A DNA stretch of 64,000 nucleotides from Chloroflexota bacterium (lineage in GTDB: Bacteria; Chloroflexota; Dehalococcoidia; SZUA-161; SpSt-899), in the NCBI GenBank assembly GCA_013203045.1, contig JABMQN010000003.1:18073-82072 (forward strand). The letters run 5' to 3'. Below the pieces are notes generated by a model. The model made no database searches and had not been told where the DNA came from. It saw only the letters and a program-made list of their open reading frames with translations. Made by a program: the position numbers and the translations under genes. Positions within the stretch are counted from its first letter, which is position 1. Each line of letters starts with the position of its first letter. Positions 1-64,000 of the stretch are shown piece by piece.

Positions 1-97
1 GAATAAAGAATGAATAAATGCGGGCAAGCTGAGCATAAAGATTCCATAAATATTTCGTGCAGCGGATAATGAATGGGGCCCTGAGTGTAGCTGCGAC

Positions 98-1921
98 TTA
101 GTTTTCTTTTCCATTCGCAGTCTCATCGACGGGATCAACCAGACCGATTAACGTATCACCGGGTCGCGGAGATATCTGACTGTCTGCGGCGAATACTGCC
201 AGGTTTCCGGTTTCTGTGATAAGGAACAAGGGAACGGCTGTATTACCATAAAGTCTGTCGAAGTCATCATGATCGAATTTCTCGGTTAAGCCGGTAGCTT
301 TCATTGTTGAGCCGGTATTGAATCTTCTGGACAAGTAAGAGTAAGTTATTCCCGGTCCGAACAAAAGTCTGCCCCGAATGTGATGTGATACGGCTTCCTT
401 ACGGCCTTCTCCGCTCTCTTCCGGCGGAAGTTGGAATACATTCGCCCTCCCCAAGAAAGGCGCAAAATGCAAGGCTGCAAGGGAATTGGCGCCGTTGTTA
501 GGCGTCAAGGCTAACAAGTAACCAATTCCACTCAGATCGATTTTATCTAAAGCATACTGTGAGAGGATGCTGGCATAGAAGGTGGGCAATCCGGCAGCCC
601 GGGCTGCAGACAGGTTTTCCCAGTCAGTATCCACGAGTAATACCTGATAACCTTTTGCCTGGAGTGTCTTGGCTATTTCACGGGCCCAGGAATGGGCTCC
701 CATGATCAGGAATCCCTGTGGATTGGGTTGGGCTATTTGCAGTCGGCGGGCTAATGGAAAGACAGTCAATCCATAGAATGTCACCGTCCCTATTATGACT
801 AGGAATGTTGCCGGTACAAGCTCGTCAGCTTCAGGATGGTTCACTTCGGTATCCAGTAAACGCAGTGCAAAAACTGACGCAACGGCTGCTGCCACAATGC
901 CACGAGGTGCCATCCACATTAGAAAGAGTTTTTCTCTCCAATTAAGACCGGATTTGATTGTGGAAAGTATTACTGCAACGGGACGTACTACCAATATCAG
1001 AATAATCAGGAAAGCCAGACTTCCCCAACTGAGGCCTGAGAAGTCACTTGATTCCAGGCGTGCTGCCAAGAGTATGAACAATCCGGAAACTAACAGTACC
1101 CCGAGATTCTCTTTGAATTCGATAATGTGGCGTACTGAGATACGTTTCTGGTTGCCCATGATGATCCCCATGATAGTCACACCGAGGAGTCCCGATTCAG
1201 ATTGAAATAAGTCGGAGACTCCGTACACAGTGAATACCATCATTAGTGCCACGGTGCTCTGGAGAAAATCGGGAATCCAGTATCGTCTAAGGGCAAAGAG
1301 GAGTAACACTGCTCCAATAACTCCGGCGAACCCTCCAATGAAGATTGTCTTGAGGAATCCCACAATCACCAATGTGGTTGCGTCTTCCAATCTACCGGCT
1401 ACAATCAGCCCGAAAACCAATACTGCCAGCATGGCTCCCAAGGGATCGATAACGATTCCCTCCCACTTCATTATGGGGCCAACCTGGCCAATTGGTCGGA
1501 CGTGCCTGAGTAGAGGTATTACCACTGTTGGTCCACTTACTACCAGGATGGCTCCCAGCAATACAGACATATCAAACTCAAGCCCGAGGACGAAATGTGC
1601 AGCAAGTGTGGTTAATAGCCATGTGGTGAGAGCGCCGATGGTTATCAATCTTCGAATGACATGGCCGACATCGCGAAGTTAGGAGAGCCTGAGGCTCAGA
1701 CCACCCTCGAATAGGATAACGGCTACCGAAAGCGAGACAATGGGGAGGAGCATATCCCCAAAGGTTTCGTTAGGATCGAGGAAGCCCGTAACCGGCCCTA
1801 TGATGATACCGAGTATTAAGAGCAAAAGGATTGAAGGCAAGCGCAATCGCCATGCCAGCCATTGCGCAGCTATGCCCACAACGATGATGCTTGCCAGTTT
1901 TATCAGAAGATCTTCATCCAT
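98..1921 (-). pseudogene. NhaP/CPA1-type Na+/H+ antiporter with C-terminal regulatory domain, interrupted by in-frame TAA at 1679-1681 (minus strand)
   Basis: ORFs 1679..1921 and 98..1648 are in the same frame (both ends mod 3 = 1). Hand translation across the junction gives ...EGGLSLRLS*LRDVGHVIRRLITIG..., a contiguous antiporter N-terminus. Multi-pass hydrophobic protein typical of CPA1. Confidence 0.7.
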
Positions 1922-2006
1922 GAGCTGGGTCTCGGAAGCGATACTAAAGATATGTGCCCAGCATAAGCCATCGCGATCGATTGTTCAAGGGGGGAGAGAG
2001 GAGGAA

Positions 2007-2495
2007 TTACTCCATGGGGTATTCCGGAGTCTCGACTTTCTCCAGCTTGTCTTCGCTTTCGAGATGGTCGACGTATAATACACCGTTGAGATGATCTATT
2101 TCATGTTCCAGAGATTGAGCGAGGAGGTCATTAGCCTTTATTCGAATTGCCTTGCCGTTGCGATCAAGCGCCTTGCAGGTTACTGACTCGGCGCGTTTGA
2201 TTTCGCCTCTATAGCCGGGGAAGCTGAGGCATCCCTCCGTAACAACTCGCTCTCCGGATTTCTTAACAATCTCCGGGTTTATCAGAGCGAAAAGCTTTTC
2301 GTCCGGTATCTCGATTATTATTATTCGCAACAATCTGCCGACTTGTGGGGCAGCGAGACCAGCACCGTAAGCATTCTGCATGGTTTCGATCATGTCATCG
2401 ATCAGTTTCTGGATCGATTTGCTGACGGTGGTAACCCGCTTCGATTTTTCTCTTAATACGGGATTTCCGAAACGCTGTATCGGTAGTATTGCCAT
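2007..2495 (-). CDS. def: peptide deformylase
   Basis: Motifs [18 protein letters not shown] and HEIDHLNG (PDF motifs I-III). Confidence 0.92.
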
Positions 2496-2550
2496 AACTA
2501 TTCCTATTTAAATTATACGGAGCGGTTTGTAGTAGTGTCAATTTTTGAGT

Positions 2551-5001
2551 TTAAGTGAGTCCCACCGGGTCGATATCCACTGTCCAACCCTGAGGTATCG
2601 ACACCTTTGAAAGGATGGAAATGGGGTCCGGACTTCTGAGGACCACTTGCCAGCGGTATCTGCCGCGTACTCTTTGAGTGTATGCAGGGGATGGACCGAT
2701 TATCGCCATGTTAGCCAATCCTTGAGAACCCTGCTCCTCTCTGATAGCATCGGCCATTCGCTCGGCTTCTTCCTGGCATCGTTCAGCGTTGGTATGTATG
2801 TAGATCAGGCTTGCCAGTCGGTTAAATGGCGGATATGAATACTGGTGGCGAAGATCACTCTCCTGTGTATAGAAAGAACCGAAATCCTGTTGAGCGGCAG
2901 CTATAATGGCATAGTGTTCGGGAGTATAGGTTTGAATGATGGCTTGTCCTCCCCGCTGCCCACGCCCAGCTCTCCCAGATACCTGTGAAAGAAGTTGAAA
3001 AGTACGCTCGCCGGCACGGAAATCGGGGAGGTATAAGCCAATGTCTGCATTGATTACGCCCACCAGTGTTACCAGCGGGATATCGAGCCCTTTGGCGATC
3101 ATCTGCGTACCGATGAGAATATCAGCCTCGTGCGACTGGAACGTGTGCAGGATTTTTTCGTGCGAATATTTTCCCTTGGTGACATCGCGGTCCCAGCGAA
3201 GAATCCTTGCTTGTGGGAAAGCTCTGGCCGTCTCTTCCTCAACCTTTTGAGTGCCGATGCCAAGGAACTTGATACGTCGGCTCCAACATTTAGGGCAAGA
3301 GGTTGGAGTAGGGATGCGATAATTGCACAAGTGGCAAATGAGTTCATTCTCTTCATAATGGTGAGTAAGTGCCATCTCGCATCGCCTGCAACTCATGACG
3401 TGTCCACAATCGCGACATTGCACAAAAGAAGCTGCTCCCCGGCGATTAAGGAACAAGATTACCTGTTCTCTTGCGGCCAGAGCTTCGTCGATGGCTTGCG
3501 CAAGCTTTCGACTAAAAATACTCCTGTTGCCTTGCTTGAGTTCTTGCCGAAGATCGACGAGTACTACCTGTGGCAAAACCGGAAACATCCCATTATTGGT
3601 CTCACCAACTCGTTCTGGTAGTTCCAACAATTGGTAATCGCCTTTTTGAGCGTGATGATAGCTCTCGATATCCGGGGTTGCGCTCCCCAAGATCACCACA
3701 GAACCTGTCAGTTCAGCGAGTTTCAAAGCAGCTTTACGAGCATGATAAAGAGGAATTTTATCGTGTTGTTTGTAGGTCCATTCGTGCTCTTCGTCGATAA
3801 CGATGAGTCCTAAATCGGGCTGCGGTGCAAAGATGGCACTGCGTGATCCGATCACCACATCGAACTCCCCTTCCCGAATCCGATGCCACTCATCGAATTG
3901 TTCGCCGGGAGAAAGCTTACTGTGAAGCACAGCAACACGATCCGGGAACCGGGATGCAAAGCGGGCTATAGTTTGTGGTGTGAGAGCAATTTCAGGGACG
4001 AGCACGATGGCCTTCTTCCCCTGAGCAATGGTCTCTTTCAGGGCTCTGAGATATATCTCTGTTTTCCCGCTACCCGTAATACCGTGCAGGAGGAAAACCG
4101 AAGGTTCACGTTTAGCCGAAAGACCGCGCAGTTTCTCCTGGATTTGCACCCACGCTGTTTTTTGATCGGGTGTTAGTTCCGGGGGCGAAACGGATGGGAA
4201 GCTGCGGTGTGCCAGTGGGTCTCGCCGCACTTCGATTTTTTCAATGGTTACCAGTCCTTTTTTTTGCAGTGATCGAGCGACATTTTGAGCGGCTCCCGTT
4301 TGTTTTACAGCTTCTGAAAGAGGGAGGTCATCCACCTCTTCAATGAGAAGACGTAGCAGATCGGATTGCCTCAATGCTCTCTTTTTCTCCAGGATGACTA
4401 TCTGGCTTTCTGCTTCGTGACGATCAACAGCGAGTCGGATATGAAGTATCTCCTTGGGTTTGATCCGTTCGTGCTGCAATGCGGTTGTTTTCTTTATCAG
4501 TCCCTTGGCTACCAGCTGCTTGATTGTGGGACTGATTTGCTTTTCCGGCATCTTCTTTTTGAGTTGACGGGCATCGATGCTACCGGATTTTTTCAGGAAA
4601 TTGAATACCTTCTTCTGTATGGGTGTTAGTTTGGCAGTAGCTTCTGCCGGAGAGTCGGAAACAGGTTCGATAAATATCAGCGTCCGTCTTTCGAAACCGG
4701 GGGGCAGCATCAGTGATGCCGCTTCAAAATAGGGTGACAAATAGTATTCGGCGATCCATCGGGCCAGCTCTACTTGGTGTTCGGAAAGAAGTGGTTGAGG
4801 CTCGATGACCTCGGCGATTTCTTTGGTCTCTTCCACCGGGGAATGGTCAGTGAGGTTGAAAACGATTCCCTGGAGGGTTCTTGGCCCGAATGGTACCCAA
4901 ACAGCGCAACCTACGGCGATTTGGGGATCAGGTGGTAAGGTATATGTAAAAGTTCGCGGCCATGCTGTTGGGGCATTGACCGCGACTTCGGCATATTTCA
5001 T
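2551..5001 (-). CDS. priA: primosomal protein N' (replication restart helicase PriA)
   Basis: 816 aa with Walker A GITGSGKT, DEEHE box, Cys-rich zinc-binding insert (CRDCGHVMSCRRCEMALTHH...CHLCNY) and C-terminal helicase domain. Confidence 0.9.
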   Translation of the reverse strand: MKYAEVAVNAPTAWPRTFTYTLPPDPQIAVGCAVWVPFGPRTLQGIVFNLTDHSPVEETKEIAEVIEPQPLLSEHQVELARWIAEYYLSPYFEAASLMLPPGFERRTLIFIEPVSDSPAEATAKLTPIQKKVFNFLKKSGSIDARQLKKKMPEKQISPTIKQLVAKGLIKKTTALQHERIKPKEILHIRLAVDRHEAESQIVILEKKRALRQSDLLRLLIEEVDDLPLSEAVKQTGAAQNVARSLQKKGLVTIEKIEVRRDPLAHRSFPSVSPPELTPDQKTAWVQIQEKLRGLSAKREPSVFLLHGITGSGKTEIYLRALKETIAQGKKAIVLVPEIALTPQTIARFASRFPDRVAVLHSKLSPGEQFDEWHRIREGEFDVVIGSRSAIFAPQPDLGLIVIDEEHEWTYKQHDKIPLYHARKAALKLAELTGSVVILGSATPDIESYHHAQKGDYQLLELPERVGETNNGMFPVLPQVVLVDLRQELKQGNRSIFSRKLAQAIDEALAAREQVILFLNRRGAASFVQCRDCGHVMSCRRCEMALTHHYEENELICHLCNYRIPTPTSCPKCWSRRIKFLGIGTQKVEEETARAFPQARILRWDRDVTKGKYSHEKILHTFQSHEADILIGTQMIAKGLDIPLVTLVGVINADIGLYLPDFRAGERTFQLLSQVSGRAGRGQRGGQAIIQTYTPEHYAIIAAAQQDFGSFYTQESDLRHQYSYPPFNRLASLIYIHTNAERCQEEAERMADAIREEQGSQGLANMAIIGPSPAYTQRVRGRYRWQVVLRSPDPISILSKVSIPQGWTVDIDPVGLT

Positions 5002-5004
5002 TCC

Positions 5005-5349
5005 TTATTGGCTCGATTTTAGTTTGAGTCGAGTCTTCTTCCGGCTAAGGCCTCTGAGGTAATACAGCTTGGCTCTGCGGACATGTCCGCGTGCTACTAC
5101 CTGGACTTTCTCCAGAAAAGGGGAATTGTATGGGAAGATTCGTTCTACGCCAACTCCGTGGAAAATCTGTCTCACGGTGAAAGTGGCTGAAACACCACTG
5201 CCTCGTTTGCGGATGACAATACCCTGAAAAACCTGTATGCGTTGTCTTTCACCTTCTACAACTTTAAAGCTAACCTTAACGGTATCACCGGGCCGAAAGT
5301 CTTCAATATTCGGGTTGGGCTCTACTTCAACAACTGATCGCACGTCCAT
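5005..5349 (-). CDS. rplS: 50S ribosomal protein L19
   Basis: 114 aa with typical L19 sequence (FRPGDTVKV...[10 protein letters not shown]...RRAKLYYLR). Sits upstream of trmD as in the conserved trmD-rplS cluster. Confidence 0.93.
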
Positions 5350-5396
5350 TTTGGATAATCCTTCTTAATCTAAACTCGCAATTAGAAATTGTAACA

Positions 5397-6119
5397 CTAT
5401 TCAAACATTTTTTCCAGCATTTGGCGTTCTTTGTTAGTCAGCTCGGCTTTTTCAAGAAGGTCTGGGCGGCGTTTCAATGTTCGCAGGATCGCTTGCTCAC
5501 GGCGCCATTTAGCGATCTCAGCGTGGTGTCCGGAGAGCAAAACAGGCGGCACTTCCCAACCTCGGAAGTCTTGCGGTCGAGTGTACTGCGGATACTCTAG
5601 CAATCCGTTGGAGTGAGAGTCTTCTTTTACCGATTCGTCCGAACCAAGGACGCCGGGAAGCTGTCTTACCACAGTATCAATCACCACCATCGCTGCCAGT
5701 TCGCCACCGGTCAAAACATAGTCGCCGATACTTATTTCATCGGTAACCAGGTGTTCCCTCACGCGCTCGTCGACTCCCTCATAATGTCCGCAGATAAGGA
5801 CGAACCGCGAGTGGGATGCCAGCTCCTCCGCTACCTGTTGATTGAACAGTCTGCCTTGCGGTGTAAGCAAGATGACGGGTATCTCAGAATCATTTTTAAT
5901 AGCTTCTACTGCGGCAAAAAGTGGTTCTGCCATGAGGACCATTCCGGCTCCGCCACCGTGAGGATAATCGTCGACCACTCGGTGCTTACCCAGTCCATGA
6001 TCGCGCAAATTATGGATGGCGATTTCAACAAGTCCATTGTCTATGGCCCGTTTGATGATACTCTCATCAAACGGGCCGCTGAACATATTGGGAAAAAGAG
6101 TTATGATGTCGATATGCAC
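5397..6119 (-). CDS. trmD: tRNA (guanine37-N1)-methyltransferase
   Basis: [14 protein letters not shown]-terminus and SPOUT-fold TrmD signature. Adjacent to rplS. Confidence 0.92.
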
Positions 6120-6129
6120 TTTATTGTAT

Positions 6130-6597
6130 TCACAAATTTCTGGAGTAATCTATTAATTGGCCGCGGCGGAAATCTACAGATTCGAACAATCCCTGCAATT
6201 CACTATCATGTTGATCAACCATCACGCGGATCAACTTCAGGCCTCGCGATTGGCAATTCTCAGTCAGTGCTCCGATGAGTTTTCTGGCAATACCTTGTCG
6301 ACGGTAATCGGGGTCCACACCCACCACTTGAATGGTGCATGCTTCTGTAATTTGATCAGCGACGTAAGTAATTGCAGCTAGAGCGAAACCTACTACTCGT
6401 CCATTTACTTCGGCAACGAAACTTGTCCCGATGTCTCCACCGATATACCCATTGATCAAATCCACATAAGTGAAGGCTCTTTCTGTTGCTCCTATCTTCC
6501 TATCGATTTCGAAGATGCCATCAATGTCATCCTGTATCATTGGACGGATCTGTACTTCAGCTCCCGTGACTGCCATAATGACCTCCTTCGATATCAA
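6130..6597 (-). CDS. GNAT family N-acetyltransferase
   Basis: Acetyl-CoA-binding motif ([13 protein letters not shown]) in a ~155-aa protein. Confidence 0.7.
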
Positions 6598-6676
6598 AGC
6601 AACTTACTAAAAGCTGCTTTTTCGATTGATAGCCAATACTAATCCTCAATGGCCGGTTTGTCAATACAGCGTACAG

Positions 6677-6709
6677 CCGTAGAGACGTCCCGCCGGGACG
6701 TCTCTACGG
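6677..6709. repeat. Perfect palindromic hairpin CCGTAGAGACGTCCC-GCC-GGGACGTCTCTACGG (REP-like; second copy at 28031-28073)
   Basis: 15-bp inverted arms read directly. Core TAGAGACGTCCCGnCGGGACGTCTCTA is shared with the 28 kb copy. Confidence 0.8.
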
Positions 6710-6861
6710 GATTGTATATTTGGATTGGAGCACCCAGAATCTTATTCTCTGTGATCTTCGTATACTTCGTGGTGAAATAAAATGGCAAAGTATTTGGGCC
6801 TCTCTGGTTCCGGGCGTTCCCGCCGAAGTTAGATGCAGACAGGCTTGTCCGGGTTATAGGT

Positions 6862-7452
6862 CTACGTTACCCATTCCCCTTTCCCATATTGAGCGCGTTC
6901 AAGGTGACGAGTCCCATCCCTTGTGGTCGTTACATAGAGCTCGGCGCTCATGAAAAGAGCGGGATTCACTGCTTCCAAGTCCACATGACCCGATGGTGTG
7001 AAGGCTTCTTCATCATAGTGTGTCGCCACTACTTCTCCCACAAACCACTCGTGATCACCTATGGTGTAACTGGAGAAAAGTGTGCACTCGTAAGCGGCAT
7101 AGGCATCCTTCAAAATGGGGGCGGATGTTTTTAGCGATTCTTCCTTTTGCAGTTTGAACCTTTCGAATTTGTCCACATCTCTTCCCGGACAACCTCCCGT
7201 TCCGGAGATGAGTTCAGCCTTTTCCAAAGAAAGGAAGTTGATACCGAATTCCTTTGCTTCCAAGATGAGTTCGTGTGTGTATCGCTTGGGGGCGATTGAT
7301 ATCCCAATGAGCGGCGGATTTTGCGAAACGGAACTGAGCCAGGCGACAGCCATGGCGTTATCCCTGCCCTGGGCATGGCAGGTGACAATAACTGCCAGTT
7401 TAGGGTAATGGTGATGGAATCCAGCAGTTCCTTCAACGTGTTTCTTGGCCAT
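6862..7452 (-). CDS. flavin reductase-like (FMN-binding split-barrel) domain protein
   Basis: N-terminal ~110 aa resemble the flavin reductase-like domain (LAVIVTCHAQGRDNAMAVAW...PPLIGISI). C-terminal extension of unknown function. Confidence 0.55.
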   Translation of the reverse strand: MAKKHVEGTAGFHHHYPKLAVIVTCHAQGRDNAMAVAWLSSVSQNPPLIGISIAPKRYTHELILEAKEFGINFLSLEKAELISGTGGCPGRDVDKFERFKLQKEESLKTSAPILKDAYAAYECTLFSSYTIGDHEWFVGEVVATHYDEEAFTPSGHVDLEAVNPALFMSAELYVTTTRDGTRHLERAQYGKGEWVT

Positions 7453-7470
7453 TGAATCCTCCTATCAACA

Positions 7471-7570
7471 TGTCATTCTGAACGAAGTGTAGCGCGAGGC
7501 TTTAGCCTCGCCTTTGCGTTATGCTTCGGCAGCCTCAGCCTCGCCTGAAGCGACCCTGAAGGGTCGCGCT
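7471..7570. repeat. Composite small repeat: TGTCATTCTGAAC terminus, GCGAGGCTTTAGCCTCGC hairpin and GCGACCCTGAAGGGTCGC hairpin
   Basis: Shares TGTCATTCTGA terminus with 8482-8593 and 26008-26088. Shares GTAG(C/T)GCGAGGCTT(T/C)AGCCTCG core with 16714-16735 and 29141-29167. Confidence 0.7.
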
Positions 7571-7616
7571 ATGGCATCTCATTCATCTATTCATTACTTC
7601 CATGCTTAGCATCGAT

Positions 7617-8444
7617 TTAGGAAGGCGGGTTTTGTTTGGAAGGATATCCCATCACGAGTATCAATACGGCAGCACCAATTGCTGTTATGAGTCCCACCAA
7701 AGTCACGGTTGATTTCCCGTCTTTGCCGTCTTCCCCGGGCTCACCTGGTTCCCCGGGCTCACCTCGTGGACCCTGTTTTCCACGTATTACTGATCCATCG
7801 AGGACCGGGGTGCGAATGGTAAAGGTTTCCGACAATTCTTTATCCCATACATTAATAACGGTGACAGTATACTCTCCGGGATCTGAAATGGGCGGTATTA
7901 TCTGTGTACAGAATTTGCCTTTACGGTCAGTGTTAACAGTTGAATATGGTTCTTCATCAAAGTATATGGTAACGGGTAAATTCGGTGGGGATACTTCTCC
8001 ACAGATGTTGGTAGCTACTCCTTCCGATGGACGCAGCTCTATTTCAAGAAAACCGGGCTCGTGGCAATCCTGGCAGTGTGATGTCAAGTCTAATGCGATG
8101 TTACCGCCATTCTTGAATACTGCAACCTCAGCTGCTGGTTGAAAGTGATCTCCGATAGTAAAGGCGAAAGTCTTCTTATTGTAGCTATTGCCGGTACCAT
8201 CAATGGTGAGAACATAGCTGCTCAGCACCGGCCGTTGCCCATCAGTATTGGTGTAAGTTGTTGTGGAGATCACCTTTTCCCCGTCTATCCAGGCTGTTAT
8301 CTTGGTGCCGTCTTCAACGGAACGTCCATCCAGAGTGACTGTACCATAGAAAATACACACGTCCGGCTGGGCGAGCGCCATTGAGGGGAGAAGGATAAGT
8401 ATAGCCAGAATCCCAATTACCAATATAATAATGAATTTGCTCAT
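7617..8444 (-). CDS. secreted/cell-surface protein with short collagen-like (G-X-Y)7 tract and C-terminal TM anchor
   Basis: Signal peptide MSKFIIILVIGILAILILLPSMALA-QP (start at second Met; track ORF extends to 8480). C-terminal GPRGEPGEPGEPGEDGKDGKS followed by hydrophobic TLVGLITAIGAAVLILVMGY. Confidence 0.6.
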   Translation of the reverse strand: MSKFIIILVIGILAILILLPSMALAQPDVCIFYGTVTLDGRSVEDGTKITAWIDGEKVISTTTYTNTDGQRPVLSSYVLTIDGTGNSYNKKTFAFTIGDHFQPAAEVAVFKNGGNIALDLTSHCQDCHEPGFLEIELRPSEGVATNICGEVSPPNLPVTIYFDEEPYSTVNTDRKGKFCTQIIPPISDPGEYTVTVINVWDKELSETFTIRTPVLDGSVIRGKQGPRGEPGEPGEPGEDGKDGKSTVTLVGLITAIGAAVLILVMGYPSKQNPPS

Positions 8445-8481
8445 TTGTATGCCTTGATTGTGTACTGGTTTCCCCTTCAAT

Positions 8482-8593
8482 ATGTCATTCTGAGCAAAGC
8501 GAAGAATCTCAATGTGTTCAGCACAGGCTCCGTGAAGAATCTCTCCACCTTCAATGTGAGATTCTTCGGTCGCTACTCTCCCTCAGAATGACA
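8482..8593. repeat. MITE-like element with perfect 12-bp terminal inverted repeats TGTCATTCTGAG / CTCAGAATGACA and internal GAAGAATCTC/GAGATTCTTC hairpin
   Basis: Read directly. Same terminus family as 7471 and 26008. Confidence 0.8.
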
Positions 8594-8620
8594 TCCATTT
8601 TAGCATATAATTCCTGTAAT

Positions 8621-8761
8621 TCAGGATTTCTTCCGTTTGCGCAGTCGCTTTAAAACGGCGTCTCGGTAGGTTTTGGCCAGACCTTTGCCGTGCTGCTGCA
8701 TCTTGCGGTGTTTCTTGAGTCGCCGTTCCTCGCGGCGCTCTTGACGGGTTTTATCTCCCAT
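8621..8761 (-). CDS. possible 46-aa highly basic small protein (MGDKTRQERREERRLKKHRKMQQHGKGLAKTYRDAVLKRLRKRKKS)
   Basis: Not in ORF track (<60 aa). ATG at 8761 preceded by GGAGG 8 nt upstream, TGA at 8621. Lies in an otherwise gene-free gap. Confidence 0.35.
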   Translation of the reverse strand: MGDKTRQERREERRLKKHRKMQQHGKGLAKTYRDAVLKRLRKRKKS

Positions 8762-8837
8762 CAAACCGTTCCTCCAGTTAATGGTTATTGGGATTATGGC
8801 TCTTCCCCCAACAAACTACCAAACCATCAACTATCAA

Positions 8838-10055
8838 CTAAATCACCCCTTCGGCCCGAAGTTTCTCGATCTCATCTGAAGTATAGCCCACAATATCGGC
8901 AAGTATTTCCTCAGTATGCTGTCCCATTTTTGGGGATGCGCTCTTGGTTCCGGCCCAGGTTTTACTGAAGTGAACCGGATATCCGGGTATCTTCGTTTTT
9001 CCCCTTTCAGGGTGTTCGAAATCGACGATGTAGTCGTTGGCCAGTATTTGCGGATCGTGTGGAAGTTCGGAGGGTTTGTTCACTTCGCAACAGACGAAGT
9101 CGTTTTCCTTGAGAGCTTTCAACCATTCATCCCGGGGTTTCGTGGCGAATATCTCATCGAAGATGGGAACAAGCTGATCCGCATTTGCCAGGCGGTTTTC
9201 ATCAGTATCGAACCGCGGGTCAGTTTCCAGTTCCGGGTGTCCGAGAACCTGGCAAAGCGTGGCCCATTGCTGCTGCCGTTTCTGTGCCGGAATGGTCATG
9301 ATAAGCCAGCGGTCATCACCGCAGCGGTAGTAATTTCTGGTGGCATGCTCTTTGATGCGCAGGTGCCGAGGGACTTCGTTACTGTCCATGCAGGCGGTAA
9401 ATGCGTTGATGTAGTGTAAATAGATACCAGCGCTGAGTACGGAGACATGGACTTCCTGCCCAAAGCCCTGACGCTCTCGCATGAATAAGGCTGTGAGTAT
9501 CTGATGACTGCACATGATCGCGGTGGCCTGATCGAGGATACCGAACTGTGAAACCATCGGAGGCATGCCTTCCTCGCCTACAGTCCACATCAACCCCGAT
9601 CGTCCCTGACCCTGATAGTCGAATCCGCCCAGATCACGATCCGGACCTTTGGGTCCGTATGCTGATACCCAGGCATAAATTATCTGCGGATTGACTTGCG
9701 AGATGGCGGGATAGTCCATTTTCAAGTCCTCTACCCTCTTCCGACGGAAATTGGTGAGAAACACATCGGATTTCTTAGCCAGCCGATAGGCCACTTCCCT
9801 GCCGGCTTCTTTGCTCACATCCAATGCAATGCTTTTCTTGCCCCGGTTGGCGCACTCATTCCACAGGCTACTCCCATCTGCAAGTTTAAAAGAACTCCGG
9901 TTGACCAGGAATGCCAGTCTGGAAGGGTCCCCTTTACCCGGTTGTTCAATCTTTATCACTTCCGCACCAAGGTCAGCGAGTATGGCTGCCCCCCCCGGTC
10001 CGGCGTGATATGAGCCCAATTCCAAGACTCGTATTCCATCCAATGGTTGTATCAT
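8838..10055 (-). CDS. CoA-transferase family III (CaiB/BaiF/formyl-CoA transferase-like)
   Basis: MIQPLDGIRVLELGSYHAGPGGAAILADLGAEVIKIE N-terminus typical of family III. Start moved to internal ATG 10053-10055 with AGGAG RBS; the 37-aa track extension would overlap the upstream gene. Confidence 0.85.
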   Translation of the reverse strand: MIQPLDGIRVLELGSYHAGPGGAAILADLGAEVIKIEQPGKGDPSRLAFLVNRSSFKLADGSSLWNECANRGKKSIALDVSKEAGREVAYRLAKKSDVFLTNFRRKRVEDLKMDYPAISQVNPQIIYAWVSAYGPKGPDRDLGGFDYQGQGRSGLMWTVGEEGMPPMVSQFGILDQATAIMCSHQILTALFMRERQGFGQEVHVSVLSAGIYLHYINAFTACMDSNEVPRHLRIKEHATRNYYRCGDDRWLIMTIPAQKRQQQWATLCQVLGHPELETDPRFDTDENRLANADQLVPIFDEIFATKPRDEWLKALKENDFVCCEVNKPSELPHDPQILANDYIVDFEHPERGKTKIPGYPVHFSKTWAGTKSASPKMGQHTEEILADIVGYTSDEIEKLRAEGVI

Positions 10056-10143
10056 TTTACTCCTACTAAAATCCCCCTTGTTCCCCTTTGCGAAAGGGGA
10101 TTCAGGGGGATTTATTCCACATTTTTGAATGTTCCCTTTTGAG

Positions 10144-11319
10144 CTATGCTTTGTGTTTCTGGACAAATCGTTTCATCCGTTCCAGTGCTTCTTCGATATC
10201 CGGTAATGCAACCGCATAGCAGCAGCGGATGTAACCTTCTCCACACTCCCCGAATGCCGATCCCGGAACCACGGCGATCTTCTCTTCCACCAGGAGTTTC
10301 TCACAAAAGTCTTCCGAAGAAAGCCCCGTCGATTTGATCGAAGGGAAGGCATAGAAAGCGCCTTTGGGTTCGAAACATGTCAGGCCGATATCATTTAATC
10401 CTTTTACGATGAAACGACGACGATGGTCGTAATCGGCCACCATTGATTGTACAGCTTCCTCTCCATTTTTCAGCGCTTCTATAGCGGCCATTTGAGCCAT
10501 GATCGGTGCGCACATCATGACGTATTGATGGACCTTCATCATGGCTTCGATGATGTGATCTGGGGCTGCCGCATACCCGATCCGCCAACCGGTCATGGCA
10601 TAGGCTTTGGAGAATCCGTTTACCAGTATGGTGCGTTCACGCATGCCGGGTAAAGCAGCAAAACACGTGTGACTGGTACCATAAACTAGTCGGTCGTAAA
10701 TCTCGTCAGAGATAACAAGCAAGTCGTGACGTTGGGCCACATCAGCTATTTGGGTCATATCGTCACGTTCCAGAACGGTACCGGTGGGATTATTCGGATA
10801 ACCCAGCAGCATGGCCCTGGTTTTTTGGGTGACTCGTTTTTCAATCTCGGCAGCTTGAGGTTTGAAATCATCCTCAGCGAACGTTGGCACGGGAGCGACG
10901 GTACCACCGGCGAGAATAGTGTAGGGCATGTATGCCACGTAGCTCGGGTCCGGAATAACAACTTCCTCGCCGGGATCAAGAATGGCACGCATGGCCAGAT
11001 CAAGTGCTTCACTGGAGCCGGTAGTGACCAGGATTTCGGTGTTGGGATCGTATACAAGCCCATAGCGAGACTTCAGGTGCTTAGCGATTTCCTTCCGTAG
11101 TTCGATCAGGCCATAGTTGGAGGTATACATGGTATAGCCTTTTTCGATAGCGTAAATACCAGCTTCTGAAATATGCCATGGTGTGACGAAATCGGGCTCA
11201 CCAACGCCCAGCGATATGACCCCTTCCATCGAAGCAATCAAATCGAAATACTTGCGTATCCCCGAGGCCGGAATCGCTTGAACCCGTTGTGAGATTGGAT
11301 TATCAATACCTTTTCCCAT
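10144..11319 (-). CDS. pyridoxal-phosphate-dependent aminotransferase, class I/II (aspartate aminotransferase family)
   Basis: 391 aa with PLP lysine region GFSKAYAMTGWRIGY and N-terminal GVGEPDF motif. Confidence 0.85.
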   Translation of the reverse strand: MGKGIDNPISQRVQAIPASGIRKYFDLIASMEGVISLGVGEPDFVTPWHISEAGIYAIEKGYTMYTSNYGLIELRKEIAKHLKSRYGLVYDPNTEILVTTGSSEALDLAMRAILDPGEEVVIPDPSYVAYMPYTILAGGTVAPVPTFAEDDFKPQAAEIEKRVTQKTRAMLLGYPNNPTGTVLERDDMTQIADVAQRHDLLVISDEIYDRLVYGTSHTCFAALPGMRERTILVNGFSKAYAMTGWRIGYAAAPDHIIEAMMKVHQYVMMCAPIMAQMAAIEALKNGEEAVQSMVADYDHRRRFIVKGLNDIGLTCFEPKGAFYAFPSIKSTGLSSEDFCEKLLVEEKIAVVPGSAFGECGEGYIRCCYAVALPDIEEALERMKRFVQKHKA

Positions 11320-11404
11320 AGCTATTTCCTGTTGGTTTCGTAAGTTCGTTTATTAATAATACCTGATATTTGTTTTCATATCTACCCAGACTGTAGAACA
11401 CTGC

Positions 11405-11433
11405 TTGACTTACCCAAAACTATTTGCTAGTAT
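11405..11433 (+). promoter_or_regulatory. sigma70-like promoter TTGACT-17-TAGTAT
   Basis: Hexamers and 17-nt spacer read directly. Lies immediately upstream of the palindrome at 11435-11458. Confidence 0.5.
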
Positions 11434-11434
11434 C

Positions 11435-11458
11435 GTTATTGCAACTAGTTGCAATAAC
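11435..11458. promoter_or_regulatory. perfect 24-bp palindrome GTTATTGCAACTAGTTGCAATAAC (candidate dimeric-repressor operator of the ECF metal-transporter operon)
   Basis: Perfect dyad symmetry read directly. Position overlaps the predicted +1 of the promoter driving the operon starting at 11507. Confidence 0.6.
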
Positions 11459-11506
11459 ATTTGTTTGCACAAGGCCGGCTTTACAATTTAAGCAAGGAGA
11501 GTTTTA

Positions 11507-12283
11507 ATGGCGAAAAAGGCTTTTATGCTAGTTGTGGCTTCATTGCTAACAGCTAGTCTATTAATCATAGGGTGTTCCAGCGATAATGATGAAGGCGCGG
11601 ATGCAACTGACGATGCTAGTGAAGTAGGCACACTGGAGTTCAACGCCAATGGGGAAGATTTTGTCCGGCAGGGGTTTGTTTCCAAAGATGGTTGGAGTGT
11701 CACATTTGATCATGTCTATATTACACTTTCGAATATCACTGCTTATCAGACGGACCCGCCGTATGATGCTCATGAAGATGGGAAGGTCGAGGTGAAGCTT
11801 GATGGAATTCATACCGTGGATTTGGCTGAGGGCGATGAGACTGCTGCGCCAATATTCGTGGGTGAGATCAGTGATGCGGCTACGGGTCACTATAACACCA
11901 TTTTTTGGAGGATGGATAGGGCCGATTCAGGTCCTTCAGCCGGGTATTCTCTGGTGATGATTGGCATAGCTGAAAAGGATGGTCATGTGGAGGATTTTTC
12001 CATAAAGATTGACTCGATATGCAGGTACAGTTGCGGTGAATACGTCGGTGATGAACGCAAAGGCATTCTTTCTGAAGGTAGCACAGCAGATATGGAAATG
12101 ACCTTCCATTTCGATCATCTCTTTGGCGATGCGGATATCCCGGCGGATGATGAACTTAATCTTGGAGCGCTAGGTTTTGAGGCGCTTTTGGAGATGCCGG
12201 AAGGCGGGGACCCGGATATCAATATGGCGGAGCTTCATCTCGGGCATGTTGGTGAAGGACATTGTTTTTGCGAGTGTGAGTAG
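11507..12283 (+). CDS. lipoprotein with Cys/His-rich C-terminus (putative metal-capturing accessory component of ECF transporter)
   Basis: Lipobox LLIIG-C after signal peptide. C-terminus HLGHVGEGHCFCECE. First gene of the operon ending with cbiM-cbiQ-cbiO. Confidence 0.55.
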   Translation: MAKKAFMLVVASLLTASLLIIGCSSDNDEGADATDDASEVGTLEFNANGEDFVRQGFVSKDGWSVTFDHVYITLSNITAYQTDPPYDAHEDGKVEVKLDGIHTVDLAEGDETAAPIFVGEISDAATGHYNTIFWRMDRADSGPSAGYSLVMIGIAEKDGHVEDFSIKIDSICRYSCGEYVGDERKGILSEGSTADMEMTFHFDHLFGDADIPADDELNLGALGFEALLEMPEGGDPDINMAELHLGHVGEGHCFCECE

Positions 12284-12330
12284 AAAGTCTCGCCGAAGGT
12301 ATCTTCACCTTCGGGGGCAGCCGGTGCAAT

Positions 12331-12771
12331 ATGAAGCATTCCATTATCGTTCTGATATTTATATTGGCAATTTTATATTTGCCGACTACAGCTTATGCGC
12401 ATGGCGCCAAGATTGAGTACACCGTTGCTACCAACATAGAGATCGTTGCTAAATATGATAGCGGCGAACCGATGGCCAAAGCCCAGGTATCAATTTACGC
12501 ACCCGATAATCCATCAACACCGTGGCTTACCGGAACCTGCGATGAAGAAGGTCGTTTTAGCTTCACTCCTGATACCTCAATTCCTGGCACATGGGATATT
12601 CAAGTCCGTCAGGCAGGTCATGGAGATATGATTCATATAACGATTGACGAGGGCTCTGTGAGTGGCAGCAGTTCAAGCGGCTACTCCACCGGCCAGATTA
12701 TAATCATGGCTGTTTGTGTGATCTGGGGTATCTTGGGCACAGCCCTGTTTTTCAAGCGGAGAAAAGCATAA
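12331..12771 (+). CDS. small membrane protein with N- and C-terminal TM helices and periplasmic beta domain (CbiN/NikN/NikL-like accessory component)
   Basis: MKHSIIVLIFILAILYLP...GQIIIMAVCVIWGILGTALFFKRRKA. Stop overlaps cbiM start (TAATG). Confidence 0.45.
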   Translation: MKHSIIVLIFILAILYLPTTAYAHGAKIEYTVATNIEIVAKYDSGEPMAKAQVSIYAPDNPSTPWLTGTCDEEGRFSFTPDTSIPGTWDIQVRQAGHGDMIHITIDEGSVSGSSSSGYSTGQIIIMAVCVIWGILGTALFFKRRKA

Positions 12772-13412
12772 TGCACATTCCTGATGGCTACCTCCCAACT
12801 GCTGTCTGTGCTGCCGGTTATGCAATAGCAGTCCCGGTCACAGCGTTTGCTCTTTACAAAATAAGAAAGGAGGGAGACCCTCGAGAAAAAATACCCAAGG
12901 CTTCCCTCCTGACGGCCGCCTTTTTCGTTGCCTCATGGATTCACATTCCCGTACCTCCAACGAGTGTGCATCTCATATTGAGTGGCTTGATGGGATCAAT
13001 ATTAGGGTATTTTGCCTTTCCCGCTATTCTGATAGGGCTCTTTCTGCAAGCAGTAATGTTCGGTCATGGGGGCCTTTCCACACTTGGAGTAAACGCGATT
13101 GTGATCGGATTGCCCGCACTTGTGGCCTATCATATCTTTCGTTTACGAACCTTGTTTGGAGAAGCGAATCGGACTGGAACCGGGATCTTCGGATTTCTGG
13201 CGAGCCTGTGTGCAATCGGAATTTCTACAGGTTTGTTCGTTGTTCTACTAATTAATTTCATCCCCGCTGATATGGATGCTGACGATGAAAGAAATGCTAT
13301 ACTAGCGTTGGCACTCGGGCATGTACCGCTGATGTTTATTGAAGGGGCATTCACTGCATTCGTGACTATGTTCTTACTCAGGGTCAGGCCGCAGATGTTA
13401 ATTGGAATATGA
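12771..13412 (+). CDS. cbiM: ECF transporter substrate-specific component CbiM/NikM
   Basis: Begins MHIPDGYL, the hallmark CbiM/NikM N-terminus. Multi-TM. True ATG at 12771; track ORF starts upstream at an alternative codon. Confidence 0.9.
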   Translation: MHIPDGYLPTAVCAAGYAIAVPVTAFALYKIRKEGDPREKIPKASLLTAAFFVASWIHIPVPPTSVHLILSGLMGSILGYFAFPAILIGLFLQAVMFGHGGLSTLGVNAIVIGLPALVAYHIFRLRTLFGEANRTGTGIFGFLASLCAIGISTGLFVVLLINFIPADMDADDERNAILALALGHVPLMFIEGAFTAFVTMFLLRVRPQMLIGI

Positions 13413-14173
13413 AGTTTGTTCTGGATCAACATGCGCACCTCAATTCTCCGATCCATCGCTGGGACCCCCGTTTCAAGCTGATTGGTTTCATACTGCTGAT
13501 TTTTGCCTTTTCATTTGTGAGCCATTTGTACTTGTTACCAGCAATGGCAGCAGTAACAATCACTATATTCGCAATCTCCAGAATCCCCATATCATTCATC
13601 CTGGCTCGATTGCGATATCCCTCCTTTTTCTTGTTCATCGTAGTGATTATGTTGCCATTCATTTCAGGTTCAGATGTCCTTTTCAACATTGGAATTCTGG
13701 ATGTGAACAAAGAGGGATGCGAGGCTGCCCTTTTAATATCCGTAAGATTTTTCTGTATTCTTACGTTGGGATTGATCCTCTTTAGTACTGCTCCCCTCAT
13801 CATTTCTATAAAGGCAATGCGTTCTCTTGGGCTTCCATCTATACTGGCAGATATGACTCTGCTCACTTTCCGTTATCTTTTTGAGATTGGGAATTACTTA
13901 CACCAGATGGAGACCGCACTGAGGCTCAGGGGATTTAAGGCGCGACGCTTCAGCCGACGGGGATTCAATACGCTGGCATGGTTGGGAGGGAGTATTTTGG
14001 TACGCACCTACGAACGGTCCGAATGGATTTACAAGGCAATGATTATACGCGGTTACGGTCGAGATACAAAAATGGCCCAAGTTGGTTTCCAAGCTGCTAC
14101 CCGTGATATCCTGGCACTGGGGCTACTAGTCCTGCTTGCAACTGGATTTGTTGTGGTTCAGGTATTAACATAA
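13409..14173 (+). CDS. cbiQ: ECF transporter transmembrane (T) component CbiQ
   Basis: RWDPRFKLIGFILLIFAF motif and multi-TM protein. ATGA overlap with cbiM. Confidence 0.85.
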   Translation: MKFVLDQHAHLNSPIHRWDPRFKLIGFILLIFAFSFVSHLYLLPAMAAVTITIFAISRIPISFILARLRYPSFFLFIVVIMLPFISGSDVLFNIGILDVNKEGCEAALLISVRFFCILTLGLILFSTAPLIISIKAMRSLGLPSILADMTLLTFRYLFEIGNYLHQMETALRLRGFKARRFSRRGFNTLAWLGGSILVRTYERSEWIYKAMIIRGYGRDTKMAQVGFQAATRDILALGLLVLLATGFVVVQVLT

Positions 14174-14192
14174 TGCGAGTATTAGTTTAAAC

Positions 14193-14942
14193 ATGTCTGC
14201 GAAATCAATTGATTTGGCTCTTGAAGTTAGCGGATTGAGCTTCTCGTATCCGGATAAGGCTGATGTTTTGCGAGATATCAACCTGGAAATACAATCCGGG
14301 GAGAAAGTTGGGTTGATAGGCCCCAACGGAGCCGGGAAAACCACGTTGTTCCTTTCGATATGTGGGGTGCTAAAGCCTTCCAAAGGTGAAGTATTCGTGT
14401 TGGGCAAACCGGTAAAAAGCGGAGACTTCCACCCCGAAATCGGGATGGTCTTTCAGAATCCCGATGATCAATTATTTTGCCCCTCGGTACGCGACGATGT
14501 GGCTTTCGGACCGCAAAACATGGGACTTCCGAAGAATGAGATTGAAATGCGGGTATCTGAAGCGCTTTTAGATGTAGGATGCCAGGAACTTGCAGGAAGG
14601 CCGCCACACCATCTTTCCGGGGGAGAGAAGCGGATGGTCTCGATTGCAGGCGTGCTAGCCATGCGGCCTGACCTGGTGATATACGATGAGCCAAGTGCCA
14701 ATCTCGGTATGCGTTCTCGCCGTCGAGTCATTAATCTTTTGCAAGCCTCCAAACAAACGATTCTGATTTCCTCTCATGACCTCGAACTCATTTTAGAAGT
14801 ATGTGACCGTGTGGTCATGCTGGATAGCGGTCAAATCGTGGCAGATGGGAATCCTCGCCAAATCATGGACGATGAGGAATTGATGGAAACTTATGGCCAG
14901 GAAAAACCCCATTCCCTCATTCCACATGTAAAACCCCATTAA
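14193..14942 (+). CDS. cbiO: ECF transporter ATPase (A) component CbiO
   Basis: Walker A GPNGAGKTT, ABC signature LSGGEKRM, Walker B LVIYDEP. Confidence 0.9.
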   Translation: MSAKSIDLALEVSGLSFSYPDKADVLRDINLEIQSGEKVGLIGPNGAGKTTLFLSICGVLKPSKGEVFVLGKPVKSGDFHPEIGMVFQNPDDQLFCPSVRDDVAFGPQNMGLPKNEIEMRVSEALLDVGCQELAGRPPHHLSGGEKRMVSIAGVLAMRPDLVIYDEPSANLGMRSRRRVINLLQASKQTILISSHDLELILEVCDRVVMLDSGQIVADGNPRQIMDDEELMETYGQEKPHSLIPHVKPH

Positions 14943-15183
14943 GCGCTTATTGCGCCACATCGACAAAACGTTGTCGATAACGCGCAAAGCCAAATATCAA
15001 AGTGCAAAGTTCAAATTAAGACCAAATGACAAATGTTAAACACTATTTCAGGGCATGGCTTCATGGCATTTGGATTTTGGAATTTGTTATGTCACTGTCC
15101 ATCCGATACCGGAAGGGCCACCTCGTCCGAGACTCTGCTCGGATGAGACGTAGTTCTTTATACCCTGGAATGTGTTTTCCTAC

Positions 15184-15213
15184 TTTACAATAAATAGCCG
15201 GTTTTGTTACAAT
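15184..15213 (+). promoter_or_regulatory. sigma70-like promoter TTTACA-18-TACAAT upstream of xerD-like gene
   Basis: Hexamers read directly. Confidence 0.4.
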
Positions 15214-15268
15214 GCTAGTCGTCGAAATCCACATCGATGCCTAAATTTATCCTCAAAGGAAACAAATT

Positions 15269-16180
15269 ATGGGTTACATGATCGGAAATTTCCTAAACTA
15301 TATCACTGTTGAAAAGGGGTTTTCCCAAAATACAATTTCCGCCTACAAAAATGATTTGACCCAGTTTGCTGCCTTCGTCGAAGCTCAGTGCAAAGAGAAA
15401 GGCTTGGGTTCTCCGGATTGGACTGCCGTAGATCGGGACATGCTCATGACCCATGTTTTAAAACTTAAGGAAAGGCAATATGCCCCAGCCACGGTTGCCA
15501 GAAAAGTGGCCGCAGTTAAATCGTTTTTCAATTTTCTGGTTAGTGAAGGCGTTGTGAAAGCGGATCCAACGGAGAATATAGCTGGTGCCAGGCTGGGAAA
15601 AACGTTGCCTAAGGTCCTCTCTGTTTCCCAGGTGGAGGAGTTACTATCAGAACCAACCAAGCAATCCACACCTGAGGCTATAAGAGATAAAACTATGCTC
15701 GAGACACTCTATGCTACTGGCATGCGGGTGACAGAACTCATCACGCTAAATGTCGATGATGTAAACCTTGATGATGGGTTTATCCGTTGTTTTGGCAAAG
15801 GCTCAAAAGAGCGGTTGATTCCCATCCATGAACAAGCCATCAGGGACCTGATAGCATACATTCAGGAAACTCGCCCTCAGATAGCTCGCCAAGATGAGCA
15901 GGCCCTGTTCGTGAATGTGCGTGGACGTCGCCTGACCAGGCAAGGCCTTTGGCTCATTCTGAAGAACTATGCAAAAACCTTAGGAATCGAAAATGAAATC
16001 ACCCCTCATACTCTTCGCCACAGTATTGCTACGCATCTTCTCCATAGCGGGAAAATGAATTTACGGGAACTTCAAGAGTTCCTGGGGCATGCCAATATTT
16101 CAACCACTCAGATATACACTCACCTGACCAGCGAACACGTTCGTAAAGTCTATGAGAGCTCGCACCCGCGGGCAAAATAG
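15269..16180 (+). CDS. xerD: tyrosine site-specific recombinase XerC/XerD family
   Basis: N-terminal SAM-like core-binding domain. Catalytic region HTLRHSIATHLL...LGHANISTTQIYTHL with R..HxxR..Y. Confidence 0.85.
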   Translation: MGYMIGNFLNYITVEKGFSQNTISAYKNDLTQFAAFVEAQCKEKGLGSPDWTAVDRDMLMTHVLKLKERQYAPATVARKVAAVKSFFNFLVSEGVVKADPTENIAGARLGKTLPKVLSVSQVEELLSEPTKQSTPEAIRDKTMLETLYATGMRVTELITLNVDDVNLDDGFIRCFGKGSKERLIPIHEQAIRDLIAYIQETRPQIARQDEQALFVNVRGRRLTRQGLWLILKNYAKTLGIENEITPHTLRHSIATHLLHSGKMNLRELQEFLGHANISTTQIYTHLTSEHVRKVYESSHPRAK

Positions 16181-16219
16181 ACATTAGGCAGATACGGCAC
16201 AATATCAAAGGATATATCT

Positions 16220-16687
16220 GTGTTTATCGGAGTTATCGGCGGCGGCAGATGTTCCAAGAAGGTGGCAATTTTAGCCGAAGGAGTAGGCCGCGAGCTGGCT
16301 GAGCATGGTGCAACGCTCGTATGCGGTGGATTGGGTGGAGTAATGGAAGCTGCTTGCAGGGGAGCACGAGAGGCAGGTGGCCGAACCATAGGGATTCTCC
16401 CCGGCAACAGAGCCGAAGATGCGAATGCATACGTTGACACCCCCATCGTTACCGGAATAGGTGAGATGCGCAATGTGATCATCATCAAATCGGTTGAAGT
16501 GGTGATTGCGATCGATGGGCAATACGGGACCCTTTCGGAAATCGGACATGCCCTGGCCAGAGGAATTCCAGTGGTTGGCTTAGATACTTGGGAATTGTCC
16601 CAGCGTGGAAAGCTGAAAGATTCGATAATCCTTGCCAAAGATGCCAAAGACGCAGTAGAGAAGGCACTGGCTGCTGTTAGTGTTTGA
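16220..16687 (+). CDS. TIGR00725/LOG-family Rossmann-fold nucleotide-binding protein
   Basis: VIGGGRCSKKVAILAEGVGRELAEHGATLVCGGLGGVMEAA and PGNRAED...VDTPIVTGIGEMRN signature. GTG start with AAGGA RBS. Confidence 0.75.
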   Translation: MFIGVIGGGRCSKKVAILAEGVGRELAEHGATLVCGGLGGVMEAACRGAREAGGRTIGILPGNRAEDANAYVDTPIVTGIGEMRNVIIIKSVEVVIAIDGQYGTLSEIGHALARGIPVVGLDTWELSQRGKLKDSIILAKDAKDAVEKALAAVSV

Positions 16688-16713
16688 CTGCACAAATGAG
16701 GTCGCCCGGAAAC

Positions 16714-16735
16714 GTAGTGCGAGGCTTTAGCCTCG
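16714..16735. repeat. REP-like hairpin GTAGTGCGAGGCTTTAGCCTCG
   Basis: Copy of the motif also at 7488-7511 and 29145-29167. Confidence 0.7.
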
Positions 16736-16758
16736 ATAAACAAAGAGGGGGGATTGGT

Positions 16759-17043
16759 ATGGCAACGTTCATGATGTTTGGCAAGTACTCGGCAGAGGCA
16801 TTGAAAGGGATCAGTGCCGATCGTACAAGCAAGGCTGCTGACTTGATGAAGGGTTACGGTGGCGAAATAACCTCCATGTATGCCATGCTGGGAGGCAATG
16901 ATCTGGTCTTGATTGTTGACTTACCGGGTGTGGGAGAGGCGATGAAAGCCTCAGTTGCCCTTAGCAAAACCACCGGAATTGCGTTCACTACATCACCGGC
17001 CGTCAAAGTGGAGGACTTCGACAAGCTGATGGCTGGGGTGTGA
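16759..17043 (+). CDS. GYD-domain protein
   Basis: MATFMMFGKYSAEALKGIS...GGEITSMYAMLGGNDLVLIVDLP is GYD-family sequence. ATG at 16759 with AGAGGGGGG RBS; the track extension runs through the REP element. Confidence 0.75.
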   Translation: MATFMMFGKYSAEALKGISADRTSKAADLMKGYGGEITSMYAMLGGNDLVLIVDLPGVGEAMKASVALSKTTGIAFTTSPAVKVEDFDKLMAGV

Positions 17044-17082
17044 AGGCCATTATACTGGCATACTTCCAATTTATGGCGACGC

Positions 17083-17177
17083 TATGACTCTTTGACTAGC
17101 AATTATGCGCTAGCGGAGTGAGTCATAGGGAGGGGTATTTTTCACCCTCACCTAACCTCTCCCATCGAGGGAGAGGA
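17083..17177 (+). promoter_or_regulatory. structured 5' leader of enolase: three consecutive hairpins, the last being CCTCTCCC-ATCGA-GGGAGAGG, immediately before the GGGAGG RBS
   Basis: Inverted repeats read directly. Alternating SD-like (GGGAGG) and anti-SD-like (CCTC) tracts. Confidence 0.4.
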
Positions 17178-17182
17178 ACTAA

Positions 17183-18481
<1,299 letters not shown>

Positions 18482-18553
18482 TGCTGGTTATGTTGTTTCC
18501 GTATGGTCGATTTTTGAATGGTGATGACTGTAGTTAGCGTACGTTTGAGAGCA

Positions 18554-18583
18554 TTGACAGTGGATTTCGTCAGGTGCTAGAAT
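18554..18583 (+). promoter_or_regulatory. sigma70 promoter TTGACA-18-TAGAAT with TGn extended -10 (TGCTAGAAT)
   Basis: Hexamers read directly. Upstream of the CoA-transferase gene at 18740. Confidence 0.55.
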
Positions 18584-18739
18584 CCCACAGAAGAAACGGG
18601 GGGAGAGAAAACAGGGAAAGACTACAACAGACAACCACATCTTTCCACTGGAGATATCTGACCACAGCCAATTATCCTGTATTGGGCTCTTACAATGTAG
18701 CATCGGTGCTGCGTCAAAAACTCAAAGGAGGTTGAACAA

Positions 18740-19957
18740 TTGACTAAAGGAGCTCTCGAAGGCGTCAAGATTATAGAGATGGGGCATTTCCTACTCGTGC
18801 CCACTGCCACGGCGATGCTAGCTGACTGGGGGGCAGAAGTAATCAAAATTGAAAACTTCAAGATGGGTGGGGACGCTGTCCGATTTCCCGTCCCGATCGA
18901 GGGTGTTATGCCACCCCAGGAACTCAAGATCAGCATGTGGTTCCATTATTTCAACCGCAACAAAAAGAGCGTCGGAATTGATCTCAAAACAGAGAAAGGC
19001 AAAGAAATCCTTTTCAAACTTATCGAAACTGCGGATGTGTTTACCACCAACTTTGATGCTGGCGCAATTGAAAAACAGGGCCTTGATTATGAGACCTTAA
19101 AGAAGATCAATCCCAAACTGATCTATTGCCAGGCAACAGGCTATGGAACAAAGGGGCCTGACAAATACAAGCCCGGTTTCGACTATGCGGCATGGTGGGC
19201 CAGGAGCGGGATGATGGACCGGATTTCCACCGATGAAGACCCACGTCCGCAACGGGCAGGCTTAGGAGACAACCAGGTAGCTCCATGTATAGCCGGAGCC
19301 GTCTCGGCTGCACTGTATGCCCGAGAGAAAACAGGGATCGGGCAGAAGGTTGAAGTGAACCTCTTCCATTTCGCGGTCTTCGGGGCTGCTTTTGATATTG
19401 GAGCTGCTCTCAATATGGGTGTCAACATTCCAAAAACTGACAGAACCAGAGTCTCTAATTTTATGTGGAATGTCTATAAGACAAAGGATGATAAGTGGAT
19501 CATGTTCGTCATGCCTCAGACCGATCTTTTCTGGGATCGATTCTGCAAAGCTATTGGCAACCCTGAGTGGGAGCATGACGAAAGGTTCAATTCTCATATG
19601 AAACGCGTGGAACAGAATATGTTCCTGATCCCTGAAATGGACAAAATCGCTGCTACCAAGACGGCTGATGAATGGGACCAAGTTGCGAAAGATTTCGACA
19701 TCGTTCTCGGCAGGGTTCAGACTCCGTTGGATGTGGCAAATGATCAACAGGCATATGAAAATGGCTTTTTCGAAGAGGTGGAGGTAGATGGATATAAATT
19801 CAAAATGATCCATTCGCCCGTCACCTTCAGTGAAACTCCGGGCACTATCAGGACCCTCGCTCCGGAATTGGGACAAGACACAGAGACGGTCCTCATGGAT
19901 TATGGATATAGCTGGGATGATTTGTCAGCCCTGAAAGAACAGGGCGTGATCATTTAA
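18740..19957 (+). CDS. CoA-transferase family III (CaiB/BaiF-like)
   Basis: KIIEMGHFLLVPTATAMLADWGAEVIKIE. TTG start with AAAGGAGG RBS. Paralog of 8838..10055. Confidence 0.85.
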   Translation: MTKGALEGVKIIEMGHFLLVPTATAMLADWGAEVIKIENFKMGGDAVRFPVPIEGVMPPQELKISMWFHYFNRNKKSVGIDLKTEKGKEILFKLIETADVFTTNFDAGAIEKQGLDYETLKKINPKLIYCQATGYGTKGPDKYKPGFDYAAWWARSGMMDRISTDEDPRPQRAGLGDNQVAPCIAGAVSAALYAREKTGIGQKVEVNLFHFAVFGAAFDIGAALNMGVNIPKTDRTRVSNFMWNVYKTKDDKWIMFVMPQTDLFWDRFCKAIGNPEWEHDERFNSHMKRVEQNMFLIPEMDKIAATKTADEWDQVAKDFDIVLGRVQTPLDVANDQQAYENGFFEEVEVDGYKFKMIHSPVTFSETPGTIRTLAPELGQDTETVLMDYGYSWDDLSALKEQGVII

Positions 19958-20024
19958 AGAGTAGGGATTCAACATGTTGAACCCCTACAGGATTTTAAAA
20001 ATCGAAAAGGGAGGTGAAATCGCA

Positions 20025-20858
20025 ATGAAAGCTGGGTTTATTGGCATGGGAGATATCGGATTGCCCATGGCAAAGAACGTGGTAAAGAAAGGGTTCGAGA
20101 CGTATGTCACAGGTCATGTAAGACGACAGCCAATCGAAGAGATGGTGGCTCTGGGAGCTAAAGAGTGTGCCACTGCTAAAGAAGTTGGCGAAAATGTAGA
20201 TGCTGTGCTCATTATGGTCCAGAACGATAAACAGGCTGATGAAGTGATCTTCGGGCACAATGGACTCATGGAAGGGCTTAAAAATGATTCGGGTATCATC
20301 CTCATGGGCACGTTTGCTCCATCGTTTTGCCGGAAAGTAGCAGACGCGGGAAAACCTAAGAGCATCGATGTTCTGGATGCTCCGGTGGTAGGTGCTCGCA
20401 TGGGAGCCGAGGCCGGTACTCTCGGTATCAGTGTGGGTGGTGACAAAGATGCGGTTGAAAAATATCGAGCCCTGATTGAGACGATGGGGACTATAACCTA
20501 TTGCGGCGAATTAGGTATGGGCCAAATCGTCAAACTGGCCAATAACATTTGCGCAACGATCAATTCCTGGGTGCTTGCCGAAGCCATCAATTGGGGGATC
20601 CGGAATGGAGCTTCCGAAGAAATGCTGGTTAAACACATCCAGGGTGGTTCTGGTGGCAGTTTTATTGCAACAAACTATCAGTGGATCAAGACCATGTGGA
20701 CTGATCCGCCGCCGCCGACGTACTACGTCGGAGCAAAGGACATGAGCCATGTTCTGGATATTGGATTGGATCTTAGGCAACCCTGCCCATTCACAGCGCT
20801 TGCTTGCGAACTTCTAAAAGGACCGCCTCCCAAGATATTCGAAAGCGCTGACGGCTAG
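20025..20858 (+). CDS. NAD(P)-binding 3-hydroxyisobutyrate/6-phosphogluconate dehydrogenase-family oxidoreductase
   Basis: GFIGMGDIGLPMAKN Rossmann motif. ATG 20025 with AAAGGGAGG RBS. Confidence 0.75.
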   Translation: MKAGFIGMGDIGLPMAKNVVKKGFETYVTGHVRRQPIEEMVALGAKECATAKEVGENVDAVLIMVQNDKQADEVIFGHNGLMEGLKNDSGIILMGTFAPSFCRKVADAGKPKSIDVLDAPVVGARMGAEAGTLGISVGGDKDAVEKYRALIETMGTITYCGELGMGQIVKLANNICATINSWVLAEAINWGIRNGASEEMLVKHIQGGSGGSFIATNYQWIKTMWTDPPPPTYYVGAKDMSHVLDIGLDLRQPCPFTALACELLKGPPPKIFESADG

Positions 20859-21027
20859 GTTAAACATACTGGTTTCAGAATCAGTGATTAACTGATACCT
20901 TTCCCTGAAGTGATATAACCTTCAACCCTCCCAAAATGGGAGGGTTGTCGTGTGAACGGGAGTATTAAGCAATCCTCAAAAATGGGACTATTGCTTGAGT
21001 AGAATCTAGAATAAGGAGATTAGAAAA

Positions 21028-22188
21028 ATGGATTTCGAGTTCACCGAAGAACAAGCGATGCTGCAAAAAAATGTGCGGGCTTTCCTGGAAAAGGAAATCG
21101 CACCACTCGTGAATGAATATGAACAGAAATATACCCCATTCCCGAGGGAAATACTCGTTGATCTAATTAAGAAACTGTTGCCGTGGGACTACTGTCTTGG
21201 CATCATGAAGAAAGAGGATGGTGGCACGGAAATACCTTATATCACGAACGGATTACTCCAGGAAGAGCTTTCACGTGTTTGGCCCAGCCTGGCCGTGTCA
21301 CTGGGTTCTGGTGGTGGTTATCTGGTTGCAAAGCTGGCAACCGAGGAGCAAAAGAAAAAGTATTTACCGGGATTACAGTCTCTTGATTTGATGGGTGCTT
21401 TTGCTTTAACCGAGCCCAATGTCGGATCCGACCTGCGTGGTGTTGAGACCACTGCTGTGTTGCAGGGCGATCACTATGTGGTGAATGGTCAGAAGGCATG
21501 GGTTACCGGTGGTAACTTTGCTGATATTACGATTCTCTTTGCTTCCGAAGATAGGAGCCAGGGAATGGATGGGTTGGCCATTTTCCTCGTTGATCGGAGA
21601 GAATCCCCATTTGAGGCTACCACTATTCCAAAGATAGGCCTGCGTTGTGCCCCTTCTGCGATAATGACCTTCACCGATTGCAAGGTTCCGAAAGAGAATC
21701 TCATAGCCGGTGCTGGAACGGGAGCTATGAATAAACTGACGGGTGAGTTGGGATTTACCCGGGCTACTGTTGGAATGTTCTCCATCGGAATTGCCCAGGC
21801 TGCTATTGAAGCAGCAATCAGGTATGCTCAGCAGAGAGTGCAATTTGGCAGGAAGATCGGGAAATTCCAGATGATTCAAGGTCTTATCGCTGAGTCAGTA
21901 GTCGAAACCGAGGCTGCCAGGTTACTTTGCTACAAAGCATATTCACTTCTGGATGCGGGCAAGGAAGCTATCATCCCAGCTTGCGGCGGTAAATATCTTG
22001 CTAATGAAGTGGCTCTCAAAGTAACATCAAATGCTATGAAGGTTCATGGTGCCTGGGGCCTTGCCGAAGAATACCCTGTAGAACGATATTTCAGAGATGC
22101 CAGAGCTATGTTCCCTCCGGAGGGCAACCCCGAGATTCAGAAGCTTATCGTTGGTGGAAGAGTCCTCGGTATGAGCGCGCTCGTTTAA
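21028..22188 (+). CDS. acyl-CoA dehydrogenase
   Basis: 386 aa with ACAD N-terminal, middle and C-terminal domain signatures (LTEPNVGSDL, ...QFGRKIGKFQ..., catalytic Glu near C-term). Confidence 0.9.
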   Translation: MDFEFTEEQAMLQKNVRAFLEKEIAPLVNEYEQKYTPFPREILVDLIKKLLPWDYCLGIMKKEDGGTEIPYITNGLLQEELSRVWPSLAVSLGSGGGYLVAKLATEEQKKKYLPGLQSLDLMGAFALTEPNVGSDLRGVETTAVLQGDHYVVNGQKAWVTGGNFADITILFASEDRSQGMDGLAIFLVDRRESPFEATTIPKIGLRCAPSAIMTFTDCKVPKENLIAGAGTGAMNKLTGELGFTRATVGMFSIGIAQAAIEAAIRYAQQRVQFGRKIGKFQMIQGLIAESVVETEAARLLCYKAYSLLDAGKEAIIPACGGKYLANEVALKVTSNAMKVHGAWGLAEEYPVERYFRDARAMFPPEGNPEIQKLIVGGRVLGMSALV

Positions 22189-22222
22189 GCTTGAACGGAA
22201 TATCATAATTAACAAAACAGAT

Positions 22223-22258
22223 ACCGCCTCCATATCAATATGGGGGCGGTTTTCTTTT
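22223..22258 (+). terminator. Rho-independent terminator ACCGCCTCCATA-TCAA-TATGGGGGCGGT + TTTCTTTT
   Basis: GC-rich hairpin followed by a T-run directly after the acyl-CoA dehydrogenase stop. Confidence 0.7.
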
Positions 22259-22272
22259 ACCCCGGTATAGAT

Positions 22273-22301
22273 TTGAAAATAGTTGCATAATCAGGTATGC
22301 T
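22273..22301 (+). promoter_or_regulatory. sigma70-like promoter TTGAAA-17-TATGCT for the eRF1-like gene
   Basis: Hexamers read directly. Gene is bracketed by an upstream terminator and a downstream promoter, so it is monocistronic. Confidence 0.45.
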
Positions 22302-22375
22302 CTCCAAAAACCTTTGCGACCGGTGATCTCAAATACAATGGGCGCATTATTTGGAATTGGGGAAAAGGAGTTTTA

Positions 22376-23488
22376 ATGCTTGCGGACATCGATTTAACCC
22401 AACTGTCGGAAATATCTACCAAGGATAAATCATGCCTAAGTCTGTACATATCAAGTCCAAATTCTTTATACAATTTGGATCGAGGTTTTGAACAGGTACG
22501 ACGTGTTCTTAAGATCAATGATACCGAGAAAGACGAAAGAGAGCTTTTCGAAGAAAATGTGAACGTAATTAAGAAACACCTGGAAAAGAATCCGATGGAA
22601 TCTGGTTCACTATGTATATTTTCGTGTTGGGGACTCGATTTCTTTGAAGTGTATCGATTGCCAGTACCTGTTAAAGACATTATTTGGTTTGATTCATCAC
22701 CCTATATTCGTCCACTTGCGGAATTAAAGGAAGAATATGAAAACGTGGCGGTGGTAATTGCAGATAATAAAAAAGCACGTATTTTTCTGATATCATCGGC
22801 TATTGCCGGTAACGAATCTACCATCGAAGGGAATATCAAAAATCATGTCAAGAAGGGAGGCTGGTCTCAACAAAGGTATGAACGTAGGCGGGATAAGCAA
22901 TTGCTATTGTATTCGCGTGAAATTGTTGATGCGCTTACGGAACTTGAGAAAACCGAAGAGTTTCGACGTATTTTGTTGGTAGGTGGGAAAGAAGTGCTGC
23001 AAATCCTTTTCAATAATTTACCCCAAAACTTGCAGGAAAAAGTCGGACAAAAAGCGATTGATTTGCGCAAAGGTGAAGATACTATCAACAAAGAGATAAT
23101 GGGATTGTTTTTCGAGCAGGAACGTCAATCGGAACTGGACCTTTGGGAAAAAATTCGTGCAGAATATCTCAGGGATGGGTTGGGCATTGTTGGCGTTACA
23201 AATGTTTTGTATGCTTTAAAATCCGGTCAGGTTGAAGAAATTATAATTAATCGAGACTACAAAATAACAGGGAAACGATGTCGTGTTTGTGAAAATCTGG
23301 AATCAGGCGATGTTGATATATGTTCCAAATGTGGTTCAGACTCGCTTTTTGCAGTTGATTTGGTCAATGAGATAGTGGAGTTGGCAAATCAATCAAGTGC
23401 TACAGTAGATTTTTGTGATCGTATTGATACCTTAAAAGAAGCTGGTGAAATAGCTGCTTTTCTTAGATATAAAGCTAATATTGGATAG
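22376..23488 (+). CDS. bacterial eRF1/Pelota-like protein (baeRF-type): three-domain eRF1 fold with GGW-SQQRYERRR in the GGQ-loop position and a Cys4 zinc ribbon inserted in domain 3
   Basis: Central domain VAVVIADNKKARIFLIS...KKGGWSQQRYERRRDKQ...ILLVGGKEV parallels eRF1 domain 2 (KKHGRGGQSALRFARLR). C-terminal GIVGVTNVLYALKSGQVEEIII...CRVCENLESGDVDICSKCG...EIAAFLRY parallels eRF1/Pelota domain 3. ATG 22376 with AAGGAG RBS. Confidence 0.7.
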   Translation: MLADIDLTQLSEISTKDKSCLSLYISSPNSLYNLDRGFEQVRRVLKINDTEKDERELFEENVNVIKKHLEKNPMESGSLCIFSCWGLDFFEVYRLPVPVKDIIWFDSSPYIRPLAELKEEYENVAVVIADNKKARIFLISSAIAGNESTIEGNIKNHVKKGGWSQQRYERRRDKQLLLYSREIVDALTELEKTEEFRRILLVGGKEVLQILFNNLPQNLQEKVGQKAIDLRKGEDTINKEIMGLFFEQERQSELDLWEKIRAEYLRDGLGIVGVTNVLYALKSGQVEEIIINRDYKITGKRCRVCENLESGDVDICSKCGSDSLFAVDLVNEIVELANQSSATVDFCDRIDTLKEAGEIAAFLRYKANIG

Positions 23489-23640
23489 ACCCAAAACTGT
23501 CTACATTAAATTCAAGTATTTGCACTTTCTATTAGCATTATTGTTGGTTCCGAATGTATCAATTGCTATGTATAAAGTGGCTGATAAATAAAATAAAAGC
23601 AAATATTATGAACATAATGTATGAAACGTACCGTAATAAC

Positions 23641-23669
23641 TTGACACTCGCTTCAGGTAATGCTAGAAT
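23641..23669 (+). promoter_or_regulatory. strong sigma70 promoter TTGACA-17-TAGAAT (extended -10 TGCTAGAAT) driving the molybdopterin-oxidoreductase operon
   Basis: Consensus -35 and near-consensus -10 with exact 17-nt spacer, read directly. Confidence 0.65.
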
Positions 23670-23714
23670 TTCGCACAAAACAGTAAGGTAACCATTTGAA
23701 TGGGAGGTCTTGGG

Positions 23715-25934
23715 ATGGGTTCTTATGAAATCAAAAAAACCGCCTGCCAGTTCTGCGCTGCACTCTGCGGAGTTCTGGTTCATGTTGAAGACGGCAAGGT
23801 TGTCAAGATCGAAGGAAACAAGGATCACTTTTTGAGCCACGGTTTTACCTGCGAGCGGCCCGGCATCGCTCCCAAATGGCTGTATCATCCGGATCAGATC
23901 ATGTATCCCCTCAAGCGCATGGGCAAACGCGGTGAAGGCAAATGGCAACAGATTAGTTGGGATGATGCCATGACTGAGATCGGGCCAAAACTTCTCGAAC
24001 TCAAAGATAAATATGGGCCGGAAATGCTGGGATTCTTTGAGGGAACCTATCGAGGTAACGACTACTGGCCACGGGGCCGCTTTGCTACCCTTTTTGGCAA
24101 TCCGCACAACATTTTCGCTCCCGGAATAATCTGCGGCATAAATGATATGGGTATCAACATGGCGGTCACTGGGGACGTAACTACCTGGTCCACTGACCTA
24201 TCTAACTCAGGCTGCGCTGTCTTCTGGGGTAGCAATCCAGCCCAATCGGAGATGAGAAGCTGGACCCACCTTCTCCGAATGAAGAAGGAGAGGGATATCA
24301 AGATAATAGCGATAGATCCCCGGCGGACTAAAACCACCGATATCGCCGATATCTGGCTCCAGTTGCGGCCTGGCACCGATACTGCACTGGCCATGGCCTG
24401 GCTCAACGTCATTATCAATGAAGAACTCTATAATAAAGATTTCGTCCAGAATTGGACCGTAGGGTTCGATAAGCTCAAAGAACGGGTTCAAGAATATCCG
24501 CCAGAGAAAGTAGCTGAAATAACCGGTGTTCCCGCAGAGAAGATTGTCGAAGCTGCACGGACGTATGCCACCCACGGTCCATCAGCCATGCCATATGGTG
24601 TAGCCATCGATCAGTTAGGTTTGAATGGCACCCGTACAGAACACGCAAAAGTAATTATGCGCGCCATTTGCGGCTACCTGGGGGAATTTGGGGGACATCT
24701 CATAACCCGGCCGGGATCGACCAATAACGGCGGAAAATTCATTACTGAAGCTGAGCTTTCCATGATGGAGCGTCTCCCCATGGAAGCGCGTGAAAAAATG
24801 ATGGGTTTCGATGTTTGTCGGTTGGTTTCACTCAAGGGCTGGAGTATGATGGCCCCGCATATCGAACGGGTATACGGTGTTCCTGCACCGGTGACGGTAC
24901 AGATACAGGCTCATACCACCATGCTCTGGCGTTCCATCCTCTCTGGTGAACCCTACCCGATCAAGTCACTCATCTGCTGGGGCTCAAATCCGATGGCCTG
25001 GGGTGGAAACACCAAGTTGGTATACGAGGCGCTCAAGAGCGACAACCTTGATCTTTCTGTAGTTCAAGAACTGGTCATGACACCCACGGCTCAACTGGCA
25101 GATTATGTTTTCCCAGCTACCAGCTGGATGGAACGGGACCTGTGCACCAACATGATGGATTTTGCCAGTTTGCTATGGGCTGGTGAGAAGGCCATCGAGC
25201 CTCTGGGAGAGCGCCGGGACATCTATGAGTTCTTCCGCGCGTTAGCTTTGAGTGTGGGACAGGATGAATACTGGCCATGGAAAACCACAGAAGAAGTGAG
25301 CGATTATCGATTGCAGTTGTGCGGACTGACCTTCCGGGATTGTGTGGATCGAATGATAGTCTTTCCGGATACATTCGATGTAAAACCATATGAAAAGACT
25401 GGATTCCCCACACCTTCAGGTAAGGTTGAGCTTTATTCCACCATCCTCGAAAAACTGGACTATGATCCCATGCCTTTCTACGAGGAACCCCCTGAGAGTC
25501 CACTCAGGCTCCCCGAAGTGGCTAAAGAGTATCCGCTTATTTTAAATACTGGCGGCAATTATCGACCCATGTATCACTCCGAGTTCATGCAGTGGGGAAT
25601 CGGTTCCCGTGAGAAGCATCCTGACCCTCTGATGGATATTCATCCCGATACAGCTCGGGATCTGGGAATAAATGATGGCGATTGGGCCTACATCGAAACT
25701 CGCCGTGGCAAGATTAAACAGAAGGCCAGATATAACGATGGAATCTTGCCCAATGTAGTAAATTGCCAGGCGAGCTGGTGGTTCCCTGAAAAGCCGGCCA
25801 ACGAACCGGAACTCAGTGGTGTATGGGAGTCCAATGCTAATGTGCTCACCCTCGACGATCCCGAGTTCTGCGACGAACTGTCTGGTGGTTGGTGCAACCG
25901 TGCTCTCCTTTGCAAGGTTTACAAGGCAAACTAG
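23715..25934 (+). CDS. molybdopterin/tungstopterin oxidoreductase, MopB superfamily, cytoplasmic (acetylene-hydratase/formate-dehydrogenase-like), copy 1
   Basis: N-terminal 4Fe-4S motif CQFCAALCGV...C, ...YPLKRMGKRGEGKWQQISWDDAMTEI..., and C-terminal molydop-binding beta-barrel (WAYIETRRGKI). No twin-arginine signal. ATG 23715 with GGGAGG RBS. Confidence 0.85.
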   Translation: MGSYEIKKTACQFCAALCGVLVHVEDGKVVKIEGNKDHFLSHGFTCERPGIAPKWLYHPDQIMYPLKRMGKRGEGKWQQISWDDAMTEIGPKLLELKDKYGPEMLGFFEGTYRGNDYWPRGRFATLFGNPHNIFAPGIICGINDMGINMAVTGDVTTWSTDLSNSGCAVFWGSNPAQSEMRSWTHLLRMKKERDIKIIAIDPRRTKTTDIADIWLQLRPGTDTALAMAWLNVIINEELYNKDFVQNWTVGFDKLKERVQEYPPEKVAEITGVPAEKIVEAARTYATHGPSAMPYGVAIDQLGLNGTRTEHAKVIMRAICGYLGEFGGHLITRPGSTNNGGKFITEAELSMMERLPMEAREKMMGFDVCRLVSLKGWSMMAPHIERVYGVPAPVTVQIQAHTTMLWRSILSGEPYPIKSLICWGSNPMAWGGNTKLVYEALKSDNLDLSVVQELVMTPTAQLADYVFPATSWMERDLCTNMMDFASLLWAGEKAIEPLGERRDIYEFFRALALSVGQDEYWPWKTTEEVSDYRLQLCGLTFRDCVDRMIVFPDTFDVKPYEKTGFPTPSGKVELYSTILEKLDYDPMPFYEEPPESPLRLPEVAKEYPLILNTGGNYRPMYHSEFMQWGIGSREKHPDPLMDIHPDTARDLGINDGDWAYIETRRGKIKQKARYNDGILPNVVNCQASWWFPEKPANEPELSGVWESNANVLTLDDPEFCDELSGGWCNRALLCKVYKAN

Positions 25935-26007
25935 CATTAAATTGATACGTCATCGCGAGAACAAGATATCGCCGGTGGTAGTATGCGCGAGAGCAAAAAC
26001 CCTTTTG

Positions 26008-26088
26008 TGTCATTCCCGTCCTTCCGATGCCGGAAAGAGGAATCTAGATGGGTGGGGATGTAGATTCCGGGTCAAGCCCGGAATGACA
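26008..26088. repeat. MITE-like element with TGTCATTCC / GGAATGACA termini and internal TCTAGATTCC hairpin
   Basis: Read directly. Terminus family shared with 7471 and 8482. Confidence 0.65.
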
Positions 26089-26100
26089 CGGTATTAAGTC

Positions 26101-28023
26101 ATGACAGATTTCTCAGCACTTTTCCAGCCTGGCAACATCGGCTCATTGCGACTCGAAAACCGAATCGTAATGCCTGCCATGGCCTCGCAACTCCCCGAAC
26201 CGGATGGCAGGCTATCGGAGAGACTGCTCGATTACTATCGAGCTCGTGCTGAAGGTGGCGTGGGCCTCATCATTCCTGCATATGCCGGTGTTAGTGCTGA
26301 CGCTCCCCTTATGTTCAACATGGCTCTGAGTGATGATAGCTGGGTTGAGGATTGGTCCCGGCTGATCGATGTAATCCATAGTTATGGTGTGAAAGTTGGC
26401 GTTCAACTTATGCACGTGGGTATGCTGTATCTGTTCGCCGGGTTTGTCCCTCAAGGTATCACCATGAAAGTGCCATCGGAAATGCCCTGGCTTAGTGATG
26501 ATATTCCTTATCAGGTACTCAATCATGAGGATATCGAACGCTATATCGATGATTTCGGCCAAACGTCACGCCGGGCTAAGGAGGCCGGAGCGGACCTGAT
26601 TGAAATCCATTCCTGCCACGGTTCTCTGGCGGGAATGTTTATGTCGCCGATCACCAACCGTCGAACGGATGATTATGGGGGTTCTGCCGAAAATCGGGTC
26701 CGTTTTCCTCGTAGGATTGTTGAGCGTATTAGAAAGGAAGTGGGATCGTATTTGCCCATTTTAATTCGAATTAATGGCAGCGATGACCTCGATGGTGGCA
26801 TCACAATAGAGGAAGCTGCACAGCATGCAGTTATGCTCGAATCCGCTGGTGCAGATGCTATCAGCGTTTCCCGAGGGATTGAGTTCTGGGCAACGACAAC
26901 TATTCCCTCTTATTTGTATCCAAATGGTTCGATGTTGTCATTAGTAGATGGAATCAAGAAAGCGGTATTAGTGCCGGTGATGGCGGCTGGAAAGATCACA
27001 CCGGAGCTGGCACAAGAGGTCGTCGCGGATGGGAGAGCTGACTTTGTAGCTCTGGGTCGACCCTTACTTGCTGATCCCGAACTCCCGAACAAATTACGCC
27101 AAGGGCGAGCCGATGAAATCCGGCGCTGTATCTACTGCATGAATTGCTTAAGTTTTGAAGCTGCTATGGGGGGCGGTTCATGTTCGGTTAATCCTTACCT
27201 GAATTTGGAATCCCAATATCCACCGAAGGCTGCTAGTCCAGTTAAAGAAGTGATGATCGTTGGTGGTGGATTGGCTGGTTTACAAACTGCTTTGATATTG
27301 GTTGAACGAGGGCATCACGTCACCATTTATGAAAAGGACGCTGAACTTGGGGGACAATGGAATATTGCTAGAGCGGTAAACGATAAGGAGGATTTCGTCA
27401 ATCTTCTACATTTTTTAAAGCAGTCTTTGGATAAATACGAAGTGGAAATATATATGGGTGTTGAGGTCACCAAAGCAAAAGTGATTGAAGCCAAACCTGA
27501 TGCTGTAGTGATTGCTACGGGAGCAGTACCGGCCGTGCTCGATGTTCCCGGTTTTCAAAGAAAAAATGTGGTTCAGGCACTGGATGTAATCAGTGGGAAG
27601 ATTAAGCCTGAGGGCAGGATAGTAGTGTTCGGGGGACGGTATACTGCGCTGGAGACTGCTCTTATGTTAGCGGAACAAAGTAAAGATGTGAGCGTGGTTA
27701 CTCGTGCTGCTTTCGGATTAACGCTAGAGAGAGTGACTTTCCGGACATTGTTGAAGAGACTTATTGATCTCAGAGTTCCCATGTATCCGAACACGGCTGT
27801 TCTCGAAATCGTGGAGAAACATGTGGTCATGCGTTACAATGGGGAGGTTCTAGAATTGTCGGCCGACACGGTGGTGTTAGCAGTGGGAATGCGATCCGAA
27901 AACAGGCTGGCTCAAGAACTTGAAGGTATTGTACCGGAAGTCTATGCCGTTGGTGACTGCGTAAAGCCTCGGAACGCAGCTTCGGTGGCTTATCAGGCAG
28001 CACAAGTGGCTGCTAAGATTTAG
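26101..28023 (+). CDS. OYE-family NADH:flavin oxidoreductase fused to FAD/NAD(P)-binding domain (2,4-dienoyl-CoA reductase/enoate reductase-like)
   Basis: N-terminal TIM-barrel OYE domain (RIVMPAMA..., HSCHGSL), Cys cluster CIYCMNCL, then GxGxxG dinucleotide-binding domains (MIVGGGLAGL). Confidence 0.85.
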   Translation: MTDFSALFQPGNIGSLRLENRIVMPAMASQLPEPDGRLSERLLDYYRARAEGGVGLIIPAYAGVSADAPLMFNMALSDDSWVEDWSRLIDVIHSYGVKVGVQLMHVGMLYLFAGFVPQGITMKVPSEMPWLSDDIPYQVLNHEDIERYIDDFGQTSRRAKEAGADLIEIHSCHGSLAGMFMSPITNRRTDDYGGSAENRVRFPRRIVERIRKEVGSYLPILIRINGSDDLDGGITIEEAAQHAVMLESAGADAISVSRGIEFWATTTIPSYLYPNGSMLSLVDGIKKAVLVPVMAAGKITPELAQEVVADGRADFVALGRPLLADPELPNKLRQGRADEIRRCIYCMNCLSFEAAMGGGSCSVNPYLNLESQYPPKAASPVKEVMIVGGGLAGLQTALILVERGHHVTIYEKDAELGGQWNIARAVNDKEDFVNLLHFLKQSLDKYEVEIYMGVEVTKAKVIEAKPDAVVIATGAVPAVLDVPGFQRKNVVQALDVISGKIKPEGRIVVFGGRYTALETALMLAEQSKDVSVVTRAAFGLTLERVTFRTLLKRLIDLRVPMYPNTAVLEIVEKHVVMRYNGEVLELSADTVVLAVGMRSENRLAQELEGIVPEVYAVGDCVKPRNAASVAYQAAQVAAKI

Positions 28024-28030
28024 ACCGGTA

Positions 28031-28073
28031 TTGCATTATAGAGACGTCCCGTCGGGACGTCTCTATAATGCAA
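28031..28073. repeat. 43-nt perfect palindrome TTGCATTATAGAGACGTCCC-GTC-GGGACGTCTCTATAATGCAA (REP-like; copy of 6677-6709 core)
   Basis: 20-bp perfect stem read directly. Lies immediately after the stop of the 26101..28023 gene, so it may double as a terminator-like hairpin, but there is no T-run. Confidence 0.8.
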
Positions 28074-28108
28074 AATAATGTTAATCCCCCAAACCAAAAG
28101 GAGGATCG

Positions 28109-28678
28109 ATGCAACTTGCCTTCTACTTTGATCAAACCCGATGTACCGGCTGTTGGACGTGTGTGATCGCCTGCAAGGATTGGCATGATGTCCCGGCGGG
28201 GCCTGCTAGCTGGATAAGAATTTCAGAAATCCAGCGTGGCAAATACCCAGATCTGTTCATGGCCTTTATGGCTACTCCGTGCTACCATTGTGCCGATCCA
28301 TATTGCATACCGGCCTGTCCTCATGATGCCATAACCAAGAGGGCTGAGGATGGTATCGTGATAGTGGATCAGGAGGTTTGTGTGGGGAAAGATGAGTGTG
28401 GTATGTGTATTGATTCTTGTCCGTATGAGGCACCGCAGTTCGGTGATGAGCAGAACGCTAAAATGCAGAAGTGCAATTTCTGTATTGATCGATGGGAAGA
28501 GGGAAAACCTCCGATTTGTGTGGCTGCCTGCCCCACCCGAGCGCTCGATGCAGGTCCCATAGAAGAGATGGAAGCTAAATACGGAAAGGCACAGGAAGCT
28601 GAGGGTTTTCAGTATGATTCAACCCTGAAGCCATCGATAATTGTGAAGTCGAAACCGGTGATTTCATTAATTTACTAA
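28109..28678 (+). CDS. 4Fe-4S dicluster/DmsB-like iron-sulfur electron-transfer subunit
   Basis: Four Cys clusters (CTGCWTCVIACK, CYHCADPYCIPACP, CVGKDECGMCIDSCP, CNFCIDR...CVAACP). Confidence 0.85.
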   Translation: MQLAFYFDQTRCTGCWTCVIACKDWHDVPAGPASWIRISEIQRGKYPDLFMAFMATPCYHCADPYCIPACPHDAITKRAEDGIVIVDQEVCVGKDECGMCIDSCPYEAPQFGDEQNAKMQKCNFCIDRWEEGKPPICVAACPTRALDAGPIEEMEAKYGKAQEAEGFQYDSTLKPSIIVKSKPVISLIY

Positions 28679-28694
28679 TTGAGGAGGGAATACA

Positions 28695-29147
28695 ATGACT
28701 GAACAACAAAACCAGTTTTCCCCGATATGCCAGCTTGGCTATGTAGTGAGTGATATTCAGAAGACATGTGAGTATTATCAAAGGATATTTGGCATGGAGT
28801 TTTCAGAAGTAATCGATGTCGATATGGATGGTGCCATCCTGCGCGGCAAGCCGGTTAATACCAAGATAAAGGTTGCTTTTGCCAAGTCGGGCGACCTCGA
28901 ACTTGAACTGATTCAACCAGTTGAAGGCGAGAATCTGTACACCGAATTTCTTGCTAGCAATGGTGATGGCATTCATCATATTGCCTTTCCAGTGGATGAT
29001 ATGGATGCCATGAAAGCGGAATTTGCCAAGAAAGGTCTGGAGCCGCTGTTCTACAAAGACATGGGTGTAATGGAATTCGCGTATTTTGATACCACTGAGT
29101 TTGGTGGAACGATGACCGAATTTCACTATTGGAAAATGGAAACGTAG
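28695..29147 (+). CDS. VOC (glyoxalase/bleomycin-resistance/dioxygenase) family protein
   Basis: Paired beta-alpha-beta-beta-beta modules with metal-ligand positions (LGYVV...HHIAF...E). Paralog of 43007..43471. Confidence 0.7.
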   Translation: MTEQQNQFSPICQLGYVVSDIQKTCEYYQRIFGMEFSEVIDVDMDGAILRGKPVNTKIKVAFAKSGDLELELIQPVEGENLYTEFLASNGDGIHHIAFPVDDMDAMKAEFAKKGLEPLFYKDMGVMEFAYFDTTEFGGTMTEFHYWKMET

Positions 29148-29225
29148 CGCGAGGCTTCAGCCTCGCACCCAAGCGATCCTGAAGAAGTAGGATGGGTGCA
29201 GCGAAGCATAACCCATCACAACTGA
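29141..29225. repeat. REP-like composite repeat (GAAACGTAGCGCGAGGCTTCAGCCTCGC ... GCGATCCTGAAG ...) overlapping the stop codon of the VOC gene
   Basis: Same motif as 7481-7570 and 16706-16735. Confidence 0.65.
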
Positions 29226-29305
29226 ACAATGATGATAACAGAGTGGATGGTGGGTTACATTGCATTTCACCCACCCTACCACTTGGAACGAAGGAGTCCA
29301 GGAAG

Positions 29306-31504
29306 ATGAGTAAAAGCAGCACGGAAAACGTTATTACCACTACTTGTGCCGCACACTGTGGCGGTGGTTGTCCTCTGAAAGCCCACGTTAAAGATGGTGT
29401 CATCACCAGGATCGAAGCGGACGATGATAGCGATAATACCCAGGTTCGGGCATGCTTGCGCGGGCGTTCTTGGAGGCAAAGGATATATCACCCCGATCGA
29501 CTCAAGCAACCAATGAAGCGTGTGGGGCCTCGAGGGAGCGGCCAGTTCGAACCGATCTCGTGGGATGAGGCTTTAGATACCATCGCCAGCGAGATCAAAC
29601 GGATCATCGATACTCACGGACCTGCTTCCATTGTTCACTGGGTGTCCGGTGGAGATCAGGGAATGCTGCATGACACCTGGCGGCGCATGAGTCGGCTTTT
29701 CTGCATGATGGAAGGAGGAGGTTACACTCGACCCTGGGGTTTGCATTCCTACGAGGGCGGTATATTCGCCGAACTTACCTGCTTTGGAATGGGCTGGACG
29801 GCTCATACCCGTGATGATTTTCTCAATTCCAAACTGATCATTATGTGGGGATGGGATCCGGCGACCACCATTCAGGATAGCAATACCGCATGGTATCTGG
29901 CTCAGGCCAAAGAAGCCGGAGTCAAGATCATATCGGTTGACCCAAGATTCACCGTCTCAACTGCTACATTCGCCAACCACTGGATACCCATCCGGCCAGG
30001 CTCGGATACGGCAATGCTGGTTGCTATGGCAAATGTGATGGTAACCGAAAACCTCCAGGACCAGGCATTCTTAGATAAGTTCACTGTTGGATTTGATGCG
30101 TTTAAAGATTACATTTTGGGCAATGAAGATGGTGTAGCTAAAACCCCGGAATGGGCATCCGAAATCACCAGAATCCCGGCGGATACCATCCGAAAACTAG
30201 CTCGGGAATATGCCACCACTAAACCGGCTGCACTCATTACCGGAATCGGGCCTGGACGAACGGCTTATGGTGAGCAATACCATCGAGCAGCTATCACACT
30301 GGCAGCGATGACCGGAAATATCGGCAAACCCGGCGGATCGTGTGGTGGCAAGTCATGGGGACCGCATGCTCTGGGAAGAATGGGATCGGGTCCCAAGATA
30401 CCGCCGAACCCAGTAGACCAGACCATTCCCAATCCGGAAGGCAAGCTTCCCAATCGTAATTATTATATTTATGGTTATGGTATCATCAATGTCTTTAGGC
30501 TCACCGATGCCATTATCAAGGGGAAATCCGGCGGCTACTCGGCCGACTACAAACTGCTATGGATAACCAATGCTAACCCTCTTAACCAATGGCCTAACAC
30601 CAACAAAACCATTGAGGCCTTTAACAAACTGGATTTGGTGGTTACTGAAGAGCAGTTCATGACACCAACGGCTCAGTACGCCGATATTGTGCTCCCATCG
30701 ACTACTTTCTTCGAAAGGGCCGATATTACCATGGGAGCCGCAGTGCCAGTCTTCTATGCCTATCGGAACAAAATCATTGAACCTATAGACGAAGCCAGAA
30801 CGCCGATGGATGTGGCCACTGAACTGGCTGAAAGGCTCAACTTAGAAGGTTTTAATGATAAAACTGACGAAGAATGGCTCGATGCGATACTCGAAAAAAG
30901 CACCGTCCCCGATCATGAAGCGATTAAAAAAGACGGTATCTATAAGATTGATCTTCCTGAACCCAATGTACCCTTCCGTGCACAGATTGAGGATCCGGAA
31001 AACAATCCCTTTTATACCCCTTCCGGAAAGATAGAAATCTACTCTCAGACCATCGCTGATATGAATGTGCCTGATTGCCCTCCGATTCCCAAATATATCG
31101 AACCGTGGGAGAGCCCGAACGATCCACTGGCAAAGAAATACCCTTTGCAGCTCATTACCACCCACACTCGAAGACGGGCACATACCCAATTTGATAATGT
31201 CCCCTGGTTACGAGAATTAGACCCGCATTCAATAAAGATAAATGTAATTGATGCTGAAGCCAGGGGGATCAAGGATGGTGATTTGGTTAGGGTTTTTAAT
31301 GATCGTGGTACAATGATTATTCCGGTAAAACTTATTGAAACGATCATTCCAGGGGTGGTCGATCTTCCTCAGGGTGCCTGGTTCGATCCTGATGAGAATG
31401 GAATTGATCGCGGTGGTTGTGCCAATGTACTTTCTATTGATAGACCTTCCCCCGGCGGGGCTTTACCTTCCAATACCGGTCTGGTTCAGATCGAAAAAGC
31501 CTGA
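29306..31504 (+). CDS. molybdopterin/tungstopterin oxidoreductase, MopB superfamily, cytoplasmic, copy 2
   Basis: N-terminal TTTCAAHCGGGCP...DGVITRIEADDD 4Fe-4S motif, ...YHPDRLKQPMKRVGPRGSGQFEPISWDEALDTIA..., and C-terminal molydop-binding domain. ATG 29306 with AAGGAG RBS. No Tat signal. Confidence 0.85.
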   Translation: MSKSSTENVITTTCAAHCGGGCPLKAHVKDGVITRIEADDDSDNTQVRACLRGRSWRQRIYHPDRLKQPMKRVGPRGSGQFEPISWDEALDTIASEIKRIIDTHGPASIVHWVSGGDQGMLHDTWRRMSRLFCMMEGGGYTRPWGLHSYEGGIFAELTCFGMGWTAHTRDDFLNSKLIIMWGWDPATTIQDSNTAWYLAQAKEAGVKIISVDPRFTVSTATFANHWIPIRPGSDTAMLVAMANVMVTENLQDQAFLDKFTVGFDAFKDYILGNEDGVAKTPEWASEITRIPADTIRKLAREYATTKPAALITGIGPGRTAYGEQYHRAAITLAAMTGNIGKPGGSCGGKSWGPHALGRMGSGPKIPPNPVDQTIPNPEGKLPNRNYYIYGYGIINVFRLTDAIIKGKSGGYSADYKLLWITNANPLNQWPNTNKTIEAFNKLDLVVTEEQFMTPTAQYADIVLPSTTFFERADITMGAAVPVFYAYRNKIIEPIDEARTPMDVATELAERLNLEGFNDKTDEEWLDAILEKSTVPDHEAIKKDGIYKIDLPEPNVPFRAQIEDPENNPFYTPSGKIEIYSQTIADMNVPDCPPIPKYIEPWESPNDPLAKKYPLQLITTHTRRRAHTQFDNVPWLRELDPHSIKINVIDAEARGIKDGDLVRVFNDRGTMIIPVKLIETIIPGVVDLPQGAWFDPDENGIDRGGCANVLSIDRPSPGGALPSNTGLVQIEKA

Positions 31505-31539
31505 CATTTTTGCGGCTAAACTCACCGTATGGAGATAGT

Positions 31540-31992
31540 ATGGAGTTATGTTACTATGAAGATTACGAGGTTGGACAAATACTCGTTTCAGACACGTATA
31601 CGATAGATAAAACCGAACTAGTGGAATTCTCAAAGAAATGGGATCCACAACTATATCACATTGATGAAGAAGCAGCTATAGAGTCGATTTACGGGGGTTT
31701 GACGGCACCATCTTCGCTGATAATGGCGGTAGCAAGCCGACTTGGAAACACGATTCTACCAAAATGTGCTGCGATGGGTGCTCTGGGGATGACGGATCAA
31801 GAGTTCCCTAATCCCATGAGACCGGGTGACCACATCACCCTTAAATCAACAGTAACTCAGAAGAGACGCTCGAAAACGAAATTAGATCGGGGGATCGTTC
31901 ATTTTGCTGTCCAACTTGTCAATCATGATGATGAACCGATTACCACGTATCGCACCAAGATAATGGTGGCCAAGCGGAATAATTCGGCATAA
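31540..31992 (+). CDS. MaoC-like (R)-hydratase hot-dog domain protein, subunit 1
   Basis: MELCYYEDYEVGQ...FSKKWDPQLYHIDEEAA is the MaoC dehydratase N-terminus. The track ORF starts 30 nt earlier at TTG, so the start is uncertain. Confidence 0.75.
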   Translation: MELCYYEDYEVGQILVSDTYTIDKTELVEFSKKWDPQLYHIDEEAAIESIYGGLTAPSSLIMAVASRLGNTILPKCAAMGALGMTDQEFPNPMRPGDHITLKSTVTQKRRSKTKLDRGIVHFAVQLVNHDDEPITTYRTKIMVAKRNNSA

Positions 31993-31993
31993 C

Positions 31994-32452
31994 GTGGAAG
32001 TTAAATTTAAAATGCTTTACTTCGAGGACTTCGAGTTAAACCAAACGTTTGATACTGGCAGTTACATTGTGGATAAGGATGAAGCAATCGAGTTTGCTAA
32101 GAAATGGGATCCTCAGATATATCACATCGATGAAGAGGCGGCAAAGAAGAGCATTTATGGTGGTTTGACTGTGCCGTCATCGTATATGATCGCCGTTAGT
32201 GATTTGTTGAATACCAGTTATTTCCCTGAAGCGGCAGTTATTGCTGCTCTGGGAAGGCAAGATATGGAGTTTCCTAATCCTGCCCGGCCAGGTGATCGGC
32301 TTACGTGTTTAAATCAAACAATCGAGAGACGTGAGTCGAAGACCAAACCGGATCGGGGGATACTGCGTAATCGTATTGAGCTAAAAAACCAAAATGATGA
32401 AATTGTCCTGAGTTACGTGGTCACGACCATGATATCCAAACGACTTGTGTAA
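31994..32452 (+). CDS. MaoC-like hydratase hot-dog domain protein, subunit 2 (paralog)
   Basis: MLYFEDFELNQ...FAKKWDPQIYHIDEEAA, about 45% identical to the upstream paralog. Start may be GTG 31994 or ATG 32012. Confidence 0.75.
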   Translation: MEVKFKMLYFEDFELNQTFDTGSYIVDKDEAIEFAKKWDPQIYHIDEEAAKKSIYGGLTVPSSYMIAVSDLLNTSYFPEAAVIAALGRQDMEFPNPARPGDRLTCLNQTIERRESKTKPDRGILRNRIELKNQNDEIVLSYVVTTMISKRLV

Positions 32453-32473
32453 AGATACACTAAGGAGGTCAAA

Positions 32474-33280
32474 ATGCAGAACGAAAATATGATCAGCAAA
32501 ATTCGAGAAGGCGGAGTCGCACAGGGCGCTGAGCACGCTGAAGAACGTAAACGATTGCTAACGGAAGATCTTGGTTATCGGACCGCTGAAAAAGCTGAAT
32601 ATGCTCTAATTGCGAGTTGTTTCAATCCACTGCTTGAACCTCAGGATATGAAAGCCTTTGCCAAACTGTTGGAGTATTATAAAGTCGACTATACCCTTCT
32701 TCCCAAAGAATATTGCTGTGGTGATCCTTTCTATTTGCACTATGTTAATGACAAGCATGAAGGTGATCTTGAGCAAGCAGATGAACTTAGCAAAGAGTTT
32801 TTTGAGGAAAATCTGAAACAGGCGAGGAACGCTGATGCAACCAAAATTCTTGCCTATTGTGCCGGCTGTGACATGGCTTTCCAACGGTTCAGTGATAGTG
32901 TTCCCGAAGAGATAATGTGGCATCCCACGTTACTGGCTCAACTGTTCCAGGGAGGTAAGCTTGAGCTTGAGGCCGATTTCTACCCCGGTTGTCATCGGTA
33001 TCGTCAGGAGCTCAACAACTCTCTGCCGGACCTCGATGCAGTTCGCACTGTCCTAAGTAAAATAGAAGGGCTCGAACTAACTGAGTTCGGCAGCGAATTG
33101 TGTTGCATGAAGCCGGATGAGTTGGAGTCACTGGTCCCATTAATCAAACACAAGACGATCATAACACCATGCTCCGGTTGTACCCTCTTTCTCAGAAAAG
33201 CTCTCGCAGAGCAGGGCGATTATCGGGTATTCATGCTGTCCGAAGTGGTCTGGGCTGCCGTTGACGGTCACCCTCTATAA
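32474..33280 (+). CDS. HdrB-like protein with two CCG (Cys-rich) domains
   Basis: CCG motifs EYCCGDPF and ELCCMKPD, plus additional Cys (AYCAGC, PCSGC). ATG with AAGGAGG RBS. Confidence 0.7.
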   Translation: MQNENMISKIREGGVAQGAEHAEERKRLLTEDLGYRTAEKAEYALIASCFNPLLEPQDMKAFAKLLEYYKVDYTLLPKEYCCGDPFYLHYVNDKHEGDLEQADELSKEFFEENLKQARNADATKILAYCAGCDMAFQRFSDSVPEEIMWHPTLLAQLFQGGKLELEADFYPGCHRYRQELNNSLPDLDAVRTVLSKIEGLELTEFGSELCCMKPDELESLVPLIKHKTIITPCSGCTLFLRKALAEQGDYRVFMLSEVVWAAVDGHPL

Positions 33281-33302
33281 TCTTCATTAAAAGGATTAGT
33301 CA

Positions 33303-33698
33303 ATGCCTAAAGAGCTTCCCAAACCGGAAGATTACAGCGCCTTTTCTAAACTGCTCAGGTTGAGCTACCCAGTCTATGAGGACGGCGTTTGTAAGGCTAC
33401 TCTTGAAATCGACGATCGATTGCTCAATAATTATGGAACCGCTCATGGGGGAGTGATTTACTCGATAGCCGATGTCGCGATGGGCGCAGCGCTGTGGTCT
33501 ATTTTGGATGACGATGAAATATGTAAGACAATAGAGGTGAAGATCAATTATGTCAAACCTGCTTTCCCAGGCACTTTAACTTGTGAAGCTAAAGTTTTGG
33601 GCAGAACGAGAAAGATCGGGACAGTTGAATCGGAAGTTATCAGTGATGGGCAAGTTATTGCTAAAACGAAAGGTAAATTCCATATATCCAAAGTATGA
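33303..33698 (+). CDS. PaaI-type hot-dog thioesterase
   Basis: GTAHGGVIYSIADVAMGAAL motif. Confidence 0.8.
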   Translation: MPKELPKPEDYSAFSKLLRLSYPVYEDGVCKATLEIDDRLLNNYGTAHGGVIYSIADVAMGAALWSILDDDEICKTIEVKINYVKPAFPGTLTCEAKVLGRTRKIGTVESEVISDGQVIAKTKGKFHISKV

Positions 33699-33719
33699 CT
33701 CGATGTAAGTGAGGATTGG

Positions 33720-34160
33720 ATGAAACCACAAGGTGTCAATCGGATAGTTATAGCGGTAAAGGACCTTGAAAAGAGTAAAGAATTCTACTCGAAATTACTC
33801 GGAGCTACATTTCATGATGCAAACGGTACCGGTGAACCTATGGGCATAAATGTAGCCATCAGTTGGGATGCTGGAATAGAATTAATCGCACCCATACCTG
33901 GGAAGAACGTCTTTCTTGAGCAACTCATCGAACAGAATGGAGAGGGAATTCAGGCTGTGGTATTCGAGGTGGATGATGCGGATGAAGCTCGCGATATGGC
34001 TGAAAGTGCTGAAATGAATGTTCTGGTGCCGGTTGATTACAGCCAGGAAGAGATTGACCAGCATTTGGAGGGGATGTTCACAAAATACAAGGAATACGTG
34101 CTGGATTCAACGGCCAAGTGTGGCTACACCGTAATGCTGGGACAAATCGAGCCAAAATAA
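33720..34160 (+). CDS. VOC/glyoxalase-fold protein
   Basis: VNRIVIAVKDLEKSKEFYSKLLG ... GIQAVVFEVDD, a two-module VOC pattern. Confidence 0.6.
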   Translation: MKPQGVNRIVIAVKDLEKSKEFYSKLLGATFHDANGTGEPMGINVAISWDAGIELIAPIPGKNVFLEQLIEQNGEGIQAVVFEVDDADEARDMAESAEMNVLVPVDYSQEEIDQHLEGMFTKYKEYVLDSTAKCGYTVMLGQIEPK

Positions 34161-34183
34161 AAGCAGAATGGAGGAATCAGATT

Positions 34184-34519
34184 ATGATCAAAACAATCGC
34201 ACTGATTCACCGGAAAGAAGGGATTTCGAGAGAGGAATTTGCCAAACATTATGAAGAGTCACATGCACCATTGGCAGTGAAACTCTTCCCACAGATCAAG
34301 AAATATATACGAAATCATATTGTAGAAATTCCCGGAATGGAAGGCCCGGAATTTGACTGTATCAGTGAATTCTGGTTCGACAATGTTGAAGATGCTCTGG
34401 CGGTAGCCGAGATCGCTCAATCAGAAGCTGGACAAGCTATTCGAGATGACGAAGACAAATTCATGAATAGCAGCAAGACGATCTCGTTAATGGTGGATGA
34501 AAGAGTTTCGGATATTTAG
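34184..34519 (+). CDS. EthD-domain protein (dimeric alpha/beta-barrel)
   Basis: MIKTIALIHRKEGISREEFAKHYEESHAPL... is the typical EthD N-terminus. ATG 34184 with GGAGG RBS. Confidence 0.7.
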   Translation: MIKTIALIHRKEGISREEFAKHYEESHAPLAVKLFPQIKKYIRNHIVEIPGMEGPEFDCISEFWFDNVEDALAVAEIAQSEAGQAIRDDEDKFMNSSKTISLMVDERVSDI

Positions 34520-34524
34520 GATTA

Positions 34525-34620
34525 GTTCGTACTTCGACAGGCTCAGAACGAACGTTTCTCCCGATTACAATTTTCTGCTTCCGCTCGTCCTGAGTTTATC
34601 GAAGGGTGAGCGTGGAACAT
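34525..34620. repeat. degenerate member of the GTCATTCTGAGC repeat family between the two EthD paralogs
   Basis: Contains GCTCAGAACGAACG and CGTCCTGAGTTTATCGAAGGGTGAGCG resembling the termini/internal motifs at 7471 and 8482. Confidence 0.4.
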
Positions 34621-34633
34621 ATGTGAGATAGAT

Positions 34634-34966
34634 ATGATCAAGACAATTGCATTGCTTAAAAGAAAGCCGGGCCTTTCACGCGAGGAATTTGTTGAGCACT
34701 ATGAAGATGTCCATGTACCGCTAATAATGAAGCATTCGACTGGGCTCAATAAATATGTGCGGAATCACATACTTGCCTTAGCCGAAAGTGAAGAAGCGGA
34801 GTATGACTGTATCACCGAACTCTGGTATGAGGATATGGAAGCTTTCAAGTCCTCCGTAAACGTGTGGGGAACGGAGGCTGGGAAGGTGATCATAAATGAC
34901 GAGAACAGGTTTATAGACAGGAGTAAGATCGTATTTTTCATGGTGGATGAAAGGGTTTCCGATTGA
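34634..34966 (+). CDS. EthD-domain protein (paralog)
   Basis: MIKTIALLKRKPGLSREEFVEHYEDVHVPL, about 45% identical to 34184..34519. Confidence 0.7.
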   Translation: MIKTIALLKRKPGLSREEFVEHYEDVHVPLIMKHSTGLNKYVRNHILALAESEEAEYDCITELWYEDMEAFKSSVNVWGTEAGKVIINDENRFIDRSKIVFFMVDERVSD

Positions 34967-34997
34967 TCGAGATCCAAGGTGAAAGGAGATTAGGGTG

Positions 34998-35762
34998 ATG
35001 GATGTACCTGATTTGTCTCTCAAGGGCAAGATAGCGATAGTTACCGGAAGTAGCAAAGGGATAGGGAAAAAACTGGCCGAGGGATTCGCCGAGGCCGGAG
35101 CTTCTGTAGTCCTTGCGGCTCGTACTGCTTCTAAATTGGAAACCACTGTTAGCGAAATCACGTCCCGAGGCGGAAAGGTAATAGCTGTGCCTACGGATGT
35201 CACTGATAGTACGCAGGTTTCGCGAATGGTGGAGAAGGCTTTGGAATCATTTGGGCGAATAGACGTTTTGGTGAATGTCGCAGGTGGCGCTGGTCGAGAT
35301 GCCTTTATCCCTCTTTTAGAAATGGAAGAAGATAAGTGGGATTCCATAGTTGACTTGAATTTAAAGAGTGTTTATCTTTGCTGTCGTGCGGTTGGTCGAG
35401 TGATGACTGAACAAAAGAGCGGTAGTATAATCAATTTTAGTTCGGGTGCTGGTACTCGGCCGGTTGTCGGAGAAACCCACTATGGAGCTGCTAAAGCGGG
35501 GGTAAATCACTTTACCAGGGTTCTCGCAACGGAATGGGGACGCTATAATATTCGTGTAAATGTCATTTCACCGGGCCTGATAGCCACTGAAAGTGCACAG
35601 GAATGGGTAAGTTCCGATCTATTCGAAAAGTTCGCCAAAGCGATTCCCTTGGGGAGAGCGGGTCAGCCGGAAGATATACTGGGTGCTGCTCTTTTTCTGG
35701 CCTCGGAGGCATCGGCTTTTGTTAGCGGGGTTATTATTCCAGTAGGTGGTGGACCCGAATAG
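34998..35762 (+). CDS. SDR-family oxidoreductase
   Basis: TGSSKGIG Rossmann motif and catalytic YxxxK (YGAAK). Confidence 0.85.
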   Translation: MDVPDLSLKGKIAIVTGSSKGIGKKLAEGFAEAGASVVLAARTASKLETTVSEITSRGGKVIAVPTDVTDSTQVSRMVEKALESFGRIDVLVNVAGGAGRDAFIPLLEMEEDKWDSIVDLNLKSVYLCCRAVGRVMTEQKSGSIINFSSGAGTRPVVGETHYGAAKAGVNHFTRVLATEWGRYNIRVNVISPGLIATESAQEWVSSDLFEKFAKAIPLGRAGQPEDILGAALFLASEASAFVSGVIIPVGGGPE

Positions 35763-35779
35763 GGTAAGAAGGAGGAATC

Positions 35780-36544
35780 ATGAATCTGCCAAATTTCTCT
35801 GTTGAAGGGAAGGTTACAATAGTCACCGGAGCAAGTCGAGGGATAGGTAATGCACTGGCAAAGGGTTTTGCTGAAGCTGGTGCTCCTGTGGTACTTGTTG
35901 CTCGCACGGTTTCTGAATTGGAAGCGACAGCTGAAGAGATCACCGCAAATGGCGGTAAAGCGTTGGTTGTTCCCACGGATGTTATCCAGCGTGATCAGTT
36001 GAACAAAATGGTACAGAAGACCATTATCGAATTTGGGCGGATAGACGTACTGCTCAACGTAGCAGGCGGAGCAGGTGACATCTATGTGATCCCCCCTATT
36101 CAAATGTTGGAGGAAAACTACGACGAGCTTCACGAGAGGAACTATAAAAGTGTCTTTCTATGCAATCAAGCCGTTGCGAAAGTGATGATAGAACAGCAAC
36201 ATGGGAGCATCGTTAATATCAGCTCGCTTTCCGGCACAAAGGCAGTTGCTTTGGAAGCCGTCGTGGGGGGGCTCAAAGCTGCCGTGAATCAGATGACTAA
36301 GGCATTAGCCGTGTCGTGGGGTCCCTACAACGTACGGGTCAATGCTATTGCACCGGGGATAACACTTACGGAACGGGTTAAGAAGAAACTGGGACCAGAA
36401 TTTATCGAACAGTTTTCGGAGAGTATTCCCCTTAGAAAGGCGGCTGAGCCCGAAGATCATCTTGGGCCGGCTATGTTCCTTGCTTCCGATGCCTCAGCGT
36501 ATATCACAGGTATTGTTCTGCCCTCAGATGGTGGTCCTCAATAG
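35780..36544 (+). CDS. SDR-family oxidoreductase (paralog)
   Basis: TGASRGIGNA and SGTKA...K motifs. Confidence 0.85.
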   Translation: MNLPNFSVEGKVTIVTGASRGIGNALAKGFAEAGAPVVLVARTVSELEATAEEITANGGKALVVPTDVIQRDQLNKMVQKTIIEFGRIDVLLNVAGGAGDIYVIPPIQMLEENYDELHERNYKSVFLCNQAVAKVMIEQQHGSIVNISSLSGTKAVALEAVVGGLKAAVNQMTKALAVSWGPYNVRVNAIAPGITLTERVKKKLGPEFIEQFSESIPLRKAAEPEDHLGPAMFLASDASAYITGIVLPSDGGPQ

Positions 36545-36561
36545 GATATTACTGAAGTCAT

Positions 36562-37116
36562 TTATCGGTCCAGCTTGAATTCCCATTGGCAGCAGATATC
36601 GGAATAGTCGGTCCTGGGCGGTACTTTCAGAGGAGTGACTTCGATATCAGGATTGAAGAAGTGGGAAATAGTATCAAAGGTCCAGGGTGTTATTTCCTGG
36701 CACTGATGCTTTTCTCTCCCTTTACCTTCCCTCTCCAGTGCGAATAGAGTAGGGCACGTGTATTTTGTCAGTATGGCATGGTCGCGGTTCTTAATATCGA
36801 TGGTGTATTCGCAAAGTGAAAGCCACGGATTGACTTGCATGTACTTCATCACGGCGGCTACGTCATCACCGTGAATGTTCAGCACATCGGTCATTGCCTT
36901 TAATTCAAAGGACTGGGCCTTTTCCCATACTTTAACGTCGCAATCATAGGCCTCATCCTTGCCCCATTTCTCCATCGCGGCGAGATACCAGAAGCCATCA
37001 ATCCTCAGAATATACTCCCGATATGCCTTAAGCAGCTTAAGAAGTACATCCTTGCTGAAACGGGCATGATCGAATTCCGGATCGAATTCACCACTATAGT
37101 CGATTAGTTCAGACAA
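36562..37116 (-). CDS. conserved hypothetical protein with Cys motif ...CPTL...C...CCQWEFKL (tandem paralog A)
   Basis: 184 aa, about 55% identical to the adjacent gene. No recognisable catalytic motif. Confidence 0.6.
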   Translation of the reverse strand: MSELIDYSGEFDPEFDHARFSKDVLLKLLKAYREYILRIDGFWYLAAMEKWGKDEAYDCDVKVWEKAQSFELKAMTDVLNIHGDDVAAVMKYMQVNPWLSLCEYTIDIKNRDHAILTKYTCPTLFALEREGKGREKHQCQEITPWTFDTISHFFNPDIEVTPLKVPPRTDYSDICCQWEFKLDR

Positions 37117-37128
37117 ATTGTTCTCTCT

Positions 37129-37677
37129 TTAAAGCTTGAATTCCCATTGGCAACATATATCAGAGTAGTCGGTTCTGGGGGGCACCTTAAGTGGAGTGAC
37201 CTTGATTTGTGGATTGAAGAAATGGGCCATCATATGCATGAATCTTGAGTCGATTTCCCGACACTGCCGTTCCTCTCGTCCCTGGCCTTCTTTTTCAAGA
37301 GCGAGCAGGGTTGGACAGGTGATGTGGGTCAAAATCGCCCGGTTATTGTTGATAACTTCCAGAGTATATTCCGTAATAGCGATCCAGGGGCATGCTTGCA
37401 TGTATTTGGCAAATGCTGCAACATCATTGCCTTTGATGTTGAGTGTGCTGCTGATTGCCTGGAGTTCAAATAGCTTGGCTTTTTCCCAAACCTTGATGTC
37501 GCACTCCACAGCCTCATCGTTGCCCCACTTCTCCATAACGGTCAGGTACCAGAATGCATCGATCTTACGGATGTATTCGGAATAAGTTTCGAGAAGCTTG
37601 AGAAGCGTTTCTTTTGCAAATTTATCATGGCTGAATTCGGGATCGAATTCGCCACTGTAGTCGATTAGTTCTACCAT
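37129..37677 (-). CDS. conserved hypothetical protein (tandem paralog B of 36562..37116)
   Basis: MVELIDYSGEFDPEF... matches MSELIDYSGEFDPEF of paralog A. ATG 37677 chosen over the track extension to avoid overlap with the nitroreductase gene. Confidence 0.6.
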   Translation of the reverse strand: MVELIDYSGEFDPEFSHDKFAKETLLKLLETYSEYIRKIDAFWYLTVMEKWGNDEAVECDIKVWEKAKLFELQAISSTLNIKGNDVAAFAKYMQACPWIAITEYTLEVINNNRAILTHITCPTLLALEKEGQGREERQCREIDSRFMHMMAHFFNPQIKVTPLKVPPRTDYSDICCQWEFKL

Positions 37678-37684
37678 ATTCCCC

Positions 37685-38353
37685 TTAGTCGAAACCCAGC
37701 CAAGTGGTGATATCTTCAAGAGATTCGCGCGTACTCTGAAGTCTATTGGCCGGGAAATCCGGGTCCGGATAACCTATAGCAATTGACATCACTATTCGTT
37801 GAGAATCCGGGATTTTACAGACTTGTCTAGCGACTTCAGGAAAGAGTACTCCCTGACCGGCGATGCATGTTCCAAGCCCGTATCCCAAAGCAGCCATACA
37901 AATCGTCTGAGTAAGGCATCCGTGGTCGAATTGAGTAGGGGATTCATCCAGGGAATTGGAAGCGGTCAATATGATAGCTGCAGGCGCATCGTAAAACCGG
38001 AATCCTCTCTGAACCCAAGCCGTCCGTTTTTCTTTATCTTTCCGGTCGATACCCATATGTCCGTATAGCTGGGCTGCCAGTTTCATATGGCGCTCCTTGT
38101 ATACACCGGCGTGAAGATGCATATGGACTTCCGGATTGAAGGGTTCTCTGGCATTTAGTTTCTGGATATTGAGTCGGCGGATTTCATCCAGTGCTTTTCC
38201 AATGACAACCGTGATTTCCCAAGGTTGACCATTTTCAGCCGAAGGGGATCGGATTCCAAGTTCGAGCACTTTTTGCAGAATTTCCTTTGGAATTGGGTCG
38301 GGCTTGAACCCCCTTATGCTTTTGCGTTCTCTTATTCCTTCCAAAATATCCAT
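37685..38353 (-). CDS. nitroreductase-family FMN oxidoreductase
   Basis: RKSIRGFKPDPIPKE...SPSAENGQPWE is the nitroreductase signature. Confidence 0.8.
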   Translation of the reverse strand: MDILEGIRERKSIRGFKPDPIPKEILQKVLELGIRSPSAENGQPWEITVVIGKALDEIRRLNIQKLNAREPFNPEVHMHLHAGVYKERHMKLAAQLYGHMGIDRKDKEKRTAWVQRGFRFYDAPAAIILTASNSLDESPTQFDHGCLTQTICMAALGYGLGTCIAGQGVLFPEVARQVCKIPDSQRIVMSIAIGYPDPDFPANRLQSTRESLEDITTWLGFD

Positions 38354-38395
38354 CGTGTGATTCCTTTTGAGACACTAAGTATTTTCAGTATAGCA

Positions 38396-39829
38396 TTATC
38401 CTGTACTCTCCGACACATACCGATGATATGTAGTAAACCGGTGAAACGCTCGACATGCGCCGCGGAAAGACGCATATGCCGTTAGTCCCGCTTCCCTTAG
38501 ATCTCTTACATGTATATCCACTGGCTCCTCCTTGGTATCGTTTGTTATCGGAATGAGAATGGGCTTATCGCCGATCTGTTGTTGTAACTCTAATAAGCAT
38601 TCAATAACCTCATCTTTTGTAGGGAAAGGATCACCGAGAACAAAAAGTAAAGAACCAATGCGTAGAATAATGGCATCGATTTGGGGATCATCGGCCAGTA
38701 CGGGGATAGCTTGACGCATGATCGAAAGATCATGAACCACAATAGGCAGGTCCAGGGGATTCATGATGCCCTGATTGATCAAGTACACATGTTCAAGGAG
38801 ACTGTTTTGAGTATGGAGCGAAAGCGAAGGGACTTCAATGCCTTCTTCGGCACACATGTCTCCCGCAGCCACGGTATCGCCACCGCCTGCACTTATCACT
38901 GCTGCACGCCTGCCGGTTGACGGTTTCAAATTCAGAAAAGATATGGCGGTTTCCACCATCTCTTCGATGGAGCCTACTTTGATGGCTCCTGTCTGTTTAA
39001 AAAATGCTTCCCAAACCTGCTTTTCGCCGGCAAGAGAAGCTGTGTGCGATCTGGCGGCTCTGGCCCCTGCCTCGGTCAGTCCCCCTTTCCAAATGATGAC
39101 CGGTTTTTTAAGTGATACTCGTTGTACTGCGTCAGCGAATCGTCGTCCATCTTTAATACCCTCAAGATACATCCCAATGATCCGGGTTTCAGGATCGTCT
39201 GCAAGATAATCTAGAAAATCAGGAGCGTCCAGCATAAGTGCGTTACCATAGCTGATCACCTTGCTGACTCCGATGCCTACGTTTTCTGCATTTAACAGAA
39301 AGACGCGTGCATGCCCGCCACTTTGAGAAAGAAACCCCATTGGGCCATGATTCATTGGCATCTCTTCAAACATCTGCATCTTAGCGGAAGGTACATGGAA
39401 TCCCATACAATTAGGACCCACAACCCGAATATCCTGTCCCTGTGCAATCTGCAAAACTTCGTTACTAAGCTGTTGACCTCCCTCTTGGCCAGTCTCCGCG
39501 AAGCCGGAGGTGCATATTTGAACATTTGCAGCGCCAGCTGCGACGCAGTCTTCAACAGTTTGCGGAACGATGTGAGCTGGTACCGTGACAATAACCAGGT
39601 CGACAGGTTCAGGAATTGCGCTAACAGTCGGGTATGCGCGAAGGCCATCGATAAAGTCAGCTTTCGGATTAACTGGATATATATTTCCTGAAAATCCACC
39701 GTCCTTAAGAATTTGCAGGAGCCTATATCCTGTGTAACCGGGATGCTGGAAATGATCGGTTCTCGAGACACCAACAATAGCTATGTTTTTTGGTGGAAAA
39801 CCTTTGCCAAAACCGTTTGAGTTGCTCAT
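38396..39829 (-). CDS. acyl-CoA synthetase (NDP-forming) alpha-domain / CoA-binding protein
   Basis: IAIVGVS...CoA-binding Rossmann domain, then succinyl-CoA-synthetase-like flavodoxin domain with conserved His region. Lacks ATP-grasp beta part. Confidence 0.7.
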   Translation of the reverse strand: MSNSNGFGKGFPPKNIAIVGVSRTDHFQHPGYTGYRLLQILKDGGFSGNIYPVNPKADFIDGLRAYPTVSAIPEPVDLVIVTVPAHIVPQTVEDCVAAGAANVQICTSGFAETGQEGGQQLSNEVLQIAQGQDIRVVGPNCMGFHVPSAKMQMFEEMPMNHGPMGFLSQSGGHARVFLLNAENVGIGVSKVISYGNALMLDAPDFLDYLADDPETRIIGMYLEGIKDGRRFADAVQRVSLKKPVIIWKGGLTEAGARAARSHTASLAGEKQVWEAFFKQTGAIKVGSIEEMVETAISFLNLKPSTGRRAAVISAGGGDTVAAGDMCAEEGIEVPSLSLHTQNSLLEHVYLINQGIMNPLDLPIVVHDLSIMRQAIPVLADDPQIDAIILRIGSLLFVLGDPFPTKDEVIECLLELQQQIGDKPILIPITNDTKEEPVDIHVRDLREAGLTAYASFRGACRAFHRFTTYHRYVSESTG

Positions 39830-39922
39830 ATATTTATATCCTTACACATGTTCATTGCAATATTACTGTCTATGTTCATGATCTAATAGGAGATTGTCCA
39901 GGTCACCTACAGACGGGGTGAC

Positions 39923-40759
39923 TCATGTGAAGGACTCTGAATTGCGGCTTCGTATTCTATTCCGCAGGATAACCTTGCGTATCCCGGCACCCATGGAGGC
40001 GACAGCCCACTTGCGGGGTAATTTGGAGAAAACTCGAATTAACTGGCGGTTGAGAAACCCTGAGACATATACCGGACTTCGTCCCAGCTGTTCGAGCCCA
40101 AGTTTGGCGACTTCTTGAGGAGGTTTCAGCCCAAACAGGTCTTCTCTGGCGATGCCCTGAGCGATATGTGTCTCGGTATCCGTAGACCCGGGAGCCAGTA
40201 CGAGAACATCTATGTTGTGCCTGCGCAGTTCACTCCATAGAGCTTCTCCAAGTGAAAGCACGAAAGCTTTGGTTGCTGAGTATGCAGCAGACCAGGGTAC
40301 GCCGAAAAAGCCCTCCATCGAACCGGTGAGTATGATACCCCCGCGGCCTCTTTCGATTAATCTCGGTATGAACGAATGCGTTATCATAAGAGCGGCACGA
40401 CAATTGACATCGAGCATCTCAGAAAGCTTCTCCAAAGGTATCTCGTGGTGCAGTCCCTTTAAACCGAAGCCAGCGTTACTGATAACCAGCCCGATGTCCT
40501 TGCCTTCGCAGGCGCTCAACAACAAATCAAGGAAGTCAGGAGTAGAGAGATCAAGTGGAATCGACTCAGCTTCCACTCCATGCTGGTTGCGAAGTTCCTC
40601 AACAATTGTTTGCAGAAGATCAGCCCGGCGAGCAACGAGTATCACATTGAGCCCTTCAGCAGCAACGAGGCGTGCGAACTGTTCCCCGATACCTGATGAA
40701 GCCCCGGTCACCAGTACCCATGGACCGTATTTCTTACGGAAATTTTTAGAAAGTGACAT
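39923..40759 (-). CDS. SDR-family oxidoreductase
   Basis: TGASSGIG and Y..K motifs. Confidence 0.85.
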   Translation of the reverse strand: MSLSKNFRKKYGPWVLVTGASSGIGEQFARLVAAEGLNVILVARRADLLQTIVEELRNQHGVEAESIPLDLSTPDFLDLLLSACEGKDIGLVISNAGFGLKGLHHEIPLEKLSEMLDVNCRAALMITHSFIPRLIERGRGGIILTGSMEGFFGVPWSAAYSATKAFVLSLGEALWSELRRHNIDVLVLAPGSTDTETHIAQGIAREDLFGLKPPQEVAKLGLEQLGRSPVYVSGFLNRQLIRVFSKLPRKWAVASMGAGIRKVILRNRIRSRNSESFT

Positions 40760-40775
40760 ATTTCAGTTTTCAATA

Positions 40776-42983
40776 CTAATCTTTATAAACCTTGCAGAGG
40801 AGCCCTCTGAAATAGCTGTTCCCGGCATAGTCGGAGAATCCAGGTTCGTCTGGGACGATAGCATCGATGTTCGATTCCCACACTCCGAATAAACTCGGTT
40901 CGGCTTCCTCTTTCTCAGGGAACCACCAGTAGCCGTCAGCGTGGACAACCTGTGGGGGCATTCCTTCCAATAGCTTCACCTTCTGTCTCACTTTCCCCAT
41001 TGGCGTTTCGACCCATGCCCAGTCTCCCTCGCTGATACCCAGTTCCTCAGCCTTTTCGGGACTGATCTCCATCACTGGGTCGGGATAACGTTTCCTTATC
41101 TTTTCAAGCTGTCTATGAGAGGAATGATGGAATTCCTTTACCCTCGAACCGCTAATCAGGATCAACGGGTATTCTTTCGCTAAGTCCGGTGTAGATATGG
41201 GGCTCCACGGCGGTTCCTCATAGCCTGCCAGTGGATCGTAGCCCAGTTGCTGTAATACAGTTGGCACCAACTCAACTTTGCCTGAAAAAGTAGCGAATCC
41301 GGTTTTTTCATACTTTTTGTATTCTTTAACCGGGAAGTAACCGGGAGTCTGAGCAAGTTCGCGGAGTGTGACACCGGCGGGTGCCAGCAGTTTATTCAGC
41401 CAACCTTCAAGTGTATCCGGCCAATTTTTTTCTTGTCCCAGCCGCTTACCCAGATCAGCCCATAACTGGTAATCGTCTTTTCGTTCGTACATGGGCTCGA
41501 CGATAGCCTCGCGTCCGAATTCAGAGCCTGTCATTCCCCACAGGTTAGTGATCGTGGGATGCTCCATGGCATCGGTGGCCGGCAGTACATAATCAGCGAG
41601 AGCCCCGGTTGGTGTGAGGAAATGATCCATGGATACATGCAACTCGAGATTATCACTCTTGAAAGCTTCGTATGCATGCCTGGAATCACCGATGGAGCAA
41701 AGCGTATTCGTACCCTGATCGAACACCGCCTTAATTGGGTAGGGCTTCTCAGTCAGGATTGCTTCCCAGCACGCATGAGGGGATGGATAGATGAAGTATT
41801 GCGCCGCTCCCCATCCTTTGGGATAGACACGCTTCATCGCTTCGTGGTAAAGGACTAAAGCCTTGACTGACCCTATCGATTGTTGATCGGCACTGACGGT
41901 ATCCCGGGTTCGCAGCGGGTGATTGATTTGACTGTCCCAATTCATCTCCTCCAGAAAAGCGGTATAATCCGGCGGAGTGCTGAAGACCTGGCCCCCTTCT
42001 CGATCCAGATTACCGGTTACGGCTCGAAGCCAGCATTTTCCCATCACCCCACTTAATCCAGCGCGATTGCCCAGGTGCGTATTGGCAACACCCCAGGTCA
42101 GGGCAGCCGCAGAAGCGTTGGCATACATTCGGGCAGCCTCGATGATTTTATCGGCGGGTACCCAGGTGATTTCCGAGACTTTCTCTGGAGTATACTGCTG
42201 AACGAGAGTCTTGAGTTCGTCAAATCCCAGGCACCACTTCTCGACGAACTCCTTATCATAAATACCTTCATTAATGATCACGTTCAACATGCCTAAAGCC
42301 AAAGCCCCATCCGTGCCCGGGCGAAGTTGCAGCCAGAGGTCGGCCGCTTTAGCGCAGGTGGTCGGCCTGGGGTCCACCACGATGATCTTCATCCCTTGAC
42401 TCTGCGAGTACTTGTATCCCTCCCACAGCCTCGGCTGAGATTCTGATGGGTTTGCTCCCCAGATAATCAGGACACCGGTTTTTTCAGGATTTAAAAATGT
42501 GGCCCAAGCTGCAATCGTGTCATAGCCATACATAGCGCATTCGACCGGGAATTCCGCTTCACCACAGTTCTTGCCGAGATGAAAGAAATTAGGCGTTCCC
42601 CAGAGATTGCACCATTTCCAGGCCGCCGGATCACCCGGCCCATGAGGGGAACCTCCGAGGACCAGTACAGCTTCCGGCCCATATCGATCGCGGATGCTCT
42701 CCAGTTTCGCTGCGATCTCATCCATCGCCTGTTCCCAGGAAATCCGTTCCCACTTTGCCTCTCCGCGTGCGCCTACCCTTTTCAGCGGGTAATTCATCCT
42801 TTTTGGATGGTCGTGGTATTCCACGCCGTTTACACCGCGGATGCAAAGGTGGCCCAGAACACTTTCACTGTCCGGTTGCACCTTAACCACTCTGTCATTG
42901 TCAATATGGGCAACGATATGACAGAAGGTGCCACACACCGGGCAAGTGCCTTTTCGAGTAGTTGTATTAGATTCTGTTACCAT
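40776..42983 (-). CDS. molybdopterin/tungstopterin oxidoreductase, MopB superfamily, cytoplasmic, copy 3
   Basis: CPVCGTFCHI...C 4Fe-4S motif, ...YPLKRVGARGEAKWERISWEQAMDEIAAKL..., and C-terminal barrel (WAWVETPMGKV). No Tat signal. Confidence 0.85.
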   Translation of the reverse strand: MVTESNTTTRKGTCPVCGTFCHIVAHIDNDRVVKVQPDSESVLGHLCIRGVNGVEYHDHPKRMNYPLKRVGARGEAKWERISWEQAMDEIAAKLESIRDRYGPEAVLVLGGSPHGPGDPAAWKWCNLWGTPNFFHLGKNCGEAEFPVECAMYGYDTIAAWATFLNPEKTGVLIIWGANPSESQPRLWEGYKYSQSQGMKIIVVDPRPTTCAKAADLWLQLRPGTDGALALGMLNVIINEGIYDKEFVEKWCLGFDELKTLVQQYTPEKVSEITWVPADKIIEAARMYANASAAALTWGVANTHLGNRAGLSGVMGKCWLRAVTGNLDREGGQVFSTPPDYTAFLEEMNWDSQINHPLRTRDTVSADQQSIGSVKALVLYHEAMKRVYPKGWGAAQYFIYPSPHACWEAILTEKPYPIKAVFDQGTNTLCSIGDSRHAYEAFKSDNLELHVSMDHFLTPTGALADYVLPATDAMEHPTITNLWGMTGSEFGREAIVEPMYERKDDYQLWADLGKRLGQEKNWPDTLEGWLNKLLAPAGVTLRELAQTPGYFPVKEYKKYEKTGFATFSGKVELVPTVLQQLGYDPLAGYEEPPWSPISTPDLAKEYPLILISGSRVKEFHHSSHRQLEKIRKRYPDPVMEISPEKAEELGISEGDWAWVETPMGKVRQKVKLLEGMPPQVVHADGYWWFPEKEEAEPSLFGVWESNIDAIVPDEPGFSDYAGNSYFRGLLCKVYKD

Positions 42984-43006
42984 GTTTCGTCTCTCCTCTT
43001 CCCTAT

Positions 43007-43471
43007 CTAGACTGGTTTGATTTCAAAAAGCTCAGTCATCACGCCACCGACTTGATCAGTGTTCACGTACGCCCAGGATATACCAGCCTCAGGGTAACTG
43101 TGCTGCCACACCGGCTCGATACCTTCCTTGGCCCATTCCGCCAATATCTCATCGAGGTTGTTGACCGTGAAGCGTACATGCTGTATTCCCTCGCCTCTTT
43201 CTCTCAGGAATTCAGAATGAATCGATTCACCCTCAAGCACCTCAATCAGTTCAATCTCAATCGGCCCCGACTGTGCGAAAGCCATCTTCAATCGAACATC
43301 GGTGGACTTCCCTCGATAGAGGCACCCTTCAAGGCTAACCTCCGAAATGTTGAAGGGCCCCCAGCCAAGCACCTTTTCATAGTATTCCACGGTTTTCTCG
43401 ACATCCTTGACGATGATTCCTATCTGTTCGACGGGGGGCAGACTGATAGAGCTTTTTCTATCTGTTGACAT
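43007..43471 (-). CDS. VOC/glyoxalase-fold protein (paralog of 28695..29147)
   Basis: IGIIVKDVEKTVEYYEKVLGW...IQHVRF. Adjacent to MopB copy 3, just as 28695 is adjacent to MopB copy 2. Confidence 0.7.
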   Translation of the reverse strand: MSTDRKSSISLPPVEQIGIIVKDVEKTVEYYEKVLGWGPFNISEVSLEGCLYRGKSTDVRLKMAFAQSGPIEIELIEVLEGESIHSEFLRERGEGIQHVRFTVNNLDEILAEWAKEGIEPVWQHSYPEAGISWAYVNTDQVGGVMTELFEIKPV

Positions 43472-43490
43472 TGCATCACCTCCAGAGGGA

Positions 43491-44147
43491 TCAACTCTCA
43501 GTTTTTTTGATTCTTTCGGTGTTCATCCGGCTAAAAGGATTCCGCGAAGTGTACAGAATCCCGAGCGGATTATTTGCTAGTACCCTGTCTTTCACAGCCA
43601 AAACTGTGACCGGCGCCTTGCTATGCTTTATGAACAGCGTATCATCGCCTACGCATAACCCCAGCAGAATGTTAAGTTGACATCCTTCCGTATCGAGTAT
43701 CATCGCCTGCCCGATTGGATTACACATTGGTTGTCGGAATCCCGCTACGATTTTGTCTTCTTCCGGTAGTTCCACATCATCTGAACAGATCGAGCCGCAC
43801 ATGCAGGCTACCGCCACAACCTCGAATCCTTCATTGAGGAGAACATTGGTCAGAAGTTTCGCTTCATCGGAGAGACCAATACAGAAGGCCAATCCGAGTT
43901 TTTGATAGCCACGGAGTTTTGCATACAGCATTGTCTCTTCCACTCGGGTGAGCTTACCAAGCTGCTTCCATGTTCGTGCAACGTCCCGAGCCATACTCTG
44001 GTTTTCAGTTTCTTTGAGCTTTGATTTAGCTTCGTCTATCAACTCAGTTCGATTCACCGTGGGACAGAACTTTGGTGCTTCATCCAAATCACCAAAGATA
44101 CACGGTTTTGATGGACAATAGCTGCACAGGATTTGTTTTTCATTCAT
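43491..44147 (-). CDS. Cys-rich DUF1847-like putative metal-binding protein
   Basis: CSYCPSKPC...CPT... plus multiple Cys (ACMCGSIC, CNPIG, GLCVGDD). Family assignment is from memory of the DUF1847 pattern and is not verified. Confidence 0.45.
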   Translation of the reverse strand: MNEKQILCSYCPSKPCIFGDLDEAPKFCPTVNRTELIDEAKSKLKETENQSMARDVARTWKQLGKLTRVEETMLYAKLRGYQKLGLAFCIGLSDEAKLLTNVLLNEGFEVVAVACMCGSICSDDVELPEEDKIVAGFRQPMCNPIGQAMILDTEGCQLNILLGLCVGDDTLFIKHSKAPVTVLAVKDRVLANNPLGILYTSRNPFSRMNTERIKKTES

Positions 44148-44241
44148 AATACTCTCCCAAGTGTTTACGATGGGTCCCTATTCAGTTCCCCATGGGAAGG
44201 GGCCAGCTTGTTTTGGACAGCCATCCGCCTTCCACGAAAAT

Positions 44242-45060
44242 TTACATCAAGAGCGTGCCCCCATCTACAACAAGTAAATGTCCCGTGGTGAACGCTGCGG
44301 CCTCGGAAGCCAGGTATACAGCAGCAGCGCCGATTTCCGATGGTTTGGCGGATGTGCGTTCCAGAGCGCACTGCCTGGACATTGTGAGCAAGTCATCCGG
44401 TTTGGTGGCTATGGCCTTTATTATCAGATCCTTTGACGGATGCCATCTGCTGCCTTCACTGGTCTCCTCGTCAAGGTTTTCAGGGGCTGTTGCATAGGGG
44501 CTTACGGCATTGACGTTTATGCCGTAGGGTCCTACCTCTTTGGCGAGCACCTTCGTGAATGCATGAATGGCGCCTTTCATGGCTGAGTAGACCACCAGCA
44601 GAGGATCGCCCACGAATCCTGTGGTTGAGCCAAGATTGATAATCTTGCCACTTTTTTGTGCTATCATGTGGGGAAGCACTGCCTTGGTGCACCGCAGCGT
44701 GCTCCACAGGTTTAGATCAATCTCCTTTTTCCACTCCTCTTCTGTACTCTCTACAAAGGTCTTGAAATCTACGTTTCCACCCACATTGTTGATCAGCACG
44801 TCAATTGAACCGAATCTTTCCAGGGTTTGGTTCACCATCGATTCAACCTCACCGGAGTTGAGCACATCGGTCCGCGCCCATAGGACATCCTGGGCGCCGA
44901 GTTCCATGGCTACGGCCGCGACCCCCCGGCCCTGCTGTTCGTCCCTTGCAGCGATAACAACGTTGGCCCCTTCTCGGGCAAACGCCAGCACGATGCCGCG
45001 GCCTATGTTGGCATTACCCCCAGTGACGATCACGGTCTTTCCTGCTAATCCTGTCTCCAT
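44242..45060 (-). CDS. SDR-family oxidoreductase
   Basis: METGLAGKTVIVTGGNANIGRGI. ATG 45060 preferred over the 18-aa track extension. Confidence 0.85.
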   Translation of the reverse strand: METGLAGKTVIVTGGNANIGRGIVLAFAREGANVVIAARDEQQGRGVAAVAMELGAQDVLWARTDVLNSGEVESMVNQTLERFGSIDVLINNVGGNVDFKTFVESTEEEWKKEIDLNLWSTLRCTKAVLPHMIAQKSGKIINLGSTTGFVGDPLLVVYSAMKGAIHAFTKVLAKEVGPYGINVNAVSPYATAPENLDEETSEGSRWHPSKDLIIKAIATKPDDLLTMSRQCALERTSAKPSEIGAAAVYLASEAAAFTTGHLLVVDGGTLLM

Positions 45061-45147
45061 TATTCTCTCCCTCCCTTTTGTGCTTTTCAATAGAAACTTT
45101 ATAGCGCTGAACAATAGGCAAGCTTGGCAACTTTGAAATGCATGTTG

Positions 45148-45999
45148 TTATGTGCGTGCCCTGACGAGAACAGTTCGGATGGCATCCCCTGCTTTGCGTG
45201 CGGCCTCGACAGGGGGCAATTTAAGCAACTCATCCGAGAATACCTCGACCCCGATTGGCGCCATGCAACCAATTGTGTCCAACGCCCGGAATACTCCCGG
45301 CAGATCAATAACACCATGCCCCGGCAACAGCCGCCCCTGCATCGTCTCTTCGATGACGTCTGCCCACGATTCAGCAGCTGCATCGTTGATTTGCATGGCA
45401 ACCACGGCATCCGCCGGAAGCCCTGTCAAATCATCGACACTCCCACCGCTCCGATGGAGATGCCAGGTATCGAGGTTAATCCCGCCGTTGGGTCGACCAG
45501 CCTGGCGCACGATTTCCCCAGCAGTCTTGATATCAGGTATGCCGGACCACGGGAGAAACTCCAGGGAGACTTTCAGCCCGTGTTGAGCAGCTCGATCGCA
45601 TACACCGGCAAAGGCTTCCACAACCATCTCGGTTTCCAGTCGAGGGCCAAACGCCTGAACAACGTTGAGATGTCGAGCGCCGAGTGCGTCAGCGATCTGA
45701 TAGAAGAAATCCTCCCCAGGCCCCAGCGTTTCGGTTGCGGGGCTATCAGGGTCCAGTCCGAGCGCCGCCGGCGGCAGCCAGTTCATCAGGGGATCGAGTT
45801 CGCTGATGCTCAATCCGTGATCCTCCAGCATCAACTTTAAGTCCTGATCACTCAATCCTTGAGCGCACGCATCCTGATAATGGTGTGGCCAAATCGATAT
45901 CGATCGGAATCCACCCGCGGCTGCAGCCTCAACCAGCTCGCTGAAACTTGCGTGGGCAATCGTGCCACAGCACAGGCAGAGATCATCGTAATCTAGCAT
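45148..45999 (-). CDS. sugar phosphate isomerase/epimerase (xylose-isomerase-like TIM barrel)
   Basis: TIM-barrel AP-endonuclease-2-like pattern. ATG 45999 with AAGGAG RBS. Confidence 0.65.
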   Translation of the reverse strand: MLDYDDLCLCCGTIAHASFSELVEAAAAGGFRSISIWPHHYQDACAQGLSDQDLKLMLEDHGLSISELDPLMNWLPPAALGLDPDSPATETLGPGEDFFYQIADALGARHLNVVQAFGPRLETEMVVEAFAGVCDRAAQHGLKVSLEFLPWSGIPDIKTAGEIVRQAGRPNGGINLDTWHLHRSGGSVDDLTGLPADAVVAMQINDAAAESWADVIEETMQGRLLPGHGVIDLPGVFRALDTIGCMAPIGVEVFSDELLKLPPVEAARKAGDAIRTVLVRART

Positions 46000-46068
46000 G
46001 ATATCGCTCCTTTCCTGTTCACAGTAATGCGGTCCGTCTGGTGGCAAATCAGCCGAGCAACACTCACG

Positions 46069-46851
46069 TCAACCTGACTTCGAAATTGGCATTTGCGTTC
46101 CCACCATCCAACCGCCATCAACCACCAACGCTGTTCCGGTAACGAATGATGAATCATCGCAAGCCAGATACAGAGCTGCCTGGGCAATATCCTCAGGCCT
46201 GCCTATTGATGGCAAAGGCCACAGATGAGAGTAATCCCGGGCCGCAGTGTCCTCCGGGATGATCAAGGAAGTCATCGGAGTCTCAATAAAACCCGGGCAA
46301 ATACAGTTTATCCGGATGTTGTCAGCGCCATACTCGATCGCGATTGACTTCGTCAGCTGCATCACCCCCGCCTTGGCGGCAGCATATACGGAGACGTATT
46401 GGTTAGGTGTGATTCCGGCTGTGGAGGCAATGCTGACGATCGTTCCGCCACCGCGCTGCTGCATCACCGGAATCGCGTGTTTACATCCGAGGAACACTCC
46501 CCGCAGGTTTATGTTAATCACACGATCGAATTCTTCAACGTCAACGTCGGCGGCCTTGGCGAACATGGGTATACCAGCCCCGTTGAAGAGGACGTCTAGC
46601 CCTTCGTATTTATCGACTGTTGCCTTCACCATATTTTCGATATCATCAGGATTCGCCATGTCTGTCTCAACAAAAACAGCCTCACCGCCCGCATCGACGA
46701 TCCTTTTGACGGTTTCCTGCCCAGCATCAGTGGTAATATCGGCAATGACTACCTTCGCGCCTTCCCGAGCGAAAAGCAATGCTGTGCTCCGACCGATACC
46801 GGAGCCCCCGCCAGTTATCAAGGCAATCTTATCCTTTAATTTCCCATTCAC
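46069..46851 (-). CDS. SDR-family oxidoreductase
   Basis: KIALITGGGSGIG and Y..K (YAAAK). Probable GTG start at 46851 with GGGGAG RBS; the track start at 46959 would overlap the upstream SnoaL gene. Confidence 0.8.
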   Translation of the reverse strand: MNGKLKDKIALITGGGSGIGRSTALLFAREGAKVVIADITTDAGQETVKRIVDAGGEAVFVETDMANPDDIENMVKATVDKYEGLDVLFNGAGIPMFAKAADVDVEEFDRVININLRGVFLGCKHAIPVMQQRGGGTIVSIASTAGITPNQYVSVYAAAKAGVMQLTKSIAIEYGADNIRINCICPGFIETPMTSLIIPEDTAARDYSHLWPLPSIGRPEDIAQAALYLACDDSSFVTGTALVVDGGWMVGTQMPISKSG

Positions 46852-46892
46852 TTTGCGCGTCTCCCCAATCTGGTGATTCAATCGATCATATT

Positions 46893-47285
46893 TCAGGCTG
46901 AGTCCTGTTCGGTCGGTAACTGACTTTTGACCTGCTCGGTATCGAAATAATCCCGCCATGCCGTAATCTTACCGTTGCGCAGATCGAAGGCTCCCATAAC
47001 TGGAACTTCCATCGGCTTACCCGAAAACCTGAACCGGTCCGTTCGTTCCGTGAGAACGGTTCCAGTAGTCGTTTCGGCTATATTGTGAATTTGCCAGTCG
47101 ATCTCGCTTGAGCTGTTGAACATATTTTGCAGAAACTCTCTGATTGCTTCAATCCCTGATAACGGCTCCCACGGGATGTTGTGAAAAACGCAGTCGGTAC
47201 TATCAAACATTGCCATCATTTTGTTTATATCCCTGGAGTTACATGCCTGGATAAATTCCAGAACGATTTGTTGATTTGTAGTCAT
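46893..47285 (-). CDS. SnoaL-like/NTF2-fold protein (limonene-epoxide-hydrolase-like)
   Basis: QIVLEFIQACNSRDINKMMAMFD is the NTF2-like cone-fold N-terminus. Confidence 0.65.
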   Translation of the reverse strand: MTTNQQIVLEFIQACNSRDINKMMAMFDSTDCVFHNIPWEPLSGIEAIREFLQNMFNSSSEIDWQIHNIAETTTGTVLTERTDRFRFSGKPMEVPVMGAFDLRNGKITAWRDYFDTEQVKSQLPTEQDSA

Positions 47286-47295
47286 ACTGTACTCC

Positions 47296-48333
47296 TCACT
47301 GAGGCATTTCGATTAAGACCTTTATGGCATCTTCGGAATTCGACTGTATTTCGAATGCCTCTTTAATATCGTCGAACGGAAAAACATGGGTGATCAGGTC
47401 ATTGGTTTTAATATTGCCAGACTGCATATATTCCAGCGCCTTATCCCATCGCTGTCCACCGCAGCCACGGATGGTGATGTTCCGGAATTGGAACATGAGT
47501 TTGGTGAGGTCTGGAGGCAACTCAAGGTATTGCTCGTAGATACCCACCTGCATGATCTTGCCGAAAGGCTGGATCATCAGTGGGGCCTGACGGAAAGCTG
47601 CGGGTGATCCGGAGCATTCGAAAATTGTAGTTGCCATATGTCCGGAAGTAGCCTCTGAAACCATCTCGACCGGATCAACTTCCATTGGGTTCAAGACAAT
47701 ATCGGCACCCAGCTTTGATGCCATTCCCCGGCGTATACGGGAAGGCTCACTGACGATAACTTTCGAAGCTCCGGCGGTTTTGCATGCCTGCAGGATGCCC
47801 AGCCCAATTACCCCTGCTCCGAGTATCAGAACGGTTTCCCCTTCCTTAATGCGAGCCTCCTCCACAGCATAGCAGGCAACGGACATGGGTTCGATGGTGG
47901 CGGCTTCTTTCCAAGTCATACCCTCTGGAATGTGAAAGACCAGCACTCCGACCATTGGCTTTGGTACAATGACGTATTCGGCAAAGGCTCCGTCCAATCC
48001 TTCGCCAGGGACTTTTGGATTTGGACAGAAACCGAGGCTGTGATGGCACCAATAACATTCACCGCAATCGCGAAGGCCAGTTCCCACGATTCTATCGCCC
48101 ACTTTGAGACCATCGATTGCCGAACCCATCTGCACGATTTCACCGCTAAACTCATGGCCCGGGATAATAGGTTTTTTCGCCATTGATGGCTCTCCGGCTT
48201 TGTACAGGTGGATATCGGTGCCGCAAATACCGCAGGCCTTCACTCGGACCAGTATCTCATCGTCACGAATAACAGGGTCCGGAATATCTTCTATTCGTAT
48301 ATCGCCAGGGGCATGGATCAATGCTGCTTTCAT
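47296..48333 (-). CDS. zinc-dependent medium-chain alcohol dehydrogenase
   Basis: GICGTDIHLY, structural Zn Cys cluster (C..C..C......C), and GAGVIGLG Rossmann motif. Confidence 0.88.
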   Translation of the reverse strand: MKAALIHAPGDIRIEDIPDPVIRDDEILVRVKACGICGTDIHLYKAGEPSMAKKPIIPGHEFSGEIVQMGSAIDGLKVGDRIVGTGLRDCGECYWCHHSLGFCPNPKVPGEGLDGAFAEYVIVPKPMVGVLVFHIPEGMTWKEAATIEPMSVACYAVEEARIKEGETVLILGAGVIGLGILQACKTAGASKVIVSEPSRIRRGMASKLGADIVLNPMEVDPVEMVSEATSGHMATTIFECSGSPAAFRQAPLMIQPFGKIMQVGIYEQYLELPPDLTKLMFQFRNITIRGCGGQRWDKALEYMQSGNIKTNDLITHVFPFDDIKEAFEIQSNSEDAIKVLIEMPQ

Positions 48334-48399
48334 AATTCGGTTATCTCCTGTTTCGATATCCTCTGTAAATTATATGAAACCTAAATGTAAGGGGATTCT

Positions 48400-48452
48400 A
48401 TCAATCATTGACGAATATGTCAATTGATGTTATAATTCGATATCAATTCGGT
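48400..48452. promoter_or_regulatory. cluster of AT-rich palindromic boxes (TCAATCATTGA, TCAATTGA, ATATCAATTCG) in the divergent ADH/Lrp intergenic region: candidate Lrp/AsnC operator array
   Basis: Palindromes read directly, spaced about 10-20 bp apart upstream of the tandem-Lrp gene. Confidence 0.45.
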
Positions 48453-48549
48453 CTTATTTCAAACTAATATATAACAAAATCGTCCGTTAATATTTCGTAA
48501 ATAGCGAATATGTCATCCGTAATATATTGGTGGGTTTTTGGAGCATATC

Positions 48550-49494
48550 ATGAATGGTAGTGCGTCTTCTCAATTGGATGGTCTGGATTTAATGTTGATC
48601 CGGGAGTTGGAAATCAATGCCCGGCAGACAAGTGTAAATCTGGCTAAAAAATTACACATTAGCAGGCCGACCATAAGAACGAAGCTACAGAAACTGATTG
48701 ATGATAATATCATCAGGATTATCCCGATTGCCGATCCGTTGGCTATGGGGTTCAAGACACGGGTCAATCTGGGTTTCAACACACTTCCCAGTGAAGTTGA
48801 TAGAGTTGCCAATGCTCTGGCCTCCCACAAGGATATCCATCACGTGGCGATTTTCACGGGTCGATATGATGTAATGGCCTGGGCGGTTCTGGAAAGCCCG
48901 GAGTATCTTCCCGATTTCGTGATGAAAGATTTGGCGGGAATTGCAGGTATTACCCGGGTCGAAACGATGGTGAATCTAAAGATGGTGAAAGTTTGCTATG
49001 CATTTTTATCGGAGCAAAACCATGCCATGAGGAGTCAGCCGCCTCAAGAGCCTCTCAATGATCTGGATGTAAGACTAATCAGGGAGCTCCGGACGGATGC
49101 GCTACAGACACAAACGGAGCTGGCCCCTAAATTGGGAAGAAGTCCGTCTACTATTCGAAGGCGTCTCCAGCGTCTTCTGGATGAAGAGATCATTCGGATT
49201 GTAGCTATTGCTGATCCGGCTGCTCTGGGATACAAAACGAGGGCAACGATCGGGATCAATGTCCAGCCGGGTAGAGTTGATGCCGTGGCTCAAGAACTTT
49301 CCGTGTTCAGTTGTGCTCATCATGTGTTAATAAATACGGGCCATTTTGATTTGATCGTCTCAACGGATTTTGAGGGCCCTGAAGAGCTATCGAGCTTTGT
49401 GAGGGAAGATTTGGGCAGGATTCAAGGTTTAATAAGTCACGAGACAATGATATGTCTTAAGACTTCCAAAGATGATTTTACGTTTGCCAACTAG
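48550..49494 (+). CDS. tandem-duplicated Lrp/AsnC-family regulator (two HTH+RAM units in one polypeptide)
   Basis: Two repeats with 40-50% identity: LMLIRELEINARQTSVNLAKKLHISRPTIRTKLQKLIDDNIIRI... and VRLIRELRTDALQTQTELAPKLGRSPSTIRRRLQRLLDEEIIRI... Confidence 0.75.
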   Translation: MNGSASSQLDGLDLMLIRELEINARQTSVNLAKKLHISRPTIRTKLQKLIDDNIIRIIPIADPLAMGFKTRVNLGFNTLPSEVDRVANALASHKDIHHVAIFTGRYDVMAWAVLESPEYLPDFVMKDLAGIAGITRVETMVNLKMVKVCYAFLSEQNHAMRSQPPQEPLNDLDVRLIRELRTDALQTQTELAPKLGRSPSTIRRRLQRLLDEEIIRIVAIADPAALGYKTRATIGINVQPGRVDAVAQELSVFSCAHHVLINTGHFDLIVSTDFEGPEELSSFVREDLGRIQGLISHETMICLKTSKDDFTFAN

Positions 49495-49545
49495 GATTGA
49501 ATCAGTAACATCGGGTGAAGCAGTGTTCGTAAGAGGTGATACAAC

Positions 49546-50301
49546 ATGAAACTGGAAAACAAAGTAGCGATTGTAAGCGGAGCAGCTTCCGGTATTGGTC
49601 GGGCTATTGCGCTTAATTTGGCTGAGAACGGGGCAAGGGTAGCTGTGTGCGATATCAACTTGGATGGAGCCGAAGAGGTAGCTAATGAGATTGGGGCGTC
49701 GGGGGGCGAAGCTCTCGCACTGAAGGTCGATGTTTCAAATTGGCCAGAGGTAGAAGCAAACGTAACGACAGTTCTTGAAAAGTTTGGGATTATAGATGTA
49801 CTGGTGAACAGTGCTGCTTATCTGGGATTTCAGATGGGCAAGGCATTTCATGAAGAGGAACTGGAAGAGTGGGATAAGCACATCAATGTTACCCTCAAAG
49901 GCACGCTACATTTCTGTAGAGCGGTTATCCCTCATATGATCGCCCAGCAATCCGGGCGAATAGTCAATATTACCTCGACCGCTGCAAAGGTTGGGGATCC
50001 TGCTGTTCCGGTTTTCTATCCGGCCTGTAAAGCTGGCATTGCGGCTGTTTCGAGATGCCTTGCTGCACAACTGGCTCGTCATGGGATACTGATCAATTGC
50101 GTGGCTCCGGGCCCGATTCAAACACCAGCGCTTCTGAGTCAACCACCGATATATCTCGAAAAGATGGCGAAGCCTATTCCATTAAAACGTCTGGGGGAAC
50201 CGGAGGATGTGGCCAATATGGTGCTTTTCCTTTCCTCGGATGACTCTAAATTTATCACCGGTCAGCATTACAGTGTTGATGGTGGAATCACCCTTTTTTA
50301 A
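49546..50301 (+). CDS. SDR-family oxidoreductase
   Basis: SGAASGIGRA and Y..K (YPACK). Confidence 0.85.
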   Translation: MKLENKVAIVSGAASGIGRAIALNLAENGARVAVCDINLDGAEEVANEIGASGGEALALKVDVSNWPEVEANVTTVLEKFGIIDVLVNSAAYLGFQMGKAFHEEELEEWDKHINVTLKGTLHFCRAVIPHMIAQQSGRIVNITSTAAKVGDPAVPVFYPACKAGIAAVSRCLAAQLARHGILINCVAPGPIQTPALLSQPPIYLEKMAKPIPLKRLGEPEDVANMVLFLSSDDSKFITGQHYSVDGGITLF

Positions 50302-50316
50302 GGGAGGTATAAAGAC

Positions 50317-50493
50317 ATGCTCGTAGTTGCTGAGGATACTTGTGTAGGTTGTGGAAGGTGCGTAACATTCTGTCCTGAAGAAGCCCTGTGGGCTTGGGGG
50401 ATTTTGGAGATCGACTATGAAAAGTGTACCGAATGCCTCATTTGTATTGATAACTGCCCGGTCGACGCGTTGAGAGTAGAGGAGAGTGCGTGA
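50317..50493 (+). CDS. 58-aa 2x[4Fe-4S] ferredoxin (unannotated small ORF)
   Basis: Hand translation MLVVAEDTCVGCGRCVTFCPEEALWAWGILEIDYEKCTECLICIDNCPVDALRVEESA, with two CxxCxxCxxxCP motifs. AGGGAGG RBS at 50301-50307. Stop overlaps the next start (TGATG). Confidence 0.75.
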   Translation: MLVVAEDTCVGCGRCVTFCPEEALWAWGILEIDYEKCTECLICIDNCPVDALRVEESA

Positions 50494-51824
50494 TGAGGCA
50501 GGAAAAGTATGATGTCGTGGTGATCGGGGCCGGTGTCGGGGGGCTCTGCTCCGGGGCATTGCTTGCTCATAAAGGATACAAAACACTGGTAGTCGAAAAG
50601 CTTCCCGCTGTGGGGGGCAGGTGCTCGACCATTGATTATAAAGGTTACAAAGTCCCGGTTGGCGCCGTCGGTGTTCCCAGCAGTGGACCATTCAGGGAGG
50701 TGTTCGAAGAAGTAGGTGCGGAATTTAATGTGAAGCAGCATCCGGAAGGAAAATATCTTGTGGATGGAACCGAAATCCCTCTCCCTGAGAAGGGGCAGTT
50801 CAACGCAATTCTGTCTCATTGCTGCAAAAATGAAGATGAGTTCAATCGGATAAGAAAAGCCATGCGTCGCGCCGATACGTGGGAGAAGCCATCCAACGAG
50901 ATTACTCTGCGTGACTGGTTGCTTCAATACACTGATAACGAGAATGTGCTGGCGCTGTTTCAGAATGTCTGTTCTGCTTTCATTATCGCTAATGCTCATG
51001 AAGCTTCCGCACAAGAGTTCTTTGATATCCGGACCGGGATGATGCGATCGTATGGCGCTGCGTGTTTCCCTTTGGGCGGGAGTATTGCTCTAATGGAGTC
51101 TTTGGTGTCTGTCATCAAGGTGAGGGGCAGTGATGTCTGGACGGGGAGTCCGGCAACCAAGATTCTGGTGACTGATGAGAAAGTAAGAGGCGTTGTAGTC
51201 AATTCTCCAAAAGGAGACGTAGAGATAACGGCGGATGCGGTGATCAGCAATGCCGGTCCCAAGAGGACGGTGGAACTGGCCGGTAGAGAGAATTTCGATA
51301 AGGGCTTCCTGTGCGAAGTGGACCGTATGAAGCCTGCCTTTCAGATGTGGATCACTACTGTCAGTGATCGTCCGCTGTACGATTGGCCCGTGGTGACTAC
51401 TCTTAAAACCAGACGAATGATCAACATGATGATTCCCTCCATGGTAATTCCCGGTTTGGCCCCTCCGAACAAGCACATCCATTATTCGATCTCAGGTCCC
51501 GCAGATCAGACGGGGCATTGGAACATGAAGGAAGAAGTAGACCTGCATATCCAGGATTTAAAGGATAATATTCCTCTGTTTAGTGAACATGGCGAGGTTT
51601 TGCATGTAGGATGCTACTGGGGAGATTGGCCCACGATAACCAATACACCGTTCGCAGGATACCAGCCAATGAAACAGAAGACTCCGATTGAAAATCTGTA
51701 TCAGGTTGGAGAAGCAGTGGGGCCTCGCGGATGGTTAGGCGGTACTCCCGGATGTGCTCTAACGGCGAAAATGGTGGTAGAGGAAGTAGATAAGCGAATA
51801 ACCCGGCAGCGCATGACCGGCTAG
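50493..51824 (+). CDS. FAD-dependent oxidoreductase, phytoene-desaturase (CrtI)-like / NAD(P)-binding Rossmann-like
   Basis: YDVVVIGAGVGGLCSGALLAHKGYKTLVVEK...GGR is the dinucleotide-binding signature. Confidence 0.75.
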   Translation: MRQEKYDVVVIGAGVGGLCSGALLAHKGYKTLVVEKLPAVGGRCSTIDYKGYKVPVGAVGVPSSGPFREVFEEVGAEFNVKQHPEGKYLVDGTEIPLPEKGQFNAILSHCCKNEDEFNRIRKAMRRADTWEKPSNEITLRDWLLQYTDNENVLALFQNVCSAFIIANAHEASAQEFFDIRTGMMRSYGAACFPLGGSIALMESLVSVIKVRGSDVWTGSPATKILVTDEKVRGVVVNSPKGDVEITADAVISNAGPKRTVELAGRENFDKGFLCEVDRMKPAFQMWITTVSDRPLYDWPVVTTLKTRRMINMMIPSMVIPGLAPPNKHIHYSISGPADQTGHWNMKEEVDLHIQDLKDNIPLFSEHGEVLHVGCYWGDWPTITNTPFAGYQPMKQKTPIENLYQVGEAVGPRGWLGGTPGCALTAKMVVEEVDKRITRQRMTG

Positions 51825-51866
51825 AATGTATATCTCGATGGCAGCTTTACCGGTGCAGGTTAGGAA

Positions 51867-53771
51867 ATGAGCGAGTTTGGATATGCTGGTCAAATCCTAA
51901 AAGTTGATCTCTCCGAAGGGAAGATCACCACGCTCCCAACGGCTGATTATTCCGATAGATTCCTCGGCGGCCGAGGCGTAGCTGCCAAGATATATTGGGA
52001 CGAAGTTCCTCCTCAAACCAAGTCTCTTTCCCCGGGGAATTACCTCATTTTTGTTAATGGACCTCTGGCCGGATTCACTCGTTTAGCGGGGTCTCGATGG
52101 CAAATATGCGGAAAATCCCCTGCGACGCAGCCGGAGCAGTTTTCCTATGCGAATGCGGGTGGCAGTTGGGGTGCGTGGCTGAAGTTCGCAGGCTTCGATG
52201 GTATTGCCGTCACTGGCAAATCGGATACACTCGTGTATTTGTGTGTGAGAGATGGCCAATGCGAAATTCGGGATGCTACTCATTTGGCGGGCAAGAGCAC
52301 CATCGAAACACGGCAAATACTGAAGCAATATCTGGGGAAGGATACGAGGGTAGTGGCAACTGGCCCTGCGGGTGAAAACCAGGTCTCCTTCGCAACACTG
52401 CTGGCGGACGAAGACTCCAGTGCTTCTGCTGGCTTTGGTGCGGTGATGGGTTCGAAGAATCTTAAAGCTATCGCAGTGATTGGCGATAAAAAGCCCATTG
52501 CTGCCGATCCCGAGAGACTCAAAGAACTGGCCGATCAGATAGCCCAATTGCGTAAAGGTACCCACGAAATGTACACCCCGGCAATACCGGGCCGAACCAA
52601 GCGTACAGCTTGCTATGGATGTCCCACTGGCTGCACTCGTCAGATTTATACGGCTGACGATGGAGATCGGGGTAAATTTTTCTGTGAGTCTCTTGCCTTT
52701 TATCTCAAGCAGGCTCAGGAGTATTATGGAGACTGGCCTGAACCTTCATTTTACGCTAACAGGCTTTGCGATAAATACGGCCTCGATACCGCTGTGATGG
52801 AACCGATGATCATCTGGCTTTCCCGATGTTTTAAAGAAGGCGTTTTATCGGAGTCGGAGACAGGTCTACCGCTATCCAAGATTGGGAGCAATGAGTTCAT
52901 CGAAGCACTCGTTCGCAAAATTTCTCTACGAGAAGGTTTTGGCGACGTGCTTGCTGATGGGATCATACGGGCCGCACAATCGGTGGGCGAAGAGGCAGAA
53001 CACCTGATCGGTGATTGTATTGCTACGAAAGGCAATGAGGTAAGAACGTATGATCCCCGGTTGTACAATATCACCGCGCTTCTTTACGCTACAGAACCGA
53101 GGCGGCCGATTCAGCAACTCCACGAGGTGAGCATTACGATATCTGAGTGGATTCAATGGCAGAAAGGCGGCAAAGATTCGTTCCTTTCATCCGAGTCCTT
53201 TCGCGATATATCAAAGGAATTCTGGGGAAGTGAAGCTGCGTTTAACTTCATGACCTTGGATGGAGCGGCGCTCGCAGCCAAGATGATTCAAGATCGGACA
53301 TATGCTAAAGAAAGCCTGATTCTTTGCGACTTTCTCTGGCCGATCATGTGGGTCCGGTATTCAGAAAACCATGCCGGAGACCCAACCCTTGAGGCTAAGG
53401 TTCTATCAGCGGTTACTGGCACCCAGGTGGATAGAGAGGAGCTTGATCGCATAGGCGAAAGAATTTTCAATTTGCAGAGGGCTATCCTGGTCCGAGAGGG
53501 GCGCAGGGGAAGGGAAGGAGATACTCTTTTGGATTTCTTTCATACCGATCCACTGGAGTTTGAGGTCTTGAATCGCAGACTTCTGGTTCCCGGGAAAGAT
53601 GGTGAGCCTATATCCCGCAAAGACGCGATACTGGAGAAATCCGACTTCGAACGTTTGAAGGATGAGTATTACGAACTTAGAGGTTGGGATGTTGCCACTG
53701 GACTTCAAAAACGAGAGAAGCTGGTTGAACTTGGGCTTGAGGACGTAGCTCCCGAATTGGATACTAATTGA
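51867..53771 (+). CDS. tungsten-containing aldehyde:ferredoxin oxidoreductase (AOR family)
   Basis: GYAGQILKVDLSEGKI...LGGRG N-terminal domain and CYGCPTGC 4Fe-4S motif. Confidence 0.88.
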   Translation: MSEFGYAGQILKVDLSEGKITTLPTADYSDRFLGGRGVAAKIYWDEVPPQTKSLSPGNYLIFVNGPLAGFTRLAGSRWQICGKSPATQPEQFSYANAGGSWGAWLKFAGFDGIAVTGKSDTLVYLCVRDGQCEIRDATHLAGKSTIETRQILKQYLGKDTRVVATGPAGENQVSFATLLADEDSSASAGFGAVMGSKNLKAIAVIGDKKPIAADPERLKELADQIAQLRKGTHEMYTPAIPGRTKRTACYGCPTGCTRQIYTADDGDRGKFFCESLAFYLKQAQEYYGDWPEPSFYANRLCDKYGLDTAVMEPMIIWLSRCFKEGVLSESETGLPLSKIGSNEFIEALVRKISLREGFGDVLADGIIRAAQSVGEEAEHLIGDCIATKGNEVRTYDPRLYNITALLYATEPRRPIQQLHEVSITISEWIQWQKGGKDSFLSSESFRDISKEFWGSEAAFNFMTLDGAALAAKMIQDRTYAKESLILCDFLWPIMWVRYSENHAGDPTLEAKVLSAVTGTQVDREELDRIGERIFNLQRAILVREGRRGREGDTLLDFFHTDPLEFEVLNRRLLVPGKDGEPISRKDAILEKSDFERLKDEYYELRGWDVATGLQKREKLVELGLEDVAPELDTN

Positions 53772-53796
53772 CAATATAGAACCTTCATGCTAGAAT
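53768..53796 (+). promoter_or_regulatory. sigma70 promoter TTGACA-17-TAGAAT (TGCTAGAAT extended -10), overlapping the AOR stop
   Basis: Hexamers read directly. Third occurrence of the TGCTAGAAT -10 in the window. Confidence 0.55.
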
Positions 53797-53847
53797 TTTG
53801 CACCCAAATCCTCCATTAGAAATTAGATTACTGATTAACTGGCACTG

Positions 53848-53948
53848 AAAAAGGGTAAACCTGCCGAAAGGCGGCGGCGCAGAGCTACGGGTCTAAAGTC
53901 GCATGAGCCAGGACAACCGAGTTACCGAGTGCGACTTCGACTTTGTTA
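53848..53948 (+). ncRNA. structured 5' leader with GEMM/c-di-GMP-I-riboswitch-like motifs (GGGUAAACC...CGAAAG...GGUCUAAA...GUUACCGA)
   Basis: By-eye resemblance to the c-di-GMP-I consensus (GCAAACC, GNRA loop, CUAAA, GUUACCGA). Not computationally verified. Confidence 0.35.
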
Positions 53949-53984
53949 CGCCTTTGGGCCGCATTGCCCAAAGGCGTTTGTGTC
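53949..53984 (+). terminator. intrinsic terminator/attenuator hairpin CGCCTTTGGG-CCGCATTG-CCCAAAGGCG + TTTGTGTC
   Basis: Perfect 10-bp GC-rich stem followed by a U-rich tract, located inside the leader upstream of the PAS gene. Confidence 0.6.
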
Positions 53985-54015
53985 AGATAAAAATCCCAAT
54001 AATGAGGGTATTCGT

Positions 54016-55734
54016 ATGAGAGATGAAAAGAAAACCAAAGCAAAACTCATCGAAGAACTGCAACAGATGCGCTATAGAGTGGCCGAATTGGAGGCCCCAG
54101 AAACAGGACGCAAGCAGACGGAGGAACAATTGAGAATCCTCTCATCGGTAGTTGATCAAAGTGTAAACTCAATTGCCGTACTCGACAATGAAGGCAATGT
54201 TGAATACGTGAATTCGAAACTGCTTGAGCCATATGAAATTAATCCCGAGGAAATCATTGGTACAAACTGGCGGTCCTTTCTATCTGAACATTCCTCTCTG
54301 AGAAGCCGGTATGACGAAATGCGAAGCACTGTTCTGGAAGAGGGGGAAGTATGGAGAGGAGAAGTCTCAGATAGAACAGTGAACGGGGAAACAATATGGA
54401 GAGAAGCGACTGTTTTCCCAATTGTAGATGCGAGCGGAACGGTTACCCATTCCGTGTATATGAGCCAGGACATTACTGATCGCAAACAGGCAGAGCAAGA
54501 GCGAGTACGGTTAACTGCAATTCTAGAGAACACCAGCGACATGGTTTCTACGGCGCTGCCAGACCAACGAATAACCTATATGAACCGAGCGGGAAAAGAA
54601 ATGCTTGGCTGGCCAAATGAAAACATCTCTATAGATAAAGATATTCACATGGCTCATCCGCAGTGGGCTGCTGAAATGATTGAGAAAGAAGGTGTTTCCA
54701 CAGCGATCCGCGATGGTATCTGGAGAGGTGAGACTGCGTTGTTGGGTACCAATGGCACCGAGATTCCGGTTTCACAGGTGATCATGTCTCATAAGTCTTC
54801 AACCGGCGAATTGGAATACCTGTCCACCATCATTCGAGATATCAGTGAGCGCAAGCAGGCAGAGGAAGTAATGAGACAAAGCGAAGAAACCCTCAAAGTA
54901 TCTCAGGAGATCGGCCATATCGGCAGTTGGAGCCTCGACCTGGAAAAAAACGATCTGTTGTGGTCTGACGAGGTCTACCGGATATTCGGATTGATGCCTC
55001 AGCAGTTTGACACCACGTATGAGGTGTTTTTAGAAGCAGTTCATCCGGATGATAGGGAGATGGTCAACTCGGCTTATACCACTGCTATTAAAACTCATGC
55101 TCCCTATGAAGTGGTCCACAGGGTCCTGAGACCGAACGGGGAAGTGAGAATTGTCCGAGAAAAATCGGTAGACATTGCAGACGAATCTGGAAGGATAGTT
55201 CGATCTGTCGGAATGATACATGATATTACCGAGCAGAAGCTGGCCGAGGAGGCCCTGAGGGACAGTGAAGAGAAACTCCGCAGTATTCTTGAATCATCTC
55301 CCGATGCCATTACCGTCACTAATCTGGAGGCAAAGCTGACCGATTGCAATCCCGCAACTCTGTCCATGCACGGTTTTGATACTATGGAAGAACTGATCGG
55401 CATGGATACCCTTGAGTTAATAAAGCCGGAAGATCATCAAAGGGCGGTGGAAAATATCCAAAGAACTTTGGATCAGGGTACCGCGAAGAATATAGAATAC
55501 ACTTTTTTAAGAAAAGACGGAACTGAATTCTTAGGAGAAATTTCCGCAAGCGTGATTCGGGATGTGTTTGGCAATCCGGTTTCCTTCGTGGCCATAACAA
55601 AAGACATCGCTGAGCGCAGGCAAGCGGAGGAAGTACTGCGGGAATCGGAGGGAAAATTCAGAAGCATAGTCAATTCCTCCCCGATGGGGATGCATATGTA
55701 CCAACTGGAATCCGACGGACCGCTTCAAAGGTGA
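54016..55734 (+). CDS. multi-PAS/PAC sensor protein lacking any recognisable output domain
   Basis: Coiled-coil N-terminus followed by about four PAS/PAC repeats. Ends ...MHMYQLESDGPLQR with no HisKA/HATPase/GGDEF/EAL. ATG 54016 (the track extension runs through the terminator hairpin). Confidence 0.7.
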   Translation: MRDEKKTKAKLIEELQQMRYRVAELEAPETGRKQTEEQLRILSSVVDQSVNSIAVLDNEGNVEYVNSKLLEPYEINPEEIIGTNWRSFLSEHSSLRSRYDEMRSTVLEEGEVWRGEVSDRTVNGETIWREATVFPIVDASGTVTHSVYMSQDITDRKQAEQERVRLTAILENTSDMVSTALPDQRITYMNRAGKEMLGWPNENISIDKDIHMAHPQWAAEMIEKEGVSTAIRDGIWRGETALLGTNGTEIPVSQVIMSHKSSTGELEYLSTIIRDISERKQAEEVMRQSEETLKVSQEIGHIGSWSLDLEKNDLLWSDEVYRIFGLMPQQFDTTYEVFLEAVHPDDREMVNSAYTTAIKTHAPYEVVHRVLRPNGEVRIVREKSVDIADESGRIVRSVGMIHDITEQKLAEEALRDSEEKLRSILESSPDAITVTNLEAKLTDCNPATLSMHGFDTMEELIGMDTLELIKPEDHQRAVENIQRTLDQGTAKNIEYTFLRKDGTEFLGEISASVIRDVFGNPVSFVAITKDIAERRQAEEVLRESEGKFRSIVNSSPMGMHMYQLESDGPLQR

Positions 55735-55981
55735 ACGTGACCCCACAATCAGCACATTGCAGTTCTCTATCAGTGAAACTCATTGAATGACCTCCTTTTT
55801 AAGAATTGTGAACTGAACTTTGGTCATTGATTTGTATGGTAATAACTTGGGGAGATGATACTACACCGCATATATAGCAAGGCATTTCGATCACAATCCA
55901 AAAGTCTTGGTTTAGGGGTAAAGACCTGCTCAAGTATGAGGTGTTACCAATTATAACGTTTAAGCAGTATTAGTACTAGCT

Positions 55982-56116
55982 CTACCCGATCCTAAACACC
56001 TTCGTCTTACACTTACCACACGTACCCTTAGTGGCTGGCCTGCCGTTCTTCATCTTGACCTTCTTGGGACTCTGGATCTCAACCTTCTTGCGGCATTTCA
56101 TGCAATACGCAGTCAT
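55982..56116 (-). CDS. 44-aa zinc-ribbon protein (MTAYCMKCRKKVEIQSPKKVKMKNGRPATKGTCGKCKTKVFRIG), DUF5679-like
   Basis: Not in ORF track. ATG 56116 with GGGAGG RBS, TAG at 55982. CxxC...CxxC ribbon. Confidence 0.6.
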   Translation of the reverse strand: MTAYCMKCRKKVEIQSPKKVKMKNGRPATKGTCGKCKTKVFRIG

Positions 56117-56574
56117 AAGAATACCTCCCTTTAAATAAAGGCTGCTTATCTACAAGACGAGTGGCAACGTGCGGAAGTTCCTTGATGGGCCTATGACAGA
56201 TAGCGGAAAGGTGATTCTCAGATCGTTAAACGCACGAGAATAACTGTAGGGGCGAGTTTAGGTTTCTAGGGTAGGCCCTCACTAGGTTGGGCATTGTTCA
56301 CCTTCAGCAAAACTCAAGATACAGAGAGAATCACCCACTACACTGAGCCTCTTGCAAAATTCTGTGGAACAGGCTTGAGACTTGCAATTGATTAAGAAAG
56401 ACAGGCCCAATATGTTTTTACAACCACGCAAGCCTGGAAATTGTCTGCCTTACCCCAATAATTGAGGTAAATAGAGCTATTATCTTTGTTTTTGCCGTTT
56501 CTTGAGCATACTTCCCCTTTTGCAACCGCGTTTGGCGCATTTGAAAACTTCTCTTTTCGTTATCAAGTAAGAAA

Positions 56575-57726
56575 CTATGTGGCAGCAAGACGTAACAGTT
56601 GATCGGCTGTTAGCGCCAACATGCCAAACATCAAATGAGTCATTACTTTAGCATGCCCCCGAACTCGTATCATCCTCCCACCAAACTCGTCCTTCAAGCG
56701 ACCATACACTCTCTCAACACTTGTTCTCTCTTTGTATCGACGGCTCTCAGGCCGTTCAAAGTGAAGAAATTTGAAACGTCGAGCTTCTGCCTTCAAATCC
56801 TCTTTCAGTTCCGTATTCCGCCGTGGATTGATATCCACAATCGGTATATGCCCCAGTGATTTGCTGTACTCTCTGATAACCGGAGCATCATAAGCTGAAT
56901 CCATCAAGTCATATAGGTTGGTAACCCGTTGGTTCGTCACAGATGCCAGAGGTAATGACACTTGGCTGTCATGAACTGAGGCTGAAGTCAGAATACAGCT
57001 AACGGGAATCTGACCGTCTGCAACATCGATGTGAAGCTTGTATCCAATCCAAGTCTCTTTGTGGCCCTTGCTGTTCTTCTTCGTGCCAACATCACACTTA
57101 TTCGGCAGGTCATCCAGCATTTCATCTACCGTTGTCATGGTTTGCTGGCGCTCCAATCGAGTTGTCACTTTCGCCCGTTCCTCACCCTTCTTGGGACGAC
57201 CACGTTTCTGCTTCAAAGATTCCATCTCTGATTCAGCTTTTAATTTCTTCTCCGGCTTTTCCCGAACTTCAATCTCCGTCGAATCCCGAGAGATATGCCC
57301 TACGATATCCTCGGACAGATTATTGACAATCAATGCTTCGTGGACATGTGTCGATAATTGAGTTTCCGAGAACTCTTCATAAGCTCGCGAGAAGGTTGCT
57401 TCGCTTGGTATATCACTCTTCATTTCCCATCCGCAAATACGACGCAACTTATTGTCACATTCAAGACGGTCCAAGAGTGCACGTGTTGTCGGCATATTGT
57501 ATACAGCTTTGGCAACAAAAGCTCGCGCTACAGGAGCACGCTCCTCCGGCGGCCTTCCTCGTAAGCTGTTATTGAGGGCAACAAACCTCTCGATTCGAAT
57601 CATGTCCAATGTGACTATAAGTTTCTGCTCTTTCTCGGTCAATTTGCCAAATGATTCCTCAAGCCAGGGGAAAAGACTCCCTTGTATCTTCAGCCAATAT
57701 CCAGATATTCTCTCAACTAACTCCAC
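56575..57726 (-). mobile_element. IS4/IS5-type DDE transposase gene (insertion sequence; ends not defined)
   Basis: 383-aa protein with N-terminal HTH region and DDE region (...HIDVADGQIPVS...DSAYDAPVIREY...). Terminal inverted repeats could not be identified by eye. Confidence 0.65.
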
Positions 57727-57937
57727 AGATGATCTCCTTCTCGTTTATCTACACTCTCATTTTACCCTAATCAATGGAGATCAAACCATTATTGTACAGT
57801 CGAATAATTATGCCTCTTTACCGACTTTTGCAAGAGGCTCCACTGTTAATCATTTTTCGTACTCCAATCCGCCCCAAGGTAACAAACTGTATACTTTGTT
57901 ACCCACTCGTTGAAATCGGCCAAATTCTAAATGTGTC

Positions 57938-58027
57938 TTGACAATTCACTTTATTATATGTAGAGTAATTCCACATTATATATGTTAATATGTTGACAAA
58001 TACAACTATAATAAGTATCATATGTAG
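57938..58027 (+). promoter_or_regulatory. two sigma70-like promoters (TTGACA-17-TAGAGT and TTGACA-17-TATCAT), each overlapped by a TATATGTAG box; a third inverted box CTACATATA sits at 58298-58306 after the gene
   Basis: Hexamers and 9-mer repeats read directly in an AT-rich leader of the C2H2 gene. Confidence 0.45.
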
Positions 58028-58064
58028 ATGCAATCTATAAAAAGATATTAAGGATGTAGCATAA

Positions 58065-58283
58065 ATGAGTTACGCACAATATCGACCACCACGCCGACTA
58101 TGGATCTGTCCTGTCCCAGGCTGTGAATCGAATTTCGAGGAACGTTGGCGACTAAAGCGGCACCTCAAACTTACTCATAGACTAGGTGAAAGAGACGCTA
58201 CCATCACAGCCGAGAGGTCGGAATACTGGCTACGGTTGGGATATGTGAATCCCCGCACCTTTTTTGGTGATGAAATGGATTAA
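58065..58283 (+). CDS. small C2H2 zinc-finger protein (CPVPGC-x13-H-x4-H)
   Basis: WICPVPGCESNFEERWRLKRHLKLTH is a classical C2H2 finger spacing. 72 aa. Confidence 0.6.
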   Translation: MSYAQYRPPRRLWICPVPGCESNFEERWRLKRHLKLTHRLGERDATITAERSEYWLRLGYVNPRTFFGDEMD

Positions 58284-58359
58284 ATTATTACGATGCTCTA
58301 CATATAGGCTATGCACTGTCTTTGAAAATATGTAATTAGTACTTTGGGAGATCAATGTA

Positions 58360-58875
58360 ATGGACAACATAGATCGCTTGGAAAAATTATTGGACGGTAC
58401 AAATTTCATGGCTTTCCCGGATTTAAATTCTCTGGATCCTATGAAAGATTTTGAGGATCACAACACTGGGGAGTGGGAAAAACTCGGTAATGACAAGGCT
58501 GAAAGGATTAGGGGCTTAATATGGGCGATTGCGGCGGACAAGCTACAGCCGATGGCTTTTGAGAAATGGGGCAACACCAGTGACTCGGCGGTAAAAGATG
58601 TGCTTCAGGAGACGCTAAATGAAAAACTGGGGGAACTCGAACGTAATACGGACTGGCAGCATGTAATCAAGAATGTAAAAAACTACCTTATGAACGAGGA
58701 GCAGTGGACTCCAGAACAAGTCGAACAATTGATTCATTTCTGCCTAATTGATTACTGGGTGGATTTCTGCGCTGATGGCGTTAAAAGTTGGGAGCTATTA
58801 CCACGAGCCAACGTTTGGGAGATAGTCGATTTACTGGCCAGCTTGTATAGGGAGGTCAGCCTTGGCAATAATTGA
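58360..58875 (+). CDS. hypothetical protein (acidic, helical)
   Basis: 171-aa ORF with good coding look. Overlaps the start of the serine recombinase by 14 nt (co-transcribed). Confidence 0.55.
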   Translation: MDNIDRLEKLLDGTNFMAFPDLNSLDPMKDFEDHNTGEWEKLGNDKAERIRGLIWAIAADKLQPMAFEKWGNTSDSAVKDVLQETLNEKLGELERNTDWQHVIKNVKNYLMNEEQWTPEQVEQLIHFCLIDYWVDFCADGVKSWELLPRANVWEIVDLLASLYREVSLGNN

Positions 58876-60997
58876 TGATATATTAATCTCTTTAAACACT
58901 AGGGGATCAAAACCAAGCGAATCAGATCTGCGGAAACTCCCTTTCAGAAAAGCAGACATCTATGGAAGGCAGTCGGATCCCAGCCAAGTACGTGATCACA
59001 AACAATCCCTTCTCGAAATTGCAGACTTGGTGGAACTAGCTAAAAATGATGGGTACAAGAGTGAACTAACCAAAGAACAAGTTGAAGCATGGCTACTATC
59101 AATTCAACGAGGGGAGACGGAGAAAGGCGTATTGGTTAATGGTGATATTATGGTTGATGTTCGGGATTTGGGGATTTCCGGGCAGTTGTCCGCTGAATAC
59201 CGTGAGGGATTGACTGCCCTTATCAACGGAATTGAGAATAACGAGATTGGTTCTGTTTATGTAGCTGAACCCAGTCGACTTACTCGTGATAGAGAAGGTC
59301 TTCAGCCGCCCATTTTTCTCCGCTTGTTTAAAACTCACTTCTGCAGAGTTAGAACGCCAGAAGGTACTTGGAACGCAGCTATACCTGCGGACTGGGAATA
59401 TCTCCACGAAGAATTTCAATTGGCGAGAAAGGAGAATATACACTTCGGGCGACGTTTATACCGAAAAAGAAAAAAGAAAGCAGGAAACGGCGATTATGTA
59501 GGGGAACCTGTCACATTGGGTTACAAATTGAAAATCCTACGTATTAGCTCGAATGGGAGGTACGAATTTGGGAGAATGGAACCGTACGCCCCTCATGCTG
59601 AGATTGTGAACGAAATACTTAGGGAGTATTTAAACCAAGACGGAAGCTGGCAAAGAACTGCCCAAGCACTAAAGGGCACCATAATCCCATTCTTTGAACC
59701 TGAACTCAATTATATGTGTAATTACTCAGTGTTGAGGCAGTGCACTGAGTTGGCAGATGGTTATAAAATAACACCTACACTGATCAAAGGAGTTGTGAAG
59801 AATCCCAAGATTATAGGTATTCATTATTGGGGAGACACAGTTCCAATTGCACATAATCATGAACCTATCGTGTCTGAGGAGTTATTTACAAGAGCCTATA
59901 CGGTGGCAACTAGAAAAGGCAAACCCAAGGGAAAAACTGTAAGATTTGAGCCTCTTGTGCTCTCTGGTCTCCTCATGTGCTGCGAACATCAAGAACCAAT
60001 AGTGATGTCAAGCAATCGCAAGGAAGGGCGCTATAGATGTGATCGTGGATATCGATCTGGCCAAGACCATCATTGTATGCTCATCACTGATCACCTTGTT
60101 GATGAGCCTGTTACATCGGCGATACTCGGGCAGTTGGATTTAACACCATTCGCTCAGGAGGTACTAGACAAATTTGAGACAGACGTTGCACAGGTCAACG
60201 TTGAAAAAATGAACTATCGAAAGAAAGTATCCGAATTGAAACAGAGGTTGGAAAATCTCAAACCGTATTTGGGATGCGGAGATCCAAAGCGAGAGGATAT
60301 ATACTGGGATTTGTACCAGGAAACTCTGGATACTATAAATGACCTTCAGGCCAAACCGCCTTCAGATATCACAAAAAGTAAAGGGACAGACATTACCAAA
60401 TTACGAATGTTCCTTTCAGAATTACCTAAGAACTGGCAATTATTCAACCATAGCCAACAGAATCGGTTTATAGGACTCTTCATTGATAGGATTGATGTAT
60501 GGCACAAGGATCGTCGAATCGATTTACAGATCATTTGGAAAAACGGTTTTGTACAATCATTGACAATAGATCTCCCAAAGGCTAATAACAAACTTGGCAA
60601 TGCATGGACGTCTCAAGAAAAAAACCTTCTTAGATTACTATGGCGGGATTACTCGAGAGAGGATATCCAAGGTGCATTACCCAATCGAAGTTGGGGAGCC
60701 ATTCAGAGCCAAGCGCATGTCATGAAGCTAAAGCGTCAGGTCGGCCATAGTAATCGGACTTACCATGGCCCATGGACAGATGCAGAGGAAGCAAATGCCA
60801 GGAAACTTTGGGAATTAGGAATTCGAAAAGAAGAAATTGCCCATGCAATCGGCAGAGGTGAGAACAGTGTCGCACAGAAAGCACGGCGCTCTGGATGGAA
60901 ACGCCCAGAGCATTTCAGGAAAAAGACCAGCAAGGTGTTATGCGTAGGTGAAAAGTTAGAAGTTCTGCAAGGATTGCCTTCCCAAGGTCGATGGTGA
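58862..60997 (+). CDS. large serine recombinase (resolvase catalytic domain + recombinase domain + zinc ribbon/coiled coil) with two C-terminal Myb/SANT-like repeats
   Basis: Catalytic IYGRQS and RLTRD motifs. Cys cluster CCEHQ...C. C-terminal repeats WTSQEKNLLRLLWRDY...W and WTDAEEANARKLWELG...W. TTG start with GGGAGG RBS. Confidence 0.8.
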   Translation: MAIIDDILISLNTRGSKPSESDLRKLPFRKADIYGRQSDPSQVRDHKQSLLEIADLVELAKNDGYKSELTKEQVEAWLLSIQRGETEKGVLVNGDIMVDVRDLGISGQLSAEYREGLTALINGIENNEIGSVYVAEPSRLTRDREGLQPPIFLRLFKTHFCRVRTPEGTWNAAIPADWEYLHEEFQLARKENIHFGRRLYRKRKKKAGNGDYVGEPVTLGYKLKILRISSNGRYEFGRMEPYAPHAEIVNEILREYLNQDGSWQRTAQALKGTIIPFFEPELNYMCNYSVLRQCTELADGYKITPTLIKGVVKNPKIIGIHYWGDTVPIAHNHEPIVSEELFTRAYTVATRKGKPKGKTVRFEPLVLSGLLMCCEHQEPIVMSSNRKEGRYRCDRGYRSGQDHHCMLITDHLVDEPVTSAILGQLDLTPFAQEVLDKFETDVAQVNVEKMNYRKKVSELKQRLENLKPYLGCGDPKREDIYWDLYQETLDTINDLQAKPPSDITKSKGTDITKLRMFLSELPKNWQLFNHSQQNRFIGLFIDRIDVWHKDRRIDLQIIWKNGFVQSLTIDLPKANNKLGNAWTSQEKNLLRLLWRDYSREDIQGALPNRSWGAIQSQAHVMKLKRQVGHSNRTYHGPWTDAEEANARKLWELGIRKEEIAHAIGRGENSVAQKARRSGWKRPEHFRKKTSKVLCVGEKLEVLQGLPSQGRW

Positions 60998-61306
60998 CAT
61001 CGAACGTATCGCCGTCTACTACCCTATTCACATGAGCTTTGTATGTGTAGTTTAGATTCATTGTGCCCCTTCAATTTTGGTGCTCATTATAACACTTTAA
61101 TTTGATCAGGGAAAACTGGCAATCAAAACCGTGCAAAATGGAATATGCTTTTCTATGTCCGCACGATGATGGCAAATCACTACGGGGGATTAAAAACGGT
61201 CTTGACTTGATCACCATCTTCCTCCATACTATCATGAAAACGATGTTCGATGAATGCTCTGTAATTCTTCCTTGTTGAAAGATTACTGATATCCAGAGGA
61301 ATAGAT

Positions 61307-62803
61307 GTGAAATCGGTCTTCAGTTTAGTCTGCGGCATACTGGTGATAGTTTCTTTATATTTGCCATGGTGGAATTTTGGTATTGAAGTCTCCGGATGGG
61401 AAGTGTTAGGAGAAACAGAGCTTTGGTGGGTAGGTAATACTGGACCGATAATTACTTTAGTTGGCGGGATCGTGCTGATTGGATGTGCACTGGCGGCTTT
61501 GATAGTGACCAGATTTAGATCTGAAGCAAAAAATGTATTTGCTGTGTTGCGAATACTTCCACGGATTGCTGCGTTCCTTGTTGTAATGGGTGCGGTTTGG
61601 TACATAATTGATGCCAGGGATTCAGATATGAGGGGTTGTGGAGGCATTTTACCTTTCGACTGGACTGGATTTGGAACTTGGCTTGCTATCGAGGCAGGTT
61701 TGGGGGGGTTGCTTGTAGGGGTGACTGTACCTTCCAGGTCCAAAATGTGGAGGCGGGAGTATGGAGAGAGTGTTAGTAAAGGTTCTCCTATGACATCTGG
61801 GGTGAGGGATTACAGTTTTCACGAAGATAGATTAGCGGGTCCGGTAAGGGCCTATGGCTCAGCTAAGGAGCATTTCAATCGAGCGAGTGATTCCCAGTCT
61901 GCAGGCAAGGATTCCCAGGCTGTTGTTGAGTATGACACTGCCATCAAACTCGACCCAAATTATACTTTGGCTTATTTCAATCGTGGTACACTACTCCTGT
62001 CGCAGGGCAACAAGAAAGATGCAATCGCTGATTTCGAAAAGGTTATCGAACTCTCTGATGATCCGGACCTTGCCAAAATGGCCCGGCATCGCATAAATGA
62101 AGCGAGTGTTACAAGTGATGAAAAGGAGTCTGGCTCTGTGATGCAAGGGGGACAACTGGAAAGTGGCGAAAAGGTCCCTGTCGTCGATCCCCATAGTTTA
62201 GCAAAAAACCATTTCGATAGAGCTTGCGATTACGAGGCCAGAGGAGACGATGATCGGGCTATTCAGGCGTACACTCAGGCTATTGACAGTGACTCCAAAT
62301 ATTCTTTGGCCTATTTCAACCGTGGATCACTCCGCTTATTGAGAGGAAGTGCGCCTGAGGCTATTACAGACTTTGAAAAAGTCCTCAAACTATCGACTGA
62401 TGATAATCTAACTCGCATGGCGCAAAAACGCCTTGATGAAGCAATGGCTACACTTAATCAAGAAGTCTCGGCTCCCGAATTGGCCAGGCAGTCTGATGAA
62501 AGCACTGCGGGAGATAAAGGGTCTGATCTTGGTAGTACGGCAAGGTACCATTTTAATCGGGCACGTGATTGTGAGTCCAAAGGAGATGATGAACTGGCTA
62601 TTGCAGCGTACAGTCAGGCTATCGTATCTGAACCTGATAAAGCCATAGCTTATTTTAACCGAGGTTCTCTTCATCTTTTACATGAAAATAAAGCTGAGGC
62701 TATCGCGGATTTCGAAAAGGTCATTGAGCTTTCCGATGATGATAACATGGTCGAAATGGCGCAGAATCGTATCAGTGAATTGAATGAGCAAGAGTGGGAC
62801 TAG
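61307..62803 (+). CDS. membrane-anchored TPR-repeat protein (N-terminal 4-TM domain + 4 tandem ~95-aa TPR-containing modules)
   Basis: N-terminal hydrophobic segments. Repeated module ...A(I/Y)xxYxxAIxxDxxYxLAYFNRG(T/S)L(L/R/H)L..G...AIxDFEKV(I/L)(E/K)LSxDD(P/N)(D/N)L..MA... Confidence 0.7.
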   Translation: MKSVFSLVCGILVIVSLYLPWWNFGIEVSGWEVLGETELWWVGNTGPIITLVGGIVLIGCALAALIVTRFRSEAKNVFAVLRILPRIAAFLVVMGAVWYIIDARDSDMRGCGGILPFDWTGFGTWLAIEAGLGGLLVGVTVPSRSKMWRREYGESVSKGSPMTSGVRDYSFHEDRLAGPVRAYGSAKEHFNRASDSQSAGKDSQAVVEYDTAIKLDPNYTLAYFNRGTLLLSQGNKKDAIADFEKVIELSDDPDLAKMARHRINEASVTSDEKESGSVMQGGQLESGEKVPVVDPHSLAKNHFDRACDYEARGDDDRAIQAYTQAIDSDSKYSLAYFNRGSLRLLRGSAPEAITDFEKVLKLSTDDNLTRMAQKRLDEAMATLNQEVSAPELARQSDESTAGDKGSDLGSTARYHFNRARDCESKGDDELAIAAYSQAIVSEPDKAIAYFNRGSLHLLHENKAEAIADFEKVIELSDDDNMVEMAQNRISELNEQEWD

Positions 62804-62926
62804 ATTTGGAATTGTGTGAGAGTTGTTTTGTTATTGGTATTTGACAGGTCCGCTACAGCAATGTGGATTGATGAGTGGGCAGGAGGGTGATGTCAAGACT
62901 CTTAGCTACGAGATAGGAGGCTGGAA

Positions 62927-63847
62927 ATGAGATCAATCGTCAGTTTGGTTAGTGGGATAGTGGTGGTGGTAGGAGCATTGTTTGTGTCTTGGCTTAGTGT
63001 TGTTGAGAGTGGAGGCCAGGACCGTGTAACCAGGTTATTCGGTCGCGAAATAATCGGTGGGGATGCAGAATTGGTAAGCACAAGTGGGCCTATCCTCACA
63101 GTTATCGGTGGTGTATTGCTAATCGTCATCGCACTTGTTTCTTTTATAATGGTTATGGCGAATCTCAGGGCACGGAGAACTTATTTGACTTTATCACTTG
63201 GAGCCAGGTTGGCTGCGCTGCTGGTTATTGCGGGTGCTACTTTGTATTTTACTGATGTTACGGATAATAAGGCGGGTTTGGAGGAATACTATTATCCAGA
63301 TGGAGCGAAAGTGATGATTGAAGAAGGTGTTTTCATCAGTCTTTTTGGAGCCTTGCCTGGATTGATCATCGGTGTTACTACGCCGTTCTCGGTTTGGAAT
63401 ATGCTGTTTCGCAGGAGAGGTGACGAGGAAGGCACTGAAGGCCGGATAGCTACTCCAGTTCAGCGGCGAGAAGAGTACTACACCAACGGAGAAGCTGTTG
63501 ATGGACTCACCTTGAGAAAAGGGTATAGCGAAAAGCTCAAAGGAACTGCTGACGAGGTTCCTTCTGGAACACCGGAGGAGCACTTTACAAGAGCGGTACG
63601 TTATGAGGCGGAGGGGAAGTATGACGAAGCAATTGATGAATACGATGCTGCGATCATCGGCAACGCGAATTATCCACTAGCTCATTCCAATCGAGGTTCG
63701 CTTCATTTGGTCTTGGGGCACAGTGTAAAAGCTCTCTATGATTTCGAAAAGGTAATCGAGTTGTCTGATGATCCCGACCTTGCAGCGATGGCGCAAGATC
63801 GCGTTGATGAATTGAACGAACAGACCAGTGATGATAGCATGGTATAA
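62927..63847 (+). CDS. membrane-anchored TPR-repeat protein, paralog with a single C-terminal TPR module
   Basis: N-terminal TM domain similar to 61307..62803 (SLVSGIVVVVGALFVSWL; ...GPILTVIGGVLLIVIALV). C-terminal ...YPLAHSNRGSLHLVLGHSVKALYDFEKVIELSDDPDLAAMAQDRVDELNEQ. Confidence 0.7.
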   Translation: MRSIVSLVSGIVVVVGALFVSWLSVVESGGQDRVTRLFGREIIGGDAELVSTSGPILTVIGGVLLIVIALVSFIMVMANLRARRTYLTLSLGARLAALLVIAGATLYFTDVTDNKAGLEEYYYPDGAKVMIEEGVFISLFGALPGLIIGVTTPFSVWNMLFRRRGDEEGTEGRIATPVQRREEYYTNGEAVDGLTLRKGYSEKLKGTADEVPSGTPEEHFTRAVRYEAEGKYDEAIDEYDAAIIGNANYPLAHSNRGSLHLVLGHSVKALYDFEKVIELSDDPDLAAMAQDRVDELNEQTSDDSMV

Positions 63848-64000
63848 AAACCATACTTGATGGTTTATCTCGTCTTTACTGAACCCGGATTAGCGAGACG
63901 TAAGGATAGGCTCCTGACCTTGCCTCAAAGTGGTATCGTATAGAGCGGGTTGTCGGGAGTGAACATCCATCTGTTCTGCCATTATAAAAAGGCTCCGTGT

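Follow-up and report, generated by a model that had tools for sequence, protein, structure and literature searches.

The three-gene module at 58065-60997 of the window (the whole 64-kb stretch of DNA that was analysed) is, in our judgement, probably the integrase-proximal end of an integrated element, a stranded copy that belongs to a family found largely in Chloroflexota; this is our best explanation of the locus as a whole. Its operon would begin with a small, interchangeable DNA-binder behind promoters with operator-like repeats and would continue with a coupled partner and the recombinase. We propose that a Myb-like pair at the C-terminus acts as a third DNA-binding module of the recombinase, and that the partner most likely modulates the activity or direction of the recombinase via protein contact.

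The insertion of large DNA payloads relies mainly on large serine recombinases, whose choice of target is set by two DNA-binding domains. A lineage with a third, tandem Myb-like module and a coupled partner is a test case for the effect of extra DNA-binding domains on site recognition, and the partner itself is a test case for what recombinase cofactors can do. For the host genome the meaning is modest: it holds a single, probably stranded element end, whose insertion cost it a small nuclease gene.

The three open reading frames of the original prediction (72, 171 and 711 aa) are present, all on the plus strand:

58065-58283, plus strand: putative small DNA-binder gene, 72 aa (ORF, C2H2-type pattern)
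58360-58875, plus strand: partner gene of family A, 171 aa (ORF, syntenic homologues)
58862-60997, plus strand: large serine recombinase gene, 711 aa, TTG start (ORF, Pfam, PHROG, profile alignment)

The right junction and the host-completed recombinase gene

60981/60982, no strand: right junction between element and host, attR-type (limit of empty-site homology, four-way alignment)
60958-60981, plus strand: P arm of the right junction on the element side, AGAAGTTCTGCAAGGATTGCCTTC, which also encodes recombinase residues ~700-707
60982-61061, minus strand: first 27 codons of a host SNase-like nuclease gene, MNLNYTYKAHVNRVVDGDTFDVTIDLG (empty-site homologues)
61122-61094, minus strand: promoter-like site (promoter scan)

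The original prediction was of an integrated element whose att boundaries could not be seen, and it called for comparison with relatives that lack the element. Related genomes do lack the element and carry an empty site, and two of them, L036 and L030, locate the right junction to the base, within the recombinase gene itself. Homology to these empty-site contigs (79% over 1.2 kb for L036, 89% for L030) ends exactly at 60982. In a four-way alignment the host sequence ...ATCGACCTTGG is followed by ATTTCG/ATTCCG at the empty sites but by GAAGGCAATCC in the window and in L028, the closest relative, which is inserted at the identical position; the attB sequence reads ...ATCGACCTTGG/ATTTCGTATCAC... 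The P arm at 60959-60981 is identical to that of L028 at 21 of 23 nt, although the genes are only ~70% identical overall. Both empty-site contigs have an uninterrupted nuclease gene beside the same TPR gene, and the intact L030 homologue (111 aa) matches Pfam SNase at 3.5e-9. These alignments indicate that the element inserted site-specifically in codon 27 of an SNase-like gene, antisense to that gene. Neither a tmRNA nor a tRNA was found in the 64-kb window.

The junction falls in codon 707 of the recombinase. The recombinase gene and the recombination site overlap at the 3' end of the gene, so that the ORF runs on into host DNA, which supplies the last four codons and the stop (Q-G-R-W-stop). 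The recombinase ORF crosses the junction in other clades too, L011 and L012 among them. Insertion occurs at one fixed site within each clade, and the targets differ between clades: a portal gene, a 274-aa gene, a BcrA/BadF ATPase gene, ArdC and a tyrosine recombinase gene.

Judged by its published description, the closest known system is DsiB, the integrase of the Dehalococcoides ssrA islands. DsiB is a large serine recombinase encoded at the extreme edge of the island, its ORF overlaps att at the 3' end so that the stop codon lies outside the island, and the ssrA-specific islands are mobile and polymorphic between strains (McMurdie et al. 2011, PMC3146451). Both systems occur in the same bacterial class, both recombinase ORFs cross att and stop in host DNA, and both recombinases are co-transcribed, in the window by prediction, with a smaller upstream partner gene. 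However, DsiB has ~540 aa, is CcrB-like and has no reported Myb domains, whereas the window recombinase has 711 aa and a Myb-like pair; the partner of DsiB, DsiA, belongs to the small serine recombinases, while that in the window has no resolvase domain; and DsiB targets the tmRNA gene (ssrA, with a 20-bp direct repeat) rather than an SNase-like gene. The six-gene module of the ssrA islands (RecF, ParB, Mom and others) is absent from the window locus. The host-completed integrase gene, first seen in the vinyl-chloride islands of Dehalococcoides, thereby becomes known from further Dehalococcoidia and with further target genes.

The left side of the element

55722/55723, no strand: scar J1, where a PAS sensor gene abuts a zinc-ribbon gene fragment, both without their 3' parts
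55723-55783, minus strand: N-terminal fragment of a zinc-ribbon gene, 21 codons (comparison with the L005 homologue)
55985-56116, minus strand: DUF5679 zinc-ribbon gene, 44 aa (PF18930 in the precomputed annotation of the identical gene in L038/L039)
56345-57840, minus strand: IS5/IS1182-like insertion sequence, transposase at 56575-57726

An upstream transposase and a truncated sensor had also been offered as signs of the element. A breakpoint does lie at the sensor: it is a scar between two truncated genes, with no recognisable att site. The core chromosome lies to the left of it. The PAS sensor (plus strand) is cut at the start of its fifth PAS domain and ends ...MYQLESDG/PLQR-stop, while the zinc-ribbon fragment reads MSFTDRELQCADCGVTFTFEA and then stops matching its full-length L005 homologue (MSFVDKSLQCSDCGITFTFSAEEQEFF...). 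On its left the element probably survives no further than this fragment; the GC content of 55723-56344 (0.437) is like that of the module (0.428) and unlike that of the core chromosome (0.484).

The transposase, by contrast, is no evidence for the element, as it belongs to a self-contained insertion sequence. It matches DDE_Tnp_1 (1.6e-14) and DUF772 in Pfam, and the NCBIfam IS1182/IS5 models match it under their cut-offs. The insertion sequence has its own terminal inverted repeats of 21 nt (56345-56365 and 57820-57840, 90% complementary) and is flanked by CACT (56341-56344 and 57841-57844), a perfect 4-bp target duplication. It is unrelated to the element and entered it later, as an independent insertion.

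Next to the module, none of the four loci examined (the window, L028, L013 and L018) shows a left junction, a P' arm or the second half of a target gene, and for this reason no complete element is delimited; nor was a circular form or an attP seen. With the left att site and the rest of the nuclease gene gone and a scar in their place, the window copy is probably immobilised.

It is rather improbable that the scar is instead a chimeric assembly join and that the real genome holds a complete element. In favour of a chimera, the sequence comes from a metagenome-assembled genome, the two genes meet abruptly with no spacer, and one JGI contig (L039) begins ~80 nt to the right of the join. However, the same join is common to the 82-kb NCBI contig and to an independent 60.7-kb JGI contig from another sample record (L038), and there is no repeat at the join that might have misled an assembler.

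In Bacillus, the skin and SPbeta elements control genes by excision of the intervening element. By analogy, the recombinase could be a domesticated developmental or regulatory enzyme that controls the nuclease gene by excision and is not currently mobile. The precise interruption of a host gene would suit such a role, as would the missing left att site, which leaves the element unable to move now by itself. We give this very little credence, since the nuclease gene cannot be restored without attL, related genomes lack the element and have an uninterrupted gene, the genes hit in other clades are unrelated and in several cases belong to phages or plasmids, and several copies can occur in one genome.

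Distribution of the family

The retrieved members of the Myb-tailed recombinase family comprise ~24 protein clusters and 23 species-level loci. All but one of its named sources are Chloroflexota, mostly Dehalococcoidia, and no member was found among the IMG/VR viral contigs. Most loci hold a three-gene operon made up of a small variable DNA-binder, an all-alpha orphan partner that overlaps the recombinase start, and the recombinase itself. The recombinase of L028 is 56% identical to that of the window. In the literature searched, we found no description of a fusion between a large serine recombinase and a Myb tail.

Many homologues lie on contigs of just 2.5-5 kb or near contig ends (35-300 nt downstream, 1.1-2.0 kb upstream). 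A Logan unitig of 3415 nt consists of exactly the three genes of L001, two MAGs carry two copies of the module each, an ordinary epimerase gene lies 400 nt left of the module in L018, and the distance from scar to right junction in the window, leaving out the insertion sequence, is 3759 nt, similar to the sizes of the short contigs. These observations raise the idea that the module and ~0.2-1.6 kb upstream of it form a compact autonomous mobile unit of ~3.1-3.8 kb, a serine-recombinase element that is “IS-like”. We consider this unlikely. The presumed left end lacks a terminal repeat, a P' arm and a complement of the target gene, on its left the window copy begins with a truncated gene, which would be surprising at an intact element end, short contigs are normal in these metagenomes, and a fixed site per clade is typical of an integrase, not of a transposon. 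The junctions of such a unit would not be simple insertions; copies might, for example, recombine with one another or with secondary sites and give rise to deletions or inversions.

A related proposal, to which we assign a similarly low likelihood, is that the recombinase, its coupled partner and the swappable DNA-binder form a compact, self-sufficient cassette of ~3-4 kb. It would integrate into particular genes, within their 5' part and in antisense orientation, and its one-sided junctions would stem from deletions or rearrangements in place of simple insertions. Many of its targets would belong to other mobile elements (portal, ArdC, tyrosine integrase, DnaN-like, nuclease), and its ORF would be completed from the target. 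If true, this would be a type of serine-recombinase element with an undescribed lifestyle, in which the Myb pair and the partner give extra site recognition.

The recombinase core

Residues ~30-150, plus strand: catalytic domain (motifs, alignment)
Residues 246-347, plus strand: Recombinase domain (Pfam)
Residues ~367-570, plus strand: zinc ribbon and coiled coil (profile alignment with SPbeta integrase)

The serine recombinase core is present in all its parts, namely the predicted IYGRQS and RLTRD motifs (residues 33-38 and 139-143), the Recombinase domain and the zinc-ribbon/coiled-coil region. R36, S38, R139, R142 and D143 are invariant in an alignment of 21 homologues. Recombinase (PF07508, DBD1) scores 35.4 bits in the window's protein, against a cut-off of 21.1, and is found in 16 of the 21 family members; Resolvase scores 21.1 bits, slightly under its cut-off of 23.3, and is found by Pfam in 15 of the 21 (best 4e-9). 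Zn_ribbon_recom reaches only E=0.041 in the window's protein; the zinc-ribbon residues C373, H376, C393 and C405 are conserved in the 21-sequence alignment. The PHROG integrase phrog_95 matches residues 93-604 at 1.6e-43, and family profile positions 110-550 align to SPbeta integrase (4e-12) up to residue 515 of 545, so that the alignment covers the zinc ribbon with its inserted coiled coil (DBD2). A GGGAGG Shine-Dalgarno sequence lies 6 nt upstream of the start. By its sequence, the protein is a large serine recombinase with a complete canonical core, and we predict attP x attB catalysis.

The catalytic domain, the recombinase domain and the zinc ribbon with coiled coil are shared with the large serine integrases of phages and prophages (SPbeta SprA/YokA, A118/LI, phiC31, Bxb1), of which the A118 integrase is matched weakly. 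As with phage integrases, insertion is site-specific inside a host gene, and related enzymes share one attB. Beyond the phage enzymes, the window family has ~160 C-terminal residues that form two Myb/GcrA-like HTH domains and ~30 extra catalytic-domain residues between the nucleophile serine and the rest; its ORF also crosses the att junction, and a coupled orphan partner is present.

An extra C-terminal region is likewise found in the TnpX/TndX-type large serine transposases, which form the DUF4368 clade (Durrant et al. 2022, PMC10083194) and reside on small elements. Unlike these, the window family occupies one fixed position per clade rather than many targets, and DUF4368 matches neither the window protein nor the family members in Pfam. 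A TnpX/TndX-like, multi-targeting transposase was rejected on these two grounds, the missing DUF4368 and the single insertion point shared by related enzymes.

C-terminal Myb/GcrA-like domains

60605-60724, plus strand: repeat 1, Myb/SANT-like three-helix bundle, residues ~582-621 (Pfam, PDB profile, AlphaFold, Foldseek)
60773-60895, plus strand: repeat 2, GcrA/sigma-70 region 4-like three-helix HTH, residues ~638-678 (Pfam, PDB profile, AlphaFold, Foldseek)

The recombinase has ~160 extra C-terminal residues, which begin where SPbeta integrase ends in the profile alignment; the repeats they hold are not the ordinary coiled coil or zinc ribbon. Pfam Myb_DNA-binding matches 9 of the 21 family members (best 1.3e-7), GcrA matches 3 of the 21, and some members match HTH_7, the “HTH of resolvase”. 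The profile check that had been recommended for these repeats returned c-Myb (3.3e-8), MYB3 (5e-6) and GcrA (4e-4) from the PDB. AlphaFold models two three-helix bundles at pLDDT ~90, and in Foldseek repeat 2 matches the GcrA DNA-binding domain (TM 0.89, rmsd 1.1 A, 34% identity); other matches of the region are the Myb repeats of Cef1/CDC5L and the bipartite DNA-binding domains of the Tc3, Mos1 and IstA transposases. The window's own recombinase has no Pfam Myb match at E<0.1, and the Myb call thus depends on the family profile and the model.

The core of a Myb domain is built on three regularly spaced Trp residues, ~19 residues apart. The repeats of the original prediction are real, conserved and Myb/SANT-like, but the W...W...W spacing it described is not the canonical triad. 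That triad is absent: in the alignment to 1h88 and across the 21 sequences, invariance is limited to the first Trp of each repeat (W582, W638), and residues other than Trp stand where a Myb domain has its second and third. Repeat 2 is nearer to GcrA and sigma-70 region 4. Sequence profiles and structure models together indicate that the recombinase carries two added Myb/GcrA-like HTH domains, which are putative DNA binders.

Recombinases with an HTH for element-specific DNA are known from Tc3, Mos1, IS21 IstA and the small serine resolvases and invertases. Unlike in these DDE transposases and small resolvases, the HTH pair here is added to an enzyme that already holds the two DNA-binding domains of a large serine recombinase. 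The C-terminal profile matches 34,046 cluster representatives at E<=1e-3, prokaryotic Myb/GcrA-repeat proteins, many with 5-15 tandem copies and some fused to ResIII/Helicase_C, and it also matches phrog_323, “transcriptional regulator, D5-like”. These proteins, including SF2 helicases with Myb arrays, have the same type of repeat but no recombinase; none of 10 proteins scanned from the top 150 matches of the profile contains a recombinase domain.

The coupled partner

The recombinase start lies within the last 14 nt of the 171-aa gene, an overlap that had been noted and that recurs in L028. In L028, L026, L008, L010 and L009, the gene just upstream of the recombinase encodes a homologue of the 171-aa protein (family A: 39 members of 75-204 aa, most of 168-204), and no Pfam domain is found in any of the 39. 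Two partner families occupy this slot, with homology not demonstrable between them (hhalign probability 6%) and a resolvase domain absent from both. Partners of one family or the other lie directly upstream in 21 of 29 loci, the window included, and wherever their genes are called they overlap or abut the recombinase start. Pairings of partner and recombinase are swapped between elements (L011 versus L012). The gene arrangement marks the 171-aa gene as a conserved partner, predicted to be translationally coupled to the recombinase.

The AlphaFold model of the 171-aa protein is all-alpha, with six helices (pLDDT 81). The profile check suggested for it yielded no relative in Pfam, NCBIfam, PHROGs, the PDB (by sequence profile or Foldseek) or BFVD, known families of recombination directionality factors (RDFs) included. 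The original prediction raised such a factor as one possibility, and we hold it to be a tentative one, somewhat doubtful on balance. Adjacency, co-orientation and translational coupling with the recombinase speak for an RDF, as does the presence of a partner of either family in most loci. However, obligatory co-translation would give a fixed stoichiometry, a better fit for a constitutive subunit or chaperone than for a switch, the slot is filled by two seemingly unrelated families, partner and recombinase are shuffled between elements, and the small product of the first gene is an equally good candidate. That no PHROG, Pfam, PDB or BFVD entry resembles the protein could be added to these points, but known RDFs have no common fold (PMC11795197), so that missing similarity does not count against an RDF.

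The first gene and the upstream DNA

57938-58028, plus strand: two sigma-70-like promoters, TTGACA-17-TAGAGT and TTGACA-17-TATCAT (promoter scan, 10/12 and 11/12)
57877-57903, no strand: near-perfect palindrome AGGTAACAAACTGTATACTTTGTTACC, conserved with L028 529-555 (18/22 identity)

The 72-aa protein had been called a C2H2 regulator. A single C2H2-type pattern (C15-X4-C20-X3-F-X5-L-X2-H33-X4-H38) fits C-X4-C-X12-H-X4-H and so the classical C-X2-4-C-X12-H-X3-5-H form, but the Pfam matches, FOXP-CC (3e-4, 21.5 bits) and ZNF451 C2H2 (0.02, 15.3 bits), are under their cut-offs. No homologue was found in the other loci of the family. In L028 the first slot of the operon is occupied by a 79-aa protein that we take to be an HTH protein of the excisionase (Xis)/HTH_17 type, and in six other loci by AbrB/MazE-like proteins. 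The 72-aa protein thus appears to fill the operon's variable slot for a small DNA-binder, with DNA binding predicted.

A copy of ATATGTAGA overlaps each of the two operon promoters, and a third, inverted copy lies at 58297-58305. All three copies fall within 350 nt, against 0.34 expected per 64 kb, and none of 100 shuffles reached three. These operator-like repeats are candidate sites for the Myb-like domains, which may alternatively autoregulate the operon instead of recognising an extended or accessory sequence such as the conserved palindrome. The palindrome is the sole conserved stretch between the left-hand non-coding DNA of the window element and that of L028. Its core pattern occurs once in the window, versus 0.02 expected, and among the 41 loci searched it is present only in L028 and in identical copies of the window element, which makes it a candidate protein-binding site upstream of the operon.

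A large serine recombinase with a Myb-like tail

Compared with known systems, the novelty lies in a tandem of Myb-like repeats on a complete large serine recombinase, together with a conserved and translationally coupled orphan partner, in a lineage found almost entirely in Chloroflexota. The enzyme class, site-specific integration that interrupts a gene and, in Dehalococcoides, an integrase reading frame that crosses its att site were already known. The module comprises three genes, each at the position and of the length originally predicted:

58065-58283, plus strand: 72-aa C2H2-pattern protein
58360-58875, plus strand: 171-aa partner
58862-60997, plus strand, TTG start: 711-aa large serine recombinase

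The TTG start is credible because a GGGAGG Shine-Dalgarno sequence lies 6 nt before it, within the end of the 171-aa gene, and because the two genes do overlap, as had been predicted, by 14 nt, an overlap that is identical in L028, the closest relative of this element. With 35.4 bits the 711-aa protein clears the Pfam Recombinase threshold; it falls just below that of Resolvase (21.1 bits vs 23.3), has a weak zinc-ribbon match (E=0.041) and matches the PHROG integrase family phrog_95 over residues 93-604 (1.6e-43). A search of 5.8 billion proteins returned an identical protein on an 82-kb contig, named "recombinase family protein [Chloroflexi bacterium]", and 23 further relatives, most of them 708-730 aa long and 36-56% identical; where a source is named, as it is for a few, this is a Dehalococcoidia or Chloroflexota assembly. 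Among viral contigs, no members of the family were found. When 21 relatives are aligned, the catalytic residues R36, S38, R139, R142 and D143 do not vary. In every family member the catalytic domain also has ~30 residues inserted after the nucleophile-serine motif and before the DLGISG motif (residues about 60-100; 59040-59160), an insertion that is not known from typical resolvase domains.

Positions 110-550 of the family profile align to the SPbeta integrase (9dxh, E=4e-12) up to residue 515 of 545. This alignment stops before the remaining ~160 C-terminal residues, which match the tandem-HTH protein 2lvs and Trichomonas MYB3, so the repeats are not the ordinary coiled coil or ribbon of large serine recombinases; they are an added domain. 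Against the PDB, a profile of the C-terminal 140 residues matched c-Myb R1-R3 (3.3e-8, two repeats aligned), MYB3, B-Myb and GcrA, and AlphaFold2 on the C-terminal alignment gave two three-helix bundles (pLDDT about 90) with a flexible linker between them. Foldseek matched these bundles to the Myb repeats of Cef1/CDC5L and, among transposases, to the bipartite DNA-binding domains of Tc3, Mos1 and IstA, and repeat 2 to the DNA-binding domain of GcrA (TM 0.89, rmsd 1.1 A, 34% identity). The profile matches, the model and the fold search thus bear out the extra Myb/SANT-like domain of the original prediction. When members were scanned singly against Pfam, Myb_DNA-binding was matched by 9 of 21 (best 1.3e-7), GcrA by three, and sigma-70 region 4 or HTH_38 by others. 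The canonical Myb tryptophan triad is absent: among the 21 aligned relatives, invariance is limited to the first tryptophan of each repeat (W582 and W638), which is why "Myb/SANT-like" is accurate and "Myb" is not.

Repeats of this Myb/GcrA-like type are common in prokaryotes: at E<=1e-3 their profile matched 34,046 cluster representatives, of which many hold 5-15 copies in tandem. The unusual part is their fusion to a serine recombinase, on which no paper was found in the literature searched. Eight of ten repeat-profile matches scanned (P0035, P0105, P0132, P0134, P0139, P0173, P0119 and P0128) are SF2 helicases (ResIII plus Helicase_C) with C-terminal arrays of such repeats, a widespread class, and some proteins, such as P0027, consist solely of repeats, up to 15 of them.

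The right boundary lies in a host nuclease gene

DNA similarity between the window and L028 runs past the recombinase stop at about 90%, whereas the recombinases themselves are only 56% identical. Considered as an RNA, this conserved sequence had no Rfam match at E<=1; it is opposite-strand host coding sequence:

61061-60982, minus strand: coding stretch for MNLNYTYKAHVNRVVDGDTFDVTIDLG, the N-terminus of the interrupted host nuclease gene

We read MNLNYTYKAHVNRVVDGDTFDVTIDLG as the N-terminal end of a staphylococcal-nuclease-like protein. Searching with a degenerate DNA pattern for DGDTFDVTIDLG brought up eight metagenome contigs, two of which (L030 and L036) hold an intact 111-aa gene with a near-identical N-terminus; the L030 protein matches Pfam SNase (3.5e-9). 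The L036 contig aligns to the window at 79% identity from 62172 down to exactly 60982, spanning a TPR membrane-protein gene, and L030 aligns at 89% identity and ends at the same base. In a four-way alignment, host sequence ...ATCGACCTTGG is followed by ATTTCG or ATTCCG in the empty sites vs GAAGGCAATCC in both occupied sites. At the right junction of the window, the element arm ...GGATTGCCTTC is joined to host CCAAGGTCGATGG, and in an empty site ...CGTATCACTACATTCC... would be contiguous with ...CCAAGGTCGAT. The sequence of attB is GTCACCATCGACCTTGGATTTCGTATCACTAC, and the C-terminal part of the nuclease (FRITTFQRLRLVKVNTPEIRG...) is missing from the window.

Comparison with insertion-free relatives, which the original prediction had proposed as a check, therefore defines the right junction at 60981|60982, a boundary that had been thought not visible in the window. 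Nor is the locus chromosomal core in all relatives, since L030 and L036 hold the intact gene; the neighbors of that gene in L030 are ordinary chromosomal genes (an FKBP isomerase, an amidohydrolase and a ComEA-like gene). The junction falls within recombinase codon 707, so the last four codons and the stop are host sequence. On the element side, 21 of 23 nt (60959-60981) are identical between the window and L028, as would be expected if they form a shared attP arm. To the right lie two tandem paralogous membrane proteins (61307-62803 and 62927-63847), each with transmembrane segments at the N-terminus and TPR repeats at the C-terminus; homologues adjoin the nuclease gene in both empty-site contigs, and the adjacency is thus ancestral.

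Targets in other clades

In several other loci the 3' end of the recombinase abuts the N-terminal part of an antisense gene. Our search was limited to antisense reading frames abutting the recombinase end, and we therefore claim no orientation bias. The interrupted genes, by locus, are:

L001: phage portal (Pfam profile positions 18-194 of 416)
L011, L012: a 274-aa gene that is intact in L001; breakpoint 12-17 nt ahead of the recombinase stop
L013: BcrA/BadF-type ATPase (positions 2-230 of 271)
L015, L018, L024: ArdC-like gene, at one position in all three (ArdcN 5.9e-15)
L017: tyrosine recombinase
L020: DnaN-like gene, from sequence reading only

To the right of the family member in L001 (12096-17916) is a decayed prophage-like stretch with the portal fragment, DUF7769 and a SocA/Panacea toxin-antitoxin gene, and it is in this stretch that the 274-aa gene targeted by a different clade (L011 and L012) is found.

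The closest known system is the DsiB module of the Dehalococcoides ssrA islands. There, as described in PMC3146451, the integrase reading frame crosses the att site and has its stop outside the island, just as the window recombinase crosses its att site and stops in host DNA. The DsiB module differs in its size, its partner (a small serine recombinase) and its target (tmRNA), and no Myb domains are reported for it.

The missing left end

The left side of the module contains the following features:

55722/55723: scar, at which a PAS sensor meets, head-on and with no spacer, the first 21 codons of a minus-strand zinc-ribbon gene
56345-57840: complete IS5/IS1182-like insertion sequence, with 21-nt terminal inverted repeats (56345-56365 and 57820-57840) and a target duplication
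56575-57726: transposase gene within the insertion sequence

The upstream transposase had been counted as evidence for the element. However, it belongs to an insertion sequence of its own, whose inverted repeats and perfect 4-bp flanking target duplication (CACT) indicate a simple later insertion into flanks that were once contiguous, and which is inserted 32 nt leftward of the palindrome conserved at the recombinase operon. By GC content, 55723-56344 (0.437) groups with the module (0.428) and not with the chromosome to the left (0.484). A 44-aa DUF5679 zinc-ribbon gene in this low-GC stretch (55985-56116, minus strand) possibly belongs to the element.

At the scar, the PAS sensor is cut at the start of its fifth PAS domain and is without any output domain, and the zinc-ribbon gene, of which L005 has a full-length homologue, is cut after codon 21. 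The same arrangement, scar included, is present in an independent 60.7-kb JGI contig, which an exact look-up of the 171-aa protein retrieved; for the recombinase protein an exact look-up gave no record. We rejected IS-mediated deletion as the origin of the scar, as the target duplication is intact and the insertion sequence lies 620 nt away. A large island reaching leftward across the window is likewise ruled out: housekeeping genes, PriA, peptide deformylase and enolase among them, lie in the left 50 kb, which is therefore not island cargo. Within 30 kb of chromosomal DNA left of the element are three molybdopterin oxidoreductase genes and one aldehyde:ferredoxin oxidoreductase gene (23700-25934, 29192-31504, 40776-42983 and 51867-53771).

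The left junction is absent from the window, as had been predicted; the observations of the original prediction stand, and its interpretation was right in part, failing on the transposase and the right boundary. Neither regular expressions nor tblastn found the missing 84 nuclease codons in the 64-kb window, and across the same 64 kb neither the other attB half (the B arm) nor an inverted copy of the P arm, the element-side arm left of the right junction, was found. The best matches to the B arm or to a P' arm, the left-end counterpart of the P arm, were at chance level in the window and L028 (18-19/30 and 13/24). Around the module, the ends of the insertion sequence form the only meaningful inverted or direct repeat pair, and none connects its two sides. 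On the simplest reading, the window copy was stranded when attL, together with the left-hand portion of the element and neighboring host DNA, was lost by deletion or rearrangement. A less likely rival reading is that the module is a compact element in itself. In none of the other loci examined was a complementary target half found beside the module; upstream of it, none was present in L013, L017, L019, L020, L028 or L018. A complete element was not delimited at any locus examined.

Partner families and mosaicism

Scanning one genome per species gave 23 loci, 22 of which are, by title, MAGs of Chloroflexota and for the most part of Dehalococcoidia; the remaining one bears the title "uncultured delta proteobacterium". 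In 21 of 29 loci (window counted), a plus-strand reading frame of one of two partner families directly precedes the recombinase and, where called, overlaps or abuts its start. Family A partners, about 171-193 aa, occur in the window, L028, L026, L008, L010 and L009, and family B partners (230-290 aa) in most of the remaining partner-bearing loci. Homology between the two was not supported by profile-profile comparison (hhalign probability 6%, on a short C-terminal motif only). A family A profile search returned 39 proteins, 75-204 aa long but mostly 168-204, and no Pfam domain was present in any of them. The window partner is modeled as a six-helix, all-alpha protein (pLDDT 81) with no meaningful match, by sequence or fold, in the PDB or among viral models.

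Which gene comes first in the operon differs among loci: in the window it encodes the C2H2-pattern protein, in L028 a 79-aa product that is presumably an excisionase-type HTH, and in six loci an AbrB/MazE-like protein. Between L011 (370-2982) and L012 (1143-3755) the recombinases share 92% DNA identity and the partner proteins 36%. Conversely, two copies in one MAG, L014 (4756-5583) and L017 (132-949), share 81% identity confined to the upstream regulator region, their recombinases being too diverged for blastn. The modules are mosaic.

Regulatory DNA

Upstream of the operon, a near-perfect 27-nt palindrome (57877-57903; L028 529-555) is conserved between the two elements at 18/22 and is the only left-hand non-coding sequence that is; the non-coding DNA around it is unrelated. 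Its core pattern occurs once in the window vs 0.02 expected. Given how large the viral collection is, we take 97 matches to the palindrome pattern in viral contigs to be chance. As the window and L028 have unrelated first genes, the palindrome is more likely a candidate site for a shared protein, which could be the recombinase, perhaps through its Myb pair, or the partner.

Three copies of ATATGTAGA occur in the window, all within 57956-58305, where 0.34 are expected per 64 kb and 0 of 100 shuffles reached three:

57956-57964: first copy
58020-58028: second copy
58297-58305: third copy, inverted, just past the C2H2 gene

Two of them overlap the -10/+1 regions of the two best sigma-70-like promoters, and together the three look like a putative operator set.
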